Assembly (NCBI GenBank): GCA_001822215.1
Contig: MHQD01000026.1
Span: 1 to 42,047, forward strand
DNA: 42,047 nucleotides
Source: Candidatus Sungbacteria bacterium RIFCSPHIGHO2_01_FULL_50_25
Lineage (GTDB): Bacteria > Patescibacteriota > Minisyncoccia > Sungbacterales > HO2-52-23
Direction: 5' to 3'
Program-made: the position numbers and the translations under genes
Part shown: piece after piece, positions 1-42,047 of the stretch
How positions within the stretch are numbered: the first letter of the stretch is position 1
How the letters are laid out: each line of letters starts with the position of its first letter
The notes under the pieces: model-generated
Databases searched by the model: none
Told to the model about the DNA's origin: nothing
The model's input: only the letters and a program-made list of their open reading frames with translations

Positions 1-598
1 AGAACGAATACGTCATTTTTTTTGCCGCGGTCGCGGCAGAAAACCGATCATAAAATTCGTCGTCCTCATTTAACACCGCAACGGCGTGCTTCGGAAGCCG
101 CCAAAACAAATCAAGTTTCGCCCGAAGATACGCCTCAAAACTCCCATGGGACTCAATATGCTCTTTATGTATCGATGTCATGATCGCGCTAGAGAAACGA
201 ATAAACCGGTGGCGAAATTGGCGTATCCCTTCTGATGTCACTTCGATAATCGCATAGTCACATTCTCTGCGGCGAGCATCATGGAGGAATTTCTGGACCG
301 CCATCCGCCCCGGCATCGTCATTTTTGAAGCGTGCTCGAACGAGTCCTCCCCGATGCGAATGCCGAGGGACGAAGAGGATGCGACTCTGGCGCCGGACGA
401 CGCAAGCAGGTGATGCAGGAGGTGGACAACCGTCGTCTTCCCCTTTGTGCCGGTCACTCCGATAACGTAGAGGCGTCGGGACGGAAATCCGTAAAAAAGA
501 GCGGACCAAAAAGCCATGAAGAAATGATAAAACGGCGAAACCGCGCGAAACACGCCTTTGGGAATCATTCTCCGCAATGCTCGAATAACGCTTTCCAC
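1..598 (-). CDS. Mur ligase family protein (MurE-like), N-terminal part; the 3' end runs off the window
   Basis: The minus-strand frame stays open to position 1, so it is absent from the ORF track (no stop in window). Hand translation gives ..VESVIRALRRMIPKGVFRAVSPFYHFFMAFWSALFYGFPSRRLYVIGVTGTKGKTTVVHLL..IEVTSEGIRQFRH..KEHIESHGSFEAYLRAKLDLF. This contains the Mur-ligase P-loop GxTGTxGKTT and MurE-like downstream motifs. The start is uncertain: GTG 598 is preferred because it avoids overlap with the upstream ORF; ATG 679 or ATG 568 are possible. Confidence 0.7.
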   Translation of the reverse strand, partial: MESVIRALRRMIPKGVFRAVSPFYHFFMAFWSALFYGFPSRRLYVIGVTGTKGKTTVVHLLHHLLASSGARVASSSSLGIRIGEDSFEHASKMTMPGRMAVQKFLHDARRRECDYAIIEVTSEGIRQFRHRFIRFSSAIMTSIHKEHIESHGSFEAYLRAKLDLFWRLPKHAVAVLNEDDEFYDRFSAATAAKKMTYSF

Positions 599-608
599 AC
601 CCGGCCTG

Positions 609-1193
609 TTAGCGATGAACCCCGTTACCGCGTCCTCCCGACGATGAAAACGCTTCGCGCTCGACAGAGGTTCCCTCATTGCTTCCCGGTCCTTGCCTTC
701 TGGTAACGGGGTGAATAACACTTCCTATATATATCATGATGGTCGCGATTCCGTTCGTGAGAATCAGCTTGTAGACGAGATTGAATTCGTACGCGGGTGA
801 AAACACGGTGTATGCGGTCGACGCAATGAGCAATAAACCCCACGCGAGAACGAAATACTCGCCGTGGCGCGTGCGCCCGCCGGCGCCGGATCGCTTTGAA
901 ATCTCTTTGAGCACCACATAGATGCCAAGGGATCCGAGATACGGCTCTTCAAACGCGTCGAGTACGTTAATGAAAACAGGATAGAGCGCGTGGCTTTTCG
1001 TAAAGAAAAGAAGCGCAAGCGACGCTCCATAAAAATGAGTGAACGCGCCGAGCGAGGCGTAGAGAACGGAAAGCGCGCGGCGGCTCTCGCCGCCCGTCCG
1101 TCCGGCGGCGCCGGGCTCTATCTTTTTCCCGGACAACACGCGGGTAAAAAGAAACCACGCGCCCCTGACCGAATGATTCACTTGATGTATCAT
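609..1193 (-). CDS. hypothetical polytopic membrane protein
   Basis: ORF 609..1220. The internal ATG at 1193 avoids overlap with the ruvA stop. Several hydrophobic helices are present (FVLAWGLLLIASTAYTVF, ILTNGIATIMIYIGSVI). No family recognised. Confidence 0.5.
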   Translation of the reverse strand: MIHQVNHSVRGAWFLFTRVLSGKKIEPGAAGRTGGESRRALSVLYASLGAFTHFYGASLALLFFTKSHALYPVFINVLDAFEEPYLGSLGIYVVLKEISKRSGAGGRTRHGEYFVLAWGLLLIASTAYTVFSPAYEFNLVYKLILTNGIATIMIYIGSVIHPVTRRQGPGSNEGTSVEREAFSSSGGRGNGVHR

Positions 1194-1197
1194 TGCA

Positions 1198-1773
1198 TTA
1201 TTTCCTTCCCAGCTTCGCAAGCGCGGCCTTTATGCGCGCCTCTGCGTTTTTTGCGGAGTCTGATCCTGCGAGCGCGTCGCGCGCGTCTTTTTGCGTATAG
1301 CCGAGCGAAACGAGCGCTTCCAGGGCATCGGCCTCTTCTTTGAGCTCCGGCGCCTCGAGTATCACACCTCTCCCAGAGAGCTTTTCCTTCAATTCAAGGA
1401 CTATTTTCTCCGCTGTCTTCCTGCCGATGCCGGACACCCGCGTAAGGTAAGAAGTATCCCCCGCAGCGATTGCTTTTTTGAGCGTATCAACCGGCGCGAT
1501 TGCCAAAACCCCAAGCCCGCCTTTCGGGCCTATGCCGGAAATCGAAATCAAAAGTTCAAAAAGTTCGAGCTCGGAAAAATGTAAAAATCCGTAGAGCTCG
1601 CGCGCGTCTTCCCGGATATGCTCGTGCGTCCATAGATTGACCACGCCTCCGCTCTCCGGTATTTTACGAAGCATTTCTGCGGTTCCGAATACCTTGAACC
1701 CGATGCCGCCGGCTTCCACAATAACAAACTTCTCCCCTTTCAAAAGAATTGTCCCCCGAAGAGATGAAATCAT
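1198..1773 (-). CDS. ruvA: Holliday junction branch migration complex subunit RuvA
   Basis: 191 aa. It has the N-terminal OB-type start MISSLRGTIL and tandem helix-hairpin-helix motifs (ISGIGPKGGLGVL, VSGIGRKTAEKIVLEL) typical of RuvA. Confidence 0.95.
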   Translation of the reverse strand: MISSLRGTILLKGEKFVIVEAGGIGFKVFGTAEMLRKIPESGGVVNLWTHEHIREDARELYGFLHFSELELFELLISISGIGPKGGLGVLAIAPVDTLKKAIAAGDTSYLTRVSGIGRKTAEKIVLELKEKLSGRGVILEAPELKEEADALEALVSLGYTQKDARDALAGSDSAKNAEARIKAALAKLGRK

Positions 1774-1832
1774 ACCGATATGGTACCATGTTTTTGACGA
1801 AAAAAGAGCCGGGGGAAGCGGCTCCGTATTGT

Positions 1833-2339
1833 CTATCGCGCCCCCTGAAACGGCTGGGGGAGAAAGAGCGGTGGAAGATCGATCCTCCGTTCGGCAACGG
1901 GTTTGCCGTCTTTTTCTAGAACCGCAAAGAATGCGGGACGGGAAGGGTCTCCGATAAATTTATAGACCGTAATGCCCGTTCCTTCCACCCACGTGTTGTT
2001 TGAAAGAAGGAGAAACGCCCGCGTTCCTCGTTCTGATACGACGCGTTTTGCCACCCAGCGTTGATGGCGCTCGACGACGAATGAATGTACTTCGGCAAAG
2101 CACGCGGGGTGGAATTCCTTCCGGAATCGTTTCGCGTAATCGGGCTGGTAGGCAAACACGCGTTTCCAGGCGCGGTGGGCGTAGTCGCTCGCGTTGTCAG
2201 AGGACACAGACACCTGCCGGAGAACCCACGAAGAATCATCAAATGTTATATCATCTGGGCAAGGCGGAGTCGCTGTTTCTGCGCGCGGGAACTCTGGCAA
2301 AAAAAGGAGCAAAAGAGCGGCAAGAATAAAAGCGTTCAT
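1833..2339 (-). CDS. hypothetical secreted protein
   Basis: ORF 1833..2390. The internal ATG at 2339 is preceded by GAGGAG 5 nt upstream and gives a signal-peptide-like N-terminus MNAFILAALLLLFLPEFPRAE. That start also removes the overlap with uvrB. Confidence 0.6.
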   Translation of the reverse strand: MNAFILAALLLLFLPEFPRAETATPPCPDDITFDDSSWVLRQVSVSSDNASDYAHRAWKRVFAYQPDYAKRFRKEFHPACFAEVHSFVVERHQRWVAKRVVSERGTRAFLLLSNNTWVEGTGITVYKFIGDPSRPAFFAVLEKDGKPVAERRIDLPPLFLPQPFQGAR

Positions 2340-2374
2340 CGGATCTCCTCTGTTTTTTTCGACGATATCACCCA

Positions 2375-4342
<1,968 letters not shown>

Positions 4343-4355
4343 GAAATGGACTTCG

Positions 4356-4421
4356 CCCGGTAGTAGTCTTCGACCATTCTCGTATTTGCCGCATTGTGGC
4401 AGTCGAAGAGTTACTACCGGG
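4356..4421 (+). other. long imperfect hairpin 14 nt downstream of the uvrB stop
   Basis: CCCGGTAGTAGTCTTCGAC (4356-4374) pairs with GTCGAAGAGTTACTACCGGG (4402-4421). That is about 19 bp with a one-nt bulge and a 27-nt loop, followed by TTT. It could be a terminator or processing structure. Confidence 0.35.
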
Positions 4422-4490
4422 TTTGAGCGCGCAGCAAAAATTCGGGACCGAATTAAGAAACCCTCAGGCGAAAAATAAATATTAATTTTG

Positions 4491-4519
4491 TTGACTTTTT
4501 TATCAATACGTAGTAATCT
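4491..4519 (+). promoter_or_regulatory. sigma70-like promoter of rpsT
   Basis: TTGACT (4491-4496), a 17-nt spacer, then TAATCT (4514-4519). The rpsT ATG is at 4528, so the transcript would have almost no leader and no SD. Confidence 0.45.
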
Positions 4520-4527
4520 TTTGTGGT

Positions 4528-4797
4528 ATGCCAATCACAAAATCAGCAAAAAAAGCGCTTAGGCAGTCAGAACGCCGCCGCGAGCGAAATACAGAAAAAA
4601 AAGAAGCATATCGAATGCTTCTTAGAAAAATCGAGAAATCCGTATCAACCGGGAAACTTGACGGTATTGATGCCGCACTCTCCGCATTTTATAAAGCAAT
4701 AGATAAAGCGGCAAAGACCCGCGTCATCGCAACACACAAGGCGTCTCGTTTCAAATCCCGCGCGGCAAAACTCGTTTCTGGAGCGCTTAAAAAATGA
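4528..4797 (+). CDS. rpsT: 30S ribosomal protein S20
   Basis: An 89-aa basic protein. MPITKSAKKALRQSERRRERN is the S20 N-terminal signature. Confidence 0.95.
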   Translation: MPITKSAKKALRQSERRRERNTEKKEAYRMLLRKIEKSVSTGKLDGIDAALSAFYKAIDKAAKTRVIATHKASRFKSRAAKLVSGALKK

Positions 4798-4812
4798 AGC
4801 GCATAAAAACGC

Positions 4813-5712
4813 TTACTTTCGCATAAGTATGCGTTCGAGCGAGTGTTCCGGGGTTCGCTCCCCGGTTTTTATTTTGCGGTCTTCTTCCCAAAGCAAACGA
4901 AACAGGCCGTGAAAGGATTCTCCGGCCATGTTTCGCGCGACGACGGCGGCTTTTTTTTGGACAAACGGATGAATGCGAAACGACTGCGGAACAGGGATGC
5001 GCTTCTCAGAGAACAGGCGCACGGCGGCAAGCGTTCGCGCGTGATTCGCTAAATACGCAAATAGGCCAAGTGCGTCCTCTCCCGCGCGCAAAAGATTCAA
5101 AATATGGAAAAGCCCTTCCTTTTTTGATGTAAAAAAGGTATCTCCGAGAGAAAACACCGATGATGAAACGTTTTTTCTGTACGGCGCCTGGCTCGCCGCT
5201 ACCGCGAATTTATCGAGCTCGTTTACTGTCCTCCACAAATCTCCGCCGTAGGAAAGAAATCTTTCTTTGTCCTCGCACGAAAGCGAAATCGATCGGCGAG
5301 ACGCTTCGCTCACGATCCAAGATTCAAGCGCGCGGCCTTCGAGCAAAAGAAATTCCTGCTCTTTTTCCGCATAAGGCATTGCTTTCGCGAGCTTTTCGGA
5401 GGCGCTTTTTGTGATTTCCCGATCCCAAAATATCAAAAATACTTCTTTTGATTTTGCGGAACGCTTCGCGAGTTCAGCGAACGGTTCAAAATCTGCTTTC
5501 CCGGAAAACGGATATCGAAGAACGACAAGCCGCTTTGCTGAAAAGAGCGATCCCGACTCTGTTGCCGCGCGGACTCGCGCCGGATCGTCTTCATCGGCAT
5601 CGAATTGATGCACTTGGAAATTCGCTCCGGTTTTTTTCCGGTATTCTTCGATTATTTCATTGAGCTTGCGGCGCGACCGATATGTATCAGGGCCGTAGAG
5701 AAGGTAGAGCAT
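4813..5712 (-). CDS. holA: DNA polymerase III delta subunit
   Basis: ORF 4813..5730, where 5730 is a GTG; the first ATG is at 5712. The N-terminus LYLLYGPDTYRSRRKL and the ~300-aa size fit HolA. The call rests on family-level resemblance only. Confidence 0.72.
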   Translation of the reverse strand: MLYLLYGPDTYRSRRKLNEIIEEYRKKTGANFQVHQFDADEDDPARVRAATESGSLFSAKRLVVLRYPFSGKADFEPFAELAKRSAKSKEVFLIFWDREITKSASEKLAKAMPYAEKEQEFLLLEGRALESWIVSEASRRSISLSCEDKERFLSYGGDLWRTVNELDKFAVAASQAPYRKNVSSSVFSLGDTFFTSKKEGLFHILNLLRAGEDALGLFAYLANHARTLAAVRLFSEKRIPVPQSFRIHPFVQKKAAVVARNMAGESFHGLFRLLWEEDRKIKTGERTPEHSLERILMRK

Positions 5713-5799
5713 ACCAATATCGTATACCACTTGGTCTCTGTGTGTAAAATACTGAATCCCGCACGTGAGTACGGGACGGTTTCCTCCTTTCTGGCTCGT

Positions 5800-6066
5800 C
5801 TACGGCGAGCCGATGAGTATTATGATGAGAACGATCGCGGCGTAGACCGCGATGGTCCACGGGCCGATGCGCGCCCAGAGGAGATGGTGAAGCTCTGTGA
5901 GCCGCGGCGCGGTCCATTCCTGAAGAATGAGAACCGGACGGACAGCAACCGTGCGGGCGGCATCTCGCCACCCAAGGACCATGAATGAGAACCACAGGGG
6001 TGAAGAGGCAAGAACCCACGCGAGCGCCACCGGAAGAACCAGAATCCACGCGATCAAGTACGCCAT
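5800..6066 (-). CDS. small hypothetical membrane protein (88 aa)
   Basis: Hydrophobic helices are present (AYLIAWILVLPVALAWVLA, WTIAVYAAIVLIIILI). A canonical SD, AAAGGAGGTG (6071-6080), sits 4 nt before the ATG, and there is a strong upstream promoter. Confidence 0.65.
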   Translation of the reverse strand: MAYLIAWILVLPVALAWVLASSPLWFSFMVLGWRDAARTVAVRPVLILQEWTAPRLTELHHLLWARIGPWTIAVYAAIVLIIILIGSP

Positions 6067-6070
6067 GGCG

Positions 6071-6118
6071 CACCTCCTTTTCTACTCTATATTATATCAT
6101 AAATACAGAATTTTGCAA
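6071..6118 (-). promoter_or_regulatory. promoter plus SD for the 5800..6066 gene
   Basis: Read on the minus strand: TTGCAA (6118-6113), a 16-nt spacer, then an extended -10 TGaTATAAT (TATAAT is plus 6091-6096, TG is plus 6098-6099), then SD AAAGGAGGTG (6071-6080). Confidence 0.55.
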
Positions 6119-6166
6119 ATATTGCGCTTTTGCTTTGATTTTCAAGCCCGAAAGAAAAAAACATGA

Positions 6167-6204
6167 ATGTATCTATCCTACGCTATAGCGTAGGATAGAT
6201 ACAT
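6167..6204. repeat. 38-bp perfect palindrome, copy 1 (variant A)
   Basis: ATGTATCTATCCTACGCTATAGCGTAGGATAGATACAT. Its two 19-nt halves are exact reverse complements. It lies 50 nt downstream of the polA stop. On the minus strand it is followed by TCATGTTTTTTT. Confidence 0.95.
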
Positions 6205-6253
6205 CGGTATTTTTCAAACTCCTAAAAATTTAATCACTCTTTTTCCGGTATTC

Positions 6254-8854
6254 CTATTTTCCCCAATTGGGGCCGGTGTGGACATCAATAACAAGCGGAA
6301 CTTTTAAACTCGCCGCGCTTTCCATAAGCGCTTTTATTTTTTCCACCGCCGTGTCCGCAAAATCTTTTTGTATCTCAAACACGAGCTCGTCGTGCACCTG
6401 CAAAAGCATGCGGATTTTTTCTTCGAGGTTTTCCCGGCGCACCCACTCATCAATTTTTATCATCGCGAGCTTTACAATGTCGCCTGTCGCTGTCCCCTGT
6501 ATCGGCATATTTACCGCCATCCGCTCTGCCTCGCGCTTCACTTGCCAATTAGAAGAATAAATTTCCGGAATATAGCGGCGGCGGCCAAAAAGCGTCTCGA
6601 CGTATCCGTTCGCTTCGGCAAATTCTTTTGTTTCCTGGATGTAGTGTGCAATTCCGGAAAAATCGCGGAAGTATTCGTCTATAAACGCGCGCGCTTCATC
6701 CCGCCCCATGCCGGCGGAGGCCGAAAGGGCTGATGCACCCATGCCGTAGAGAATCCCGAAATTCAATGTTTTGGCCGCGCGCCTTTGCTCTGCCGTCACG
6801 CTCCCAAGCGGGATATTGAAAACCTCGGAGGCAGTCGCGGCGTGAATATCGCGCCCCGCGCGAAACGCCTCGATCATTTTTTTGTCGCCCGCCATGTGGG
6901 CCGCAACCCGAAGCTCAATTTGGGAATAGTCGAACGAGGCGAGGACAAAACCGGAAGACGCAACAAACGCTTTCCGGATTTCTTTTCCGTACTCTGACAT
7001 AATCGGAATATTCTGAAGATTCGGGTCTTGTGAAGAGAGGCGTCCGGTTGAGGTTCCGGTTTGGTTAAACGTCGTATGGATCCGCCCTGTTTTCGGATTC
7101 ACAAGCGCGGGAAGCGCATCGATATACGTTGATTCGAGCTTCGCGAGCTCGCGGTAGGAAAGAATATTCGCAATAATCGGATGGGTGTCCTTCAGCTTCT
7201 CGAGCTCTGACTCGCGCGTGGATATTTTTCCGCCTTTTTGGGTTTTCTTGAGCCCCTTTGTTCCGATTTCCAATTTCTCAAACAAAATTCGGGAAAGCTG
7301 CTGGGTTGAATTTATGTTGAATTCCTCCTTCGCAGCCGAAAAAATGTCTTTCTCGAGTTTTTTGATTTTTCCAGAAATTTCTCCGGAGAGCTTGCGCAAA
7401 AACGCGGAGTCAAGAGAAATGCCCCGCTCCTCCATTCTGAAAAGAACCGGAATAAGGGGCACTTCGATTTCGTCAAACACTTTGCGGAGCCTGCCTTCCG
7501 AAAGCTTTTTTTCGCAAAAATCAATGAGACTGAAAAAATGCGCGCCGAAGAGCGCGGGGTCATCCCCTCCGGAGATCCGAAACTCCCGCATAAGAAGGGT
7601 CTCGGGAGAAAAATCTCGGGAACCCGAAGACGCGACATAGGCCGCGATCAGAATATCAAACGAGATGGCGGTTCCAATGCCGCGGCTTCGAAGGTGTTTT
7701 AAAACGTGCTTTCCGTCGTAGGCCGCGATGGTCCCTTCAAATGCGCTTCGCGCCGCGCGGCCCGAAAGAACCGCGTCATCAATCCAATATACCTCTTCTT
7801 CCCCGCGGATAACCGCATAGAGTTCGCGGCCCTTGAGGAAAAAACCGGCTCTGCCTGCGCGAACCCCTTCCGCAATGCCCCCGAAATCCTGAATCGCGGT
7901 TATCTTCTTTGTTGAAGCGTTCGTGCTTGAAAAAAAGCTTGCTTGCGCGTCTTTTGGTTCTGGCGCGGATTTCACGCTACTCATTCTTTTTGCGAGACTT
8001 GAAAACCCGAACCGCTCGAGAACGCGGGGAATATTAGGATGCGCCTCGGGGGCATTTACCGCCGCCGCATCAAGCGAAAACTCAACCGGCACCTCGGTGT
8101 GGATCGTAGAAAGCTCTTTGGAAATCTTTGCGTCTTTTTCGCCTTCGAGAAGTTTTTTGACAACTGATTCGGAAATTGATTTTGGCCGCGTACGCTTCTT
8201 GAGCGCCTTATACATTTGCTCGATCGAACCAAACTCTTGAATAAGTTCTGTTGCGGTTTTTTCTCCGATCCCTTTGACGCCCCGGATATTGTCCGAGGGA
8301 TCGCCTTTGAGCGCCTTAAAATCAATGAGTTTGCGAGGCGTAAGGCCGTAGCGCTCGCGAACCGCGGCCTCGTCGTAGATGACCGTATCGGTAATCCCTT
8401 TTCGCATGGCATACACTTTGACGCGCGGCCGCACAAGCTGAAACGCATCATTGTCCCCGGTCACAATAAGAACTTCGATATCCTTTTTACTCTCGAATTT
8501 TTTCGCAAGCGTCCCTATGATGTCGTCCGCCTCATATCCTTCTCTTTGAATGATCGGGATACTGAAGGCATCCAGCACTTCGCGAACATATGAAAACTGA
8601 GGCGCTAAATCAGACGGCGTTTCTGGACGCTGTGCTTTGTAGCGCTCATAGACGACGTGGCGAAACGTGGGGCCCGCAAGGTCGAACGCGGCCGCGATAT
8701 AGTCGGGTTTAAGCTCTCGCAAAATCCGCAAAAGAATCGAGGTAAAGCCGTACACCGCGCCCACAGGCTCGCCAGAAGGCGACGTCAATGGCGGAAGCGC
8801 GTGATACGCCCGATGTATTATTGCATGGGTATCGAGTAAAATAAGTTTCTTCAT
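6254..8854 (-). CDS. polA: DNA polymerase I
   Basis: 866 aa. It has a 5'-nuclease domain (LLDTHAIIHRAYHA, GDPSDNIRGVKGIGEKTA) and polymerase motifs A DYSQIELRV, B RRAAKTLNFGILYG and C QVHDELVFE. I cannot find the ExoI DxE motif of the 3'-5' exonuclease domain (the region reads GFFLKGRELYAV). The enzyme is therefore probably proofreading-deficient, like Taq/Bst-type Pol I. Confidence 0.97.
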   Translation of the reverse strand: MKKLILLDTHAIIHRAYHALPPLTSPSGEPVGAVYGFTSILLRILRELKPDYIAAAFDLAGPTFRHVVYERYKAQRPETPSDLAPQFSYVREVLDAFSIPIIQREGYEADDIIGTLAKKFESKKDIEVLIVTGDNDAFQLVRPRVKVYAMRKGITDTVIYDEAAVRERYGLTPRKLIDFKALKGDPSDNIRGVKGIGEKTATELIQEFGSIEQMYKALKKRTRPKSISESVVKKLLEGEKDAKISKELSTIHTEVPVEFSLDAAAVNAPEAHPNIPRVLERFGFSSLAKRMSSVKSAPEPKDAQASFFSSTNASTKKITAIQDFGGIAEGVRAGRAGFFLKGRELYAVIRGEEEVYWIDDAVLSGRAARSAFEGTIAAYDGKHVLKHLRSRGIGTAISFDILIAAYVASSGSRDFSPETLLMREFRISGGDDPALFGAHFFSLIDFCEKKLSEGRLRKVFDEIEVPLIPVLFRMEERGISLDSAFLRKLSGEISGKIKKLEKDIFSAAKEEFNINSTQQLSRILFEKLEIGTKGLKKTQKGGKISTRESELEKLKDTHPIIANILSYRELAKLESTYIDALPALVNPKTGRIHTTFNQTGTSTGRLSSQDPNLQNIPIMSEYGKEIRKAFVASSGFVLASFDYSQIELRVAAHMAGDKKMIEAFRAGRDIHAATASEVFNIPLGSVTAEQRRAAKTLNFGILYGMGASALSASAGMGRDEARAFIDEYFRDFSGIAHYIQETKEFAEANGYVETLFGRRRYIPEIYSSNWQVKREAERMAVNMPIQGTATGDIVKLAMIKIDEWVRRENLEEKIRMLLQVHDELVFEIQKDFADTAVEKIKALMESAASLKVPLVIDVHTGPNWGK

Positions 8855-8941
8855 ACACTAAAGGAAATTTACAATTCTCAATTTTCAATGAATGTCTCAA
8901 TGAAACATTGCTCAAATGGAAAATTTATTGAAAATTGAAAA

Positions 8942-9394
8942 TTATTTACGCAGAATATAGATATCTCGTTCACTCTCCCGCTTCCCGTGCCGAAACCGGA
9001 CCCATAACGCATTTCTTGGAATCAATCGGCGGATCCGCTCGGGCCACTCGACTACCACAATCGCCCGCGTATCTTTAAAAATTTCTTTTACGCCAAGGGG
9101 CGCGATGTCGCACGCGGAACGCATGCGATAGCAGTCAATATGGACAAAATGCCGAGTCCATATGCGCTTTTGGACCGCGTATATTTTCATTATGACAAAT
9201 GTCGGACTCAATACGCGCTCGCGGATGCCGAGCGCTCGAGCAAACCCTTGCGCAAATGTTGTTTTCCCCGCGCCGAGATTTCCGGAAAGCGCGATAATTG
9301 CCGCGCCTTTCCCGACGCGCGCGCGCGCCACTTCTTTTGCAAGAATCGAGGCAATTTTTTCGGTCTCCCTCTTGTTTTTCGTGCGGATGTGCAT
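8942..9394 (-). CDS. tsaE: tRNA t6A37 biosynthesis protein TsaE
   Basis: 150 aa. The P-loop LSGNLGAGKTTFAQGFARALG and the SPTF motif are typical of TsaE/YjeE. Confidence 0.88.
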   Translation of the reverse strand: MHIRTKNKRETEKIASILAKEVARARVGKGAAIIALSGNLGAGKTTFAQGFARALGIRERVLSPTFVIMKIYAVQKRIWTRHFVHIDCYRMRSACDIAPLGVKEIFKDTRAIVVVEWPERIRRLIPRNALWVRFRHGKRESERDIYILRK

Positions 9395-9507
9395 ATTGAA
9401 AGCGTAGCAGAGGCGCTCCTTAGCGTCTAGAAATCGAAGTTGCCGAAAACGGGTTTGCGCGCCCGCGCGCCTTTTTCTTTCAACAAAGAAATTTCCAGAA
9501 AAATTGC

Positions 9508-9545
9508 ATGTATCTATGCTGCGCTATAGCGTAGCATAGATACAT
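9508..9545. repeat. 38-bp palindrome, copy 2 (variant B, one G:T mismatch)
   Basis: ATGTATCTATGCTGCGCTATAGCGTAGCATAGATACAT. It is the same element as 6167-6204 with C11>G and G28>C, plus one unpaired change (A14>G). It is followed by GCAATTTTT on the minus strand. Confidence 0.95.
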
Positions 9546-9586
9546 TATGGGTTATGGATATAAAAAGTTTTCCGGAGAAGAAAGGG

Positions 9587-9620
9587 AAACGCCGCCGAGG
9601 TTTGACCTCAAGCGGCGTTT
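9587..9620 (-). terminator. two-tier hairpin downstream of the 9729..10550 gene
   Basis: AAACGCCGC (9587-9595) pairs with GCGGCGTTT (9612-9620). This encloses GAGGT-TTG-ACCTC. On the minus strand the hairpin is followed by a T-rich run, TTTCCCTTTCTTC. Confidence 0.45.
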
Positions 9621-9728
9621 TGATTTCTCACTCTTGCGATTCACTGCAAGAGCCCCTCCTTTGCCCGCGCGCATGTGTTTCGCGCACGGGGCTTGTCTGT
9701 TGTACTACCAGCCTGGCCGGGCGGGATA

Positions 9729-10550
9729 CTACTGATGTCCGCCGCCGCCAGAAAACCCCTCCCAGTACCCGAACCGGCCCGCCTCCTGCTCCCAGGCCCG
9801 CCTCTCGCGAGCCAGGTTGTCCTCAAGCCGGCGATTCTGATACCAGTCGGTGAAGGCGCGATTCTCAGCGCCCTCGAACCTTCCGTTCATGTAGCCGAGG
9901 GAGCTTCTGCACAGGTGCGGGTAGGCCTGGCAGGTCGAAATGTGGGGAGTTGGCCCACCAACGACCGGCCTACCACCCCAGTTGGGCATCTGGGGCGGGA
10001 CACCCCACTGGTACCCACCACGATTCCTACCGCCGCGATGTCCTCCGTGCCCGCCCACTGGCACCACCTTGTAGTGATGGTGCTCATGCACCACCACGCG
10101 ACCACCACACGGCGGACCCGGCTGGATGCACATCACCGGCCCGGTGATGGGACCTGGCTGCGGATAGCCCGAAACAGGAGCGTACTGCGGAGCCGGAGCG
10201 TACTGCCCCTGGCCACCGCAGTAGACCTGACCGGTCCGCGGGTCACGGTAGACCTCGTCCCGACCACAGCTGATCGGAACGTTGTCCGTTGCCTCGAGCG
10301 CGAACTGGATGATGCCGCCGATTGCGGCACCTGCCATCGCGCCCTTGGCAGGCCCGATGTCCTTGCCGAGAATCGCGCCGCCAGCTGCCCCGGCAGCAGC
10401 GCCGATCGCGCCCGCGCCGAGGACCCTCTCCAACGACGAGTTACCATTGAAGATATCACCGAGGCCACCCGCCTCGACTCGGGTCGCGCCCACCATGGGC
10501 GCGAACATGACCGCGACGAGCGCGATCACAACCGCCACGAACTTTTTCAT
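9729..10550 (-). CDS. secreted glycine-zipper protein with a Gly/His/Pro-rich C-terminal half
   Basis: ORF 9729..10556. The second ATG (10550) lies 6 nt after AAGGAG. It has a signal peptide MKKFVAVVIALVAVMFAPMVGATRVEA and a glycine zipper GAGAIGAAAGAAGGAILGKDIGPAKGAMAGAAIGGII, followed by HEHHHYKVVPVGGHGGHRGGRNRGG. The gene is GC3-rich. Confidence 0.7.
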   Translation of the reverse strand: MKKFVAVVIALVAVMFAPMVGATRVEAGGLGDIFNGNSSLERVLGAGAIGAAAGAAGGAILGKDIGPAKGAMAGAAIGGIIQFALEATDNVPISCGRDEVYRDPRTGQVYCGGQGQYAPAPQYAPVSGYPQPGPITGPVMCIQPGPPCGGRVVVHEHHHYKVVPVGGHGGHRGGRNRGGYQWGVPPQMPNWGGRPVVGGPTPHISTCQAYPHLCRSSLGYMNGRFEGAENRAFTDWYQNRRLEDNLARERRAWEQEAGRFGYWEGFSGGGGHQ

Positions 10551-10798
10551 GGCCATCTCCTTGCCCCAAGAGGGGGCGGGTTAACGGGTCAAGCACACAA
10601 AGGTGCCACCCGCCCGTACGAGTGGCACCTCCCTACATTTCTGCAGGGGGACCGCTCGTACTCAGGAATGCCGTATCTTAGCTGTTTTCCAGCACTTCCG
10701 AAGAAGCACCTTTAACAGTTCAGATTAAATGGCTGGTAATTACTTAGGGAACATACACACATTATACAGGAAATAGACAAAAAGGTCAAGTTATTGTG

Positions 10799-10804
10799 TA
10801 TAAT
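10799..10804 (+). promoter_or_regulatory. candidate -10 box (TATAAT) upstream of the DHH-like gene
   Basis: A perfect TATAAT at 10799-10804, preceded by TGTG. TAGACA lies 19 nt upstream. It sits 75 nt before the ATG at 10880. Confidence 0.4.
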
Positions 10805-10879
10805 CTATCCTGTGCGTAACCCTTCGTTGACTCACCCGCGCAATCGCGCTACGAATGGGAACACTTTATAGCGACCAGT

Positions 10880-11989
10880 ATGGACATATCCCGCGCAATT
10901 GATTTTTTGGAAAAAGGAGAGCACGTCGGGCTGTTGCTTCCGGAGCATCCGCCGCTTGACGTCCTTGCCGCGGCGGAAGTGCTTTCGCGCGCGCTTTCAA
11001 AACGGAACAAAACCGTCGGGTTTCTCCACGCGATAGAAATCCCGCGCTACGCAGGAAACGCCAGATTCCCTTTTTTGGAAAAAACGCAAAAGCTCCCGAA
11101 AGAATTCGTGATATCGCTCGATACCGCGCGCTCCCCCGCGTCCGAGCTTCGCTACGAAAAAACGGATTCGAGAATCGACGTCATCTTCTCCCCCAGAAGC
11201 TCGGTGATCCAGCAAGAGCACGTTTCGTTCCGAGAAGGGAAACTTCAGTGCGATTCCATACTCTCCCTTGGCATATCGAATATTGAATCGGTTTCCGGCG
11301 CAATCGCGGATGACCCGGATATTTTTACGCGGACCCCGATTGTCGCAATCACCTCCTCAAAGAACCCGAAACCCTTCGGCGAAATTTCTATTGCCGAAGA
11401 GCGGCCACATTCGGAGATCGCCTATTCCATCGTAGGCGCGCTTGAAAAACTTCCCCCCGAAGAACACGAGGCAACGCTTCTCTTGGCCGGAATCCTTGCG
11501 GCAACCCGGGGGCTTACCGCACGCTCGCTCGCCCCGGAAACCGTGCTTGTGGTTTCTGAACTCATGCGCGCGGGCGCTGATATTTCCGAGGCGCTCGCGC
11601 TTTCGCGCGAGCGAAAGCCCCTCTCCTTGGTCCAGCTCATCGGACGCGCGCATGTCCGCTCAAAAAGCGATTTTGATGACCGGGTGTTTTGGTCGTTTCT
11701 TACGTCGGAGGATTTTGAAAAAACAGGACGCGACGAATCAGACGCCCCTGAGGTCTTACGCGCGCTTTCCCGGGAAGTCCCGTGGGAGCGGGCGCTCGTA
11801 CTCCTTTTCCAAAGCGCGAAAGACTCTCGCGTTCGCGGGTACGTCGCGGGAGACGACGCTGTTCTTGCGCGGATTTCCGAATCAAGGGGGAGCGAATGGA
11901 TTGACGGCGGTATCCTCCTCCCGCACACGTTTGAAACATTCAAAGAAGCGGAAGACGTCGTCGGTTCGTTGCTCGGGTACGCTCTTTGA
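10880..11989 (+). CDS. DHH/NrnA-like phosphoesterase family protein with degenerate catalytic motifs
   Basis: 369 aa with NrnA-like layout and size. Motif I reads LLLPEHPPLDVLAAAEVL instead of H-x-x-PDGDA-x-GS, and I could not find a DHH triad. Confidence 0.5.
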   Translation: MDISRAIDFLEKGEHVGLLLPEHPPLDVLAAAEVLSRALSKRNKTVGFLHAIEIPRYAGNARFPFLEKTQKLPKEFVISLDTARSPASELRYEKTDSRIDVIFSPRSSVIQQEHVSFREGKLQCDSILSLGISNIESVSGAIADDPDIFTRTPIVAITSSKNPKPFGEISIAEERPHSEIAYSIVGALEKLPPEEHEATLLLAGILAATRGLTARSLAPETVLVVSELMRAGADISEALALSRERKPLSLVQLIGRAHVRSKSDFDDRVFWSFLTSEDFEKTGRDESDAPEVLRALSREVPWERALVLLFQSAKDSRVRGYVAGDDAVLARISESRGSEWIDGGILLPHTFETFKEAEDVVGSLLGYAL

Positions 11990-12055
11990 AATACAATGGG
12001 ATAAGCCAGCCAAGTTTTGCGCTCACCACGCGCGCGCTGACGACTGGCGCTTTTC

Positions 12056-13723
12056 ATGCCTGATATCTCTGATGAAAAATTCAATCGCCGCCTCGCGTCC
12101 CTTCGAAAAAAGGAATCGGAAGACGTGGCGAAAATTGTTGCGGATCGCTACAAGCTTCCGTACATAAACCTTTTGTTATTTCCGGTTGAGATCGATGCGG
12201 TGAAAATCCTCCCGGAAGAGCGCGCTCGTTTCGGCGAATGCCTCGTATTCCAGGCAGTCGGGCGGCATATAAAAATCGCGGTGCGGAATCCCGACCGTGA
12301 AGAGACGCAAGGGGTCCTGAAGCATCTCGAGGAAGACCGGTATACGGTTGAGGTGTATATCGGGTCAAAAGAAGGATTGGAACATGGCTGGGAATTTTAC
12401 CGAAAGGTCCCCTCGGAAGAGCACACCGAGGCGGGCGCGGTCCGGGTATCGAGCGAGAAGATAAACTCAATCCGCGAGATGCTGAAAGACATCTCTGCGG
12501 TGAAAGAGCGCATCGAACGGACATTTTACGGAAGAACAACGGATTCTCTCGAGGTATTGATTGCGGGATCCCTTGCGGTCAATGCGTCTGACATTCACAT
12601 CGAGCCCCAGCTTGAGACCGCGCGGCTCCGCTACCGCATGGACGGAGTCTTGCAAGACGTGATCGAGCTTCCGAAAAAACTCTATACGCTGCTCCTTTCG
12701 CGGATTAAGCTCATTTCCGAAATGAAATTGAATATCCACGATCAGGCGCAGGACGGACGCTTCACGATCAAGACGAATATTGAAATCGAGGTCCGCGCAT
12801 CCATGCTTCCCGGACCCTACGGAGAAAATATCGTTCTTCGGATATTGAATCCGGAATCAATCCGCGTGACATTCGAAGAAATGGGCATGCGGCCGTGGAT
12901 GATCAAGGATCTCGACCGGGAACTTAGGCGCCCGAACGGCATGATTCTCACAACCGGCCCCACGGGATCAGGGAAAACAACGACGCTCTATGCGTTTATC
13001 CAGAAAGTGTACAACCCGGAGGTAAAAGTCATCACCATTGAAGACCCGATCGAATACCATCTGAAGGGGATTGAGCAAACGCAGGTTCACCCGGAGGAGG
13101 GGTATGACTTCGCGCGCGGACTTCGTTCGATCGTGCGCCAGGACCCGGACGTCATCCTCGTCGGAGAAATCCGCGATCTCGAGACCGCGGAAACCGCGAT
13201 GAACGCGGCGCTCACCGGGCACCTCGTCTTCTCGACCCTGCACACGAATAACGCCGCGGGAACCGTGCCTCGCTTGATAAACCTCGGCGTGAACCCCGCA
13301 ATCATCGCGCCCGCCATAAACGTTTCCATGGCACAGCGCCTGGTGCGCCGCCTCTGCAACGACTGCAAAACAAAAACGAATATTGGCGCGCCGCTTGAGA
13401 AACGAATCGCAGACGAGCTCAAAGACCTTCCGAAAACAATCCCGCTCCCCCCAAAAGAAGAATGGAACGTGTCGGAGGCGCGCACGGATGGCGACTGCAA
13501 AACCTGCAACGGCATCGGCTATAAGGGGCGCATCGCCGTATTTGAAATCATCTTGATCGATGAGAAAATCCAGGAGCTTATTTTGAAATCGCCCTCGGAA
13601 TATGAAATCAAGCGCGAGGCGCGCCGCCAGGGGCAGATGACGCTTCGCGAAGACGGAATATTGAAAATAATCGCCGGGGTCACGAATTTTAACGAGGTCG
13701 ATCGCGTCATAGGAACTGAATAA
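12056..13723 (+). CDS. type II/IV secretion (PilB/GspE family) hexameric ATPase
   Basis: 555 aa. It has Walker A GPTGSGKTTT, the Asp box ITIEDPIEY, Walker B DPDVILVGEIRD, the His box GHLVFSTLHTN and a tetracysteine motif CNDC...CKTC. Confidence 0.92.
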   Translation: MPDISDEKFNRRLASLRKKESEDVAKIVADRYKLPYINLLLFPVEIDAVKILPEERARFGECLVFQAVGRHIKIAVRNPDREETQGVLKHLEEDRYTVEVYIGSKEGLEHGWEFYRKVPSEEHTEAGAVRVSSEKINSIREMLKDISAVKERIERTFYGRTTDSLEVLIAGSLAVNASDIHIEPQLETARLRYRMDGVLQDVIELPKKLYTLLLSRIKLISEMKLNIHDQAQDGRFTIKTNIEIEVRASMLPGPYGENIVLRILNPESIRVTFEEMGMRPWMIKDLDRELRRPNGMILTTGPTGSGKTTTLYAFIQKVYNPEVKVITIEDPIEYHLKGIEQTQVHPEEGYDFARGLRSIVRQDPDVILVGEIRDLETAETAMNAALTGHLVFSTLHTNNAAGTVPRLINLGVNPAIIAPAINVSMAQRLVRRLCNDCKTKTNIGAPLEKRIADELKDLPKTIPLPPKEEWNVSEARTDGDCKTCNGIGYKGRIAVFEIILIDEKIQELILKSPSEYEIKREARRQGQMTLREDGILKIIAGVTNFNEVDRVIGTE

Positions 13724-13727
13724 AAAA

Positions 13728-13927
13728 TGCCGGCCGAGGCCGTGGACAATTACTCCGGTATAGGAACACGGAGGTTAGGATTGTTCCCAGGCACTGTCCA
13801 GCTCGCTACACTCGATATATCGAAATTTCGAAATATCAAGTACGGAGAACCAGACAGCCCTGGTGTAACAATCCCCTTTAAGGCGCCTCGTGAGATTTGC
13901 CTTAATTGTCCACGACCTCGATCGGCA
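13728..13927 (+). ncRNA. candidate rod-shaped structured RNA with 6S-like architecture (alternatively a MITE-like inverted-repeat element)
   Basis: The closing stem pairs 13728-13752 with 13903-13927: 12 contiguous bp (CGTGGACAATTA/TAATTGTCCACG) plus 11 more pairs including one G:U. A large internal loop follows (25 nt 5' side, 28 nt 3' side). The inner stems are GGATTGTT/AACAATCC (13778-85 with 13867-74), CCAGG/CCTGG and CTGTC/GACAG. The apical region is AT-rich. An intrinsic terminator follows immediately. Confidence 0.35.
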
Positions 13928-13936
13928 CTACGATAT

Positions 13937-13959
13937 TAAAAAGGGGTCATCCCCCTTTT
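13937..13959 (+). terminator. intrinsic terminator
   Basis: AAAAAGGGG-TCAT-CCCCCTTTT. This is a short GC stem flanked by an A-tract and a T-tract, lying between the PilB-type gene with its RNA candidate and ruvB. Confidence 0.6.
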
Positions 13960-14003
13960 CATCTCTCATATGAATACGCCCATTATATCACTAAAACTAC
14001 CGC

Positions 14004-15023
14004 ATGTCAACTGACGGAGATGTCGCGAAAAAGAAGGAGCGCGACGACCCCGCGCTTGATCTTGCGCTCCGGCCGAAGGAATGGGCGGAGTATATCGGCC
14101 AAGACCACGTGAAAAAAAATCTCCGCGTTTTTATCGATGCTGCGAAAAAACGCGGAGAGCCGCTTGAGCACGTTCTCCTGTCCGGCCCGGCCGGACTCGG
14201 AAAAACGTCTTTGGCCCACCTTGTCGCAAGAGAGATGAATACGAATATACGCGTGACCTCGGGCCCCGCGATAGAGCGCGTGGGAGATCTTGCATCAATC
14301 CTCACAAACCTCATGCCGGGAGATATTCTTTTTATCGACGAGGTTCACCGCCTGAACAAACTTATCGAGGAGGTGCTCTATCCTGCGATGGAATCAAGGA
14401 CTCTTGATATCATTATCGGGAAGGGCCCCTCGGCGCGCACCATCCAGATTGAATTGCCTCCGTTCACCCTTATTGCCGCAACGACTCGCGCGGGGCTTTT
14501 ATCCGGGCCGCTTCGATCGCGATTTGGCGCAAGCTACCGGCTTACTTTTTACACCGCTGAAGATTTGGGGACTATTGTTTCCCGCTCCGCGCGGCTTTTG
14601 AGAACGCCAATCGACGCGGATGCAATCGCGCGCATTGCGCGCTCGTCGCGGTTCACCCCGCGCGTCGCAAACCGGCTCCTTAAGCGCTGCCGCGACTGGG
14701 CCCAGGTCCACGGCACCGGAACCATCACCGACGAGACCGCGCAAAAGATGCTCGCGCTCCTTGAAATCGACGACCTTGGGCTTGAGCCGATGGACAGGCG
14801 GATTCTCGACGTTGTCGTGACAACGTTTTCCGGCGGGCCCGTGGGGCTTCAGGCGCTTGCGGCCGCGACAAGCGAGGAAGAAGATACTATTGTGGAGGTC
14901 TACGAGCCGTATCTCATGCAATTGGGGTTTCTTGAGCGAACGCCCCGCGGCCGGGTTGCCACAGAGCGCGCGTACTCCCACCTCGGGCGCTCTCTGCCCG
15001 TCCAAAAACCGCTCATCACCTAA
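14004..15023 (+). CDS. ruvB: Holliday junction DNA helicase RuvB
   Basis: 339 aa. It has Walker [12 protein letters not shown], Walker [11 protein letters not shown] and sensor/arginine motifs ([17 protein letters not shown]). Confidence 0.97.
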
Positions 15024-15027
15024 CCAC

Positions 15028-15240
15028 ATGCTATTCTCGTTTTTCTCAATTGCCTTCCTCGTCTTCTGGGTGCTCTATATTTTTTTTACGGCTTCCATGA
15101 TATACCACATCACCCGGTTTTCCGTTCCGGGGCACCGGGCCCCGAAACTCATTTCTTTGATTTTCATCATCCTCTCGTTCCTTTTATTCGTCCTTTCATC
15201 GTTTTTTTTGTTCGAACTGTACGTGACTTCGCCGAAATAG
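15028..15240 (+). CDS. small hypothetical membrane protein (70 aa)
   Basis: The internal ATG of ORF 14857..15240 lies 4 nt after the ruvB stop. Two hydrophobic helices are present (MLFSFFSIAFLVFWVLYIFF, LISLIFIILSFLLFVLSSFFLF). Confidence 0.5.
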   Translation: MLFSFFSIAFLVFWVLYIFFTASMIYHITRFSVPGHRAPKLISLIFIILSFLLFVLSSFFLFELYVTSPK

Positions 15241-15241
15241 C

Positions 15242-15787
15242 ATGATCTCTCTTTACGAAAACGAAAAAATCCTCATCATTGTATGGAAACATTGGTTCGT
15301 CATGCTCCGCACCCTCCTTTTGTTTTTGGGGATTCTTTTGTTCCCCGTTGTTGTGATGCTCTTTCTTCCGTACGCCGAGCGCTTCTTCCCTCCCGAGCTT
15401 TTCCGTCCGGCGACAAACTTTTTCCTCGTGCTCTATTTCGCGCTCCTTGCCGCGTTTTTGTTCCACGAATGGATTGACTACTTTCTTGATACGTGGATCA
15501 TCACGACGAAACGCATCATCGACGTTGAACAACACGGGCTTTTCAGCCGCGAGGTGTCAGAAATCCCGCTTTCTCGCGTACAGGACATCACGATCGAGGT
15601 CCACGGCATTATCGAGACCCTTCTCGGGTTCGGAACAATCCGGATACAAACCGCGGGCGAGCGAGATTTTTATATTCATGACGTTCCCCGCCTCCAGACG
15701 CTCAAAGATCTTATTATGCAGTCTGCGGGTGCGGGAAAGATGGCGGCGGCCGACGAGCGCGCGCTCGCTCAAAAACCGCAAGAGTAA
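15242..15787 (+). CDS. bacterial PH-domain (YdbS/YdbT-like) membrane protein
   Basis: 181 aa. Two N-terminal TM helices are followed by TWIITTKRIIDVEQHGLFSREVSEIPLSRVQDITIEVHGIIETLLGFGTIRIQTAG, the bPH_2-type motif. Confidence 0.72.
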   Translation: MISLYENEKILIIVWKHWFVMLRTLLLFLGILLFPVVVMLFLPYAERFFPPELFRPATNFFLVLYFALLAAFLFHEWIDYFLDTWIITTKRIIDVEQHGLFSREVSEIPLSRVQDITIEVHGIIETLLGFGTIRIQTAGERDFYIHDVPRLQTLKDLIMQSAGAGKMAAADERALAQKPQE

Positions 15788-15792
15788 AAACC

Positions 15793-16536
15793 ATGTCGGG
15801 GCATTCGAAGTGGGCGCAAATAAAGCATAAGAAGGCGACGACCGACCAGAAACGCGGAATCCTTTTTTCGAAAATCGCGCGGGAAATCACTGTCGCGGCG
15901 CGCGCGGGATCTGTCGATCCCGCGACAAACCAGCGCCTTCGCGCGGCGATTGAACGCGCGCGCTCATTTGGCATTCCGAAAGAAAACGTCGAGCGCGCGA
16001 TTGAGCGCGCGTCTGGAGCGGCTGGCGCAGAATCACTCCACGAATTTCTCTGCGAAGCCCTTGGCCCGAAAGGAATCCTTGTTATCATAGAAGGCATTAC
16101 CGACAACAAAAACAGGTCGCTCGCAGAGATACGCCTTGTCCTTTCCCGGCACGGCGCAAGGCCCGCAGACCCGGGATCCATTCTTTGGAATTTTGAAAAA
16201 CGCGGGTCGTTCGAGGCTGACCTTTCCGTGACCAAAGGACCGGCGCTCGATGATATTGAGCTTGCGATTATCGACGCCGGCGCGACTGATATTAAAAAAG
16301 ATGATTCCTGCTGGGTCATAGAATCAACTCCGTCCCAGATCGAAGGGGTACGAAGCGCCCTGGCCTCGCGCGGGATCGCCGCAAAAGAGACGGCTTTCGT
16401 CTACCACGCAAAAACCAGCGCATCCCCGTCTCCAGAAAGCGAAAAAATGCTTCACGATCTTGTTGAGGCGCTTGAGGGCCTTGATGACGTCCAAAACGTA
16501 TACACGAATAGCAACGGCGATACAAGTGATTTATGA
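15793..16536 (+). CDS. yebC: YebC/PmpR family DNA-binding transcriptional regulator
   Basis: It has the highly conserved N-terminus MSGHSKWAQIKHKKATTDQKRGILFSKIAREITVAAR. It sits directly upstream of ruvC, as in many bacteria. Confidence 0.95.
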   Translation: MSGHSKWAQIKHKKATTDQKRGILFSKIAREITVAARAGSVDPATNQRLRAAIERARSFGIPKENVERAIERASGAAGAESLHEFLCEALGPKGILVIIEGITDNKNRSLAEIRLVLSRHGARPADPGSILWNFEKRGSFEADLSVTKGPALDDIELAIIDAGATDIKKDDSCWVIESTPSQIEGVRSALASRGIAAKETAFVYHAKTSASPSPESEKMLHDLVEALEGLDDVQNVYTNSNGDTSDL

Positions 16537-17027
16537 TTATTCTCGGAATAGACCCGGGCACAACCGCTACTGGATACGCTGTTCTTGACTGCGCTGTTTC
16601 GAAACCCGTCCTTCTTGAATCGGGGCTTTTGCGCGCGCCGCGGGACAGCGCCCAGGCGCGCCTTACGGGTATTCACGATTCCCTCACCTCGATCATTCGA
16701 AAGTGGCGGCCGTCCTCTCTCGCGGTCGAGAAACTATACTTTGAAAAGAACAAAAAGACGGCGATGGCGGTTTCAGAAACCCGTGGAATAATCCTCTTGA
16801 CAGCCGCAATTCAAAAAATTACACTCTCGGAGTATAGTCCGCTTGAGGTGAAAAAGGCCGTCACGGGATACGGGCGCGCGGAAAAACCGGCGGTTGAAAA
16901 AATAATACGCTTTTCGGTCGCGGGGGCTGAATCGATGAACGCAAAAGACGACGTATTCGACGCAATCGCGATCGCCTTCACCGACCACCTGCTGGGAAAA
17001 TTCAGAAGCCGACAAAATACAAAATAA
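16533..17027 (+). CDS. ruvC: crossover junction endodeoxyribonuclease RuvC
   Basis: 164 aa. MIILGIDPGTTATGYAVLD is the RNase H-fold catalytic start. There is a 4-nt overlap with yebC. Confidence 0.95.
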   Translation: MIILGIDPGTTATGYAVLDCAVSKPVLLESGLLRAPRDSAQARLTGIHDSLTSIIRKWRPSSLAVEKLYFEKNKKTAMAVSETRGIILLTAAIQKITLSEYSPLEVKKAVTGYGRAEKPAVEKIIRFSVAGAESMNAKDDVFDAIAIAFTDHLLGKFRSRQNTK

Positions 17028-17081
17028 TTAAATAAAGGTCGAGTTTCGCTATCGCTTTGATAAGCGAACGAACCAATACGT

Positions 17082-17201
17082 ATGGATCAAGACATTTCAA
17101 ACTACGACGAAGAGGAGGACGTCGACTACGAGGACGACTACGACGAAGAGGAAGAGGACGACAAAGAGGATACAGACGACCTTGAGGGCGACGAGGAATA
17201 G
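17082..17201 (+). CDS. candidate 39-aa hyper-acidic micro-ORF
   Basis: Hand translation: MDQDISNYDEEEDVDYEDDYDEEEEDDKEDTDDLEGDEE*. The GAN codons are strictly in frame and the ORF is followed by a strong terminator. No SD was recognised. It is too short for the ORF track. Confidence 0.35.
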   Translation: MDQDISNYDEEEDVDYEDDYDEEEEDDKEDTDDLEGDEE

Positions 17202-17214
17202 ACAAAAAAGAACG

Positions 17215-17246
17215 AAAATACTCCGGCCGGGCCGGAGTATTTTTTT
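17215..17246. terminator. bidirectional intrinsic terminator between the acidic micro-ORF/ruvC and tyrS
   Basis: TACTCCGGC (17219-27) pairs with GCCGGAGTA (17231-39) around a 3-nt loop. An A-run lies upstream and TTTTTTT downstream. Confidence 0.75.
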
Positions 17247-17263
17247 ACATACCCGCTCGCGGA

Positions 17264-18463
17264 CTATTTGACTTTATAAAACCGTTTTTTTCCTACTCGG
17301 ATGACGATTCCTTGCTTCACCTCTATGCGCCCGCGGGAGCCCAGTATCTCCCCGTCCACCTCGACAGCGCCCTGCGTAATGAGCCGCCGTGCTTCCGACC
17401 TTGAAGAAACGGCGCCGGTGCCCACGACCACGGAAATGCCGTCTTGGTCTCCGTATGCGAGCGCCACCGCCGGAATCCCGTCGGAAATTTCTTTTTTGGA
17501 GAACAACGACATAAAGTGCTCTTTCTCTTTTTTGGCTTGTACCTCTCCGTGATAGCGACGCACGATGGCGCACGCAAGGAACAATTTTGCCTGCATCGGG
17601 TTTTCTCCGCGCCGCACCCTCTCGCGCCACGCTTCGATATCCGAAAGAGGGATATCGGTGTAGATCGCCATATAGTCACACACGAGGGCGTCGGGAAGCG
17701 TCATTGTTTTCCCGAATTTTTCCCGGGGAGAATCTTCGATCGCGATATAGTTTTTTTCCGATTTGGACATCTTCTCTTTTCCATCAAGACCCGGGAGGAG
17801 CGTGAGCGTCACGATTGCCTGCGGGGCCGTTCCGAGTTTTTCCTGAAAAAATCTTCCCATCGCTTCATTAAAAAGCTGGTCCGAGCCGACAATCGTACAA
17901 TCTGATTTGAGCATATATGAATCGTAGCCCTGGAGCACGGGGTAGAGGAATTCGTGCATGTAAATTTCGTCTCCTTTCCGGATCCGCTCTCGGAACATAT
18001 CCCGCTCGATGAGGCGCGCGTGGGTAATGAACGAAAGGATTTTCATAAACTCTCCGGCCTTCATCGCGCCGAACCATTCTGAGTTGCGGCGGAATTCAAG
18101 AACATTTTTATCTGGGATGAGGATTTTTTTAACCTGTGCTTGAATGCGAAGTGCGTTTTTATCTATTTCTTTCTGCGGGATCACCGGCCTCGTCTTTGAC
18201 CTGCCGGTCGGGTCACCGATTCTCGTAGTAAAATCTCCCAGGAGGAGCTGAACCTTGTGGCCGTATTCTTGGAGCGCGCGAAGCTTCCAAAGGGTTGTTG
18301 CGTGGCCGATATGCAAAAACGGCGCGGTCGCGTCAATGCCGAGCTTTATTTTAAGCTTTTTCTTTTTTTGAAGCGCGTCGCGAAGCGCTTCTTCGCCGAT
18401 AATCCGGTCCACCCCCCGCTTGAATATTTCAGACGAGAGAGTGAGGACGTCACTCTTTTTCAT
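17264..18463 (-). CDS. tyrS: tyrosine--tRNA ligase
   Basis: 399 aa. It has the class I motifs HIGH (PFLHIGHA) and KMSKS, and a C-terminal S4-like domain (RRLITQGAVEVDGEIL). Confidence 0.93.
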   Translation of the reverse strand: MKKSDVLTLSSEIFKRGVDRIIGEEALRDALQKKKKLKIKLGIDATAPFLHIGHATTLWKLRALQEYGHKVQLLLGDFTTRIGDPTGRSKTRPVIPQKEIDKNALRIQAQVKKILIPDKNVLEFRRNSEWFGAMKAGEFMKILSFITHARLIERDMFRERIRKGDEIYMHEFLYPVLQGYDSYMLKSDCTIVGSDQLFNEAMGRFFQEKLGTAPQAIVTLTLLPGLDGKEKMSKSEKNYIAIEDSPREKFGKTMTLPDALVCDYMAIYTDIPLSDIEAWRERVRRGENPMQAKLFLACAIVRRYHGEVQAKKEKEHFMSLFSKKEISDGIPAVALAYGDQDGISVVVGTGAVSSRSEARRLITQGAVEVDGEILGSRGRIEVKQGIVIRVGKKRFYKVK

Positions 18464-18561
18464 GCCATTCGATAATCCATACGTAGACTATTCCATATAA
18501 TCACATATCGTAGCAAACTCTTCAAGCGAATAACGGCGCGGCGGCTGGATTTTTTCACTGT

Positions 18562-21120
18562 TTGTTTTATAATATTTTTGTGGGCACTGCCGGAAAGAAA
18601 AAACGAAAGCGTTTCTGGCGCGTTGTGCGCTATACCGTGTTATCGGGTTTTTTTGTTTTTGTCGCTGTGACGGCGTGGGCGGCCTATGTTATTCTTCAAA
18701 ACCTCCCTGACCCAAAGCGTCTCGCTGACCGCGCGGTCGCGCAATCGACGAAAATATATGACAGGACGGAAACGATTCTTTTATACGAAATCCATGGCGA
18801 CGAGCGAAGGACCGTTGTCCCTCTTTCCGACATTCCTTTGCATGTCCGCAGCGCGACGATTGCCGCCGAGGACATTAACTTTTACACCCATATAGGCCTC
18901 GACTGGCGCGGAATCCTGCGCGCACTCATCAAAAACCTCTCTGCGGGAGACATCAGACAGGGCGGCTCAACGATTACGCAACAGCTCGTAAAAAATTCCA
19001 TTCTTTCCGCGGAGCGGACCTATACGAGAAAATTCAAAGAAGCGCTCCTTGCGCTTTCCATTGAAACAACGTATTCGAAAGACGAAATACTCGAATTGTA
19101 TTTAAACCAGATCCCCTACGGGTCAAACGCGTACGGAGTATCTGCCGCGTCCCGCATTTATTTTTCAAAACCCGTGGAGGCTCTTTCTGTCGCTGAGGCG
19201 GCAATTCTCGCGTCGCTTCTGAAGGCTCCGACATACTATTTTACGAACAAGGACGAGCTTCTCGTACGCAAGGATTGGGTTATCGGTCAAATGGCGAATG
19301 GCGGGTTTATAAGCGAAGAAGAGGCCGAAAGGGCAAAAAAGGAGCGGGTATCGTTTTCGCTCCACCCACAATCGATCATCGCGCCGCATTTCGTTCTTTA
19401 TGTGCGCGAACTTCTGAATAAGGAATACGGAGAGGATTTTGTCGAACGAGGGGGCCTTACGGTTGTGACGACCCTCGACGCTGACCTGCAGAAAGCCGCG
19501 GAGGCGGCGGTGCGGGCCGGCGCCGAACGAAACGAGCCATTGGGAATTTACAACACCGGCCTTGTCGCGATCGACCCGAACACGGGCGAAATTGTCGCGC
19601 TCGTCGGATCCCGCGACTACTGGGAGGACCCAAAACCAAAAGGATGCGCCCCCGGAATCACATGTAAATTTGACCCCCACGTCAATATCGCTCTTCGAAA
19701 GCGCCAGCCGGGGTCTGCATTCAAGCCGTTTGTGTATGCGGCCGCGTTCAAAAAAGGATACGCGCCGGAAACCGTTTTGTTTGACGCCCCCACGGAATTC
19801 AGCTCGCTATGCAACCCGGACGGAACCCCGGGTCCCGCGACCACCGACCCAAAAGCGTGCTATCATCCGCAAAACTATGATAAAAAATTCAGAGGGCCCG
19901 TGTCGCTTCGCGAGGCTCTCGCCCAAAGTCTCAATGTCCCTTCGGTAAAACTCCTCTACCTTGCGGGTGTCCGCGATTCGATTGAGACCGCGTCTCAGAT
20001 GGGTATCACGACGCTGACAGACCCCGATCGCTACGGCCTCTCGCTTGTTCTGGGCGGCGCGGAGGTAACTCTCCTTGAGATGACTTCAGCGTTCGGCGTA
20101 TTCGCAAAAGACGGGGTTTTATACCCGAAGACAGCGCTCCGCTCGGTGGAAGATCAAAAAGGGAAAATTCTGTACGAGTCGCGGCCGCGCGGAACGCCGG
20201 TTTTAGACACAGAGGTCGCTCGCACTATTACTGACATTCTTGTTGACAACAAAGCGCGGACGCCGATATTCGGCCAGGCGAGCACCCTCTACTTTCCCGA
20301 CCGGGCTGTTGCGGTTAAAACAGGGACGACGCAGGACTTCCGGGACGCATGGGTTGTGGGATACACCCCCTCGCTTGTTGTTGGTGTATGGGCGGGAAAC
20401 AATGATAACTCGTCCATCGAGCGGGAGCGTCTTTCCGCGATGGTTGCAGCACCCATTTGGCGCGAGTTTCTTGAAACCACGTTTGAAAAATCCCCTCCGG
20501 AAGACTTCACTCGCCCGGAAAAAGAACGGCCGGAAAAAGCCGTCCTGCGCGGGGTATATCGCGGCGGCCAAATAGTGCGCATTGATTCGGTTACCGGAAA
20601 ACGGGCAACGGAATTTACGCCGCCCGAGCTCGTTGTTGAGCGGGCGTACGGCTCTGTTTCGACTATTTTGGCGTCTATCGATAGGGAAAACCCGCTCGGC
20701 GATCCTCCGAAAAATCCATGGAGCGACCCCCAATATAAAAACTGGCAGGCGGGAATTGATTCTTGGCTCTCCCAAAACGCGTTTTTCCCGGGTGCGCCGC
20801 CGGAGGATTTTGATCCGCTTCACACCGAACAAAACCAGCCAAAAATCTCGTTTTCTTCATTCCCCGAGGACAGAGTATACCGCGGGACACCGGACGAGTT
20901 CCTTATCGGCGTATCGCACGTGTTCCCGCTAAAAGAAATTTCTTTTTTTATTGACGATCTTTTGGTCCAGTCGTTTGTGTCGCCGGAAGGATCTGTTTTT
21001 TCGTTTCGCGTCTCTGGCCCGCTCGCTAACGGGGCGCATTCCGTTCGCGTCCGCGTGTACGACGAGATTGGAAATACGCGGATTGACGAAACCACAATTA
21101 CGGTCCTTCCGAAAGAGTAA
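18562..21120 (+). CDS. class A penicillin-binding protein (PBP1A family; glycosyltransferase plus transpeptidase)
   Basis: 852 aa with an N-terminal TM. GT51 motifs: EDINFYTHIGLD, GGSTITQQLVKN. Transpeptidase motifs: SxxK (GSAFKPF), SxN (QSLNVPS), KTGTT. The start is uncertain: TTG at 18562 in the track, or the in-frame GTG at 18580. Confidence 0.93.
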   Translation: MFYNIFVGTAGKKKRKRFWRVVRYTVLSGFFVFVAVTAWAAYVILQNLPDPKRLADRAVAQSTKIYDRTETILLYEIHGDERRTVVPLSDIPLHVRSATIAAEDINFYTHIGLDWRGILRALIKNLSAGDIRQGGSTITQQLVKNSILSAERTYTRKFKEALLALSIETTYSKDEILELYLNQIPYGSNAYGVSAASRIYFSKPVEALSVAEAAILASLLKAPTYYFTNKDELLVRKDWVIGQMANGGFISEEEAERAKKERVSFSLHPQSIIAPHFVLYVRELLNKEYGEDFVERGGLTVVTTLDADLQKAAEAAVRAGAERNEPLGIYNTGLVAIDPNTGEIVALVGSRDYWEDPKPKGCAPGITCKFDPHVNIALRKRQPGSAFKPFVYAAAFKKGYAPETVLFDAPTEFSSLCNPDGTPGPATTDPKACYHPQNYDKKFRGPVSLREALAQSLNVPSVKLLYLAGVRDSIETASQMGITTLTDPDRYGLSLVLGGAEVTLLEMTSAFGVFAKDGVLYPKTALRSVEDQKGKILYESRPRGTPVLDTEVARTITDILVDNKARTPIFGQASTLYFPDRAVAVKTGTTQDFRDAWVVGYTPSLVVGVWAGNNDNSSIERERLSAMVAAPIWREFLETTFEKSPPEDFTRPEKERPEKAVLRGVYRGGQIVRIDSVTGKRATEFTPPELVVERAYGSVSTILASIDRENPLGDPPKNPWSDPQYKNWQAGIDSWLSQNAFFPGAPPEDFDPLHTEQNQPKISFSSFPEDRVYRGTPDEFLIGVSHVFPLKEISFFIDDLLVQSFVSPEGSVFSFRVSGPLANGAHSVRVRVYDEIGNTRIDETTITVLPKE

Positions 21121-21142
21121 TCTTTTTTCTTGGCAAGAAGCG

Positions 21143-22243
21143 TTATGTTTGGCGAATTGGCATCACCACGTAGGTGAAAGACGCGTCGTTTTTGTTTTTT
21201 ATGAGCGCGGGGGTGTTGGGGTCGTTTGCTCCGAAAAAAAGTTCGTCTTCGTCAACGCCGGAAACGCCGTCGAGGAGGAATCGGTGATTAAATTGCATGG
21301 TGAGCGGTTTTCCGTTTATCGTTGTTGGAATTGCCGCGGTGCTCGCCCCGAGTTCGCTGTTTTGCGAAGTAACTTCCAGTTTTTTTTGAGAAAAAGAAAG
21401 GTGCACGTCTTGCAGTTTTGAAGAAAAAATACTCGACGAGCGCACGGCATTTATAAGTTCTTCTTTGGGGATGAAAAGGGATGTTGAAAACGTTTTTGGT
21501 ATTATTGCGTTATATTCCGGAAACGCGCCGTCGATGAGCCGGGATAGCACTTTAATATTTTCGTTTTTTATTTCGACTTGATTTTCCCCGAAAGAAAGTG
21601 TTAATTTCACGTCTTCTGAGCTGAAAATTTTAGAAAGCTCTTGGCTTATTTTTGTGGGGAGAGTGCAGTTTTTTGTTGTTTCCTCTTGTTGTGGTTCTGT
21701 TTTTACTTTTTTTTCCGCGAGGCGGAATGTGTCGGTTGCCGCGACAATATATTCGTTTTTTGAGAGCCGTAAGAACACTCCGTTCAGCTCCGGCTTAAAT
21801 TCAGAAAAAGAAATGGCCGGAATCACTCGCTCAAGCGCCGCTGAAAAATCGGCGGATTGGATGTAATACTGCTCTGTTTTTTTTATTTTTGGAATAATTG
21901 GAAAGTCGTCCGGATCCAATCCGTTTATTTTGCCGTCGCGAACGGCCGTTTTTATGATTAAATTTTTGTTTTTCTCTTCAAGGTGCACCTCTTTTTCTTT
22001 TATTGACTGAATGAATTGTTGAAGTATTCGCGCCGGAACACTAATAACCCCCCTACTACTTACCTGCGCAGGGACGGATATTTGAAACGCGTATTCGAGA
22101 TTTGTGGCTGTAATACAAAGCGTATTTTCTTGCGCTTCTAATAAAAGAGTGCTCACTATCGGTAAATTTATATTTTTACCAGTAAAGCGCTCCGCGAGCG
22201 ATATCGCATTTTCTAAAACTTCTTTTACACAGACACACTTCAT
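21143..22243 (-). CDS. dnaN: DNA polymerase III beta sliding clamp
   Basis: 366 aa. The N-terminus reads MKCVCVKEVLENAISLAERFTGKNINLPIVSTLLLEA..LCITATNLEYAF. It lies immediately downstream of dnaA. Confidence 0.93.
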   Translation of the reverse strand: MKCVCVKEVLENAISLAERFTGKNINLPIVSTLLLEAQENTLCITATNLEYAFQISVPAQVSSRGVISVPARILQQFIQSIKEKEVHLEEKNKNLIIKTAVRDGKINGLDPDDFPIIPKIKKTEQYYIQSADFSAALERVIPAISFSEFKPELNGVFLRLSKNEYIVAATDTFRLAEKKVKTEPQQEETTKNCTLPTKISQELSKIFSSEDVKLTLSFGENQVEIKNENIKVLSRLIDGAFPEYNAIIPKTFSTSLFIPKEELINAVRSSSIFSSKLQDVHLSFSQKKLEVTSQNSELGASTAAIPTTINGKPLTMQFNHRFLLDGVSGVDEDELFFGANDPNTPALIKNKNDASFTYVVMPIRQT

Positions 22244-22364
22244 AATAATAAATATAGTTTATATACTATTACTTATTGTTATTATTAGTAGGGAAAACAA
22301 AAGGAAAGCTTTTTAAAATCAATACACAAAAGGAATATACCTAAAAACATCTATACGGGAAAGA

Positions 22365-22373
22365 TGTGAATAA
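22365..22373. promoter_or_regulatory. consensus DnaA box in the AT-rich dnaA-dnaN spacer
   Basis: TGTGAATAA is the reverse complement of TTATTCACA and matches TTATNCACA at 9/9 positions. The surrounding 154-nt spacer is very AT-rich. Confidence 0.45.
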
Positions 22374-22397
22374 AATGGTGATATAAAAAAATAAAAT

Positions 22398-23777
22398 TTA
22401 TTCACTAAAAATTTTTTCCCGTATCAACCTAATTTCTTCTTCCAACTCGATGTTTTTCTTCAGCTCCTCCCCAATTTTTTCACAAGAATGAATCGCGGTC
22501 GTATGGTCCCGGCCCCCGAACCTGTCTCCGATAGACGGGTACGAAAATTTAAGTTCGTTGCGCAAAAGGAACATGGCGATCTGGCGCGGCTTCACAAAAT
22601 CTTTTTTTCGGGAACTCGTCATCAAATCTCGCTCCTTAATATCATAAAAATCAGATACCGATTTTATTATTTTTTTTGCGGAAACGAATTTTTTAGGAGT
22701 GAGAGCGTGAGTAACAAGGAGTTTTTCAACCTGTTCTTTGGTGACGGGGGTGTTTGATATTTTCGCGCTCATAACCACCTTATTCAAAACCCCCTCAAGC
22801 TCGCGGATATTCGTTTTTATTCGCTCCGCGATGAGGCGGAGCGCGTCTTCGGGGACCAAAACCTTTTTTTCGTCGGCTTTTGTCTTGAGGATGAGAAAAC
22901 GCGTTTCCACGTCCGGAACCCCGATATCCGCGATCATTCCCCCTTCAAAACGAGATTTTAAGCGTTCTTCCAGTGTCGCGATTGCCTGTGGCGGGCGATC
23001 GGAAGAAATGATAATCTGCTTGTTTTTTTCATAGAGCGCATTAAACGTGTGAAAAAACTCCTCCTGCATTTTCTCAGTCCGAGCAATAAATTGAATATCA
23101 TCCATGATTAATAAATCTACCGCCCGGTATTTTTCTTTCAACCGGTTCATCTCCTGGTTTTTCAGCGCATCAACAACCTCCCCCATGTATTTTTCTGACG
23201 AAAGGTATTTAACCTTTTTCTGGGGAAATTGTTTCAGTATTTCGTTTCCGACCGCCTGAATAAGATGCGTTTTCCCGAGTCCGACCCCGCCGTAGATAAA
23301 AAACGGATTATACCCGATTCCGGGGTTTTTAATTATCGATTGCGCCGCCGCATACGCCAGCTCGTTGAAAGAACCGACAATAAAATTCGTAAACGAGTAG
23401 CGCGGGTTTAAATTTGTCTCCGGGTCAACAGAAAGTTCCCGAATCGATGCGTCGTCCGACTGGGAAGGAGCGGCGGCGGATGAACGCCGTTTTTTCGCCT
23501 GGTCTTTTTGTATGGACGACAGGCCGCGCTCCGGGCGCGCAATAACATACGAAACATCTTTTATTTCAGGCGTGATTTCCCGCAGCGCGTGGAGTATGGA
23601 CTTGTGGTATTTGTTTTGGAGCCATTCCTTTACAAATCCATTCGGAACATATACAGTCGCAAGGCCCGCGTCCACCCCCATAATACCGGTTTCTTGAAAC
23701 CACGTTATGAAATTCGGCCGCGAGATCGCTGGTTCAAGTTTCGCAAGTGTCGCTTGCCAAAGTTCGTTACGTTCCAT
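22398..23777 (-). CDS. dnaA: chromosomal replication initiator protein DnaA
   Basis: 459 aa. It has the AAA+ Walker A GGVGLGKTHL, Walker B DLLIMDDIQF and a C-terminal DNA-binding domain (FGGRDHTTAIHSCEKI). Confidence 0.97.
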   Translation of the reverse strand: MERNELWQATLAKLEPAISRPNFITWFQETGIMGVDAGLATVYVPNGFVKEWLQNKYHKSILHALREITPEIKDVSYVIARPERGLSSIQKDQAKKRRSSAAAPSQSDDASIRELSVDPETNLNPRYSFTNFIVGSFNELAYAAAQSIIKNPGIGYNPFFIYGGVGLGKTHLIQAVGNEILKQFPQKKVKYLSSEKYMGEVVDALKNQEMNRLKEKYRAVDLLIMDDIQFIARTEKMQEEFFHTFNALYEKNKQIIISSDRPPQAIATLEERLKSRFEGGMIADIGVPDVETRFLILKTKADEKKVLVPEDALRLIAERIKTNIRELEGVLNKVVMSAKISNTPVTKEQVEKLLVTHALTPKKFVSAKKIIKSVSDFYDIKERDLMTSSRKKDFVKPRQIAMFLLRNELKFSYPSIGDRFGGRDHTTAIHSCEKIGEELKKNIELEEEIRLIREKIFSE

Positions 23778-23952
23778 GGACGAGAGGTAAAAAGTTTGTA
23801 ATGGAAAAAATGAAGCCCCACGAGATACCGCGTATTATACCGAAGTGCGAGCAAAAGACTCTAGTGCACATATGTGGAAATGCTGTTGAAGATATGTTAA
23901 TTATTATGTAGACTAAAACAACCGGTCGAAAATCCTAAAAGACAAAAAAGAC

Positions 23953-24087
23953 ATGTCTGTTACGTATCAACCATCAAAAAGGAAACGGAAGAAAACTCAC
24001 GGATTCCGCGCCCGGATGAAGTCGAGTCGGGGGAGGCGAGTCCTTTCGAGACGAAGAAAGAAGGGGCGCGCGCGCATGGCGGTATAA
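23953..24087 (+). CDS. rpmH: 50S ribosomal protein L34
   Basis: Hand translation, 44 aa: [44 protein letters not shown]. It is too short for the ORF track. It occupies the classical position upstream of rnpA. Confidence 0.93.
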
Positions 24088-24095
24088 AACAAAAA

Positions 24096-24422
24096 ATGCG
24101 GCTGGATCGACTGAGCGAAAAAAACGACATTAAGAAACTTTTTCGAGGCGGACGAAGGGCGCGAACTCCCCTTTTTTCTTTTCTCTGGCTGAAGAACGAC
24201 CGGAAACACCAAAGAATCCTTTGCGTCGTCACGAAAAAAAACATAAAGTCGTCTGTCGCGAGAAACAGAGTACGGCGCCGCGTCAACGAGTGGTTTCGTA
24301 AAAACAAAGACCCCTCTTCCCCCATCGATATTTTGGTTGTTGTTGACGGGAAGGCGGCGGGCGCCCCCAAAAAAGCATTTTATAAAGACCTGTCAGATGG
24401 AGCAAAAAAAATTACTTTATAA
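24096..24422 (+). CDS. rnpA: ribonuclease P protein component
   Basis: A 108-aa basic protein with the RNR-type motif [14 protein letters not shown]. It follows rpmH. Confidence 0.9.
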
Positions 24423-24675
24423 GAACAAAAGACCGCACATTCTTCGCTTTTACCAAGCACTTGTGTCGCCTGACACCGGCGTGTTTCGCCACTTTTTCGT
24501 TTCTCTCGGTTTTTTTGCGCCGCAGAGCGGGTGCCGATTTGTTCCGTCCTGTTCAGACTACGCCGCCGAATCGATTAGTCAATATGGACTTTTTCGTGGA
24601 AGCGTGATGCTGCTTCGCCGGATCTTTCGTTGCCACCCGTTCTCTCGCGGCGGATACGACCCGGTTTTAAAATAG
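24397..24675 (+). CDS. yidD: membrane protein insertion efficiency factor YidD
   Basis: It has the conserved core [31 protein letters not shown]. The likely start is the internal ATG at 24397 of ORF 24337..24675. Confidence 0.88.
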
Positions 24676-24681
24676 ATTCGC

Positions 24682-25440
24682 ATGGAAATTCTTTCAACGC
24701 TCTATACCGAAGCAATTTGGAGGCCGCTATTTAGTGCCATCGTGTTTTTATATTCCACCATCCCCGGCGGGGATTTCGGCGTTACCGTAATCGTATTTAC
24801 TGTTCTGTTTCGCATCGTTTCGTTTCCGCTCCATTGGAAAGCGCGCCGCGCACAGCAGGCCCTCGCCTTTATCCAGCCCGAAATGAAAAAAATTCAGGAA
24901 AAGCACAAAAACGACCGGGAAGCGCAGGGGCGCGCGCTTATGGAGCTCTATGCGCAAAAAAAAGTAAATCCGTTTTCCGGCTGCCTGCCAATACTCATTC
25001 AGCTTCCCATCCTCATCGCGCTTTTCCAAATATTTCAAGGGGGGTTTGATGCAAATAACCTCGCGTATATATATTCGTTCATACCAAGCCCCGAATCCAT
25101 CAACCCGCTGGCCTTCGGGTTTCTCGATCTCTCAAAAGGGAACATCGTATTGGGATTTTTTGCGGCGCTGTCGCAGTATATTCAGACGAAAATCACCCTT
25201 CCTCCCAAACCCCCGCCGTCCGACAAGCCCGATTTTTCAAGCATGTTTCAAAAGCAAACACTTTACATGCTTCCGCTCCTTGTCCTCTTTTGGTCCTACA
25301 CCCTGCCCGCGGCGCTCACGTTCTACTGGACAATTTCAAATATTTTTGGTATTGTGCAGGACACCGTCTTGAATCGCAGTGCAAAAAAAAGCAGTTCGGG
25401 CGACGGCGCGAGCAATGGATATTCAAACACTCACAAATGA
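24682..25440 (+). CDS. yidC: YidC/Oxa1 family membrane protein insertase (short form)
   Basis: 252 aa. PLHWKARRAQQALAFIQPEMKKIQEKHKND..MELYAQKKVNPFSGCLPILIQLPILIALF is the YidC core. Confidence 0.9.
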   Translation: MEILSTLYTEAIWRPLFSAIVFLYSTIPGGDFGVTVIVFTVLFRIVSFPLHWKARRAQQALAFIQPEMKKIQEKHKNDREAQGRALMELYAQKKVNPFSGCLPILIQLPILIALFQIFQGGFDANNLAYIYSFIPSPESINPLAFGFLDLSKGNIVLGFFAALSQYIQTKITLPPKPPPSDKPDFSSMFQKQTLYMLPLLVLFWSYTLPAALTFYWTISNIFGIVQDTVLNRSAKKSSSGDGASNGYSNTHK

Positions 25441-25873
25441 AATTAGATCGTTCTTCGGCTCTATGGGGTTTGGCGAGGACGTCGAAGCCGTTGACGGATT
25501 TCAAGGAATGACCGTCCGCGTAAGCGTCCACATGAAAAAGGAATCAAACCTGCTTATCGGAGAGCACGGCAATAATCTGTTTGCGCTCGAGCACATACTG
25601 AAAAAATACATCCGGGCAAAAACCGCAGAAGAGGACGTGAAGTTTACCCTCGACATCAACGACTATCGGATGAAAAAAATGGAGGATTTGAAGCAGGACG
25701 TGAAAACGGCGGCGAAAAACGTGCGGCTCTATAAAAAAGAGGTCCCCCTTCGGCCGATGTCGTCTTTCGAGCGGCGGATCGTCCACCTGCTCCTCGCGGA
25801 ATACCCGGATATCACCACAGAATCAATTGGAGACGAGCCGCAGCGGCGAGTCATCATAAAACCCTATCCTTAA
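25415..25873 (+). CDS. jag: Jag/KhpB-type RNA-binding protein (KH plus R3H domains)
   Basis: It has the R3H motif PMSSFERRIVHLLLAEYPDITTESIGDEPQRRVIIKP and follows yidC. The start is either ATG 25415 or 25379. Confidence 0.8.
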   Translation: MDIQTLTNEIRSFFGSMGFGEDVEAVDGFQGMTVRVSVHMKKESNLLIGEHGNNLFALEHILKKYIRAKTAEEDVKFTLDINDYRMKKMEDLKQDVKTAAKNVRLYKKEVPLRPMSSFERRIVHLLLAEYPDITTESIGDEPQRRVIIKPYP

Positions 25874-25876
25874 CAC

Positions 25877-25914
25877 AAAAAAATTCCTCCGGTGCCACAC
25901 CGGAGGAATTTTTA
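25877..25914. terminator. bidirectional intrinsic terminator between convergent jag and the T4SS-like operon
   Basis: AAATTCCTCCGGTG-CCA-CACCGGAGGAATTT: a 14-bp stem flanked by A- and T-runs. Confidence 0.75.
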
Positions 25915-25922
25915 CGTGAGCA

Positions 25923-27140
25923 CTACTTCGCGACGTCGATCCCCCAAACCCCTCCGGTTATGCGGTCGACAAAAAAGATATATTTTTCGTCTTTGGTGAC
26001 GCGCAGGTTCGTCATATCATAGCCGCCGTCGTTGAATACGCCAGAGACGGCCTTTGTTTTTATGTTAAAAAGCGCAATGCGGTCGTTCGTGTTCAAGTCG
26101 CCCCGCAAATAGTCGTCCGGCATAAGCGCGTCTTGCGGAATTCCCCGAGGAACCGCACAGTACACCTTCTCTTCTCCTACCCACGTGCATTTTTCCGGCA
26201 GTGTCTGGAAATCCGGTTTTGCAATCTCTTTCCCGGTCGAGTCATGCACCGCGAGCGTCGCAGTCTTTCCCGACCTATCGGTCGATCCCACCAATACGCG
26301 CCCCCCGCCAGGCGACCACAGCGAAGAAAGGCCGTTTGAGGGACCCAAAAATCTTCTAAGTTCGCCGGTTGACCTCGCGAAGAGGAAAACGTATCCCGGT
26401 GCTGTTCCAGAGGGGTTTGTTTCAAGGGCGAACCGCTCGGACGCCGGCCAAGAAACGCGAACGCCGCGCACCGGCGTTCGAAAGATTATTTTTTGGTTTT
26501 TTCCGGACGCGTCAGCAGTCGATACAAGCGTTTCTCCGTCTTTTTCAGTTACGTAGACAAGAGACGATCCGGCGCTGGACCACGCAATGCTTTTTATCCC
26601 GGTCGGGAGAGTCGCGACGCTCGAGGTTCCGATGCTTTTAAAAAGGAACGATTTTACAATATCGCCGTCAAGGTACGAAACAGCCGCGCGGTCGCGAGTC
26701 GGAGACCACACCGCGTTAAAAAGCCCGATGACGGTAATCGTAGAAAGGGATTCGTGTGTTCCCGACGGGAACGAAAAAGCGCCGATTTCCCCGCCCTCCT
26801 TTTTGAAATAGTAGAGTTTGTCCTCGGCGCGCGAAAGCTCGATTGAAAGCGCTGGCGTCTCTGTGACAGGAAAAAGACGCGTCTGGATGCCGCTCGCAAT
26901 GGGAATTTCAACGCCAGAGCCCTCTTGGATCGGGCCCTCGCCGAATCCAGGAGATCGGCCGGCACCCGGCCCCGCTTCGGGAAATCCGGACACCGGTTCG
27001 CCGACTATCTCCGGCGGCTTTTCGCCGCCGCCCTCCCCGGTGCGGAAGATGAAAAGGTATGTGAGGAGCGTTCCGGTGCCGAAAAGAATGACCGCGATGC
27101 CGATGTAGACGATTAGTTTTTTTTGTGACAGTTCGTTCAT
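25923..27140 (-). CDS. membrane-anchored TolB-like beta-propeller protein (last gene of the operon)
   Basis: 405 aa. It has an N-terminal TM (LIVYIGIAVILFGTGTLLTYLFIF) and a Gly/Pro linker. Recurring blade-like motifs follow: AVWSPTRDRAAVSY, IAWSSAGSSLVYV, VSWPASERFALE, SLWSPGGGRVLVGS. Confidence 0.65.
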   Translation of the reverse strand: MNELSQKKLIVYIGIAVILFGTGTLLTYLFIFRTGEGGGEKPPEIVGEPVSGFPEAGPGAGRSPGFGEGPIQEGSGVEIPIASGIQTRLFPVTETPALSIELSRAEDKLYYFKKEGGEIGAFSFPSGTHESLSTITVIGLFNAVWSPTRDRAAVSYLDGDIVKSFLFKSIGTSSVATLPTGIKSIAWSSAGSSLVYVTEKDGETLVSTADASGKNQKIIFRTPVRGVRVSWPASERFALETNPSGTAPGYVFLFARSTGELRRFLGPSNGLSSLWSPGGGRVLVGSTDRSGKTATLAVHDSTGKEIAKPDFQTLPEKCTWVGEEKVYCAVPRGIPQDALMPDDYLRGDLNTNDRIALFNIKTKAVSGVFNDGGYDMTNLRVTKDEKYIFFVDRITGGVWGIDVAK

Positions 27141-27145
27141 GCGCG

Positions 27146-27628
27146 CTATTTTTTCTTCTCAATAAGCGGGAGGTTTATATCAAAATTTTTCACTAAATTC
27201 GGGTTAATGATAGAAAGAGTGAGGTATGATACAAGCGCCACCACGAGCCCAAGCACTGCGTTATACATCGCTTTTTTCGCTTCCGCGGTTCCCCCCTCGG
27301 TCGGCATCATGTAGCGTATCGCGCCGTAGGTAAACATAAAAAACGCGGTAAGCGCGACAAGACTTATGCCGTAGGTATAGATTTTCGAAAAAAGATCGCT
27401 CGGCTTTGCAACGTCGGTCAGAAATTCAAGTCCGGGAATGGCCTTGGACGCCGCCGCGACGCCAAGGTCAACGCACTGCCCCCCCGTCGCGCTTTTGCAG
27501 AGAATCTGGGCGTGAACAGCAAAGGGAGCCGCCACAACGATTCCGAAAACAAGCATAACCCCTGCTGCTCTGGCTCCCCGATTGAGGTTTCTCAATAATA
27601 AGGCGAAAAAAAGCGTTGGTGCGCGCAT
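27146..27628 (-). CDS. candidate VirB2/TrbC-type T4SS pilin
   Basis: 160 aa. A long signal sequence ends in AVHA. A Cys pair follows (CKSATGGQC), then two hydrophobic helices (IYTYGISLVALTAFFMFTYGAI, AVLGLVVALVSYLTLSII). This is the VirB2-like topology, and the gene is in a VirB3/B4/B6 neighbourhood. Confidence 0.5.
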   Translation of the reverse strand: MRAPTLFFALLLRNLNRGARAAGVMLVFGIVVAAPFAVHAQILCKSATGGQCVDLGVAAASKAIPGLEFLTDVAKPSDLFSKIYTYGISLVALTAFFMFTYGAIRYMMPTEGGTAEAKKAMYNAVLGLVVALVSYLTLSIINPNLVKNFDINLPLIEKKK

Positions 27629-27629
27629 G

Positions 27630-28667
27630 CTATTGTATGAATATGGTAAGCGATTTTATTACCGGAAGGAGAAAGGCGTTTTTCAATGAGGACGCGGTCG
27701 CGGACACCGAAAGCGAAACGGCTTGGATTCCTTCGGTCTTTAATGTAAGAAACTGCGGGTTTTGGGCGGCGGGTTCTATCGACGTTCCCCCGACCTTCCA
27801 GGCGTACGCGATATTTTTTCTTCCTCCGGGGAAAAAGAAGGGCTCCGCAACAAGGTCGATGAGCTCCCCTTTTGCTGCGTGGATGAGCGTGTGCGCGGAG
27901 CGGTATTCTGTTCCGCCGACAGGAGAATAGCGATAGACCGACACCAGCGGATTGCGGTTTATGATGAAAAGCGACCCCTCCTTTTTTACGGTTTTTCCGA
28001 GGTCTTCAATTGAGACGCGCACCCAGTGAGACCCGTTCGGGATTTTCGACGTCTGTATTCCGATAGACTGTTTCCCGATCCCCGACGCGAACTTTTTTTC
28101 ATCCCCCAGACTCCATTGGTAGACGAGATTTTTCGGGTCAATCATTTTTCCGCCAGAAGCGATTTCTGGAAGCGCGGTGACATATACGGTTGATCCAGGA
28201 ACCGCGAGCGCTTTTCCGGTAAACCACGCGGGTACGTGCGTATCCGCGTGCCAGACGAGCGAAAGATCGGATACGCGGATCGTTGCAGACATTGTGGCGA
28301 CTTGTTTGTCCAAGGCGGTTGCGCGTACCGATACGCTTATCGCGCTTCCGATCCCTCCCGCGGTTATTTCCGCGGAGTACTTTCCCCTGCCTGAAAGGTC
28401 GGAACGAAATTGCCCGTTTATGGTCCACTCAAAGAATGTCGTATCTTTGTTGAATATCGGGGTTACTGCTTGAAGAATCACTTTTTCTCCCGGGGCAGGC
28501 GAAGACGGGACCGCGGTGATTGACGCCGGCGGCTCGAGTTGCGGAAAAGAAATCTGCGCGCCCGCGAAAAAAGGAAGAGCGAACAAAAACGACCCGATTG
28601 CGGCAGTTTGTACGAGATGCCCCATACCGCCTATTATATACCGCTTTTTCTCTCTTGTGGACGTCAT
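27630..28667 (-). CDS. hypothetical secreted beta-rich protein
   Basis: 345 aa with a signal peptide (AAIGSFLFALPFFAGAQ). ATGA overlap with the upstream VirB4 gene indicates translational coupling. No family recognised. Confidence 0.65.
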   Translation of the reverse strand: MTSTREKKRYIIGGMGHLVQTAAIGSFLFALPFFAGAQISFPQLEPPASITAVPSSPAPGEKVILQAVTPIFNKDTTFFEWTINGQFRSDLSGRGKYSAEITAGGIGSAISVSVRATALDKQVATMSATIRVSDLSLVWHADTHVPAWFTGKALAVPGSTVYVTALPEIASGGKMIDPKNLVYQWSLGDEKKFASGIGKQSIGIQTSKIPNGSHWVRVSIEDLGKTVKKEGSLFIINRNPLVSVYRYSPVGGTEYRSAHTLIHAAKGELIDLVAEPFFFPGGRKNIAYAWKVGGTSIEPAAQNPQFLTLKTEGIQAVSLSVSATASSLKNAFLLPVIKSLTIFIQ

Positions 28668-30484
28668 GATATTGATTGCGAATGATACTCCTCGCGCGCT
28701 TTTTTAATCATGAGAATTTGGGCAGGGTCAGACGTTATGACCTGGTCTTCCGAATAGGACGCGAGCACCTTCATCGCGACGTGCTTTAGGCCGGCAAAGA
28801 AAATGCCTTCGCCGCGGTCCGCTTCCAAAAGAATAAGCTTTTCTTCTTCCGTGAGATTGAACGTGTCTTTCACGAATTCGATTGTCGCGGGGGACTGTTT
28901 GAATAGAATCTGGAGGGACGAGTTCGTGATGATCGGCTTCCCGTACGTCGAGTTCATGAAGTCGCCGACGTCCTGGGTGATCGTCGCAAGGCCGAGATAG
29001 TATTTGCGCGCGCGCTTCGCGATGCCGAAAAGAAACGAGCCGCCGTCCTCGTTTTTCAAAAGCCACCACGCTTCATCCACAAGCAAAATCCGCTTTTTCA
29101 GGGTGGTCCTCACGACGTTCCAGATGTAGTGAAGCACGATATACATGCCGACCGAGCGAAGCTCGTCCTCCATGTCGCGGACGGAAAACACCACGAGGCG
29201 GTTTTTGATTTCCACGTTCGTCGGCTGGTTCAAAAACCCCGACCACGTGCCGGAGGTGTATTTTTTGAGCCGCACCGCGATTTCCTCGCCGCCAACCGTG
29301 TTTGCAAGAATAAGCTCGAGGTCCGACAGTGTCGGCGGCGAAATCTGCGAAAAATCGGATTCGGGAGTGATGTCCTTTGATGCGTATGTTTCCGTGATCG
29401 CCTGGTCAAGAATCGCGTCTTCTTCCGGCGTAAGCCCCCCGAGCATGATGCGGAAAAGCCCGATCAGGTTTACGATGTTTGACCTCAAAACGTCTGCGGC
29501 CGATTCGTCTTCGCGCGGGACCGGAAGGTCAAAGGGATTTATATGGTTTTTCGAAGAAAGCGAGATATTGATGTAGGACCCGCCGACGACTTCCGCCAAA
29601 TATTCGTATTCGCGCTCCGGGTCGATCACGATGACGTCAACCCCCCACATGAGCGAGCGCAGAATTTCAAGTTTCGAAAAATAGCTTTTTCCTCCGCCGG
29701 AGACGCCGAACACCACGGAGTTCGCGTTGGGAAGGGAAAACCGGTCAAAGAGGATCAAACTGTTATTGTGGCTGTTGATTCCGTAAAGAATCCCCTTGTT
29801 TGAAGTGAGGTCAAAGGAAACAAACGGGAACGTGGAGGACACGGGAGACGAGTTTAAATAGGTATGCACCCCCAAGCGGTCCATGGCGAGCGGCAGGACC
29901 GATTGGAACCCCTCGAGCTGCTGGAAAAGAGCGGTTTTCGTGTATACAAGGCGCGATTCAAGGACCGATTTTATGTCTGCCTCCGCTTTATTGAGCTCCT
30001 CTTCGGATTTTCCGTAGACCGTAATATAGAGACCGAATGAAAATAGGCGCTCCTGTGCCTGTTGGAGCTTGTCGCGAAGCTCTTCGAGGTTCCGGTACGC
30101 CGCATCAAGCATCGGATCGCGCACAAGCCCCCGCGTTTCCCGGTCGGATATTTGCGACTGGACCTCCGCGGTTTTCCGGCGAAGGGTCCGCATAATGGTT
30201 GCGGTGTCCACGGGGTGGATGTGCATCGCGATATCGAAGAGTTTGTCCATGTTGACGACCGGGCTGAACCATCCAGTGTGAAGATAGCGCGGATAGGAAA
30301 AGACGAACATGGTGCGCGCGAATTTTTCCCCGATCCGTATGAACGTCGGGCTTACCTCAAGGGCCGAGGGCGCGAGGATGTCTTGGAGCCCGATTCCTTC
30401 CCCGCGCGACATATCCGACGGGAGGATCGAGCGCATCATCTCGTCTTCTTTCTCTTTTTCGTCTTTTTTTCCGAAAAATGCCAT
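28664..30484 (-). CDS. VirB4/TrbE/Tn916-Orf16-type conjugative ATPase, middle and C-terminal ATPase part
   Basis: It has Walker A VVFGVSGGGKSYF and Walker B RILLVDEAWWLL. The middle domain reads IRIGEKFARTMFVFSYPRYLHTGWFSPV. The track starts at TTG 30523; the first ATG is at 30484. Confidence 0.9.
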   Translation of the reverse strand: MAFFGKKDEKEKEDEMMRSILPSDMSRGEGIGLQDILAPSALEVSPTFIRIGEKFARTMFVFSYPRYLHTGWFSPVVNMDKLFDIAMHIHPVDTATIMRTLRRKTAEVQSQISDRETRGLVRDPMLDAAYRNLEELRDKLQQAQERLFSFGLYITVYGKSEEELNKAEADIKSVLESRLVYTKTALFQQLEGFQSVLPLAMDRLGVHTYLNSSPVSSTFPFVSFDLTSNKGILYGINSHNNSLILFDRFSLPNANSVVFGVSGGGKSYFSKLEILRSLMWGVDVIVIDPEREYEYLAEVVGGSYINISLSSKNHINPFDLPVPREDESAADVLRSNIVNLIGLFRIMLGGLTPEEDAILDQAITETYASKDITPESDFSQISPPTLSDLELILANTVGGEEIAVRLKKYTSGTWSGFLNQPTNVEIKNRLVVFSVRDMEDELRSVGMYIVLHYIWNVVRTTLKKRILLVDEAWWLLKNEDGGSFLFGIAKRARKYYLGLATITQDVGDFMNSTYGKPIITNSSLQILFKQSPATIEFVKDTFNLTEEEKLILLEADRGEGIFFAGLKHVAMKVLASYSEDQVITSDPAQILMIKKAREEYHSQSIS

Positions 30485-30491
30485 AGGGGTT

Positions 30492-31148
30492 TTATTCGCT
30501 TGCGGCGGCGACCGTTTTTTCAAATTCAGTCGGGTTATAGAGTCCGTAGAAAAGTTCGACCAATTCCTCGGTGTTTAGGGGCGCCGACCGGACGCCGAAC
30601 GACTTGAGCCCTTCGATGATCGTATCAACGCGCTGCCAAATCTGGAGCTTGTGCTCTTCAAAGAGCGCATGCACGTCTTTCTCCGAGTTTGCGTCCTTCC
30701 CGCTTCCGAGCCCGAGCGTGTTGATGGCTGACGAAAGAAACCCTTTTTGTTCGAGGACCGACACGCTGTAGGGAATGATGATGTAAAACGTTTTTGACAT
30801 GATGTTCGCCGAGCCGACGAGCGTTTGGATGAATTCGGTGTATTCCCCGATCTGGATTTTTACGTATTCATTGTCTTCCTCTTTTTGCTTGCTCTTCAGC
30901 GTCTCCAGATACGGGGCGATGTTCAAAAGGCGCGAGAGCGTGACGATCTGGATCGGAAAATCGAGCGAATTGAGAAAGTTTTGGTATTGGTATGTGATGG
31001 CGTCCTGCTCTTCCGCCGATTTGAGCGCGAAGTTGATGGATGAACACATGACGAGAACCCGAAAACTTCCGTCCTTCAGGACGACGACATCCTCTTTGAT
31101 GGAATCGATCGAGAGCAGTTGTTGGGCCGAAGCCGCTTGTACCGCCAT
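30492..31148 (-). CDS. VirB4 N-terminal-domain-like protein (separate ORF)
   Basis: 218 aa. LLSIDSIKEDVVVLKDGSFRVLVMCSSINFALKSAEEQDAITYQYQNFLNSLDFPIQIV has the pattern of the N-terminus of Gram-positive VirB4 homologues (Tn916 Orf16/PrgJ type). This judgement is from memory of those families. Confidence 0.6.
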   Translation of the reverse strand: MAVQAASAQQLLSIDSIKEDVVVLKDGSFRVLVMCSSINFALKSAEEQDAITYQYQNFLNSLDFPIQIVTLSRLLNIAPYLETLKSKQKEEDNEYVKIQIGEYTEFIQTLVGSANIMSKTFYIIIPYSVSVLEQKGFLSSAINTLGLGSGKDANSEKDVHALFEEHKLQIWQRVDTIIEGLKSFGVRSAPLNTEELVELFYGLYNPTEFEKTVAAASE

Positions 31149-31150
31149 GG

Positions 31151-31612
31151 CTATGTGTGAAGAGGGGTCCGCCGCTCCTCGTGCGTTTTAGTATCAAGCG
31201 TCCACGAAAGCTCCGACAGGCGCGAGTGGGAAAGTTTCGGCGAGGTCTGGATACGCGTTTCTTCTTCCTTGTGCTCCCCCGCGCTTTTCTGGACCTCGCG
31301 CGTTTGGGCGCGCTTCCAGACAAACACCCGCGGCCGGATAAAATATTTCACCGCGTGAACCACGATTGAGCCGACCGGTATTTCGCTGATTTTTCCCCAC
31401 GCGAGCGCGACCGCGGAGGCGCCAACGAAGAAAGAAAGGACGAGCGCGAGAAACCCGGTGAACTGGAAAAAAATAACAACAATAAGGATGACCCCCGACG
31501 CAAGGTACGCAAATTGTTTCGCGGTCAAAAATCCCCCGATAATTTTATCTTCGACGGTGATGAATTGTGGGACTTGAAATCGTTGCACGGCGAGTGAATA
31601 GGTCACGATCAA
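31151..31612 (-). CDS. PrgI/VirB3-like small membrane protein
   Basis: 153 aa. The motif VPQFITVEDKIIGGFLTAKQFAYL is followed by two TM helices and then YFIRPRVFVWKR, resembling the PrgI/Tn916-Orf17 family. It lies immediately upstream of the VirB4 genes. Confidence 0.6.
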   Translation of the reverse strand: MIVTYSLAVQRFQVPQFITVEDKIIGGFLTAKQFAYLASGVILIVVIFFQFTGFLALVLSFFVGASAVALAWGKISEIPVGSIVVHAVKYFIRPRVFVWKRAQTREVQKSAGEHKEEETRIQTSPKLSHSRLSELSWTLDTKTHEERRTPLHT

Positions 31613-31636
31613 TTAGTATGTTCTAATGTATAAGAT

Positions 31637-32731
31637 TTACTCGAAATTTTCTCGGTACGGATCTTGTTTTTGTTCCGGTTGTGCTGCGGGGCGCGGCGTA
31701 TCTCCCCGGAGATCTATCGGCGGAATCTTCGGGTTTGTGTAAGGCAATTCCCCTTTTTTCACCAAGAACGGCTCCTGCGGCCCGCGCGGGTCCTCGACCC
31801 GGTCTGTTTTCTGCGGAGGTTCTTTTTCTCCTTCAAGCACTTTTTCGCGGTAAGGATCAGTTCCCTGCCGCGGCGGAGTCGGCATGCGCGGTATGAACAC
31901 TTTTGGCTGTTGAGGAATTGCACTCGGCCCTGCGGGAGCCGGCGCCGGACGCGGCGCTTGAGGCAAGACAATATTCCGAGTTTCCTCGCGAGGCGGCGCA
32001 GGCGGCTTTGGCATCTCTGGGGTAGTAGGAAGCGGTTTTGGCGCTGGCGGTGCGGGATGAAGCTCCTCGGGCATTTTCAAAGACCCCGAAAGTACGTTCA
32101 TGCGTGGCGAGGGCGGCGTTGTTGTCGGCTGCGGAGTTGGCGCTGGCCGCGGAGCCGCTACTACTTGTTTTTGTGGTATTACAAGCGGCGGCCGCATGGG
32201 CGCTTTTTGTTCCATCGGCGGTGCCTGTTTTTGCATGACCGGCGGGGCTTGCGGCCGCGGAACAGCTTGCGGTATTGGTTGGCCGAATGTGCGCACTGCG
32301 GGCTCTTGAGGCGCAGGCGCCGGAGGGCGCGGCGCAAGAACAATCTGCGCGCCTTGCGGCTTTTGCGCTTCCTCTATGCGTGCGCTCAGCGAGCTTTCGC
32401 TCAATTCAAACCTGTGCGCTTTCTTGATTTCCTCCGCAAGCGGTTTTAACACGCTAATATAAATGTCTTTTGCAAGAGCGTCTGCAATCGCCGGTTTTAA
32501 TCCGATGCGTTCGATAATGCGCGGCAAAAAGTCCTGCGGCCTCGAAAGGCCGAGGACTATATTTCCGGCTTCCGCGGAAGCAATTTTCCCGTTGTCTTGT
32601 GAGAGATTGTATTTTTTCCCGATCTCGTACATTTTAGTAGCAATTTCATCATCAAAAAGCGCGTCCTGGAGAATATCCGGAAGAGCGTCAAATTTTTTCT
32701 CCATTTCTTCTTGTGAAAAAAGCCGAACCAT
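31637..32731 (-). CDS. proline-rich protein with a small globular N-terminal domain
   Basis: 364 aa. About 120 aa are ordered at the N-terminus. About 220 aa of PxP/AP low complexity follow (APRPPAPAPQEP..PRPAPTPQPTTTPPSP..). Confidence 0.7.
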   Translation of the reverse strand: MVRLFSQEEMEKKFDALPDILQDALFDDEIATKMYEIGKKYNLSQDNGKIASAEAGNIVLGLSRPQDFLPRIIERIGLKPAIADALAKDIYISVLKPLAEEIKKAHRFELSESSLSARIEEAQKPQGAQIVLAPRPPAPAPQEPAVRTFGQPIPQAVPRPQAPPVMQKQAPPMEQKAPMRPPLVIPQKQVVAAPRPAPTPQPTTTPPSPRMNVLSGSLKMPEELHPAPPAPKPLPTTPEMPKPPAPPREETRNIVLPQAPRPAPAPAGPSAIPQQPKVFIPRMPTPPRQGTDPYREKVLEGEKEPPQKTDRVEDPRGPQEPFLVKKGELPYTNPKIPPIDLRGDTPRPAAQPEQKQDPYRENFE

Positions 32732-32741
32732 GATAATCGCG

Positions 32742-34862
32742 TTAGGTTATGAAATCTTCCGGGTTAACCCGCGCTTCTGCGGCTCGTTCCCGTTCTCGCC
32801 TTTCTTCCTGTTCCCGACGTCGTTCATTCGCCCGTCCCCTTCGTTCGTTTCTTTGCATTTCGTTTGCGAGATGCAGTTCATATTCATCAAAGGCCCGTAA
32901 TGCCGCGGCGCCCTCGTGCCGCAACCCGCTTGTGCGGTCCATCACAGCGGCGATATTCACGAGCTGTTGTTGACGAGTTTTCATCACGTCCTTGATGCGT
33001 TGGTACACCGCAGGCGCTTCCTCTGCGATTTTCTTGACCTCTTTTCTTCCTTTGATGTTCGTGATGATTCCCAAAATCACTTCGTCGTCATCATACGCTT
33101 CAGGAGCAAGCCCGAGTTTATCAGCATCCTTCAATACTTTCCGTTTTTCCTTGACGCGTTCATCGACGTTGTCTTTTTCAATAAGATGCGGGTTTGTCTT
33201 GTACATATCTTTTGCAACACCGAACCGTTCCGCGTGCTTCACCGCCTCCTTGCGCTCATTCTCGTCAAGGTGCTGATCCATTTCTTTTCGCTTTGCAAGC
33301 ACCGCAGCCATTGCTGCTTTTTCCCGCGACGACACCGCGCCTTTGTACCTTTTCGCCACATCCTCGCTTGAGTAGTGGTCAACCTCTTTCATTCTTGTTT
33401 CTATATCTTCTTTGCGCTCTTTTCCAAGCCCCATGACGCCTGCTTCCATTTTTCTGCCGATACCCGGGATCCGGCGCAGTCCCTGCGCGAATTTCTGCGT
33501 TTGTTCAGGCGCGCGAGCCATCGCCGCTGCCCCGCCCTTGAGCGCAAGCGCGCCCACACCGCCCGCAGCAAGAAGACCCGCTTTTGCAACGAGCCCGACC
33601 CCCGCCCCTGCGATCGCGCCACCGGTTTGGCGCGCGAGTTTGAGTGCGATCCACATGAAAAGCAACCCCACAAACGGTACGAGCATTCTGTCAAACGATC
33701 CCGACGGGCCGCCGCCATGGGGAGCCGCTAAGTCGACTTTTGAAATAATGAAAAAGCCCAAGTACATCATGAGATAGAAAAGCGGCACAAAAAACGCCCA
33801 GCGAAGCATGGTGGAGAGCCACAGATCAAAATATTTCTGCATCTTTGGGACGATTGCCGCAAGAAATGCAAGCGGCGCAAGGACTGAAAGCGCGATCATA
33901 ACGCCGTATCGGATGATGAGCGTAATCGCGCCTAAAAACATGGTGACCGCAGTAAACAGAATAAAGATGGTTTGCGTAAACATGCGTACCGACGCGCTTA
34001 CAAGCCTGTCGAAAAGATTTGAGAACCATCCGGTTATCCAATTCAATACTCCAGTAAAGACCGCTCCTCCGATGCAAAAGGCCGCTCCCGTAGCAAGCGA
34101 GAGTCCGCCGGTAAGAGGAATAAGCGCGGTTCCGATAAGAAGCCCCCCGGCGCAACCGACACCAGCAGCTGCTTGAGCTTGTACGGGCTCAACGCCAAGT
34201 GACGCCAAAAGTGTATCCTTTATTGGATTGGTGTTTTGGCTTATTATTGCTCCTGTGTTAATTTCTCGCTGCAAATCATAGGCGCTCATGTCGCTGATCT
34301 GGGTTTTTGTGGGCACGCTTCCGACGTTTTGCAGATCAATGGCATCAACAATAAATCTTCCTGGGTCATCGGGCATATTTTTTGCAAATATTGCGCCAAG
34401 CTGATTTGCGACGCCGAACACTATCGTGACCATGAGAAGACTGAAGTTAATGAGGAGCGCGACCATGATAACGCGGAACAAAAGCCGTTTCCCGCCCCAC
34501 TGGTCGAGATTCAATATGATGGTAAACGCAATCCACAGGATAATAAGGAGAAACGCTCCGTTCGTAAGGTCGCGAAGCGCGGCCCATGCAATCGGGACAA
34601 CCGGAATACCGGAGGGCACCGTCACCACATTTATGTAGAAAAACGTATTAAGAAGCGCTGCCGCTGCCATGGCAATGTAGACGGAAATTTCCCGGACGAT
34701 ATATAAGATGACATATACAAGTCCCGCCGCGGGTGTGGAAAGTCCTTTTGCGAAGTCTGTTACTACGTCGCCAGCCGCGGCATACGCGGAAGACGCAAAT
34801 GCCGTTCCGGCAAGCGTCGAGAGAAGGGCATAAAAAGTCCGTTTTAGAGAAAAGTTTTTCAT
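32742..34862 (-). CDS. VirB6/TrbL-like polytopic membrane protein with a charged C-terminal extension
   Basis: 706 aa. It has a signal-like N-terminus, at least 8 hydrophobic helices across residues ~50-450, and then a ~230-aa K/E/R-rich cytoplasmic tail. Its size, topology and position next to VirB3/VirB4 fit VirB6/TrbL. No diagnostic motif was checked. Confidence 0.55.
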   Translation of the reverse strand: MKNFSLKRTFYALLSTLAGTAFASSAYAAAGDVVTDFAKGLSTPAAGLVYVILYIVREISVYIAMAAAALLNTFFYINVVTVPSGIPVVPIAWAALRDLTNGAFLLIILWIAFTIILNLDQWGGKRLLFRVIMVALLINFSLLMVTIVFGVANQLGAIFAKNMPDDPGRFIVDAIDLQNVGSVPTKTQISDMSAYDLQREINTGAIISQNTNPIKDTLLASLGVEPVQAQAAAGVGCAGGLLIGTALIPLTGGLSLATGAAFCIGGAVFTGVLNWITGWFSNLFDRLVSASVRMFTQTIFILFTAVTMFLGAITLIIRYGVMIALSVLAPLAFLAAIVPKMQKYFDLWLSTMLRWAFFVPLFYLMMYLGFFIISKVDLAAPHGGGPSGSFDRMLVPFVGLLFMWIALKLARQTGGAIAGAGVGLVAKAGLLAAGGVGALALKGGAAAMARAPEQTQKFAQGLRRIPGIGRKMEAGVMGLGKERKEDIETRMKEVDHYSSEDVAKRYKGAVSSREKAAMAAVLAKRKEMDQHLDENERKEAVKHAERFGVAKDMYKTNPHLIEKDNVDERVKEKRKVLKDADKLGLAPEAYDDDEVILGIITNIKGRKEVKKIAEEAPAVYQRIKDVMKTRQQQLVNIAAVMDRTSGLRHEGAAALRAFDEYELHLANEMQRNERRGRANERRREQEERRERERAAEARVNPEDFIT

Positions 34863-36898
34863 TACGGGGTGAACGCGGCTATTGCATTTGCAATTAGTTT
34901 ATCTACTTCAAAGAGTTTCTGTGTCGCGAGCCGGTTTGTGTCTGTCGCGGAAATAGACGCGGTTCGAATGGGTTCTGTCTCCGTTGCCGAGGATAGCGTT
35001 GCGCGTATGGAAGAAAGCGTTGCGAGAACGCCGACAAGCTCGATTTCTTTTGCGTTTACCACCGGGACCTGTGCGGTGAGCGAAGGTACCGAACCGAGCG
35101 ACAGTACCCCAGCTTCGAACGAGTTTGAATGCGTAATCGCTCTTCCCCCCATCGCATTTGTGCTGTCGATTTGGTTTATAGTCGAAATTTTTATATCCGC
35201 AGTACCGGTAATACCCGCGGTTACCGCGATCCCGGCGATCTCAAAGAAAATATTAAGGTCGTCCGCAAGGTTGAGTACATAGGTTGCGATCAGTCCCACG
35301 TCTTCGATACTCGTTGTTGAGAGAAGTTTTGATCGAAGAAAGAGAAGGCCAGCGCGCGTGCTTGCGATATTTTCTTTATCCGAAACCGCAGCAGCGAGTT
35401 TTGCTTTTGCCGCGGAAAGCCGGACAAGCGCGGAATCAATCAGGGCATTCGTACTTCCAAGCTCCGCGGTGAGTGTTGCAATGATACCCGGATCTGTTGC
35501 CGCCGCGATGCGCGCGGTGAGATCAGCGACTTTTGCGCGAAGCGTAAAAATAGCCCTCACCTCCGCGTAAATAGCCGTCAGCGCTTCGGAAAAGCGGGTA
35601 TCGATAATTTCAATTCCTTTATCGGCGCGCGCGATCTGTGTGTTTAGCTGAACCATGAGCGTTGATTCGGAGAATATGCCCGGGGAAGAAGTTACTGCCG
35701 CGGAAAGCGAGGGCGCAAATACGCCTGCGCCGTCAGGGCCGGAACTGGTTGTGACAAGCGTATCAATCAAAAACATAATTGCTGCAGTAAGCGCTTCTTG
35801 CACTTCATCCGCGTTGATAACCCAGTCAATCCCGGACCCGAATATGCGGTTTACAAGGTCTGCGATAGTTTCTCCTGATGTTCTTGTCTCTGTTTCCGTT
35901 GTGCATATTTCATTTCCCGTTGTTTCATCCATTTGGCAGTTCTCTTTCTTTTCAACCCCGTATCCGCGGTTTCCGCGGTTCGCCTCAATTTTTACCACTT
36001 CAGCTCCGACTTTGCTTTGTGCCTGCACCGAGCGCTCTTCGAGCGCAAGTATCGTCGCTCCTTCCACGTTGCACGCAGAATAAGTCATTTTTTTCGTGAG
36101 CGTTTCCCATCCGCCGTTTCTGAAGTCTTGATTGAAACTGCCGTCGTTTAGCGCCGGCACCTTGCAGGTAAAAACTTCAAAAAGCTTATTTTGCCCGGGC
36201 TGCGCTTGAATTAATATATCGTTTACATACGGATTTATGTTATTCCCCATTTGCGTTTTTGCGATGTTTTCAGCGAATTCACTCGAGTGCTTGTTCTCTA
36301 TTTTTCTGAATTCCGCCTCATAGTTTTGTATAAATCCAACGTCGGATTCTTGAATCCAAGAAATAATCCGACTGCCAAGGGTTTTTAGTAATACCGCGGT
36401 GATTCCTTTCCAAATCGGGTCAAGAATGCATTCTTTTTTTACAATTTCGCCGGTGTTTGTCCGGATTCTTTGGGTTTCGTTTCTGACAATACTGTCTTTT
36501 ACAGGCACCTCGCTTCCTGCAATGCCGCCAATTATTCCGCCAAGCGCGCCCCCCACAACGCCGCCGACAAGTCCGCCAAGTCCGCCACCCCCGACTCCAC
36601 CGAGAAACCCGCCAAAAATATCACCAACTTTACCAAGAGCATCTCCAAAAAGAGAGCCGAGGATTCCGCCTGCTCCGAATCCGCCGCACGATGCGCCACC
36701 AGAAGAAAGAAGACCGCCAATTCCGCCCGCAAGGCTCCCAAGACCGAATCCGCCTCCGTCGCCTCCCCCGCCCCCCCCGATCGGGCCGAGATCGTCTTCG
36801 GCAAAAACACCCGCTGGCACAAGAAGGTTCGAAAGGATAAGCACAAAAACAAGCACCCCTCCGATTATTCTTTTTATTTCAAGCGGTTGCATGCGCAT
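34862..36898 (-). CDS. large secreted or anchored protein with an N-terminal glycine-zipper region
   Basis: 678 aa. A TM/signal (IIGGVLVFVLILSNLLVPAGVFA) is followed by ~95 aa of GGxGG repeats and a ~550-aa Ala/Thr/Ser-rich region. Its stop overlaps the next start (TAATG at 34860-34864). Confidence 0.7.
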   Translation of the reverse strand: MRMQPLEIKRIIGGVLVFVLILSNLLVPAGVFAEDDLGPIGGGGGGDGGGFGLGSLAGGIGGLLSSGGASCGGFGAGGILGSLFGDALGKVGDIFGGFLGGVGGGGLGGLVGGVVGGALGGIIGGIAGSEVPVKDSIVRNETQRIRTNTGEIVKKECILDPIWKGITAVLLKTLGSRIISWIQESDVGFIQNYEAEFRKIENKHSSEFAENIAKTQMGNNINPYVNDILIQAQPGQNKLFEVFTCKVPALNDGSFNQDFRNGGWETLTKKMTYSACNVEGATILALEERSVQAQSKVGAEVVKIEANRGNRGYGVEKKENCQMDETTGNEICTTETETRTSGETIADLVNRIFGSGIDWVINADEVQEALTAAIMFLIDTLVTTSSGPDGAGVFAPSLSAAVTSSPGIFSESTLMVQLNTQIARADKGIEIIDTRFSEALTAIYAEVRAIFTLRAKVADLTARIAAATDPGIIATLTAELGSTNALIDSALVRLSAAKAKLAAAVSDKENIASTRAGLLFLRSKLLSTTSIEDVGLIATYVLNLADDLNIFFEIAGIAVTAGITGTADIKISTINQIDSTNAMGGRAITHSNSFEAGVLSLGSVPSLTAQVPVVNAKEIELVGVLATLSSIRATLSSATETEPIRTASISATDTNRLATQKLFEVDKLIANAIAAFTP

Positions 36899-36902
36899 AT
36901 GG

Positions 36903-37898
36903 TCAATATACGATTTTGTACGCGTTGTCGGCTGGCGTGAGCGTAATGTTTTCTTTGCGAAGCCAATTCCAAAGGTCGTAGCGGTTGAGATTCAAAAGCT
37001 CTTCTTTTACTTGGATGTTTGGCTCGACAAGCGCAAGGGTTTTCAGGGGGTCTTGTTCGGTCGCCTCGAATGCCGCAATATGGCGCGCCATCTCGCGCAT
37101 GAGAAAAATCTGTTTTCCGTGGTACCACGCAAGGGTCTTCGGAACCGGAAGCGCTTCGAGTTCACGGGCAATTGCGTCAGCCGCCTCGCGATAGCGCGCG
37201 AATTCGGGAAGCAGTTCGAATTGTCCCGATCGGAGTATTTCCACGAGAAGGTCAAGATTGTCTTTGGGGAGCCCCTGTGAGTGGGTTGCGATAATGCGCG
37301 CGGTTTCGTTAAGGTATGCGCGCACCGCCTCCGGACTCATATCGTCGGATGTGACAATCGGCATTCGTTCAAGCGGCACCGTGGGAATGGGCCTCGGGAT
37401 CGCGCCCTCCGCCGACAGGCGCTCGATTTCTTTTGTCAAAAGACCTGACGCAAGAAATGTGTTTTTGCTTCCTTTGGAGAGCGCAAGCGCCCCCCCCTCG
37501 TCCATGAATTTTACAAAAAGTTCTTCGGTGAGATTTTTTGCGCTTCCGTCGGTTGAGGCGCCGAGCACAGAACCATTTCCTGATTCGGCGGCAAGCGAAC
37601 CCCGGAGCACTTCGTCGCGGTCAAATATGCCGTCTCCGTCGGAATCCTCGTTGTTCGGATTAAGGCCGTATATTTTTTCCTCCCAATTTTTTAGGCCGTC
37701 TTCGTCTTGATCAAGAAAAAGCGGATTCGGTTTAATTTCACGCGAAGCGACATTTTTTATTGCCGCAGAAATGTTTCCGCCGGAATGCGTTGCGGCGTAT
37801 AAAAGATATATTCCGAGAAGCGCGGGTAAAAGTATAAAAAGAAGAGGACCGGCTGATCCCAGTTTCTCCAATCGAAAATCGCGTGCGTAGTATGCCAC
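36903..37898 (-). CDS. membrane-anchored protein with thrombospondin-type-3-like Ca-binding repeats (first gene of the operon)
   Basis: 331 aa with a GTG start at 37898 and a TM helix (GPLLFILLPALLGIYLLY). DQDEDGLKNWEEKIYGLNPNNEDSDGDGIFDRDE matches the DxDxDG TSP3-like repeat pattern. Confidence 0.7.
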   Translation of the reverse strand: MAYYARDFRLEKLGSAGPLLFILLPALLGIYLLYAATHSGGNISAAIKNVASREIKPNPLFLDQDEDGLKNWEEKIYGLNPNNEDSDGDGIFDRDEVLRGSLAAESGNGSVLGASTDGSAKNLTEELFVKFMDEGGALALSKGSKNTFLASGLLTKEIERLSAEGAIPRPIPTVPLERMPIVTSDDMSPEAVRAYLNETARIIATHSQGLPKDNLDLLVEILRSGQFELLPEFARYREAADAIARELEALPVPKTLAWYHGKQIFLMREMARHIAAFEATEQDPLKTLALVEPNIQVKEELLNLNRYDLWNWLRKENITLTPADNAYKIVY

Positions 37899-37904
37899 GT
37901 ATTC

Positions 37905-37913
37905 AGTATATCA
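37905..37913 (-). promoter_or_regulatory. extended -10 (TGaTATACT) 6 nt upstream of the operon's GTG start
   Basis: The minus strand reads TGATATACTGAATACGTG. There is no SD. This implies a leaderless or near-leaderless transcript. Confidence 0.35.
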
Positions 37914-38009
37914 TAGGGAAACGCTAGAAACCGCGCACTTATGCACAATTTCGAAATTTTTTCTCTTCCGCGCTCTTTTCAAAAAATCGGATATCTATAT
38001 ACTTACCGC

Positions 38010-38387
38010 ATGAGCCAAAAACAGCGTATCTATCTTTCTGTCGTATCCCTTTTTGTTGTCGCAAGCGCATTTTTCATCCCCGTTCTTGATACAAGTGCGT
38101 TTTTCGGCGGAGGCGGGTCAGGCGCGCTTACGCCGTTCGGCGGTATGGTGATGGCCTATGTGGTATGCACGTGCAGTTCAAGTATTTTGATAACCATTGG
38201 TCCGCCAACCATGGGGAGTTTTCTTGTTACCCCGGGGACAAAACTATACGCAAACTACAATTTTATGCCGGGCCATTGGGTTTTGGGACTTGCCCTACCC
38301 GCGTCTCTGCCCTGCTTGGTGTATGCCGGAACCAGCTGCGTGAATGTCGGCAACGGAAAGCCGATTGTCATGATGGGAACGAGTTAA
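38010..38387 (+). CDS. small secreted Cys-containing hypothetical protein (125 aa)
   Basis: The internal ATG at 38010 of ORF 37941..38387 gives the signal peptide MSQKQRIYLSVVSLFVVASAFFIPVLDTSA. TATACT (37998-38003) lies 6 nt upstream of that ATG. Confidence 0.6.
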   Translation: MSQKQRIYLSVVSLFVVASAFFIPVLDTSAFFGGGGSGALTPFGGMVMAYVVCTCSSSILITIGPPTMGSFLVTPGTKLYANYNFMPGHWVLGLALPASLPCLVYAGTSCVNVGNGKPIVMMGTS

Positions 38388-38403
38388 TTAGGATAAAATT
38401 ATC

Positions 38404-38435
38404 ACAAAAAGCCCCCTTAAAAGGGTGTTTTTTGT
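38404..38435 (+). terminator. candidate intrinsic terminator
   Basis: ACAAAAAGCCCCC-TTAAAA-GGGTGTTTTTTGT. The stem has one mismatch and one G:U, and the T-run is on the 3' side. Confidence 0.4.
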
Positions 38436-38457
38436 ACACATTCACCGCAAAAATTGT

Positions 38458-38486
38458 TTGACTTTCTATTATATTCATGCTATAAT
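38458..38486 (+). promoter_or_regulatory. near-consensus sigma70 promoter
   Basis: TTGACT (38458-63), an exactly 17-nt spacer, then TATAAT (38481-86). It lies ~95 nt upstream of the ATG at 38582 and is the best promoter match in the window. Confidence 0.65.
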
Positions 38487-38581
38487 TGATCCGCAGTTCT
38501 CCACAATTTGAGTTTACATAAACTCCCGCATTACGCGGGGCAAACGCCCGCGAAAAGCGGGAGAAAGGCAGGGTAGCAAAG

Positions 38582-39277
38582 ATGGCACAGCATTGGTGGG
38601 AGAAGCCGACGAACTTCGTCGTCGGATTCGTTCGGAGGCGGCTCGAGAAGCAGTATGAGCACAAACTCCTTGAGTTCGCGGTGAAGTATCCGTCGATCCG
38701 CCGCGTCTACGAGGAGCTCGGCAAGGACATCACGCTCGACCTCATCGGCGGTATCATCGAGAATTTCCCTGACCCGAAGGATACAAAGTCGGTCAAGGGG
38801 AATCTTCTCGCGGCCTTGAAGTACTTCGCTCTGATCACCCCGCGCGAGCTCGGCCGTATTTTCGATGAAGGCCGGGACCTCGGCGCCGCACCCGGTATCC
38901 CAGGTGTCACGGCAGCAACGCCCGTGCAGGTCGGAGCTCTGATCGCGCAGATTGCAGAGCTCGATGATGCTGGGGAGTTTCTTAAGTGGCTCAAAAAGCT
39001 CAACCCCAGAGATCGGGTGTTTTTCTGGGGCGATGTCGCGAAGTGGCAGCCCGCGGAGCGGCTCGTGTTCATGAAGGAGTATGACGCAATCGCCCGTAAC
39101 GCTGTCATCCGGCAGTTTGTGCCGGAACCGCCAGCGCCGCCGACACCCAAAGAGGAGGCCGCGCGCCGAGCGCGAACCAAAGCGTTCAACCGCCGCGCCA
39201 CAGAGGTCGTAAATCCCCTAACAGATGCCATTCGTGGCGTCACTACTCGCCTTAACAGCGATCTCCCGCGTCCATAG
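38582..39277 (+). CDS. hypothetical protein (231 aa), GC3-rich
   Basis: This is the long ORF with plausible protein composition; the antisense ORF 38707..39297 is Arg/Ser-rich shadow. No family recognised. Confidence 0.7.
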   Translation: MAQHWWEKPTNFVVGFVRRRLEKQYEHKLLEFAVKYPSIRRVYEELGKDITLDLIGGIIENFPDPKDTKSVKGNLLAALKYFALITPRELGRIFDEGRDLGAAPGIPGVTAATPVQVGALIAQIAELDDAGEFLKWLKKLNPRDRVFFWGDVAKWQPAERLVFMKEYDAIARNAVIRQFVPEPPAPPTPKEEAARRARTKAFNRRATEVVNPLTDAIRGVTTRLNSDLPRP

Positions 39278-39295
39278 CGCGGGGAAGGAGATATC

Positions 39296-40159
39296 ATGAA
39301 CCCGTTTCAGCTCTTGGCAGAAGCGGCACTTCAGATGTTCGTCGCGGCTGTTGCACGGATCATACGGTTCTTCACCGGCCCGAGGCCGGGCGTGATTGCA
39401 CTCGCCGCCTGGGAGCGAGCTCGTGCGCTCATCAACATGATCATCGCCGCCATTGTGGTTCCCGTCATAGGAATCACCGCGGCCCTTGTTCTTGGTTACA
39501 CGAGCGTAGGCCTAGTAGACTTCGCAAGGGCGATACTGCTGCTCTGTATCTGGTTCAGCCTCCCGATCCTCATCGTCCTTCTCGGCGGTACGGGCGCGGC
39601 GATAGACATCCTGTTTAACGCCGCGATCGGCAAAGACAAGAAGTCATCAAAGGAGATTTTCAGGGGGTTTTTGGGAATCCCTTTGTGGCTCCTCGTCATA
39701 GCCGAGATCGTTCTCGTCATCGGTGTGTACGCGCCGATGACGGCGCTCGTAATCGGACCCCTCGGCGCCATGGGTATTCTGCTCCTGTCGTTTATCCGGA
39801 AGTGGAAGTTCACTTTTGGATGGGAGCTCGCGAGCGCGATCCAGGTCATCTTCATCACGTTCGCGCTTCTCGCTTCGGTTCCGTCGAGTTTTTGGCGGGC
39901 CACAGTCGGCTATAACCTTCGTCCAACCTTCTCGCTCTCCTGGAGCGTCGATGTAAGCGAGCGCGAGCTCGACACCATCTACGCAGAGGCGAAGTCAGCG
40001 CGATCCGCTGTCGCGGCGCGCGAGCTCCGCGAGGTTCGGTCGGAGATCAGTCGTGCGAGAACCCCCGAAGAAGTTCGGCGCGCGGAGGTCCGACTCGCCG
40101 AGTGGGAACGCAGATATTCGTCTGGTGTCGTTGAAGGCGCCAGGCGGATGACTCAGTAA
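39296..40159 (+). CDS. hypothetical polytopic membrane protein with a C-terminal coiled-coil-like tail (287 aa), GC3-rich
   Basis: A strong SD, GGAAGGAG, lies 6 nt before the ATG. There are about 6 TM helices, then ERELDTIYAEAKSARSAVAARELREVRSEISRARTPEEVRRAEVRLAEWERR. Confidence 0.75.
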   Translation: MNPFQLLAEAALQMFVAAVARIIRFFTGPRPGVIALAAWERARALINMIIAAIVVPVIGITAALVLGYTSVGLVDFARAILLLCIWFSLPILIVLLGGTGAAIDILFNAAIGKDKKSSKEIFRGFLGIPLWLLVIAEIVLVIGVYAPMTALVIGPLGAMGILLLSFIRKWKFTFGWELASAIQVIFITFALLASVPSSFWRATVGYNLRPTFSLSWSVDVSERELDTIYAEAKSARSAVAARELREVRSEISRARTPEEVRRAEVRLAEWERRYSSGVVEGARRMTQ

Positions 40160-40179
40160 CAGGTTCTTTCATACAAGGA

Positions 40180-40226
40180 GGTGAGACAGGCGGTCAGCTC
40201 AAGCAGTTGACCGCCTCACCATTTTT
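40180..40226 (+). terminator. intrinsic terminator ending the GC-rich two-gene unit
   Basis: GGTGAG(acag)GCGGTCA pairs with TGACCGCCTCACC, giving 13 bp with a 4-nt bulge, followed by ATTTTT. Confidence 0.7.
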
Positions 40227-40234
40227 AGGTAACA

Positions 40235-40591
40235 ATGGATATAATGGTAGAAAATCCACAAAGGAAAAAAGAAGAGTCCGCTGCTGAAGAAAAAAGCGAG
40301 GAAGAAAAGAGGGTAGAGCAAGAAGGGAAATCAAAGATCGTAGATACAGCGAGAGAGGTTGGAGAAAGAATAGTCGATCGAACCCGGGAGCTTTTTGGAA
40401 GTGACGGCGGATTAAGCGAACAGCAGGGAAAAGCAGCGAAGCGCATGGAGAGATTGAAATTCGGAGGGTCGATCCTCGGCGCCGGATTACTGTTGGCGCT
40501 TGCGGGAACAATCGCGCTCCCTTTTTGGGGCATGAAAAAAATCCTTCAAGCGGATAAGGATTTTATGAAGGGGTTCAATCTATTAAAGTAG
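40235..40591 (+). CDS. hypothetical small protein with an acidic N-terminus and one C-terminal TM helix
   Basis: 118 aa. The N-terminal half is charged. The TM helix is GGSILGAGLLLALAGTIALPFWG. Confidence 0.55.
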   Translation: MDIMVENPQRKKEESAAEEKSEEEKRVEQEGKSKIVDTAREVGERIVDRTRELFGSDGGLSEQQGKAAKRMERLKFGGSILGAGLLLALAGTIALPFWGMKKILQADKDFMKGFNLLK

Positions 40592-40649
40592 GAATGAAAT
40601 GCAGCGGTTTTTCTTATTTTTTAAATCGTTTTTTGTCCGGACATCGAGT

Positions 40650-40976
40650 ATGACAATGACCATTGATGAATTTTTGAAAACGAGCGTTGTGGATCTTGTC
40701 GGGCTCGAAAGCGCGCCAGAGAGTGTGAAGCGTGAATTTTTAGTAAAGGCGTCCCAAATGACGCTCGAGCGCATCGTGGGGCGCATTGACGGAATTCTTC
40801 CGGAAGCGAAAAAAGAGGAGTTTTACCGCGTGTTCGGCGATGAGGGAAACGACGACGATATGCAGAAATTTATTAAGGAAAACGTTCCCAATTTTGAGGA
40901 AATCGTGGGCGAAGAAACCGCGCGCGTAAAGGTGGATCTCGTCAAAGCCGCGGAAGAACTTAAAGCCGCGGCGTAG
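40650..40976 (+). CDS. hypothetical small acidic cytoplasmic protein
   Basis: ORF 40599..40976. The N-terminal 17 codons look non-coding, so the start is probably ATG 40650 (MTMTIDEFLKTS..). No family recognised. Confidence 0.5.
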   Translation: MTMTIDEFLKTSVVDLVGLESAPESVKREFLVKASQMTLERIVGRIDGILPEAKKEEFYRVFGDEGNDDDMQKFIKENVPNFEEIVGEETARVKVDLVKAAEELKAAA

Positions 40977-40986
40977 CGAGTAGGGT

Positions 40987-41157
40987 TTATATTTCTGGCA
41001 AAACACCGCGGCCGTAAGGCCGCGGGTGAATGCGAGCTCTGAGTCCCGACGAAGTCGGGACGGAAGAAATATATAGGCCGCCGGACGTTTTCGCGGCATA
41101 GAAGCGCACCGCGAAAACGGACGGAAAGAGTACGGAGTACCACGGCCGGAAGGCCGT
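40987..41157 (+). other. cluster of four GC-rich near-perfect hairpins (candidate structured RNA or REP/BIME-like cluster)
   Basis: H1 is 41003-41027, CACCGCGGCC-GTAA-GGCCGCGGGTG. H2 is 41042-41060, GTCCCGAC-GAA-GTCGGGAC. H3 is 41085-41118, an 11-bp stem CGTTTTCGCGG/CCGCGAAAACG. H4 is 41140-41157, CACGGCC-GGAA-GGCCGTG. A long-range 9-bp helix TATATTTCT/AGAAATATA (40987-95 with 41064-72) encloses H1 and H2. The GNRA loops exist only on the + strand. Confidence 0.35.
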
Positions 41158-41214
41158 GCGGAATCTATTTTTCGCGTATTCCAACAAGCGAATGCATTAA
41201 TACGTTATGCGGTA

Positions 41215-41260
41215 CGTCATGTATCTATCCTACGCTATAGCGTAGGATAGATACATGACG
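41215..41260. repeat. palindrome copy 3 (variant A), extended to 46 bp
   Basis: The core 41219-41256 is identical to 6167-6204. Flanking CGTC/GACG extend the perfect palindrome to 41215-41260. Confidence 0.95.
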
Positions 41261-41321
41261 GGTGGTGCGGATGAATTCGGCGCAAATCCCGTCAGGTGTC
41301 GCCACATAAACACTCATCGGT

Positions 41322-41900
41322 ATGCCTTCCTCCTATCGTCTGGGAAAAGAAGAAATAGTTCGTGCAATCCTCATGTCGCTCGGGGTTGCGGGGCTTGTTG
41401 TTGCCGCTGCCGCCGCGCCGAACGCAACGCTTCTTTTGAAGCCGCTCATTCGGAAAATGAATAGGCGGCCGATAGCGGACGATTCCCTGGAGCGGTCGCT
41501 CAGACGGATGGCGAAAAAGCGGCTTGTCGAATTTTCGGTGCGGAATGGAAAAACATATCTCCACATTACAGAAAGCGGAAGGAAAAAACTCAAGGAAATC
41601 GAGTTTGAATCAATGAAGATCGATATATCCGGATCATGGAATGGGGTCTGGACGGTTATTCTTTTTGATATACCGGAATCACGGAAAACCGCACGGGATG
41701 CCCTTCGGAGAAAATTAAAAGACCTCGGATGTTATCAATACCACAAGAGCGTTTTTGTTCATCCGGTATCTTGCGGAGATGAAATTGATTTTGTGGCTGA
41801 ATTTTTCCAAGTCGGGCGGCATGTCATTCATTTTGAAACGCGCTCGCTCGGAAACCAAGAACATCGCGCCCGGCGCTTTTTCGGGATCCGCGGCGCGTGA
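41322..41900 (+). CDS. PaaX-like protein (winged-helix N-terminal region plus PaaX/Cas2-fold-like domain)
   Basis: 192 aa. LRRMAKKRLVEFSVRNGKTYLHITESGRKKL is wHTH-like. WNGVWTVILFDIPESRKTARDALRRKLKDLGCYQYHKSVFVHP matches the W-x-G-x-W...(F/Y)-x-(I/V)-PE...R...L...G...SV(W/F)(I/V)-x-P pattern of the PaaX family. Confidence 0.65.
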   Translation: MPSSYRLGKEEIVRAILMSLGVAGLVVAAAAAPNATLLLKPLIRKMNRRPIADDSLERSLRRMAKKRLVEFSVRNGKTYLHITESGRKKLKEIEFESMKIDISGSWNGVWTVILFDIPESRKTARDALRRKLKDLGCYQYHKSVFVHPVSCGDEIDFVAEFFQVGRHVIHFETRSLGNQEHRARRFFGIRGA

Positions 41901-41901
41901 T

Positions 41902-41943
41902 CAATGTATCTATGCTACGCTATAGCGTAGCATAGATACATTG
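41902..41943. repeat. palindrome copy 4 (variant B), extended to 42 bp
   Basis: The core 41904-41941 is ATGTATCTATGCTACGCTATAGCGTAGCATAGATACAT, a perfect palindrome. Flanking CA/TG extend it. It starts 2 nt after the stop of the PaaX-like gene. Confidence 0.95.
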
Positions 41944-42047
41944 GGATTCTGGGGTGTTGGGCGGCGCTCGCGTGTTGTATCGTGATCGGAAGGTTTTGCG
42001 ACCGTTGCTTTGCGCGATTGCGAGCAGCACCGTGAGCGGGCACTGCA

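Follow-up and report, generated by a model that had tools for sequence, protein, structure and literature searches.

Long compensated palindromes flanking a PaaX-like gene form a dispersed family in Patescibacteria

Palindromic MITE-like repeats bearing regulatory or protein-binding signals include Correia/NEMIS elements of Neisseria, ERIC and BOX, which do not code for protein, form hairpins and lie between genes. Such small elements come and go among close relatives, and some have been taken into use as terminators, promoters or binding sites. They measure at least 100–150 bp, carry terminal inverted repeats and target-site duplications, and are acted on in trans by IS transposases. In the REP/RAYT systems (REPtrons) of Proteobacteria, short palindromes with a conserved signature and compensated stem positions lie between genes or inside operons, at positions that vary between related species, and a single vertically inherited gene, encoding an HUH Y1 transposase, has copies of the dispersed element on either side. 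REPs form an imperfect hairpin with a 5′ GTAG guide and occur in tens to hundreds of copies per genome. The parS sites bound by the CTPase ParB are 16-bp palindromes, few per genome and nearly invariant within it, with one or more beside the gene of the binding protein. The Escherichia coli repressor PaaX recognises TGATTC-N27-GAATCA, an inverted repeat with widely separated halves, and also represses Px, the promoter of its own gene (PMC9493321).

Here we describe a palindrome family that is widespread in the CPR (Patescibacteria) and apparently undescribed so far; no relevant paper emerged from literature searches on PaaX with Cas2-like, CPR, or Patescibacteria palindromes. Genomes in this group are tiny and encode few regulators that can be recognised; no genetic system is available, and next to nothing has been learnt about repeats or cis-regulatory elements. 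The family shares with REP/RAYT systems the short intergenic palindromes with signature and compensated stems, the placement between genes or inside operons, the shifting positions and the single inherited gene flanked on both sides. It differs in that this gene encodes a winged helix and a Cas2-like PaaX_M domain rather than a Y1 transposase, that the palindromes are perfect ones without any spacer and read the same on both strands, and that copies apparently number from units to tens; GTAG is seen only in the N5 variant of the window and is not conserved across the family. Like Correia/NEMIS, ERIC and BOX, the elements are small, intergenic and hairpin-forming, and they turn over between relatives; unlike those repeats, they measure only about 40 bp, lack target-site duplications and go together with a regulator-like gene. 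The sites resemble parS in being palindromic, few per genome and adjacent to the gene of a candidate binding protein, whereas the protein fold differs and the sites span 38–50 bp with variable, compensated arms.

The window, meaning the whole stretch of 42,047 nucleotides that was analysed, comes from a Parcubacteria-type CPR genome, of which it covers the dnaA/oriC region, with dnaA, dnaN, rpmH and yidC present. A pattern search of the whole window returned 6167–6204, 9508–9545, 41219–41256 and 41904–41941 (copies 1 to 4) and no others, in exact agreement with the four copies, the variants A and B and the extra change in copy 2 that a sequence-only reading had described. None of 100 dinucleotide-preserving shuffles of the window matched the pattern, occurrences of the core GCTATAGC in the window were confined to these copies, and a search for degenerate copies or isolated half-sites elsewhere in it found none. 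Copies 1 and 3 share the sequence ATGTATCTATCCTACGCTATAGCGTAGGATAGATACAT (variant A). Copy 4 (variant B) departs from it only by C11>G and G28>C, which leave the palindrome perfect, and copy 2 shares the copy-4 variant but has a further change at position 14, where the + strand then shows G:T and the − strand, which is sense for the adjoining genes, shows A.C; this mismatch is fixed across 10 assemblies. Folded as single-stranded DNA hairpins, the copies have energies between −16 and −24 kcal/mol and z-scores between −6 and −10. Neither an Rfam nor a tRNA scan of the window gave a match, and avoidance of CTATAG outside the elements was not significant, with 2.3 occurrences expected.

All four copies, none of which has a strand of its own, are intergenic by the gene calls. 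Copy 1 (6167–6204), whose arms extend imperfectly via A/T runs to 6157–6214, separates the polA stop (6254, − strand) from the promoter-like site before the start of an 88-aa gene (5800–6066, − strand); it is identical in eight further assemblies, two others being too short to reach the position. Copy 2 (9508–9545) lies 113 nt upstream of the tsaE start (9394, − strand), between tsaE and a GC-rich terminator-like hairpin read by eye at about 9601–9620, 3′ of a 275-aa gene (9729–10556, − strand). Copy 3 (38-bp core 41219–41256) is the centre of a perfect 46-bp palindrome at 41215–41260, 62–65 nt upstream of the start codon of a 192-aa gene on the + strand (41322–41900), which we call mini-PaaX. 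Copy 4 (38-bp core 41904–41941) is the centre of a perfect 42-bp palindrome at 41902–41943 that begins 1 nt past the mini-PaaX stop codon, in a convergent intergenic region whose next gene, ksgA/RsmA, is on the − strand.

The suggestion that these copies belong to a wider family was borne out: members turned up in 8 genomes of GTDB Patescibacteria and in about 50 contigs from metagenomes, the metagenome counts being lower bounds, with known positive contigs missing from the scan results. About 57 distinct sites were gathered in all, with the consensus ATCTAT-N5-GCTATAGC-N5-ATAGAT, whose boxes put four CTAT/ATAG motifs one helical turn apart; its 20 invariant positions make the motif searchable in any CPR genome. 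The boxes are invariant over Parcubacteria-type lineages and the N5 and outer positions carry only 0.2–0.5 bit, which argues for sequence-specific recognition and not for a mere hairpin. The same N5 and outer arm positions are 72–97% complementary, within and between genomes. Over the 57 sites the covariation score was 0.448, against 0.155 ± 0.011 after shuffling (0 of 500 shuffles reached 0.448) and 0.11–0.14 when partners were slid. Differences between copies inside three genomes were compensated in 21 cases and one-sided in 5. At the orthologue of copy 4 in strain L019, a symmetric double change gives GCTCC..GGAGC; this mirror pair makes up two of the three differences over 121 nt, and the encoded protein is identical. 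Covariation across sites and within genomes, together with this double substitution, sustains the earlier proposal that the paired A/B change reflects constraint on self-complementarity or symmetric binding, not chance. Seen inside genomes and, at one orthologous site, between strains, the compensatory changes make the family an unusually clean natural case of how DNA palindromes evolve, and they bear on whether template-switch correction and the extrusion of cruciforms or hairpins take place in these bacteria in vivo. In the JACOVQ01 and CAYITW01 lineages the N5 arms are not complementary, so perfect symmetry is not universally required.

Mini-PaaX combines an N-terminal winged helix with a Cas2-like PaaX_M domain (Pfam PF20803, 70 bits against a cut-off of 24, E=1.7e-19), its sole domain match; neither PaaX_C (PF08223) nor an HUH/Y1 domain (PF01797) was matched. 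An AlphaFold2 model (pLDDT 85) has E. coli PaaX (8a39, E=1.7e-5) as its top PDB match, followed by winged-helix regulators, and the sequence profile likewise matches 8a39; the winged-helix domain shows a weak likeness to the centromere binders AspA and TubR. E. coli PaaX offers the closest fold, with two shared N-terminal domains. Mini-PaaX differs from it in lacking the phenylacetyl-CoA-binding C-terminal domain, in having no paa genes nearby and in scoring far below the equivalog cut-off of TIGR02277 (28 bits against 264.55); its 192 aa compare with 279 positions in that model and 305–316 residues in the E. coli chain. The family comprises 821 clusters at E<=1e-30, with members of about 185 aa that have the winged helix and PaaX_M and no ligand domain. 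The Cas2-type motifs FDIPE and SVF/SVW are kept, and D116, E119, R125, S143 and V144 are invariant. By analogy with these regulators, mini-PaaX would be a DNA binder of the right type for the palindromes, and its binding to them is predicted.

Palindromes flank the mini-PaaX gene on both sides in nearly every lineage examined. At about 21 distinct loci, whose proteins share roughly 30–100% identity, a long palindrome lies 0–200 nt upstream and another 1–120 nt downstream, where we estimate the chance of an 8-mer core in such flanks at ~1%. Counterparts of copy 3, as compensated variants, precede the orthologues in L062 and L082. In distant homologues the flanking palindromes themselves differ: TGATACATCATT..GCTATAGC.. 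at P0031, a CGATCG-centred palindrome at P0032 and AACATACAATAA..CTATAG.. at P0036. A 241-aa homologue with PaaX_C had no flanking palindrome. A gene for a PaaX-like protein flanked by palindromes throughout its family fits the resemblance to REP/PATE-type elements or regulator sites proposed from the window, with the PaaX-like protein as their possible binder. The protein family, which numbers 800 clusters or more at 50% identity, gains a concrete candidate DNA partner.

The geometry of the sites, with inverted ATCTAT boxes 18 bp apart, a span of 38–40 bp and a place 0–130 nt upstream of the gene, is compatible with a PaaX-type operator at its own promoter. Like the E. coli operator of about 39 bp, the palindromes are long, wide-spaced inverted repeats, one of which adjoins the regulator's own gene; they differ from it in the 18-bp spacing with an extra conserved centre, in standing on both sides of the gene, in their self-complementary spacer and flanks and in having dispersed copies. 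Judging from genomic association, we lean, on balance, towards predicting that the palindromes are the cognate DNA sites of mini-PaaX. The protein, probably as a dimer or dimer of dimers, would recognise the boxes ATCTAT, GCTATAGC and ATAGAT. Copies 3 and 4 would form the ancient conserved core of the system and would most likely be autoregulatory, the upstream site occluding the promoter and looping to the downstream site possibly reinforcing the effect. A simple autorepressor does not need a downstream site in a convergent region such as that of copy 4. Nor does a dimeric regulator account for palindromic positions that it does not contact, or for copy-specific flanks, so this reading needs an extra assumption about hairpins. 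Formation of a hairpin or cruciform may keep the non-contacted arm positions self-complementary, in that a change on one side is lost again or is transferred to the opposite arm, through repair or template switching inside the palindrome, or in that selection acts for extrusion. The idea that the palindromes supply a promoter was dropped as a general rule: at five loci the mini-PaaX start codon overlaps the palindrome end and the arm gives TAnnAT at −12 to −7, as would suit a leaderless mRNA, but this hexamer relies on variable N5 bases and is destroyed in the GGAGG variants of L019, L041 and L082.

Away from the gene, the dispersed copies are not positionally conserved. In the syntenic relative L041 (~80% amino-acid identity), the orthologous positions of copies 1 and 2 are empty and a single site lies elsewhere, none of the three dispersed sites in this synteny block being held in common. 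L041 has the genes from polA to tsaE without either copy, and the bracketing of polA–tsaE by copies 1 and 2, which had drawn attention in the window, is incidental. Elements identical across 38–41 nt occur in contigs with unrelated flanks. The match of each dispersed copy to one gene-flanking copy (copy 1 to copy 3 exactly, copy 2 to copy 4 closely) does look meaningful, and in CAZYRJ01 one gene-flanking and one dispersed copy carry the ACAC outer type, and likewise one of each carries CCCC. The A-then-B order noted for both pairs in the window involves two pairs only and has no statistical weight. On the favoured reading, copies 1 and 2 would be young, short-lived copy-paste derivatives of master variants A and B that landed in other intergenic regions, where they would be tolerated or secondarily used, copy 1 perhaps as the polA terminator. 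There are four copies in about 62 kb here and 1–4 strict-pattern matches per GTDB genome. No target-site duplication or conserved asymmetric flank was found at the window-clade sites listed, and flank similarity, where present, was inverted and not direct. No transposase gene was found associated with the sites, and the 10 strain-level assemblies showed no filled-versus-empty polymorphism. A regulon was considered and set aside, the genes whose 5′ ends face sites being heterogeneous and without a common theme (aminoacyl-tRNA synthetases, gyrB, tsaE, Dus, FtsW, HhH-GPD and others). Their heterogeneity and an intergenic-type distribution equal to background suggest that most dispersed sites may lack a regulatory role.

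Some copying mechanism must exist, since an origin de novo of 20 invariant positions with self-complementary arms is implausible. This argues for an alternative that we hold to be unlikely though worth weighing, in which mini-PaaX is no repressor, or more than one, and itself mobilises the palindromes, its Cas2-fold domain nicking or processing extruded hairpins, and the flanked gene, inherited vertically as a master locus, has been domesticated; the parallel would be a RAYT between REPs, though with another catalytic fold. The gene set tightly between two elements is the exact REPtron layout, the dispersed copies repeat the flanking variants, and they turn over at ~80% identity while the flanking pair persists family-wide; hairpin covariation would be expected from selection acting when hairpin-moved elements propagate, and the Cas2-type motifs have been kept. 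The same central domain in E. coli PaaX, however, is described only as a repressor dimerisation motif (PMC9493321), and the absent HUH/Y1 domain, the apparently low copy number and the lack of target-site duplications, asymmetric flanks and strain-level polymorphism noted above all speak against mobilisation. The fuller claim is quite improbable in our view: that mini-PaaX is an enzyme cutting or copying its cognate hairpins in a CPR-wide REPtron-like system, with the gene as a domesticated mobile element outside the HUH, DDE, serine and tyrosine classes and the dispersed copies as its non-autonomous progeny. If the protein does process hairpins, this would be a REP/RAYT-like system on a Cas2 fold, relevant to the recruitment of Cas2/PaaX-type domains.

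Protein-free hairpins, serving as bidirectional terminators, mRNA 3′-end stabilisers or transcription insulators and only incidentally associated with a PaaX-like gene, have a slim chance of explaining the family. Their stems are very stable, many sites lie within a few nucleotides of stop codons, and five of the eight dispersed copies listed for the window clade have, by our own reading, A-runs upstream and/or T-runs downstream. Copy 1, placed between the polA stop and a promoter-like site, is terminator-like on both strands, as had been suspected for polA, and is the only window copy to pass the terminator scan. Copies 2, 3 and 4 have no T-run adjoining the stem and did not pass; this agrees with what had been read for copies 3 and 4 and with the view that a pure terminator role is insufficient, but not with copy 2 as terminator of the 9729 gene, which has its own hairpin at ~9601–9620 (not listed by the scan). 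The palindromes do not form a class of intrinsic terminators, with a G+C-rich hairpin and a T-run at gene 3′ ends: 5 of 23 non-PaaX sites are in divergent intergenic regions, a proportion equal to background, which also speaks against simple 3′-end terminators. An RNA-level reading was rejected, G:U not being enriched among non-Watson-Crick positions and the copy 2 mismatch being A.C on the sense strand. A terminator, moreover, needs no 20 invariant positions across deeply diverged lineages, and distant homologues keep to the flanking rule even though their palindromes have changed. We give a very slim chance indeed to centromere-like or origin-domain sites, with mini-PaaX as a parS-binding-type or nucleoid-organising winged-helix protein. 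In favour are the replication genes of the window, the near-symmetric positions of the four sites around the dnaA–rpmH gap (about −17.7, −14.4, +17.3 and +18.0 kb), the absence of further sites within 10 kb past either window end, the single L041 site in the same neighbourhood at a different position, the likeness to AspA and TubR, and gyrB or gyrA near the mini-PaaX gene in L011 and L025. The symmetry, however, comes from one genome only, no dnaA or dnaN was found in the other site-bearing loci (2–15 kb each), and A and B elements recur unchanged in at least four contigs otherwise unlike this 62-kb region.

Two further matches were set apart from the family. A Y1_Tnp gene at L023:2656-3357, the only one seen, lies 1.3 kb from a mini-PaaX gene and has no flanking palindromes; a link to Y1 transposases was rejected. 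Six viral-contig matches were judged unrelated, representing a single 30-bp palindrome from a low-GC phage group with flanks that are not palindromic; this palindrome, which has no PaaX-like gene with it and was left out of the statistics, recurs in TARA and other metagenome contigs.

We searched the window for the 38-bp palindromic element with mismatches tolerated and recovered four copies and none beyond them. Degenerate copies and solitary half-sites of the element were likewise not found in the window, and the element was matched in none of 100 dinucleotide-preserving shuffles. Copy 1 (6167-6204) lies between the polA stop codon and an 88-aa gene, and copy 2 (9508-9545) between the 3' end of a 275-aa gene and the start of tsaE; gene calls of independent assemblies place the 275-aa gene, tsaE, polA, the 88-aa gene and holA all on the minus strand. 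Copy 3 (41219-41256) lies upstream of a 192-aa gene (41322-41900, plus strand), at a distance of 62-65 nt; the gene encodes mini-PaaX, a winged-helix protein with a Cas2-like PaaX_M domain. Copy 4 (41904-41941) begins 1 nt past the stop codon of that gene and opposes the ksgA 3' end, which is on the other strand, in a convergent gap. Copies 1 and 3 are identical (variant A), copy 4 carries the mirrored changes C11>G and G28>C (variant B), and copy 2 has variant B plus one additional change. The sequence-only reading had described the four copies, their coordinates and the two variants, and was right in all details. The perfect palindrome extends to 46 bp in copy 3 and 42 bp in copy 4, single-strand folding energies of the elements range from -16 to -24 kcal/mol, and each element carries four CTAT/ATAG motifs at 10-bp spacing (CTAT at 7-10 and 17-20, ATAG at 19-22 and 29-32).

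Using the pattern ATCTAT-N5-GCTATAGC-N5-ATAGAT, we identified 12 loci in eight Patescibacteria MAGs (Zambryskibacteria, Paceibacterota, Parcubacteria GW2011_GWA1_47_8 and others) in a GTDB set holding one genome per species. A metagenome scan added 56 loci; it missed some contigs known to bear the element, so a lack of hits there carries little weight. As the sites come from loci and contigs rather than whole genomes, the family's copy number and its distribution along chromosomes are uncertain. Where the collection provided no gene calls for a fetched locus, we used rough ORF calls of our own. With duplicates and an unrelated phage palindrome taken out, 57 distinct sites were left. Across these, the variable positions between and beyond the three invariant boxes (N5 and outer arms) hold only 0.2-0.5 bit of information and are Watson-Crick complementary to their mirror positions at 72-97%. 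Perfectly complementary N5 segments were present in 37 of 58 sites, with 28 distinct N5 words (a tally predating removal of the phage palindrome), and arm complementarity reached background about 27-28 nt from the centre (58-site tally). The covariation score was 0.448, compared with 0.155 ± 0.011 in shuffles (0/500 as high) and 0.11-0.14 when partners were slid by 1-3 columns. Differences between copies inside genomes were compensated in 21 cases and one-sided in five (the window's genome, CAZYRJ01 and JBBTUT01), indicating that the covariation is not merely divergence between genomes. Strain L019 encodes a mini-PaaX with 100% identity to that of the window, and the copy-4 orthologue in this strain reads GCTCC..GGAGC where the window has GCTAC..GTAGC, with only one other difference in 121 nt. 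The lineages JACOVQ01 and CAYITW01 keep the boxes with N5 complementarity absent; we therefore infer two separate constraints, in which the boxes would be recognised by sequence and the self-complementarity would reflect hairpin formation.

The arms also differ in composition. On either strand, the variable positions of the 5' arm are strongly G-depleted and mostly A, T or C, so that the 3' arm is C-depleted (57 aligned sites, A4); this asymmetry is accounted for by none of the explanations considered. The excluded 30-bp palindrome, ATCTATGCACTGCTATAGCAGTGCATAGAT, fits the same search pattern (loci L095-L100; also L047, L057, L069 and L078). It is conserved among a set of phage contigs with low GC (0.32-0.36) and is also present on metagenome contigs, TARA ones among them. 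No PaaX-like gene accompanies it, its flanks are non-palindromic, and it looks like an unrelated phage site.

Mini-PaaX scores 70 bits for PaaX_M (Cas2-like, PF20803; cut-off 24) and 28 bits against the PaaX equivalog model, for which the cut-off is 264.55; the domain search found no PaaX_C domain in its 192 aa. An AlphaFold2 model (pLDDT 85) predicts a winged helix at the N terminus, then a linker helix and a domain of ferredoxin-like fold. Its top PDB match was E. coli PaaX (8a39), with winged-helix regulators ranking next; a sequence profile hit 8a39 as well. In a library clustered at 50% identity, homologues of about 180-195 aa make up 821 clusters at E<=1e-30, rising to 3364 when the threshold is E<=1e-10. 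A literature search found no paper on these palindromes or on the mini-PaaX subfamily.

In every lineage where both flanks could be read, the mini-PaaX gene has a long palindrome on both sides, the upstream one 0-200 nt from the gene and the downstream one 1-120 nt beyond the stop codon. At five loci (L010, L011, L070, L073 and L074) the final two bases of the upstream palindrome (ATAGATGTATGGG) fall within the ATG, which leaves no room for a Shine-Dalgarno sequence, and from -12 to -7 the arm contributes a TAnnAT hexamer. This arrangement suggests that transcription in this subfamily may be leaderless and start within the palindrome. A divergent gene at L073 begins likewise at the opposite palindrome end. 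Distant homologues retain the flanked layout with different palindromes, namely TGATACATCATT..GCTATAGC..AATGATGTATCA for P0031 and, on both sides of the gene, AAACATTTTT-TCACGATCGGAT-AAAAATGTTT for P0032 and AACATACAATAA..CTATAG..TTATTGTATGTT for P0036. No flanking palindrome was found for a 241-aa homologue with PaaX_C. We treat mini-PaaX and the palindromes as a cognate pair mainly because protein and flanking palindrome co-vary. E. coli PaaX binds TGATTC-N27-GAATCA, an inverted repeat with wide spacing, and is a repressor of its own promoter (PMC9493321), so a symmetric site of about 40 bp beside the gene is in character for the family.

Additional palindromes were seen at other loci. L033 bears a perfect 52-bp palindrome of unrelated sequence, CCCCCAAATTCCCCAACTCGGACCCATGGGTCCGAGTTGGGGAATTTGGGGG, at about 1064-1115 beside a mini-PaaX homologue, and L062, from a close relative of the window's organism, bears a near-perfect, CGATCG-centred 52-bp palindrome, also unrelated in sequence, at 3682-3733; both may represent further pairings of this kind between a protein and its palindrome. 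In L023, two palindromes lie in tandem upstream (4404-4433 and 4493-4530). This locus also contains an IS200/IS605-type Y1_Tnp gene (2656-3357), 1.3 kb from the mini-PaaX gene and adjoining a YafQ-like toxin gene, and no palindromes flank this Y1_Tnp gene.

We then compared the dispersed copies between genomes. Elements identical to variant A over 38-41 nt occur on contigs L044 and L056, and elements likewise identical to variant B on L031/L045 and L081, all with nothing else in common with the window region. The outer-arm types ACAC and CCCC in CAZYRJ01 are each represented by one gene-flanking and one dispersed copy. The relative L041 (about 80% protein identity, collinear with the window over 1.2-15.5 kb) has ordinary GC-rich hairpins at the positions of copies 1 and 2, and its palindrome separates rpsT from holA, genes with a spacer of 15 bp (4798-4812) between them in the window. 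None of three dispersed sites is common to the two; the gene-flanking pair is conserved family-wide. Copy 1 is fixed in 8 assemblies and copy 2, mismatch included, in 10, these being all assemblies of the species that reach them. Since 20 invariant positions plus self-complementary arms cannot repeatedly arise by point mutation, some copying process presumably operates, and the dispersed copies would behave as copy-paste products.

Of the sites away from the mini-PaaX gene, 16 lie in tandem, 5 in divergent and 2 in convergent gaps, against a background of 140/50/35 (p=0.66, uniform ORF calls from the same loci), and no functional theme was found among the genes facing them; operators of a regulon thus do not fit the whole set. 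Protein-independent terminators, a weaker alternative, do not fit it either, since copies 2-4 failed the terminator scan, which only copy 1 passed, on both strands. A promoter-like TTTGCA-17-TATAAT comes after copy 1 on the minus strand. Several dispersed copies of the window's clade lie between A-runs and T-runs, as read by eye, which makes occasional use as terminators plausible. Also weaker is the idea of origin-proximal, centromere-like sites: the four sites are almost symmetric about dnaA in this one genome, but other site loci are without dnaA and dnaN.

We propose instead that mini-PaaX binds the boxes, the 10-bp motif spacing suggesting binding to one helix face by a dimer or two dimers, and that the flanking pair would control the mini-PaaX gene by autoregulation. 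Dispersed copies would be by-products, tolerated or co-opted, and arm symmetry would be kept by hairpin or cruciform formation, through either selection or template-switch/repair conversion inside the palindrome. The existence of the family, the covariation in its arms, its linkage to the gene and the turnover of its sites are established here; binding, autoregulation and the means of keeping the arms symmetric are inferences. The strongest rival to this proposal supposes a catalytic Cas2-fold domain that mobilises the hairpins, forming an analogue of the proteobacterial REPtron, and would better account for the copying and the flanked layout. The likeness to REP/RAYT systems lies in dispersed palindromes and a vertically inherited gene between two of them, but the Y1 transposase, their defining test, is absent here. 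A PaaX-operator pair is similar in protein type, but mini-PaaX has no effector domain and no paa genes around it. Only if mini-PaaX proves to process hairpins would the system stand further removed from known ones.

The host genome is of the Parcubacteria type within CPR/Patescibacteria, and the window encodes RuvA, UvrB, S20, HolA, PolA, TsaE, a T2SSE ATPase, RuvB, YebC, RuvC, TyrS, PBP1, DnaN, DnaA, YidC, T4SS-pilin-like proteins and DUF5663. The minus-strand genes dnaN (21143-22243) and dnaA (22398-23777) are followed by rpmH (start ~23954, plus strand), an rnpA-like ORF and yidC (24682-25440, plus strand). Because rpmH is divergent from dnaA, the replication origin is placed near 23.8-24.0 kb, probably in the AT-rich gap 23778-23953, which contains the DnaA-box-like TGTGGAAA; G+C goes down to 0.40-0.44 over 21-24 kb. 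Between the T2SSE ATPase gene and ruvB there is a quasi-palindrome of 32 bp (13810-13841, ACTCGATATATCGAAATTTCGAAATATCAAGT) enclosed by a 25-nt inverted repeat (13728-13752 / 13903-13927, 88% complementary), and the syntenic gap of L041 (13192-13236) holds a different palindromic repeat, GTAACTAGTAAC. The quasi-palindrome may be a ruvB regulatory site and is without relation to the 38-bp family. Just downstream of ruvC and the tyrS 3' end, a unit of 18 nt with many GAC/GAA/GAG triplets (acidic codons if it is coding) is present five times head to tail (17101-17190). At 27146-37898 and 12056-13723, a long minus-strand run of large genes without Pfam matches, together with neighbouring T4SS-pilin-like and PrgI-like genes and a T2SSE ATPase, is a CPR-typical pilus or secretion cluster.

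Follow-up and report, generated by a model that had tools for sequence, protein, structure and literature searches.

Type IV secretion systems (T4SSs) of the Patescibacteria have been described in papers published from 2023 to 2025 (Wang 2023; Quinonero-Coronel 2025). They are derived from the MPF-FATA type, comprise TrsD, PrgI, VirB6 and VirB2-like pilins without a relaxase, lie near dnaA and have been repurposed for host interaction (PMC12102498). In Saccharibacteria the T4SS, its pilins included, is essential for epibiotic growth, and type IV pili and the T4SS are each independently essential (PMC10633639). Southlakia that has lost comEC is no longer competent but stays viable, whereas the T4SS is indispensable (PMC12857230). 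In cultured Paceibacterales, the unknown genes with the highest expression include those for T4SS pilins and Ig-fold proteins (PMC10936435), and a preprint reports host-RNA acquisition as well as tubular parasite-to-host connections that may be T4SS pili (preprint 10.64898/2026.06.21.733656).

Here we examine a ten-gene locus from Candidatus Sungbacteria, carried on a 42,047-nucleotide stretch of DNA which was analysed whole and is referred to below as the window. The locus is probably a chromosomal Patescibacteria T4SS in the Paceibacteria layout, serving an episymbiotic lifestyle. An initial annotation had read it as a host-interaction machine rather than a conjugative element, and content, position and synteny support that reading. 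It is right but not new, since it matches the Patescibacteria T4SS already in print (Wang 2023; Quinonero-Coronel 2025) and has been published for the Patescibacteria as a whole.

Organization of the locus

The features of the locus are as follows.

Extended -10 element TGaTATACT: 37905-37913, minus strand, read from the sequence, 6 nt before the GTG of gene 1
Gene 1: 36903-37898, minus strand, 331 aa, GTG start, predicted anchored TSP3 protein
Gene 2: 34862-36898, minus strand, 678 aa, orphan Cys/coiled-coil protein
Gene 3: 32742-34862, minus strand, 706 aa, VirB6/TrbL-like by homology
Gene 4: 31637-32731, minus strand, 364 aa, Pro-rich protein
Gene 5: 31151-31612, minus strand, 153 aa, TTG start, PrgI/VirB3-like by homology
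Gene 6: 30492-31148, minus strand, 218 aa, TrsD-like by homology
Gene 7: 28664-30484, minus strand, 606 aa from the ATG at 30484, VirB4 ATPase by homology
Gene 8: 27630-28667, minus strand, 345 aa, triple Ig-like protein as modelled
Gene 9: 27146-27628, minus strand, 160 aa, VirB2-like pilin by homology
Gene 10: 25923-27140, minus strand, 405 aa, predicted anchored TolB-like propeller
Intrinsic terminator: 25879-25913, bidirectional, 16-bp stem between an A run and a T run

The ten minus-strand ORFs run from 37898 to 25923 as first annotated. Measurement of the junctions, which from gene 1 to gene 10 are 4, -1, 10, 24, 2, 7, -4, 1 and 5 nt, also bore out the spacing of -4 to +24 nt, and the junctions singled out earlier (TAATG at 34860-64, ATGA at 28664-67 and the 1-nt gap at 27629) were all correct. 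The 7-nt gap between genes 6 and 7 presupposes the ATG at 30484 as the VirB4 start. The mechanical ORF (28664-30523, 619 aa) begins at a TTG at 30523 that would give a 32-nt overlap with gene 6, and the ATG is supported because orthologue alignments start at residue ~12-14.

The single extended -10 previously noted upstream was found again, and the closest relative (L001) keeps the arrangement as TGaTATAAT-gaatac-GTG; a generic sigma-70 scan missed the element because it has no -35 match. The operon transcript is probably leaderless. A strong bidirectional terminator had been placed at 25877-25914, and folding together with shuffling confirmed it at 25879-25913, between gene 10 and the convergent jag (-28.5 kcal/mol and z = -6.7 on the minus strand, -26.7 kcal/mol and z = -7.2 on the plus strand; 0 of 200 shuffles folded equally well). 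Within the operon, promoter- and terminator-like sites were no commoner than in shuffled sequence. Judging from sequence features, the ten genes are probably expressed as one operon. One positional claim required correction: the locus had been put ~2 kb from jag-yidC-rnpA, while the end of jag in fact lies 50 nt from the last stop of the operon, which thus adjoins jag-yidC-yidD-rnpA. The gene at 2.1 kb is dnaA.

Core components

Homology assigns gene 7 to the VirB4 ATPases of CD1110, or monoderm MPF-FATA, type. It matches NF045971 (CD1110) at E 2.2e-109 (366.8 bits against a curated cut-off of 325) and the TraG P-loop family PF19044 at E 4e-23, and its translation contains the Walker A and B motifs GVSGGGKS and LLVDEAW. 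The closest VirB4 loci belong to Sungbacteria and other Paceibacteria MAGs; identity over aligned segments was 61-90% in 80 Paceibacteria genomes, and 30-37% with VirB4 of Firmicute and Actinobacteria plasmids. Gene 6 is by homology TrsD-like, that is, the N-terminal domain of VirB4 as its own gene. Its matches cover positions 1-120 in the CD1110 VirB4 model (E 3.6e-6) and 103-233 in VirB4_plasma (E 2.8e-10); a further match, to TrsD NF041427 (E 8.3e-7), falls under the cut-off. The separate VirB4 N-domain ORF suggested earlier is a real, conserved gene corresponding to TrsD, separate in at least 75 relatives and with an in-frame stop in two loci (L018 and L052).

By its match to PF12666 PrgI (E 4.6e-10, 40.3 bits, cut-off 27), gene 5 is assigned as a PrgI/VirB3-like membrane adaptor, with a hydrophobic hairpin at residues 28-75. 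Gene 9, assigned as a VirB2-like T4SS pilin, passes PF18895 T4SS_pilin by a margin of 0.3 bits (26.9 against 26.6). Among its orthologues 32 of 35 match the same family (best 1.4e-15) and five match TrbC/VirB2 PF04956. The protein has a signal segment and two hydrophobic helices, with hydrophobic segments at 18-45, 86-104 and 120-146. Curated profiles thereby bear out the VirB4, PrgI/VirB3 and VirB2-like pilin assignments first proposed.

The 706-aa product of gene 3 is a more indirect case. The earlier VirB6/TrbL call stands through orthologues and is without a direct match in the Pfam search, VirB6 included. Nine of 53 orthologues match PF04610 TrbL (best 3.5e-10), one matches TrbL_4, and the family profile has a weak match (E 0.05), over the membrane region, to the R388 VirB6 protein TrwI. 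Homology, transitively, thus makes gene 3 an extended VirB6/TrbL-like polytopic protein, with ~8 hydrophobic segments and, at its C-terminus, a charged domain of ~260 aa.

Comparison with described systems

Like the systems in a survey of 3,035 Patescibacteria genomes (PMC12102498) and that of Southlakia epibionticum (SEML1_0006-0019, PMC10633639), the locus has an MPF-FATA-related VirB4 adjoining a TrsD-like protein, PrgI and VirB6. It further shares with the surveyed systems the PF18895 VirB2-like pilins, the lack of a nearby relaxase or coupling protein (T4CP), and a chromosomal location near dnaA/dnaN/rnpA (PMC12102498). The core order VirB6 ... PrgI - TrsD - VirB4 is the same in Southlakia. 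Lysozyme-/peptidase-type genes lie by virB4 in Southlakia, which also encodes two VirB6-like proteins, a protein of NTF2-like (VirB8-like) type and six pilins in a divergent array; the Sungbacteria operon, by contrast, lacks both a hydrolase and an NTF2-like protein and has a single pilin. The TSP3, orphan Cys/coiled-coil, Pro-rich, triple-Ig and propeller proteins of the latter are undescribed in the published text on Patescibacteria T4SSs.

Relative to the MPF-FATA systems of Firmicutes (pGO1 trsC/trsD/trsE; pCF10 prgH/prgI/prgJ; the CTn2 CD1110 family), the Sungbacteria VirB4 passes the CD1110 equivalog cut-off, and the split into TrsD and VirB4 is also that of pGO1 (PMC12102498). A PrgI-type VirB3, a VirB6-type polytopic protein, a monoderm envelope and the lack of VirB7/9/10 are common to both. 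The operon differs in having no relaxase, no T4CP of PcfC/TrsK type, and none of the VirB8-like, VirB1-like (hydrolase) or VirD4-like parts needed by canonical monoderm systems, while it possesses a VirB2-type pilin, which MPF-FATA systems are generally without. Being chromosomal and fixed in position, it is not mobile, unlike these systems.

The closest VirB4 in the plasmid collection (36.5% identity), and with it the closest relative outside the CPR, is on a megaplasmid of the Firmicute Pontibacillus sp. ALD_SL1 (NZ_CP062975, 351.8-361.4 kb). Two pilin-like genes, VirB6-like, PrgI, TrsD-like and VirB4 occur there in the Sungbacteria order, with an M23 peptidase after VirB4 and none of genes 1, 2, 4, 8 and 10. 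Agrobacterium VirB/VirD4 and R388 Trw (MPF-T) have VirB2-type pilin, VirB3, VirB4 and VirB6 functions in common with the operon; the gene 3 profile weakly matches TrwI, and five pilin orthologues match TrbC/VirB2. In contrast to MPF-T, the operon contains no VirB5, VirB7-VirB11 or VirD4, belongs to a monoderm and encodes a VirB4 of another class.

Accessory components

Six partners had been called unconventional. The TrsD-like ORF leaves this group as a known component, and the other five are indeed nonstandard. Gene 1 is a predicted membrane-anchored, Ca-binding TSP3 protein, as first proposed. It matches PF18884 TSP3_bac (E 4.3e-5) and carries an N-terminal membrane anchor (hydrophobic segment at residues 12-39), the Ca-binding motif DxDxDGLxDWEE...D.DGDG and a helical domain of ~200 aa. 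D63, D65, D67, W72, E74, D85 and D93 are invariant in 39 orthologues, and the profile aligns with the Ca-binding part of Bap (E 3.6e-6).

Gene 2 was without a sequence match in Pfam, NCBIfam, the PDB or 72,556 plasmids, and belongs to an orphan Cys/coiled-coil family of 6,355 clusters at 50% identity (4,265 with E<=1e-30). A signal/anchor segment and a Gly-rich tract precede a Cys-containing helical domain of ~260 aa (residues ~140-400) and a long coiled coil; the motifs WI, GGW, QNNPYGAY, TPG and ADE and three to four Cys are conserved. The glycine zipper for which the protein had been named is not its hallmark, as the Gly-rich tract is confined to the window and the nearest relative and is not the conserved part. 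The AlphaFold2 model (mean pLDDT 71.7) is mostly helical, with the coiled coil at pLDDT 85-97 and a short beta-hairpin, and returned no Foldseek match in the PDB at E<=0.001. A VirB8/NTF2 fold was considered for this protein and rejected on the model.

The "~220-aa polyproline protein" of the initial annotation describes the Pro-rich linker of gene 4, which is ~220 aa long, but not the whole 364-aa ORF, whose N-terminal domain of ~105 aa and C-terminal DPYRE motif are conserved. The protein is free of hydrophobic segments and probably cytoplasmic; it had no match in Pfam or the PDB and no similarity to the DUF5663 protein of the window.

Behind an N-terminal anchor/signal segment, gene 8 is modelled as three tandem Ig-like beta-sandwich domains, giving form to the secreted beta-rich protein originally predicted. 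The AlphaFold2 model is all-beta (mean pLDDT 90.5, pTM 0.80), and its best Foldseek matches are three-domain Ig proteins, e.g. Hoc (E 4e-9) and NCAM Ig1-3, followed by S-layer proteins and adhesins. Here, too, a VirB8/NTF2 fold was rejected, the model being Ig-like.

Gene 10 fits the earlier description of a membrane-anchored TolB-like beta-propeller, with a predicted anchor at residues 7-33, a Gly/Pro-rich linker, PD40-type blades and invariant C318 and C328. A profile of its orthologues finds TolB propellers at E 1.6e-10 to 6.7e-10, although the protein itself scores 12.4 bits against the TolB equivalog TIGR02800, far under the cut-off of 343. With TolB of Tol-Pal it shares the propeller (profile match ~1e-10); it differs in having the N-terminal anchor in place of the TolA-binding domain, no tol/pal genes nearby and an organism without an outer membrane.

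Conservation across the Paceibacteria

Synteny was assessed in 80 species-level Paceibacteria genomes, with counts taken over loci with enough flank. Genes 1-6, upstream of VirB4, are present with order and strand unchanged in 42-44 of 44 eligible loci (gene 1, 44; gene 2, 42; gene 3, 43; gene 4, 42; gene 5, 43; gene 6, 44), and genes 8-10, downstream, in 53 of 55 (each gene 53/55). These presence counts are partly circular because the loci counted also supplied the HMMs; independent checks come from position, strand and order. The order changed in a single locus of the set, and the operon is followed by jag/yidC and then dnaA-dnaN in ~42 loci. Loss of synteny in relatives had been named beforehand as grounds for refutation, and across these genomes synteny is very strong. 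An origin in the CPR, which had been raised conditionally, is borne out by gene 8, whose product matches a protein from a Candidatus Sungbacteria RIFCSPHIGHO2_01_FULL MAG with 100% identity. We consider it likely that the ten-gene layout is typical of the class Paceibacteria and that the T4SS is vertically inherited and chromosomal.

It could be argued that the machine consists of no more than the five genes recognisable as T4SS, genes 1, 2, 4, 8 and 10 being surface or housekeeping genes with no relation to it that simply share an origin-proximal operon. They have no detectable homology to T4SS components, they are missing from the Pontibacillus locus that has the core, and the Saccharibacteria locus carries others (lysozyme-, peptidase- and NTF2-like proteins). 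We find this distinctly unlikely, given that they are interleaved with the core, VirB6 and PrgI being separated by gene 4, and VirB4 and the pilin by gene 8, whose start overlaps the VirB4 stop (ATGA). Their order and strand are kept at a protein identity of just 20-30%, and four of the five have the predicted single-anchor extracellular topology expected of envelope parts.

Genomic context and mobility

The neighbourhood was searched over the window and 10 kb beyond each end (~62 kb, on the 65,980-bp scaffold ANAN16-1_1256). No relaxase, VirD4/T4CP, VirB11, integrase or flanking tRNA was found in it. The reported lack of VirD4, relaxase, VirB11 and integrase in the window is thus confirmed and extends 10 kb to either side, where a relaxase, T4CP and integrase would have indicated an ordinary ICE. 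That the locus is a conjugative element or its remnant (an ICE or integrated plasmid) moving DNA between cells is extremely improbable, even though its VirB4 is of the CD1110 family, whose members are conjugal-transfer ATPases, and the nearest non-CPR VirB4 proteins are on Firmicute/Actinobacteria plasmids, most of them predicted conjugative. Besides the missing conjugation genes, the flanks are housekeeping (dnaA, dnaN, rnpA, yidC, jag, ksgA, uvrD), the same chromosomal site is occupied in dozens of species, and composition shows no anomaly (operon GC 0.50-0.55, similar to the surroundings). Relaxases, moreover, occur in just 103 of 3,035 Patescibacteria genomes (PMC12102498). The lack of a nearby relaxase or coupling protein and the fixed, class-wide chromosomal site indicate that the system serves episymbiosis and not conjugation.

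Proposed function

The direction of transport may also be questioned. The machine could work inwards, as a ComB- or Ced-like importer pulling in host nucleic acids or macromolecules, with no effector secretion. The inability of Patescibacteria to synthesise nucleotides would suit such a role, as would the host-RNA acquisition and possible T4SS-pilus tubes of the preprint (10.64898/2026.06.21.733656) and the lack, in ~62 kb, of a coupling protein or relaxase for substrate export. VirB4 does resemble CedB, a DNA importer of archaea, but the match (E 1.9e-12) is weak and generic, lies far under the cut-off and is limited to the shared P-loop, and no CedA-like or ComB-like specific components were found. 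Since comEC is dispensable and the T4SS essential in Southlakia (PMC12857230), the essential role is something other than ComEC-mediated DNA uptake. On balance we regard import as unlikely, though deserving consideration.

A purely adhesive pilus, in which VirB4 powers the assembly of an attachment pilus and nothing is translocated, would accord with the missing coupling protein and with a pilin accompanied by Ig-like, Ca-binding and propeller surface proteins typical of adhesins. It is nonetheless highly unlikely: Patescibacteria already adhere by type IV pili, a PilB ATPase being encoded in the window at 12056-13723; the extended VirB6 channel protein is retained; and the two systems are independently essential in Saccharibacteria (PMC10633639).

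For the preferred reading, a T4SS serving episymbiosis, we infer a single transcript, a pilus, a channel and assembly of the accessory proteins into the Paceibacteria system. By analogy with characterized systems, VirB4/TrsD, held at the membrane by PrgI and VirB6, would extract pilin from the membrane and polymerise it into a conjugative-type pilus, and the same engine would drive a translocation channel. Co-conservation, predicted topology and predicted folds suggest that the single-anchor products of genes 1, 2, 8 and 10 build or decorate the wall-crossing, host-contacting part, while co-conservation and topology would place the gene 4 protein, without a membrane segment, on the cytoplasmic side; co-conservation in an operon does not by itself prove physical association of the accessory proteins. 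So composed, the system may support host attachment and macromolecule exchange. What is added here to the published picture concerns the five accessory genes: with no counterpart in the nearest Firmicute relative or on any of 72,556 plasmids, they are not incidental but conserved in order across the Paceibacteria.

Operon layout

Ten minus-strand ORFs (genes 1 to 10, gene 1 being the upstream-most) follow one another in an unbroken row from 37898 to 25923. Stop-to-next-start gaps along the row are 4, -1, 10, 24, 2, 7, -4, 1, and 5 nt, the 7-nt gap assuming translation of VirB4 (gene 7) from the ATG at 30484. This start was preferred because the orthologues align only from residue 12-14 of the mechanical TTG ORF onwards, and because relatives carry an in-frame stop with a Met shortly after it. 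No Shine-Dalgarno-like motif occurs within 30 nt upstream of any of the ten starts. Two elements flank the array:

37913-37905, minus strand: extended -10, TGaTATACT, 6 nt before the gene 1 GTG (site spanning 37896-37913)
25879-25913, both strands: bidirectional hairpin terminator, 16-bp stem flanked by an A run and a T run

The upstream element looks like a conserved extended -10 (TGnTATA[C/A]T), as the locus of the closest relative (L001) carries TGaTATAAT-gaatac-GTG in the same place (236-257), with a spacing of 6 nt in both. Its location exactly 6 nt before the GTG of gene 1 suggests that the operon mRNA is probably leaderless, starting with that codon. The terminator hairpin begins 10 nt past the operon end and is common to the operon and the convergent jag; its folding energies on the two strands, -28.5 and -26.7 kcal/mol, were equalled by none of 200 shuffles. 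Promoter-like and terminator-like matches inside the operon were no commoner than in shuffled sequence. Judged from these sequence features, the ten genes are likely to form a single transcript. The initial annotation had described a tight array of ten ORFs with an upstream extended -10 and a bidirectional terminator, and this description was accurate.

The T4SS core

Gene 7 encodes an ATPase of the VirB4 family whose translation shows intact Walker A (GVSGGGKS) and Walker B (LLVDEAW) motifs, as looked for in a T4SS of any class. It scores 366.8 bits against NF045971, the CD1110 VirB4 equivalog (curated cut-off 325), and matches PF19044 at E 4e-23. The best family, CD1110, falls within MPF-FATA. 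Over aligned segments, identity is 61-90% to Paceibacteria VirB4 proteins (best 80 species-representative genomes) and 30-37% to those of Firmicute and Actinobacteria plasmids. Gene 6 corresponds to the start (first ~120 positions) of those VirB4 models and also matches TrsD weakly. It is its own ORF in essentially every relative, and we therefore regard the arrangement as an ancestral split of VirB4, not a frameshift; the earlier call of a separate VirB4 N-domain ORF stands.

The remaining core assignments differ in directness. Gene 5 is PrgI, at 40.3 bits against a cut-off of 27. Gene 9, with a signal segment and two hydrophobic helices, narrowly exceeds the PF18895 T4SS_pilin threshold; 32 of 35 orthologues match PF18895 (best 1.4e-15) and five match TrbC/VirB2. 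At 160 aa this pilin is short, most orthologues being longer (median ~247 aa) owing to a C-terminal extension with conserved cysteines. Gene 3 (706 aa, ~8 hydrophobic segments) has no direct VirB6 family match in Pfam or NCBIfam, and its assignment as VirB6 consequently leans on orthologues, of which 9/53 match TrbL/VirB6 (best 3.5e-10), and on a weak match over the membrane region between its family profile and TrwI, the VirB6 of R388, in a PDB profile search. TrsD-like, PrgI/VirB3, VirB6 (via orthologues), and VirB2-like (PF18895) genes are accordingly found beside virB4, and profile searches bear out the T4SS core that had been proposed from sequence inspection.

Conservation of the ten-gene block

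In many relatives, tblastn located all ten genes in co-linear order. Profile HMMs derived from orthologues were searched against all ORFs of 80 loci, and a locus was counted as having enough flank for genes 1-6 when its sequence reached 8.5 kb or more upstream of virB4, and for genes 8-10 when it reached 4.5 kb or more downstream. The resulting presence counts are partly circular because the HMMs were trained on the same loci:

Presence of operon genes in loci with enough flank
Gene 1: 44/44
Gene 2: 42/44
Gene 3: 43/44
Gene 4: 42/44
Gene 5: 43/44
Gene 6: 44/44
Gene 8: 53/55
Gene 9: 53/55
Gene 10: 53/55

Several observations are independent of this circularity: the HMMs recovered members that had escaped tblastn, the genes hold a fixed position and strand, and their order is kept despite protein identity of only 20-30%. 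With one exception, the matches all lie on the virB4 strand and run from 1 to 10. Two accessory genes are lodged among those of the core: gene 4 separates VirB6 from PrgI, and gene 8, which overlaps the stop codon of VirB4, separates VirB4 from the pilin. Synteny in relatives had been set earlier as a test of the T4SS proposal, and the ten-gene order is conserved in these loci, one excepted. The locus is a shared five-gene core (genes 3, 5, 6, 7, and 9) joined to a class-specific set of five (genes 1, 2, 4, 8, and 10).

The five accessory proteins

The gene 1 product has a single N-terminal anchor, a helical domain, and an invariant TSP3-type Ca-binding motif, with a match to the corresponding Ca-binding part of Bap, a biofilm protein. 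The anchored Ca-binding product initially proposed is thus supported by both anchor and motif.

The conserved part of gene 2 is a ~260-aa domain with conserved cysteines and the motifs WI, GGW, QNNPYGAY, TPG, and ADE, after which comes a coiled coil of highly variable length. Orthologue length varies between 214 and 1064 aa, the spread arising from the coiled-coil region; in the orthologue of one relative locus (L019, 862-4056) this region includes tandem 'ISTLRQQL'-type repeats. The initial annotation had taken the 678-aa product for a glycine-zipper protein. This label does not hold as a hallmark, as the 90-aa Gly-rich tract is found only in the window and L001. No sequence match to gene 2 was found in Pfam, NCBIfam, or the PDB. 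Its AlphaFold2 model (mean pLDDT 71.7) consists largely of helices, among them a long coiled coil predicted with confidence, and has a short beta-hairpin; a fold search against the PDB returned nothing significant, the generic coiled-coil matches that it gave reaching E 0.33 at best. These lend no support to a VirB5-like or other known fold. A single-sequence search of a set of 5.8 billion proteins yielded 9 relatives, probably because Gly-rich words dominated the candidate list; repeated with a trimmed domain alignment, the search worked. The family comprises 6,355 clusters at 50% identity, 4,265 of these at E<=1e-30, and every relative bearing a source name is labelled hypothetical. The family is absent from 72,556 plasmids.

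Gene 4 encodes a protein with no hydrophobic segment, composed of a conserved ~105-aa N-terminal domain, a Pro-rich linker, and a conserved C-terminal DPYRE motif; no relatives were found in Pfam or the PDB. Kinship of its N-domain with the DUF5663 protein of the window was ruled out (hhalign probability 0.1%).

Gene 8 yielded a confident model (pLDDT 90.5, pTM 0.80) with three tandem Ig-like domains after an N-terminal anchor, and a fold search places it closest to Hoc, NCAM, S-layer proteins, and adhesins. This fold rules out gene 8 as the missing VirB8. The gene 2 model is likewise not NTF2-like, and genes 1, 4, and 10 gave no NTF2/VirB8 profile match.

The gene 10 product carries an anchor and a beta-propeller; its profile hits TolB propellers at about 1e-10, in keeping with the membrane-anchored TolB-like propeller noted at the outset. 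It is not a TolB orthologue: it scores 12.4 bits against TIGR02800 (cut-off 343), the propeller part alone matches, and the window holds no tol/pal genes.

Genomic context and the question of conjugation

The host belongs to the Patescibacteria: the 80 best-matching VirB4 loci all come from Paceibacteria/Parcubacteria (Sung-, Giovannoni-, Niyogi-, Taga-, Terry-, Campbell-, and Kaiserbacteria), and gene 8 has a counterpart of 100% identity in a Candidatus Sungbacteria RIFCSPHIGHO2_01_FULL MAG. The window itself was placed on a 65,980-bp scaffold from the Rifle aquifer. Downstream of the operon lie the following genes of the window:

24096-24422: rnpA, then yidD, yidC, and jag
22398-23777: dnaA
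21143-22243: dnaN

Operon GC (0.50-0.55) is like that of its surroundings. Across dnaN-dnaA (21000-24000) the GC of the window falls to 0.42. DnaA boxes are enriched nowhere in the window (6 matches against 4.5 expected, not significant), so that the label 'origin-proximal' rests on gene content. Other window genes are of a housekeeping kind (ruvA, uvrB, holA, polA, tsaE, pilB, ruvB, yebC, ruvC, tyrS, and a class A PBP), and ksgA, uvrD, a LysM-M23 peptidase, comM, dksA, pnp, murein ligase genes, and the like occupy the 10 kb past each end. Rfam and tRNA scans of the window found nothing.

Could the locus be a conjugative element? Neither the Pfam search of window ORFs nor the genes called 10 kb past each end (~62 kb in all) disclosed a relaxase (MOB), and no VirD4- or TcpA-type coupling protein was matched in Pfam or NCBIfam over the same span; VirB11 and integrase are equally absent from it. 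The lack of these four components, reported initially for the window, therefore extends to its flanks. T4CP homologues in Patescibacteria often lie far from virB4 (PMC12102498). The position downstream of which jag/yidC and then dnaA-dnaN follow is the same in about 42 loci, unlike the variable placement expected of an ICE. The fixed chromosomal position together with the lack of DNA-processing genes within this ~62 kb argues against conjugation.

Canonical monoderm T4SSs of the pCF10 / pIP501 type include in their minimal set a VirB8-like (NTF2-fold) protein, for which the models and profile searches above gave no candidate, and a VirB1-type peptidoglycan hydrolase, which is not found among the ten genes. 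On the same scaffold, ~8 kb upstream of gene 1 and outside the window, a 433-aa LysM + Peptidase_M23 protein (L082, the window's scaffold with its flanks, 13658-14959) could be a stand-in for the VirB1 hydrolase that the operon itself lacks.

A few further window features may be recorded:

9675-10715 and 10880-11989, plus strand: ORFs of 346 and 369 aa without a Pfam match, located where the GC of the window peaks (0.58), directly upstream of pilB; they may be divergent type IV pilus parts
12056-13723: pilB (T2SSE/PilB ATPase)
37941-38387, plus strand: divergent 148-aa ORF for a small Cys-containing protein, likely with a signal peptide, without a Pfam match; a homologue lies upstream of gene 1, on either strand, in 11/80 loci
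40599-40976, plus strand: DUF5663 protein, upstream of the operon and without an evident link to it
41322-41900, plus strand: 192-aa protein with a PaaX-type Cas2-like middle domain, likewise upstream and without an evident link

Comparison with known systems

A 2025 survey of 3,035 Patescibacteria genomes (PMC12102498) described a distinct VirB4 clade nested in MPF-FATA, with TrsD, PrgI, VirB6, and VirB2-like (PF18895) genes adjoining virB4, relaxases nearly absent, and T4SSs close to dnaA, dnaN, and rnpA, notably in Paceibacteria; repurposing for host interaction was proposed there, and a December 2025 review repeats these points (PMC12857230). The present locus, with no relaxase near virB4 and a chromosomal site near dnaA/dnaN/rnpA, is a typical member of this Patescibacteria T4SS and adds no new kind of system. 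The initial observation is thus confirmed, and its interpretation is supported but already published, all of its interpretive points being in that survey (PMC12102498). The main text of the survey makes no mention of a propeller or TolB-like protein, nor does it describe the five accessory proteins or a fixed ten-gene block across the class (PMC12102498). What is new here, a useful but incremental addition, is this class-wide block with the features of its five unannotated members, one of which (gene 2) defines a family of >4,000 clusters without a Pfam model.

The closest non-CPR relative (L084) lies on an 898-kb Firmicute megaplasmid of Pontibacillus sp. ALD_SL1, typed 'non-mobilizable' (NZ_CP062975.1, 351.8-361.4 kb). 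It encodes two VirB2-like pilins, a VirB6-like protein, PrgI, a TrsD-like protein, VirB4 (36.5% identity to gene 7), and an M23 peptidase; its core order is that of the window, and it has none of the five accessory genes. MPF-FATA systems are usually said to lack VirB2 pilins. The Pontibacillus locus implies that a pilin-bearing, split-VirB4 system exists outside Patescibacteria too. The Saccharibacteria T4SS has a different accessory set, made up of lysozyme-like, peptidase-like, and NTF2-like proteins.

Proposed architecture and significance

Homology to characterized families shows the putative engine to comprise a monoderm-type VirB4 whose N-domain is detached, an adaptor resembling VirB3, a channel protein of the VirB6 family, and a VirB2-type pilin. 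By analogy with established T4SS biology, the ATPase complex would pull pilin from the membrane, polymerise a pilus, and energise the channel. Topology, fold, and co-conservation suggest that the four single-anchor proteins would form or decorate the wall-crossing, host-touching part, presenting Ca-binding (gene 1), coiled-coil (gene 2), Ig-like (gene 8), and propeller (gene 10) surfaces, while the Pro-rich gene 4 protein would act on the cytoplasmic side. That the five Paceibacteria-specific proteins are true subunits of a pilus-bearing monoderm T4SS, constituting a wall-spanning, host-contacting outer assembly without counterpart in characterized T4SSs and replacing the missing VirB8, VirB1, VirB5, and adhesin roles, is a tentative reading to which we give somewhat less than even credence.

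As to what such a machine does, it may be an effector exporter, an importer of host material, or an adhesion device only. Published work, too, points away from conjugation: in cultured Paceibacterales, the unknown genes with the highest expression include those for T4SS pilins and Ig-fold proteins (PMC10936435); a cultured Microgenomatia strain which acquires host RNA forms tubular parasite-to-host connections, maybe T4SS pili (10.64898/2026.06.21.733656); and the Saccharibacteria homologue, pilins included, is essential for epibiotic growth (PMC10633639).

Patescibacteria make up a very large and mostly uncultured share of bacterial diversity and live attached to other cells, and theirs is the first T4SS shown to be essential for the growth of its owner. 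In the best-represented class, Paceibacteria, this machine takes the form of a fixed unit of ten genes. The outcome of this analysis is a list of five conserved, unannotated proteins which are candidates for its extracellular part, and which may guide cryo-ET, pull-down, and genetics in the few co-cultured Paceibacterales.

Follow-up and report, generated by a model that had tools for sequence, protein, structure and literature searches.

For the majority of lineage-specific genes in the tiny genomes of Patescibacteria, no function is known. Near one end of the window analysed here (the whole 42,047-nt stretch of DNA), a two-gene unit diverges from a T4SS-like operon, and this position and its foreign-looking composition led the original prediction to propose a candidate acquired cargo. 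Is this unit a recent foreign import, and if it is not, what kind of system do its two genes, referred to below as A and B, encode?

Organization of the A/B unit

The signals and genes of the locus, with the promoter of the gene that follows, are:

38458..38486, + strand: sigma-70 promoter TTGACT-17-TGcTATAAT (extended -10), consensus score 11/12 plus TG
38493..38581, + strand: structured 5' leader, about 88 nt, from the predicted start at ~38493 to the ATG at 38582
38582..39277, + strand: gene A, 231 aa, ORF present
39122..39274, + strand: Pro-rich linker (VPEPPAPPTP) and basic C-terminal helix of A, conserved in alignments
39284-39291, + strand: Shine-Dalgarno sequence GGAAGGAG of gene B, 4 nt upstream of the ATG at 39296
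39296..40159, + strand: gene B, 287 aa, ORF present
40175..40226, + strand: AAGGAGG motif, then intrinsic terminator (GGTGAG..GGCGGTCA / TTGACCGCC..TCACC, T-run)
40207..40236, + strand: promoter of the next gene, TTGACC-18-AACAAT, downstream of the cassette

Together these features make up a self-standing operon with strong signals, both of whose genes are orphans. The self-contained unit that had been proposed, with its promoter, ~89-nt structured leader, two ORFs, sequence element before gene B and strong terminator, was recovered in every part. The -35 box TTGACT (38458-38463) and the -10 box TATAAT (38481-38486) are separated by a 17-nt spacer, and the layout TTGAC[TA]-17-TGnTA[GAT]AAT is kept in 7/7 lineages compared; the claim that this is the best promoter in the window fails, as a better one, scoring 12/12 and also preceded by TG, lies at 14010 on the minus strand. 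The leader contains hairpin elements at 38523-38563, followed by a purine-rich GAGAAAGG before the start codon, and folds better than shuffled sequences (z = -2.7 over 108 nt; z = -3.6 when only the hairpin core is taken). Two tandem hairpins are possible in all lineages compared, and hairpin 2 is 97.6% paired, with 2 compensatory pairs; a nested fold has the lowest energy only in lineages of the window and L022 types. Rfam covariance models gave no family match to the leader, the best scores lying far below the gathering scores.

At the other end of the unit, the terminator has a 12-pair core stem (40188-40216) and a T-run extending to 40226, and both the AAGGAGG motif and the terminator sequence are kept in all lineages compared. 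The 3' arm of this terminator also serves as the -35 box of the next gene's promoter. The mRNA of that gene is probably leaderless, starting at the ATG at 40244; in relatives, gene callers place its start at the equivalent position (115 aa).

Protein A consists of an N-terminal part, a middle domain, the Pro-rich linker and the basic C-terminal helix, and its AlphaFold2 model, of low confidence (7-sequence alignment, pLDDT 59.5), is soluble and all-helical, with 10 helices. The N-terminal and middle domains form a conserved scaffold detectable in another genus, and the tails are positively charged in all variants. For protein B, the predicted architecture of about six transmembrane (TM) segments plus a coiled-coil tail was borne out: six hydrophobic segments precede a 92-residue charged helical tail (a helical hairpin of about 90 aa), and the sequence carries the motifs GVYAP, VPSSFW and NLRP (AlphaFold2, 7-sequence alignment, pLDDT 62.0, again of low confidence). 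The tail is predicted to lie outside the cell on the basis of a simple charge count, since K+R counts in successive loops are 0, 4, 1, 5, 0 and 3; the same positive-inside topology holds in 24 B-family members, including P0025, which has an extra TM segment after the coil.

Both families are small: A comprises only 9 clusters among 5.8 billion proteins and B 23 clusters among 1.84 billion representatives, with B-family genes in only 9 of the 62 genomes of the order. For neither protein did Pfam, NCBIfam, PADLOC, PHROGs, PDB or the phage collections yield a relative. Searches of A, B, variant alleles and neighbours against Pfam, NCBIfam, PADLOC and PHROGs returned nothing significant: the PADLOC HMMs matched neither A, B nor their variants (the one weak hit, to JukB at E = 0.002, concerned a neighbouring variable gene in relatives only), and no Pfam match linked A or B to the VirB/Trb/Prg families. 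Foldseek comparison of both structure models with PDB and BFVD yielded no match with E below 0.4, PDB sequence-profile searches gave compositional noise only, and neither tblastn against phage records nor IMG/VR revealed phage, plasmid or viral relatives. A scan of GTDB genome contigs recovered only the previously known relative, and we found nothing relevant in the literature on DUF5663 and hypervariable loci near patescibacterial T4SS.

Base composition and chromosomal site

The description of the unit as GC3-rich and compositionally atypical proved accurate. GC3 is 0.714 in each of A and B (genome mean 0.548, SD 0.065), placing them at ranks 4-5 among 541 genome ORFs; this local excess, ~2.5 SD above the genome mean, has the same limits as the transcription unit. 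Tetranucleotide distance (z = +3.4, rank 9 of 584 genome windows) and GC content (z = +2.7) are likewise elevated, and the segment 38701-38760, given as about 62% GC, has 61.7%. The flanking genes had been called clearly AT3-biased; at GC3 values of 0.552 (38010..38387) and 0.466 (40235..40591), they are ordinary for this genome.

High GC3 is a property of the locus rather than of an un-ameliorated import, since it is common to orthologues whose synonymous sites are saturated (dS ~1 for the window versus lineage L001): A/B pairs have GC3 values of 0.64-0.78 in all lineages, and flanking genes 0.37-0.57, the other genes of these genomes lying near 0.5. It is also not the usual expression bias, because EF-Tu and ribosomal protein genes have ordinary GC3 values of 0.47-0.65, and expression-linked codon bias was rejected as its sole cause on these grounds. 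Other top-GC3 genes of this genome also have AAGGAGG-type Shine-Dalgarno sequences, and most encode secreted, lipo- or membrane proteins; three sit downstream of consensus promoters scoring at least 11/12. A common donor had been suggested for the unit and an island at 9.5-10.7 kb; the shared codon signature and strong Shine-Dalgarno sequence stand, but the histories of the two differ, since the gene in that island lacks orthologues elsewhere in the genus and family.

The pair occupies a single chromosomal site, with a Cys-rich gene on the T4SS side and a small-TM/DUF5663 gene pair on the other. It is syntenic in the genomes of 3/3 species in the genus and in every metagenomic relative (at least 6 lineages), and each population contig 99.6-99.97% identical to the window carries it. 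The adjacent operon, which lies beside dnaN and dnaA, encodes a T4SS pilin, PrgI, a VirB4-like ATPase and a TraC-like protein, with no detectable coupling protein; as predicted, the unit diverges from it, an arrangement seen across the genus. KsgA directly adjoins the Cys-rich gene of the T4SS locus in G019, G005 and G008, three further genera of the family, and the cassette is therefore a genus-level insertion; in a fourth (G023), the gap holds two unrelated small genes. B-like genes in other genera adjoin PBP1a-dnaN-dnaA, away from T4SS genes. Gene content at the cassette site varies: a 210-229-aa gene and a PaaX cassette are each present or absent there between lineages, and the slot next to small-TM/DUF5663 in G005 holds other membrane-protein genes. 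We found no direct repeats flanking the unit, no integrase or mobility domains in neighbouring genes, and no att-like repeats.

Recent horizontal acquisition, as cargo from a GC-richer donor that has yet to ameliorate, would fit a composition in the top 1-1.5% of the genome, a unit with its own promoter, Shine-Dalgarno sequence and terminator among leaderless neighbours, a site that is empty or differently filled in the other genera, and the matching GC3 of ~0.7 in GC-richer family members. Such an origin is very improbable, however, and the distribution within species and genus already contradicts it. That the pair stays at one site throughout the genus, a pattern the original prediction had itself named as evidence against foreign origin, and in every population contig argues against a recent event, as do the equal GC3 richness of orthologues at dS ~1 and the lack of integrase, att-like repeats and phage or plasmid relatives in the searches above. 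Of the acquired-cargo proposal, the accessory insertion, atypical composition and autonomy of the unit survive, and its recency does not: what remains is a long-established accessory cassette that recombines, and not a newcomer from a foreign source.

Exchange of alleles between lineages

Although all A variants are homologous to each other, as are all B variants, both genes fall into strongly divergent allele classes: at least 4 N-domain types and at least 3 tail types for A, and at least 3 types, 23-35% identical to each other, for B. As judged from pairwise identities, these classes are distributed independently of the flanking genes. The window shares 34% (A) and 67% (B) identity with L001, 78% and 23% with L022, and 45% and 86% with L023; L022 and L023, with a neighbour gene 94% and a leader 91% identical, agree at only 35% in A and 25% in B, whereas L022 and L067 have a neighbour gene at 52% and yet a B at 81%. 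The coding part is thereby shown to be an exchangeable cassette between a promoter, leader and terminator that stay conserved, one recombination breakpoint being the conserved Pro-rich linker inside A. The tail type of A travels with the type of B (T1 with B1 in 5 lineages, T2 with B2 or B3 in 2), except in L067, where tail T3 accompanies a B2 with an altered N-terminus; physical linkage alone could explain this co-variation.

Within allele classes both genes are under purifying selection (dN/dS 0.1-0.25), and values above 1 were seen in neither A nor B. Ratios are 0.12-0.22 for A and 0.04-0.18 for the core of B; the tails of A (0.37-0.65) and B (0.3) are higher, that of A evolving faster than the remainder of the protein.

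The GC3 excess resembles the GC3 islands attributed to horizontal transfer or GC-biased gene conversion in being sharp and in coinciding with demonstrable recombination, but differs in being inherited across species with saturated synonymous sites, which is not expected of a single old transfer. Rather than recent transfer, the pool of cassette genes would account for the high GC3, which could have been raised by uptake from relatives richer in GC, by GC-biased gene conversion at this recombining locus, or by the two together.

Possible functions of the pair

A fixed site with conserved flanks, swapped alleles and odd composition usually marks genes of conflict or recognition, involving phages, hosts or kin. 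Our preferred reading, to which we give a probability of about 0.5, is that A and B make up a two-protein membrane module that is polymorphic and recombines, and that probably works in conflict or specificity. Protein A would be a cytoplasmic helical protein whose basic C-terminal helix docks onto the cytoplasmic loops of B, and B an N-in/C-out polytopic protein exposing a helical hairpin at the cell surface. In its likeliest form the pair, RexA/RexB-like or Kiwa-like in architecture, would act as a sensor plus membrane effector in phage exclusion or non-self discrimination; alleles may be swapped by homologous recombination within the conserved regulatory sequences on either side and kept diverse by frequency-dependent selection. 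Several observations weigh against this conflict module: neither fold nor sequence similarity to defence, toxin, immunity or T4SS families was found (the structure models being of low confidence), dN/dS never exceeded 1, linkage could account for the pairing of A tails with B types, and the pair is fixed in the genus, unlike defence systems, which usually vary in presence and absence.

The likeness to lambda RexA/RexB and Kiwa KwaA/KwaB lies in a soluble protein of ~230-300 aa co-transcribed with a polytopic membrane protein, the pair sitting in a variable region of atypical composition. It is a likeness of architecture only, as there is no sequence similarity and no PADLOC match, B combines ~6 TM segments with a probably external coiled coil, and A/B is genus-fixed rather than sporadic. 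CDI cdiA-CT/cdiI, Rhs-CT/immunity and kin-discrimination loci share with the cassette a fixed site, conserved flanks and divergent, shuffled allele classes, and, as in those loci, the 3' part of gene A tends to go together with the gene behind it, although linkage could explain this here. Unlike in those loci, A has no conserved N-terminal delivery domain, since its N-domain varies between types as well; searches detected neither a toxin nor an immunity fold in A or B; and B is large and polytopic. A chromosomal T4SS locus near dnaA has been described in Patescibacteria (PMC12102498), and the A/B unit diverges from such an operon, but A and B are not among the T4SS components described, are absent from the T4SS loci of other genera and do not co-vary with T4SS proteins.

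These comparisons bear on two readings that tie the pair to its T4SS neighbour. An effector/immunity or defence role had been put forward for the unit, and it found no homology support in sequence families, the defence catalogue or PDB profiles. In its most specific form, a polymorphic pair in which A is delivered by the T4SS via its basic tail and B is a polytopic immunity protein, it would account for the adjoining T4SS operon, the positive charge on all A tails, the CdiA-CT/CdiI-like co-variation of the 3' part of A with the downstream gene, and allele shuffling typical of such loci. We nevertheless consider it unlikely, given that A shows no toxin or trafficking domain in Pfam, NCBIfam or PDB profile searches and keeps a scaffold conserved as far as another genus, that the T4SS operon has no detectable coupling protein, that T4SS loci of other genera do without the pair, and that B, at 287 aa, exceeds typical immunity proteins in both size and conservation. 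A T4SS accessory part, such as a determinant of entry exclusion or self-exclusion that pairs with a channel protein of the T4SS, would agree with the divergent adjacency across the genus, and the exclusion proteins of conjugative systems are polymorphic membrane proteins. That role is very unlikely, as the T4SS proteins track flank phylogeny and not B type (between L001 and L033, T331 is 85% and T678 89% identical, B 27%), the B-like genes of other genera lie away from T4SS genes, and the T4SS loci of G019, G005, G008 and G023 have no such pair.

The remaining readings look to the envelope or to regulation. If A and B were native, highly expressed envelope proteins, with GC-ending codons selected along with Shine-Dalgarno-led expression and with allele diversity stemming from B being a surface target such as a phage receptor, they would resemble the other top-GC3 genes in their translation signals, promoters and mostly exported or membrane-bound products, and the predicted external tail of B would suit that role; yet the bias is missing from EF-Tu and ribosomal protein genes, cytoplasmic A is as polymorphic as B, and most of the family has no such module, making this improbable. 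Were A an extremely diverged sigma factor of the ECF type, and B its membrane anti-sigma factor, the gene order, the sizes and the two helical domains of A joined by a flexible linker would fit, and sigma factors are the top Foldseek hits in PDB and BFVD, though not significant ones (E 0.5-6, probability below 0.15). This pairing is scarcely credible, and a domain scan and hhalign essentially refute it at the sequence level: 0/11 A-family members match Sigma70_r2 or r4 at E up to 10, and the A profile aligns with the genome's own two ECF sigmas, which are themselves easily detected, at hhalign probabilities of only 0.04% and 0.13%. The promoter of the unit is, moreover, of the housekeeping type and not the ECF type.

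Returning to the preferred reading of a polymorphic membrane module, a bolder version, which we regard as a long shot, would make the locus a recombination hot spot encoding an undescribed self/non-self or phage-exclusion system, with trans-specific polymorphism in epibiotic CPR bacteria and the persistently high GC3 as a footprint of GC-biased gene conversion or of continual allele import. If this were true, the cassette would serve as a natural tag for gene flow among ultra-small bacteria that are regarded as mainly clonal. The locus also illustrates how poorly an anomalous composition, taken by itself, indicates recent transfer. It provides a concrete, testable candidate for partner discrimination or phage resistance in these epibionts, and a handle on recombination, and possibly on GC-biased gene conversion, in uncultured CPR populations.

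Organization of the two-gene unit

The window corresponds to contig C26 in a genome of 570 kb and 45 contigs (estimated completeness 89%). The neighbouring genes, namely DUF5663, a mini PaaX-like gene and a chromosomal T4SS operon next to dnaN and dnaA, are those usual in CPR/Patescibacteria. All sequence features that had been claimed for the unit of genes A (soluble product) and B (polytopic membrane protein) were found in place:

38458-38486, +, promoter TTGACT-17-TATAAT with a TG extended -10 element, consensus score 11/12
38582-39277, +, gene A, 231 aa
39296-40159, +, gene B, 287 aa, preceded by GGAAGGAG
40188-40226, +, terminator of 12 pairs plus a T-run, closing the unit

Calling this promoter the best in the window was an overstatement: that rank belongs to a perfect 12/12 sigma-70 match with TG (TTGACA-17-TGnTATAAT) at 14010, minus strand, directed leftwards to the 13728-13959 region. 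The leader, predicted at 88 nt, shows significant structure (z = -2.7 and -3.6), matches no Rfam family, and has the potential for two tandem hairpins in all lineages, the second with two compensatory pairs. Promoter, leader and terminator are kept in all allele classes. A perfect AAGGAGG at 40175-40181, 16 nt past the B stop codon and running into the terminator stem, is kept in all lineages, with no start codon at Shine-Dalgarno distance after it. Within 40207-40246, TTGACC serves both as the terminator 3' arm and as the -35 box in the promoter of the following gene (TTGACC-18-AACAAT); this gene likely starts at ATG 40244 (115 aa) rather than 40235, which would make its mRNA leaderless. Relatives keep this layout (TTGACC-16-TATAAT, then the ATG after 8-9 nt).

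Synteny, distribution and composition

Relatives of B are rare, with only six clusters at 90% identity (5.8 billion proteins) and 23 at 50% identity (1.84 billion representatives); nine clusters were found for A. Every contig carrying a relative shows the same gene order: T4SS 331-aa gene, Cys-rich 124-aa gene, A, B, small TM protein and DUF5663, then, with or without PaaX, KsgA, UvrD, LysM-M23, ComM, DksA and PNPase. The genus has three species representatives, and B occupies this site in each of them; an identical unit is present on twelve population contigs (99.6-99.97% identical to the window). The pair is thus conserved at its site within the genus, a finding that the original prediction had itself named as evidence against foreign origin. 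In three other genera of the family (G005, G008 and the complete genome G019), nothing separates KsgA from the Cys-rich gene and T4SS operon, and in a fourth (G023) the gap is filled by two unrelated small genes. The pair is therefore an accessory insertion despite not being a recent import: the idea of acquired cargo is supported in part, by the absence of the pair from this site in the other genera, but fixation in the genus and GC3-rich orthologues (below) speak against recent arrival.

Across the order, B-family genes could be detected in 9 of 62 genomes, which cover 5 of 42 genera. Genera g14 and g22 carry divergent B-like genes at another location, with a DUF5663 gene once more adjacent and PBP1a-dnaN-dnaA and HicAB close by, and in genome G020 a probable A homologue precedes the B-like gene (hhalign E = 1.7e-5). 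The small-TM/DUF5663 duo also adjoins PBP1a-dnaN-dnaA in other genera (loci L079 of G005:C10, at 4357-5160, L035 and L064). The slot beside this duo is occupied in G005 by other membrane-protein genes, and such differing genes immediately upstream of the duo suggest a conserved variable slot.

The insertion site is itself a small variable slot: lineages of the genus differ in whether they carry an orphan gene of 210-229 aa and in whether they carry a PaaX cassette. Four relatives have the orphan gene, placed between the Cys-rich gene and A:

L022, 641-1330, -
L023, 3-530, -
L033, 5597-6229
L067, 4101-4790, -

The window, L001 and L027 lack this gene, which encodes a membrane-anchored product, has low GC3 (0.37-0.44) and weakly matches PADLOC JukB (E = 0.002). 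The PaaX-like gene at 41215-41943, with its palindromes, is missing in L033 and L067, where DUF5663 directly abuts KsgA, so the PaaX cassette varies independently.

The atypical composition predicted for the unit was borne out. GC3 of both A and B is 0.714, ranking 4-5 in a crude set of 541 ORFs (mean 0.548, SD 0.065; gene sets were generally crude ORF calls), the unit comes 9th among 584 windows in tetranucleotide distance from the genome (z = +3.4), and its GC is elevated (z = +2.7). Two-fold codons are strongly shifted to G/C endings (AAG 0.78 vs. 0.34, GAG 0.79 vs. 0.44, CAG 1.0 vs. 0.54, ATC 0.81 vs. 0.51). The flanking genes, described as clearly AT3-biased, have GC3 values ordinary for the genome (0.552 and 0.466). 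Expression bias was rejected as the sole source of the high GC3, given values of 0.512 for EF-Tu and 0.47-0.65 for ribosomal protein genes. Orthologues of the pair are also GC3-rich (0.64-0.78; flanks 0.37-0.57), and the window and L001 have a synonymous divergence of ~1; the anomaly is thus a property of the locus, not un-ameliorated DNA of one genome. Its persistence may reflect repeated import from GC-richer relatives, for which the g22 genomes (GC3 ~0.7) can be adduced, or GC-biased gene conversion at a recombining locus.

The genome's most GC3-rich genes (window 9729-10550, minus strand, and 38582-40159; C39:8424-9302, minus; C18:935-1522; C45:3231-3881, minus) share AAGGAGG-type Shine-Dalgarno sites, and three follow sigma-70 consensus promoters of at least 11/12; they are a distinct gene class beside leaderless native genes of average GC3. 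Several can be read as envelope proteins: the product of 9729-10550 is secreted and Gly-rich, those of the C39 and C18 genes are lipoproteins, and B is a membrane protein. Composition supports the suggested common donor of the pair and the 9.7-10.5 kb gene, but the latter lacks orthologues in the genus or family, and its history therefore differs from that of the pair.

Allele exchange and predicted function

Between the window and its relatives, flanking genes diverge steadily (Cys-rich protein 73-75% identity, DUF5663 62-67%, T4SS-331 57-58%), a pattern from which A and B depart: 34% and 67%, respectively, against L001, 78% (N-domain) and 23% against L022, 45% and 86% against L023, and almost nil and 24% against L033. 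L022 and L023 share 94% identity in the neighbour gene and 91% in the leader, yet only 35% in A and 25% in B, whereas L022 and L067 have B proteins 81% identical despite flanks at 52-75%. All variants are homologous (B vs. B' E = 6e-9; A profile vs. L033 allele E = 4e-25). A is a mosaic, with N-domain and C-terminal tail types recombining at a conserved '..IRQFVPEPPAP..' linker; in this small sample of ~9 lineages, tail T1 accompanies B type B1 in five and the long tail T2 accompanies B2 or B3 in two, L067 being the exception. The conserved promoter, leader and terminator plausibly act as recombination anchors. Judging from dN/dS within allele classes (0.04-0.25; A tail up to 0.65), which gave no gross signal of positive selection, A and B are functional genes under purifying selection.

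Structure models of both proteins are weak; A, which has no signal peptide, is depicted as all-helical, with four helices and a Gly/Pro linker followed by five short helices, a Pro-rich linker and, at the C-terminus, a long basic helix. B contains 5-6 hydrophobic segments with K+R counts per loop alternating 0, 4, 1, 5, 0, 3, a pattern that holds in 24 family members; in one of these, P0025, the coil is followed by an additional TM and a basic C-terminus. Applied to these counts, the positive-inside charge rule places a conserved VPSSFW..NLRP motif and a 90-residue helical hairpin at a predicted position outside the membrane. Library and structural searches returned no significant relative of A or B; sigma factors recurred among insignificant Foldseek matches, and a sigma/anti-sigma reading was therefore tested and rejected. 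Elsewhere in the genome, the gene for a 187-aa ECF sigma factor precedes those for a 214-aa putative membrane anti-sigma protein and a 287-aa secreted coiled-coil protein (C45:~11800; L074 34-2037, minus strand), and a second ECF sigma factor lies on C42. T4SS proteins track the flank phylogeny rather than B type, and this speaks against a matched T4SS partner.

The best-supported interpretation sees the pair as an old two-gene cassette that is fixed in the genus and autonomously expressed, and whose alleles are exchanged between lineages and belong to a gene pool with its own composition. The slot is fixed, the flanks are conserved, the allele classes are deep, both partners are polymorphic, selection within classes is purifying and the taxonomic range is narrow; this combination is typical of conflict or recognition systems, and favours phage exclusion or non-self discrimination. 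Cytoplasmic A would be bound to surface-exposed, polytopic B, in an architecture recalling RexA/RexB or Kiwa, and the complex may act in one of these two processes.

Follow-up and report, generated by a model that had tools for sequence, protein, structure and literature searches.

A mini-PaaX gene bracketed by perfect palindromes in Patescibacteria: a probable module of a small protein and its cognate DNA site

The PaaX protein of E. coli and Pseudomonas is a phenylacetyl-CoA-responsive repressor consisting of three domains (PF07848, PF20803 and PF08223; PDB 8a39, 3l09). It is autoregulatory, repressing the promoter of its own gene, and its binding site is palindromic; the E. coli operator, TGATTC-N27-GAATCA, spans 39 bp (PMC9493321). 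A different arrangement is found in the REPtrons of Proteobacteria, which combine REP sequences with a RAYT gene and in which a single gene is flanked by its own palindromic repeat. A locus that recalls both was analyzed in a 42,047-nucleotide stretch of DNA from Candidatus Sungbacteria bacterium RIFCSPHIGHO2_01_FULL_50_25, referred to here as the window. Near one end it contains a gene for a short PaaX-like protein, mini-PaaX, with a perfect palindrome on either side. Mini-PaaX and its palindromes probably form a self-contained module of a protein and its cognate DNA site, one that would repress itself, in which the Cas2-like domain of the protein would read the dyad, and which appears to be evolutionarily mobile. 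The evidence consists of the anatomy of the locus, the phylum-wide association of gene and palindrome, the covariation of protein and site, the fold, the presence or absence of cassettes in related genomes, and mirrored changes in the palindrome arms.

Anatomy of the locus and copies of the palindrome

The window is the replication-origin region of the chromosome and carries, in addition to dnaA, the genes uvrB, holA, polA, tsaE, pilB, ruvB, ruvC, tyrS, a PBP gene, dnaN, yidC and a type IV secretion cluster. No paa genes were found among its annotated ORFs. The initial annotation had placed a 46-bp palindrome 61 nt before a 192-aa ORF and a 42-bp palindrome 2 nt past the stop codon of this ORF, with 1 nt between. 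Both were confirmed, including the coordinates, and both are perfectly symmetrical (Table 1). The palindromes and the gene together make up a unit of 730 bp.

Table 1. Features of the mini-PaaX locus and other copies of its palindrome (window positions unless a contig is named)
Feature	Position	Strand	Description
dnaA	22398..23777		
mini-PaaX gene	41322..41900	+	192 aa; winged helix, residues ~9-97; Cas2-like ferredoxin domain, residues ~105-187; no PaaX C-terminal domain
Upstream palindrome, variant A	41215..41260	.	46 bp, perfect; arms 23, zero loop; 38-bp core at 41219-41256 plus CGTC/GACG extension
Downstream palindrome, variant B	41902..41943	.	42 bp, perfect; arms 21, zero loop; core at 41904-41941
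Solo copy 6167	6167..6204	.	variant A; between the polA stop codon and the conserved promoter of a small ORF preceding holA (next operon)
Solo copy 9508	9508..9545	.	variant B with a single unmirrored change at -6; upstream of tsaE
Solo copy C23	contig C23, 540		between the convergent parB and relA/spoT genes
Solo copy C41	contig C41, 7225		after an ftsQ-like gene

The two bracketing palindromes have a common core of 38 bp that reads ATGTATCTAT[C/G]CTACGCTA in its left arm and TAGCGTAG[G/C]ATAGATACAT in its right arm. The sole difference between the cores of variants A and B is a mirrored swap of C:G to G:C, located 9 bp from the dyad. Four copies of the core are present in the window, compared with 0 expected from 100 shuffles. 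A search of the draft genome (570 kb in 45 contigs, 89% complete) gave six copies, four on the window contig, C26 (at 6167, 9508, 41219 and 41904), one on C41 and one on C23. All six are intergenic, two flanking the gene and four being solo copies. The differences among them are nearly all mirrored, at ±9 (C:G, G:C), at ±8 in the C41 copy and at ±13 and ±14 in the C23 copy; the change in copy 9508 is the lone exception. A one-sided nnnGGG flank is common to five of the six copies, which argues that what was copied extends a little beyond the palindrome, and against an independent origin of each copy. On the side opposite this flank, three solo copies have an A-run, that is, a T-run on the other strand. 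A minus-strand T-run lies 3-5 nt beyond the stem in copies 6167, 9508 and C41.

As RNA, all copies form stems of high stability (-24 to -41 kcal/mol, z -6 to -10), with -41 kcal/mol and a z of -7.9 for the upstream palindrome at 41215-41260. An intrinsic terminator consists of a GC stem-loop and a direct U-tract, and no U-tract was found next to either of the gene-flanking palindromes; solo copy 6167 was flagged as terminator-like on both strands. In the ordinary terminators of this genome the loop measures 3-5 nt and A/T-runs are present. Nothing in the window, C23 or C41 was matched by Rfam or tRNA scans. The palindrome was also considered as a promoter and rejected; no sigma-70-like promoter was found adjoining the upstream palindrome, and a -10-like TANNNT was present at a fixed offset in just 14 of 79 upstream sites (18%).

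The window contig ends 104 nt past the downstream palindrome, after a fork at 26 nt. Its final 79 nt are shared with the end of contig C10, which makes ksgA/rsmA the next gene, in convergent orientation to the mini-PaaX gene. The downstream palindrome at 41902-41943 thus sits between the mini-PaaX gene and ksgA/rsmA on the adjoining contig, and like the C23 copy it lies between convergent genes, with no promoter to control. A plain repressor-operator model leaves the bracketing of the gene unexplained for this reason. Four of the six copies lie no more than ~18 kb away from dnaA, and a fifth is directly next to parB. The suggestion in the initial annotation that the regulator would also act at the flanks of polA and tsaE found no support: copy 6167 looks like a bidirectional terminator, and the C23 copy separates two gene ends.

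The mini-PaaX protein, its family and the reading of the palindrome

PaaX_M (PF20803) was the only Pfam domain found in mini-PaaX (E 1.7e-19; 70.1 bits, cut-off 24). The protein stops right after this middle domain, at residue 192, and its score with the TIGR02277 PaaX equivalog model, 28 bits against a cut-off of 264.55, places it outside the three-domain PaaX family. Matches to the Cas2 models are weak and below the cut-offs (PF09827, E 0.006, 17.1 against 23.8; TIGR01573, 16.1 against 24.5), and no Cas1 was found in the genome; assignment to Cas2, which would call for a score above the cut-off and a cas1 or CRISPR neighbor, was rejected. An AlphaFold2 model built from 51 homologues (pLDDT 89.2, pTM 0.76) has a winged helix at residues 9-97 and, after it, a domain of ferredoxin-like fold. 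Its top fold match in the PDB is E. coli PaaX (8a39), and the PaaX-like structures 3kfw and 3l09 were also matched. Alignment with E. coli K-12 PaaX by hhalign gave 90% probability, covering PaaX residues 55-172 of 316. A PDB search with the single mini-PaaX sequence gave no matches. The best sequence-profile matches in the PDB are weak and include the centromere-binding winged-helix proteins TubR (E 0.009) and AspA; it is the winged-helix part that resembles these two, weakly, by profile and by fold. An N-terminal transmembrane helix was considered and rejected, as in the model the hydrophobic residues 14-38 form the initial helices of the winged-helix domain (pLDDT there ~66). A His-hydrophobic-His (HUH) motif is absent from the mini-PaaX sequence, and Y1_Tnp had no match in mini-PaaX or elsewhere in the genome. 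The profile, the predicted fold and the sequence bear out the initial description of the protein as a wHTH with a PaaX/Cas2-like domain and no HUH motif.

The Cas2-like domain carries the family motif W-x3-W-x4-FDIPExxK...QKSVFV...DEIDF. Invariant or near-invariant residues are W106, D107, W110, F115, D116, P118, E119, R125, S143, C151, E154 and F157. Of these Asp116 is invariant and aligns with the metal-binding Asp of Cas2. E. coli PaaX has LLLSEGL where the family has IIFDIPE; the family thus keeps the Cas2-type Asp that canonical PaaX lost.

The mini-PaaX gene is the only PaaX_M gene in the source genome, and the exact palindrome was not found in 40 relatives. The association of the gene family with palindromes becomes visible only when each genome's own palindromes are considered. 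The family is present in 32 of 41 genomes (range 0-12 copies). Up to 12 paralogues, each mainly flanked by its own site, are found in genomes of ~700 kb, which is unusual for ordinary regulators. Palindromes were scored as the best zero-loop palindrome near the gene with 16-bp arms, strong meaning at least 13/16, in 71 homologues from the 41 related genomes and in 2000 random 240-nt windows of the source genome as background. A strong palindrome was found upstream in 40 of the 71 homologues (56%) and downstream in 52 (73%), compared with 38 of the 2000 random windows (1.9%; Fisher p 5e-43 and 1e-62, respectively). At lower-scoring sites the centre and the arm sequence are still common to both partner sites.

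A one-genome-per-species scan with a single peptide pattern yielded at least 584 relatives. Among the best 80 of these, which come from many Patescibacterial lineages and classes, 59 loci have a strong palindrome, and most of the remaining loci have recognisable degenerate copies with sequence common to both sides. A profile search of 1.84 billion representative proteins gave 3,745 clusters at E <= 1e-10, with lengths mostly of ~180-200 aa among the best 150 of these matches. No neighbor gene recurs beside the 150 cassettes examined, whether transposase, recombinase or NTPase. The family has thousands of members, and the tie between PaaX-like genes and palindromes that the initial annotation expected to find elsewhere is very strong and phylum-wide in the Patescibacteria. 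The palindrome arms are paralogue-specific and the centre, GC-K-AT-M-GC, is conserved, with C at -3 and G at +3 found in 99% and 100% of sites and A at -1 and T at +1 in 90% and 92%, respectively. The median distance is 35 nt from the dyad to the start codon and 43 nt from the stop codon to the dyad.

Among the mutual-information signals that link columns of the alignment to positions in the site, the strongest connect the site centre with the loop after β1 of the Cas2-like domain. The counts rest on few minority-state sequences: Glu119, the residue after FDIP, occurs with an A-T dyad in 96 of 103 cases and six of the nine proteins with another residue at 119 (N, Q, D, L) have a CTAG, GTAC, TCGA or ATAT centre (Fisher p 5e-5), while Lys122 occurs with C at +4 in 65 of 77 cases and Arg122 with a base other than C in 19 of 22 (Fisher p 1e-9). 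On a maximum-likelihood tree the switches took place independently in at least three lineages for residue 119 and at least four for residue 122. This covariation of protein residues with central bases supports direct binding of the palindrome by mini-PaaX. In addition, the innermost bases are self-complementary in most sites though unable to pair in a hairpin, which favors recognition of duplex DNA by a symmetric dimer. In Cas2 dimer structures the C-termini of β1 from both subunits meet on the two-fold axis, a geometry compatible with contacts at ±1 to ±4. In length the 38-bp core agrees with the E. coli PaaX operator, which spans 39 bp (PMC9493321).

The initial proposal that the palindromes are operators of a dimeric regulator is supported by the association and by the residue/base covariation, and mini-PaaX most likely binds its own palindrome as a dimer, in the duplex form of the DNA, and is most likely an autorepressor. 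The two-fold symmetric dimer would form via the Cas2-like domain. The β1-α1 loops (FDIPExxK) would sit on the dyad and read the GC-K-AT-M-GC centre, and the two winged helices would read the paralogue-specific outer arms of the 38-bp palindrome. The upstream copy, directly before the start codon, would most likely be the operator for autorepression. The downstream copy may be a second site, used for looping or as a roadblock or boundary. The four solo copies would be further sites, at least one of which may double as a transcription terminator. Some process that restores symmetry would keep the two arms identical; this may be selection or a templated correction inside the palindrome.

Turnover, mirrored changes and competing explanations

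A syntenic orthologue with 83% amino acid identity is present on the metagenome contig L198. It has the same palindromes, which are perfect and carry new mirrored variants, and the sole stretch of L198 that matches the source genome at the DNA level is 75% identical. By this comparison the palindrome is conserved beyond its surroundings. The orthologue in the same-genus genome G001 has 65% amino acid identity and the same gene order (orf287, orf118, DUF5663 gene, mini-PaaX), which indicates that the source-genome gene was vertically inherited; the palindromes at its two ends are recognisable yet degenerate (11/16 and 14/16). In genome G029, contig C7 (62 kb, origin) is collinear with the window and carries three of the seven mini-PaaX paralogues of that genome as cassettes at other intergenic sites, between uvrB and holA, between pilB and ruvB, and between yidC and the type IV secretion cluster, together with two solo copies. 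The source genome has no PaaX_M gene at these sites. Genome G005 has a complete cassette upstream of tsaE, at the same intergenic position as solo copy 9508, and after holA there is a cassette in G029 and a pair of solo palindromes in G001. Copy 6167 lies inside an insert of ~130 nt that is missing from G001, and the promoter just beyond the insert is conserved; the spacer upstream of tsaE, aligned with that of genome G002, is too diverged for insertion boundaries. The same 38-bp sequence is found as solo copies on foreign metagenome contigs, in other contexts, recent within-genome duplicates are seen, and flanking and dispersed palindromes occur likewise in G029 and G001. No target-site duplications were visible around the palindrome copies. 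Judged from these sequence comparisons, both the unit of gene plus palindromes and the solo copies have been gained, lost and copied from one intergenic site to another, the way in which they spread being an inference. The comparison with related genomes that the initial annotation called for has two sides, with cassettes that vary between sites (G029, G005) and a gene at this particular locus that is kept in synteny (G001, L198).

In 97 related pairs of upstream and downstream palindromes, both mirror positions differ 147 times, compared with 56.8 expected for independent arms, and both copies remain complementary in 85 of these 147 double changes. Mirrored changes where the copies of one cassette differ, that is, between two sites of one protein, are not predicted from protein binding alone, a point against the module reading. 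They point instead to selection for pairing or to templated copying of one arm from the other; quasi-palindrome correction by template switching is a process that resembles the latter. Bracketing is also seen with other proteins. One ArsR-type and two TrpR-like genes of G029 are each bracketed by their own perfect-palindrome family, which is also dispersed; homologues of these genes were not found in the source genome. The bracketing of small DNA-binding genes by cognate sites looks like a general habit of the clade, and its occurrence with ArsR-type and TrpR-like genes favors a binding-site reading over enzyme-specific transposition.

The turnover of cassettes could also be the work of a selfish mobile cassette, analogous to REP/RAYT, in which mini-PaaX would use the acidic residues of its Cas2-like domain to nick or cut the dyad, or would recruit a host enzyme, and so drive excision, insertion and copying of the unit and of the solo palindromes. 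Such a cassette would account for the three occupied backbone sites of G029, the alternation of cassette and solo palindrome near tsaE and holA, the lineage-specific insert around copy 6167, the one-sided flank, the range of 0 to 12 copies with recent duplicates, and the contig fork next to the downstream palindrome. The invariant Asp116, which aligns with the Cas2 metal-binding Asp and has been lost from E. coli PaaX, would fit such a role, and a hairpin or templated intermediate would explain the excess of mirror double changes and the 85 that keep both copies perfect. However, the gene of the source genome is vertically inherited with conserved synteny, target-site duplications are not visible, and the copies are few (six per genome). 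Differential loss of old paralogues together with ordinary repeat recombination could yield the same pattern of presence and absence, the bracketing of ArsR and TrpR-like families suggests a property of binding sites and not of one enzyme, and we know of no case in which the middle domain of PaaX acts as a nuclease or recombinase. A selfish cassette is therefore considered unlikely. A bolder form of it, in which the Cas2 fold would be a sequence-reading and possibly catalytic unit on the dyad, the dimer would cut or nick the GC-K-AT-M-GC centre under the invariant Asp pair and hairpin or templated intermediates would keep the palindrome perfect and copy or excise the unit, is distinctly unlikely; it would define a new class of autonomous minimal mobile element based on a Cas2-family protein and widespread in Patescibacteria. 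As for the mobile cassette that the initial annotation envisaged as seeding the palindromes, what stands is the presence or absence on a conserved backbone, the solo copies in lineage-specific inserts and the asymmetric flank, and what falls is membership in the REPtrons or IS200/IS605, the genome having neither an HUH motif in this protein nor a Y1 transposase.

It is very unlikely that the palindromes act mainly as nucleic-acid hairpins (terminators, stems for mRNA stabilization or processing, or cruciforms), independent of any protein and only incidentally placed next to the gene. The stable stems of all copies, the terminator-like character of copy 6167 on both strands, the minus-strand T-runs of three solo copies and the preservation of pairing by mirrored changes would all fit hairpins, but the gene-flanking copies have no U-tract, the ordinary terminators of this genome are built differently, and a phylum-wide tie to one protein family is not expected of generic terminators. 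Moreover, the innermost bases, which a hairpin cannot pair, complement one another in most sites, and their identity covaries with two residues of the protein. Another function to be weighed is that of a chromosome organisation or segregation protein, centromere-like or Noc/RacA-like, binding a few origin-proximal palindromes with its gene amid its own sites, much as parB often adjoins parS. The location of the window at oriC (dnaA, dnaN, yidC), the closeness of most copies to dnaA or parB, the three paralogues and two solo copies on the origin contig of G029, and the weak profile matches to TubR and AspA are in line with such a role. The enrichment at the origin is a matter of rough binomial estimates on draft assemblies, and in one genome, G009, the sequence does not start at dnaA. 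Many paralogues of other genomes lie elsewhere than on the origin contig, no NTPase partner gene recurs, and a single segregation role is difficult to square with a genome that has twelve orthogonal paralogues, which leaves this explanation only a slight chance.

Comparison with known systems

A published description of a mini-PaaX/palindrome module was not found in the literature. No literature joining PaaX with Cas2 was found, the top-ranked literature on PaaX and Patescibacteria did not mention PaaX, and the sole paper found with both "perfect palindrome" and "Patescibacteria" concerns LexA. The protein/palindrome module is apparently undescribed so far. Patescibacteria have very few recognisable regulators, against which stand thousands of mini-PaaX family members, as many as 12 in a ~700-kb genome. 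If the reading as a module of protein and cognate site is correct, it would provide a recognition code, residue 119 for the dyad and residue 122 for base +4, in a Cas2-type fold not known to read sequence; we know of no base-reading role for the β1-α1 loop of Cas2. It would also provide a set of naturally orthogonal repressor/operator pairs, and it would have implications for the origin, preservation and spread of long perfect palindromes in reduced genomes and for the question whether a Cas2-like protein can act on DNA repeats without Cas1.

The restriction-modification C proteins with their C-boxes, TubR and AspA are, like mini-PaaX with its predicted dimer, small dimeric binders with a palindromic or repeated site just upstream of their own gene and with orthogonal specificities among paralogues. 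Unlike these, mini-PaaX has no partner enzyme or NTPase gene, has a second site right after its stop codon and contains a Cas2-like domain. With Cas2 it shares a ferredoxin-like β-α-β-β-α-β domain with hhhFDI ending β1 and QKSVF in the next strand, and an Asp at the metal-binding position that is invariant in the mini-PaaX family. In contrast to Cas2, it falls below the Pfam and TIGR cut-offs, is fused to a winged helix and is encoded in a genome without Cas1. An integron cassette or Xer-dif module was rejected, as no recombinase recurs among the 150 cassettes and the sites are perfect palindromes without a spacer. IS200/IS605 elements have a Y1 TnpA and/or TnpB and imperfect subterminal hairpins, whereas here there is no Y1_Tnp, the palindromes are perfect and near-identical at both ends, and no transposase recurs.

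The resemblance to REPtrons goes beyond the flanking of a single gene. The type of repeat goes with the paralogue, and additional solo copies are intergenic, some at the 3' ends of genes, so that cognate flanking and dispersed repeats are found in both. However, mini-PaaX is not an HUH/Y1 transposase, and its genome is without Y1_Tnp. The palindromes are perfect with zero loop and 32-54 bp long, solo copies are few where REPtrons have hundreds, and no REPIN doublets were seen. On these grounds assignment to the REPtrons was rejected.

As in PaaX, the N-terminal winged helix of mini-PaaX is followed by a Cas2-like middle domain that includes the WDGKW motif, and the length of the core is close to that of the PaaX site. 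Unlike PaaX, mini-PaaX is without the C-terminal ligand-binding domain and, by the annotated ORFs of the window, has no link to paa genes. It retains the Cas2-type FDIPE and QKSVF motifs that distinguish it from E. coli PaaX and that covary with the site centre. The PaaX site consists of two outer hexamers, whereas the mini-PaaX site is palindromic over the whole 38 bp, lies on both sides of the gene and is dispersed, and the family is present in multiple copies, up to 12 per genome. In function the module would partly resemble the PaaX repressor, and in layout it resembles a REPtron, without being a full member of either family.

DNA-binding protein genes bracketed by palindromes in a relative

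Two TrpR-like helix-turn-helix genes of the related genome G029 are each flanked on both sides by their own dispersed family of perfect palindromes, with the centres GACTAGTC and CTTTAAAG. An ArsR-type gene on the same contig is likewise bracketed, here by palindromes of a family related to ATTCTCACATTCTTGAGAATGTGAGAAT, which has at least nine copies in G029. The source genome, G000, carries ATTCTCACATTCTTGAGAATGTGAGAAT palindromes as a second family, and tblastn found no ArsR homologue in it.

Coordinates of palindromes, bracketed genes and neighboring features
Feature	Position	Strand	Context
TrpR-like genes (2)	L109 16637-16972; L110 17408-17815		G029 contig C18
ArsR-type gene	C18 43422-43706		G029
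Second palindrome family (ATTCTCACATTCTTGAGAATGTGAGAAT)	C4:8898; C6:258; C42:1738; C44:15610		G000
38-bp palindrome of the mini-PaaX cassette, variants A and B	L194 7588-7625; L196 4520-4557; L195 2904-2941		
Adjacent palindrome pair	L195 2904-3008		foreign metagenome contig
Adjacent palindrome pair	L080 5513-5614		same-genus genome G001, after holA
Near-consensus promoter, TTGCAA-16-TATAAT with TG, plus AAGGAGG	window 6091-6119	minus	upstream of 128-aa ORF preceding holA
GC-rich stretch without convincing ORF, ~1 kb	L003 (G000 contig C41) 7300-8360		directly after palindrome copy C41:7225
Four GC-rich hairpins, GNRA-like loops	window 40990-41170		between DUF5663 gene and upstream palindrome

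Palindromes beside an S1-domain gene and in pairs

In at least two related populations the 38-bp palindrome follows close behind a gene for an S1-domain protein, as variant B in one population and variant A in the other. In G000 this gene has only a weak match. Separately, two unlike long palindromes were seen lying adjacent, 30-70 nt apart with a gene-free gap between them, in two such pairs.

Sequence adjoining the copies in the source genome

The promoter near the solo copy at window position 6167, situated immediately outside the palindrome-bearing insert, is conserved in G001. The GC-rich stretch on contig C41 gave no Rfam match at gathering score and neither a tRNA nor a tmRNA was found in it; the stretch could encode a large structured RNA. 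The four hairpins ahead of the upstream palindrome, which are missing from the syntenic spacer of G001, may make up a small structured RNA; alternatively, they may be a hairpin element inserted there. At the other side of the mini-PaaX gene, the window's final 79 nt (41969-42047) match the end of G000 contig C10 (16378-16456) exactly in reverse complement, and thus the assembly forks 26 nt beyond the downstream palindrome. Past the fork, the sequence runs on into ksgA/rsmA and a UvrD-like helicase gene, both on the minus strand.
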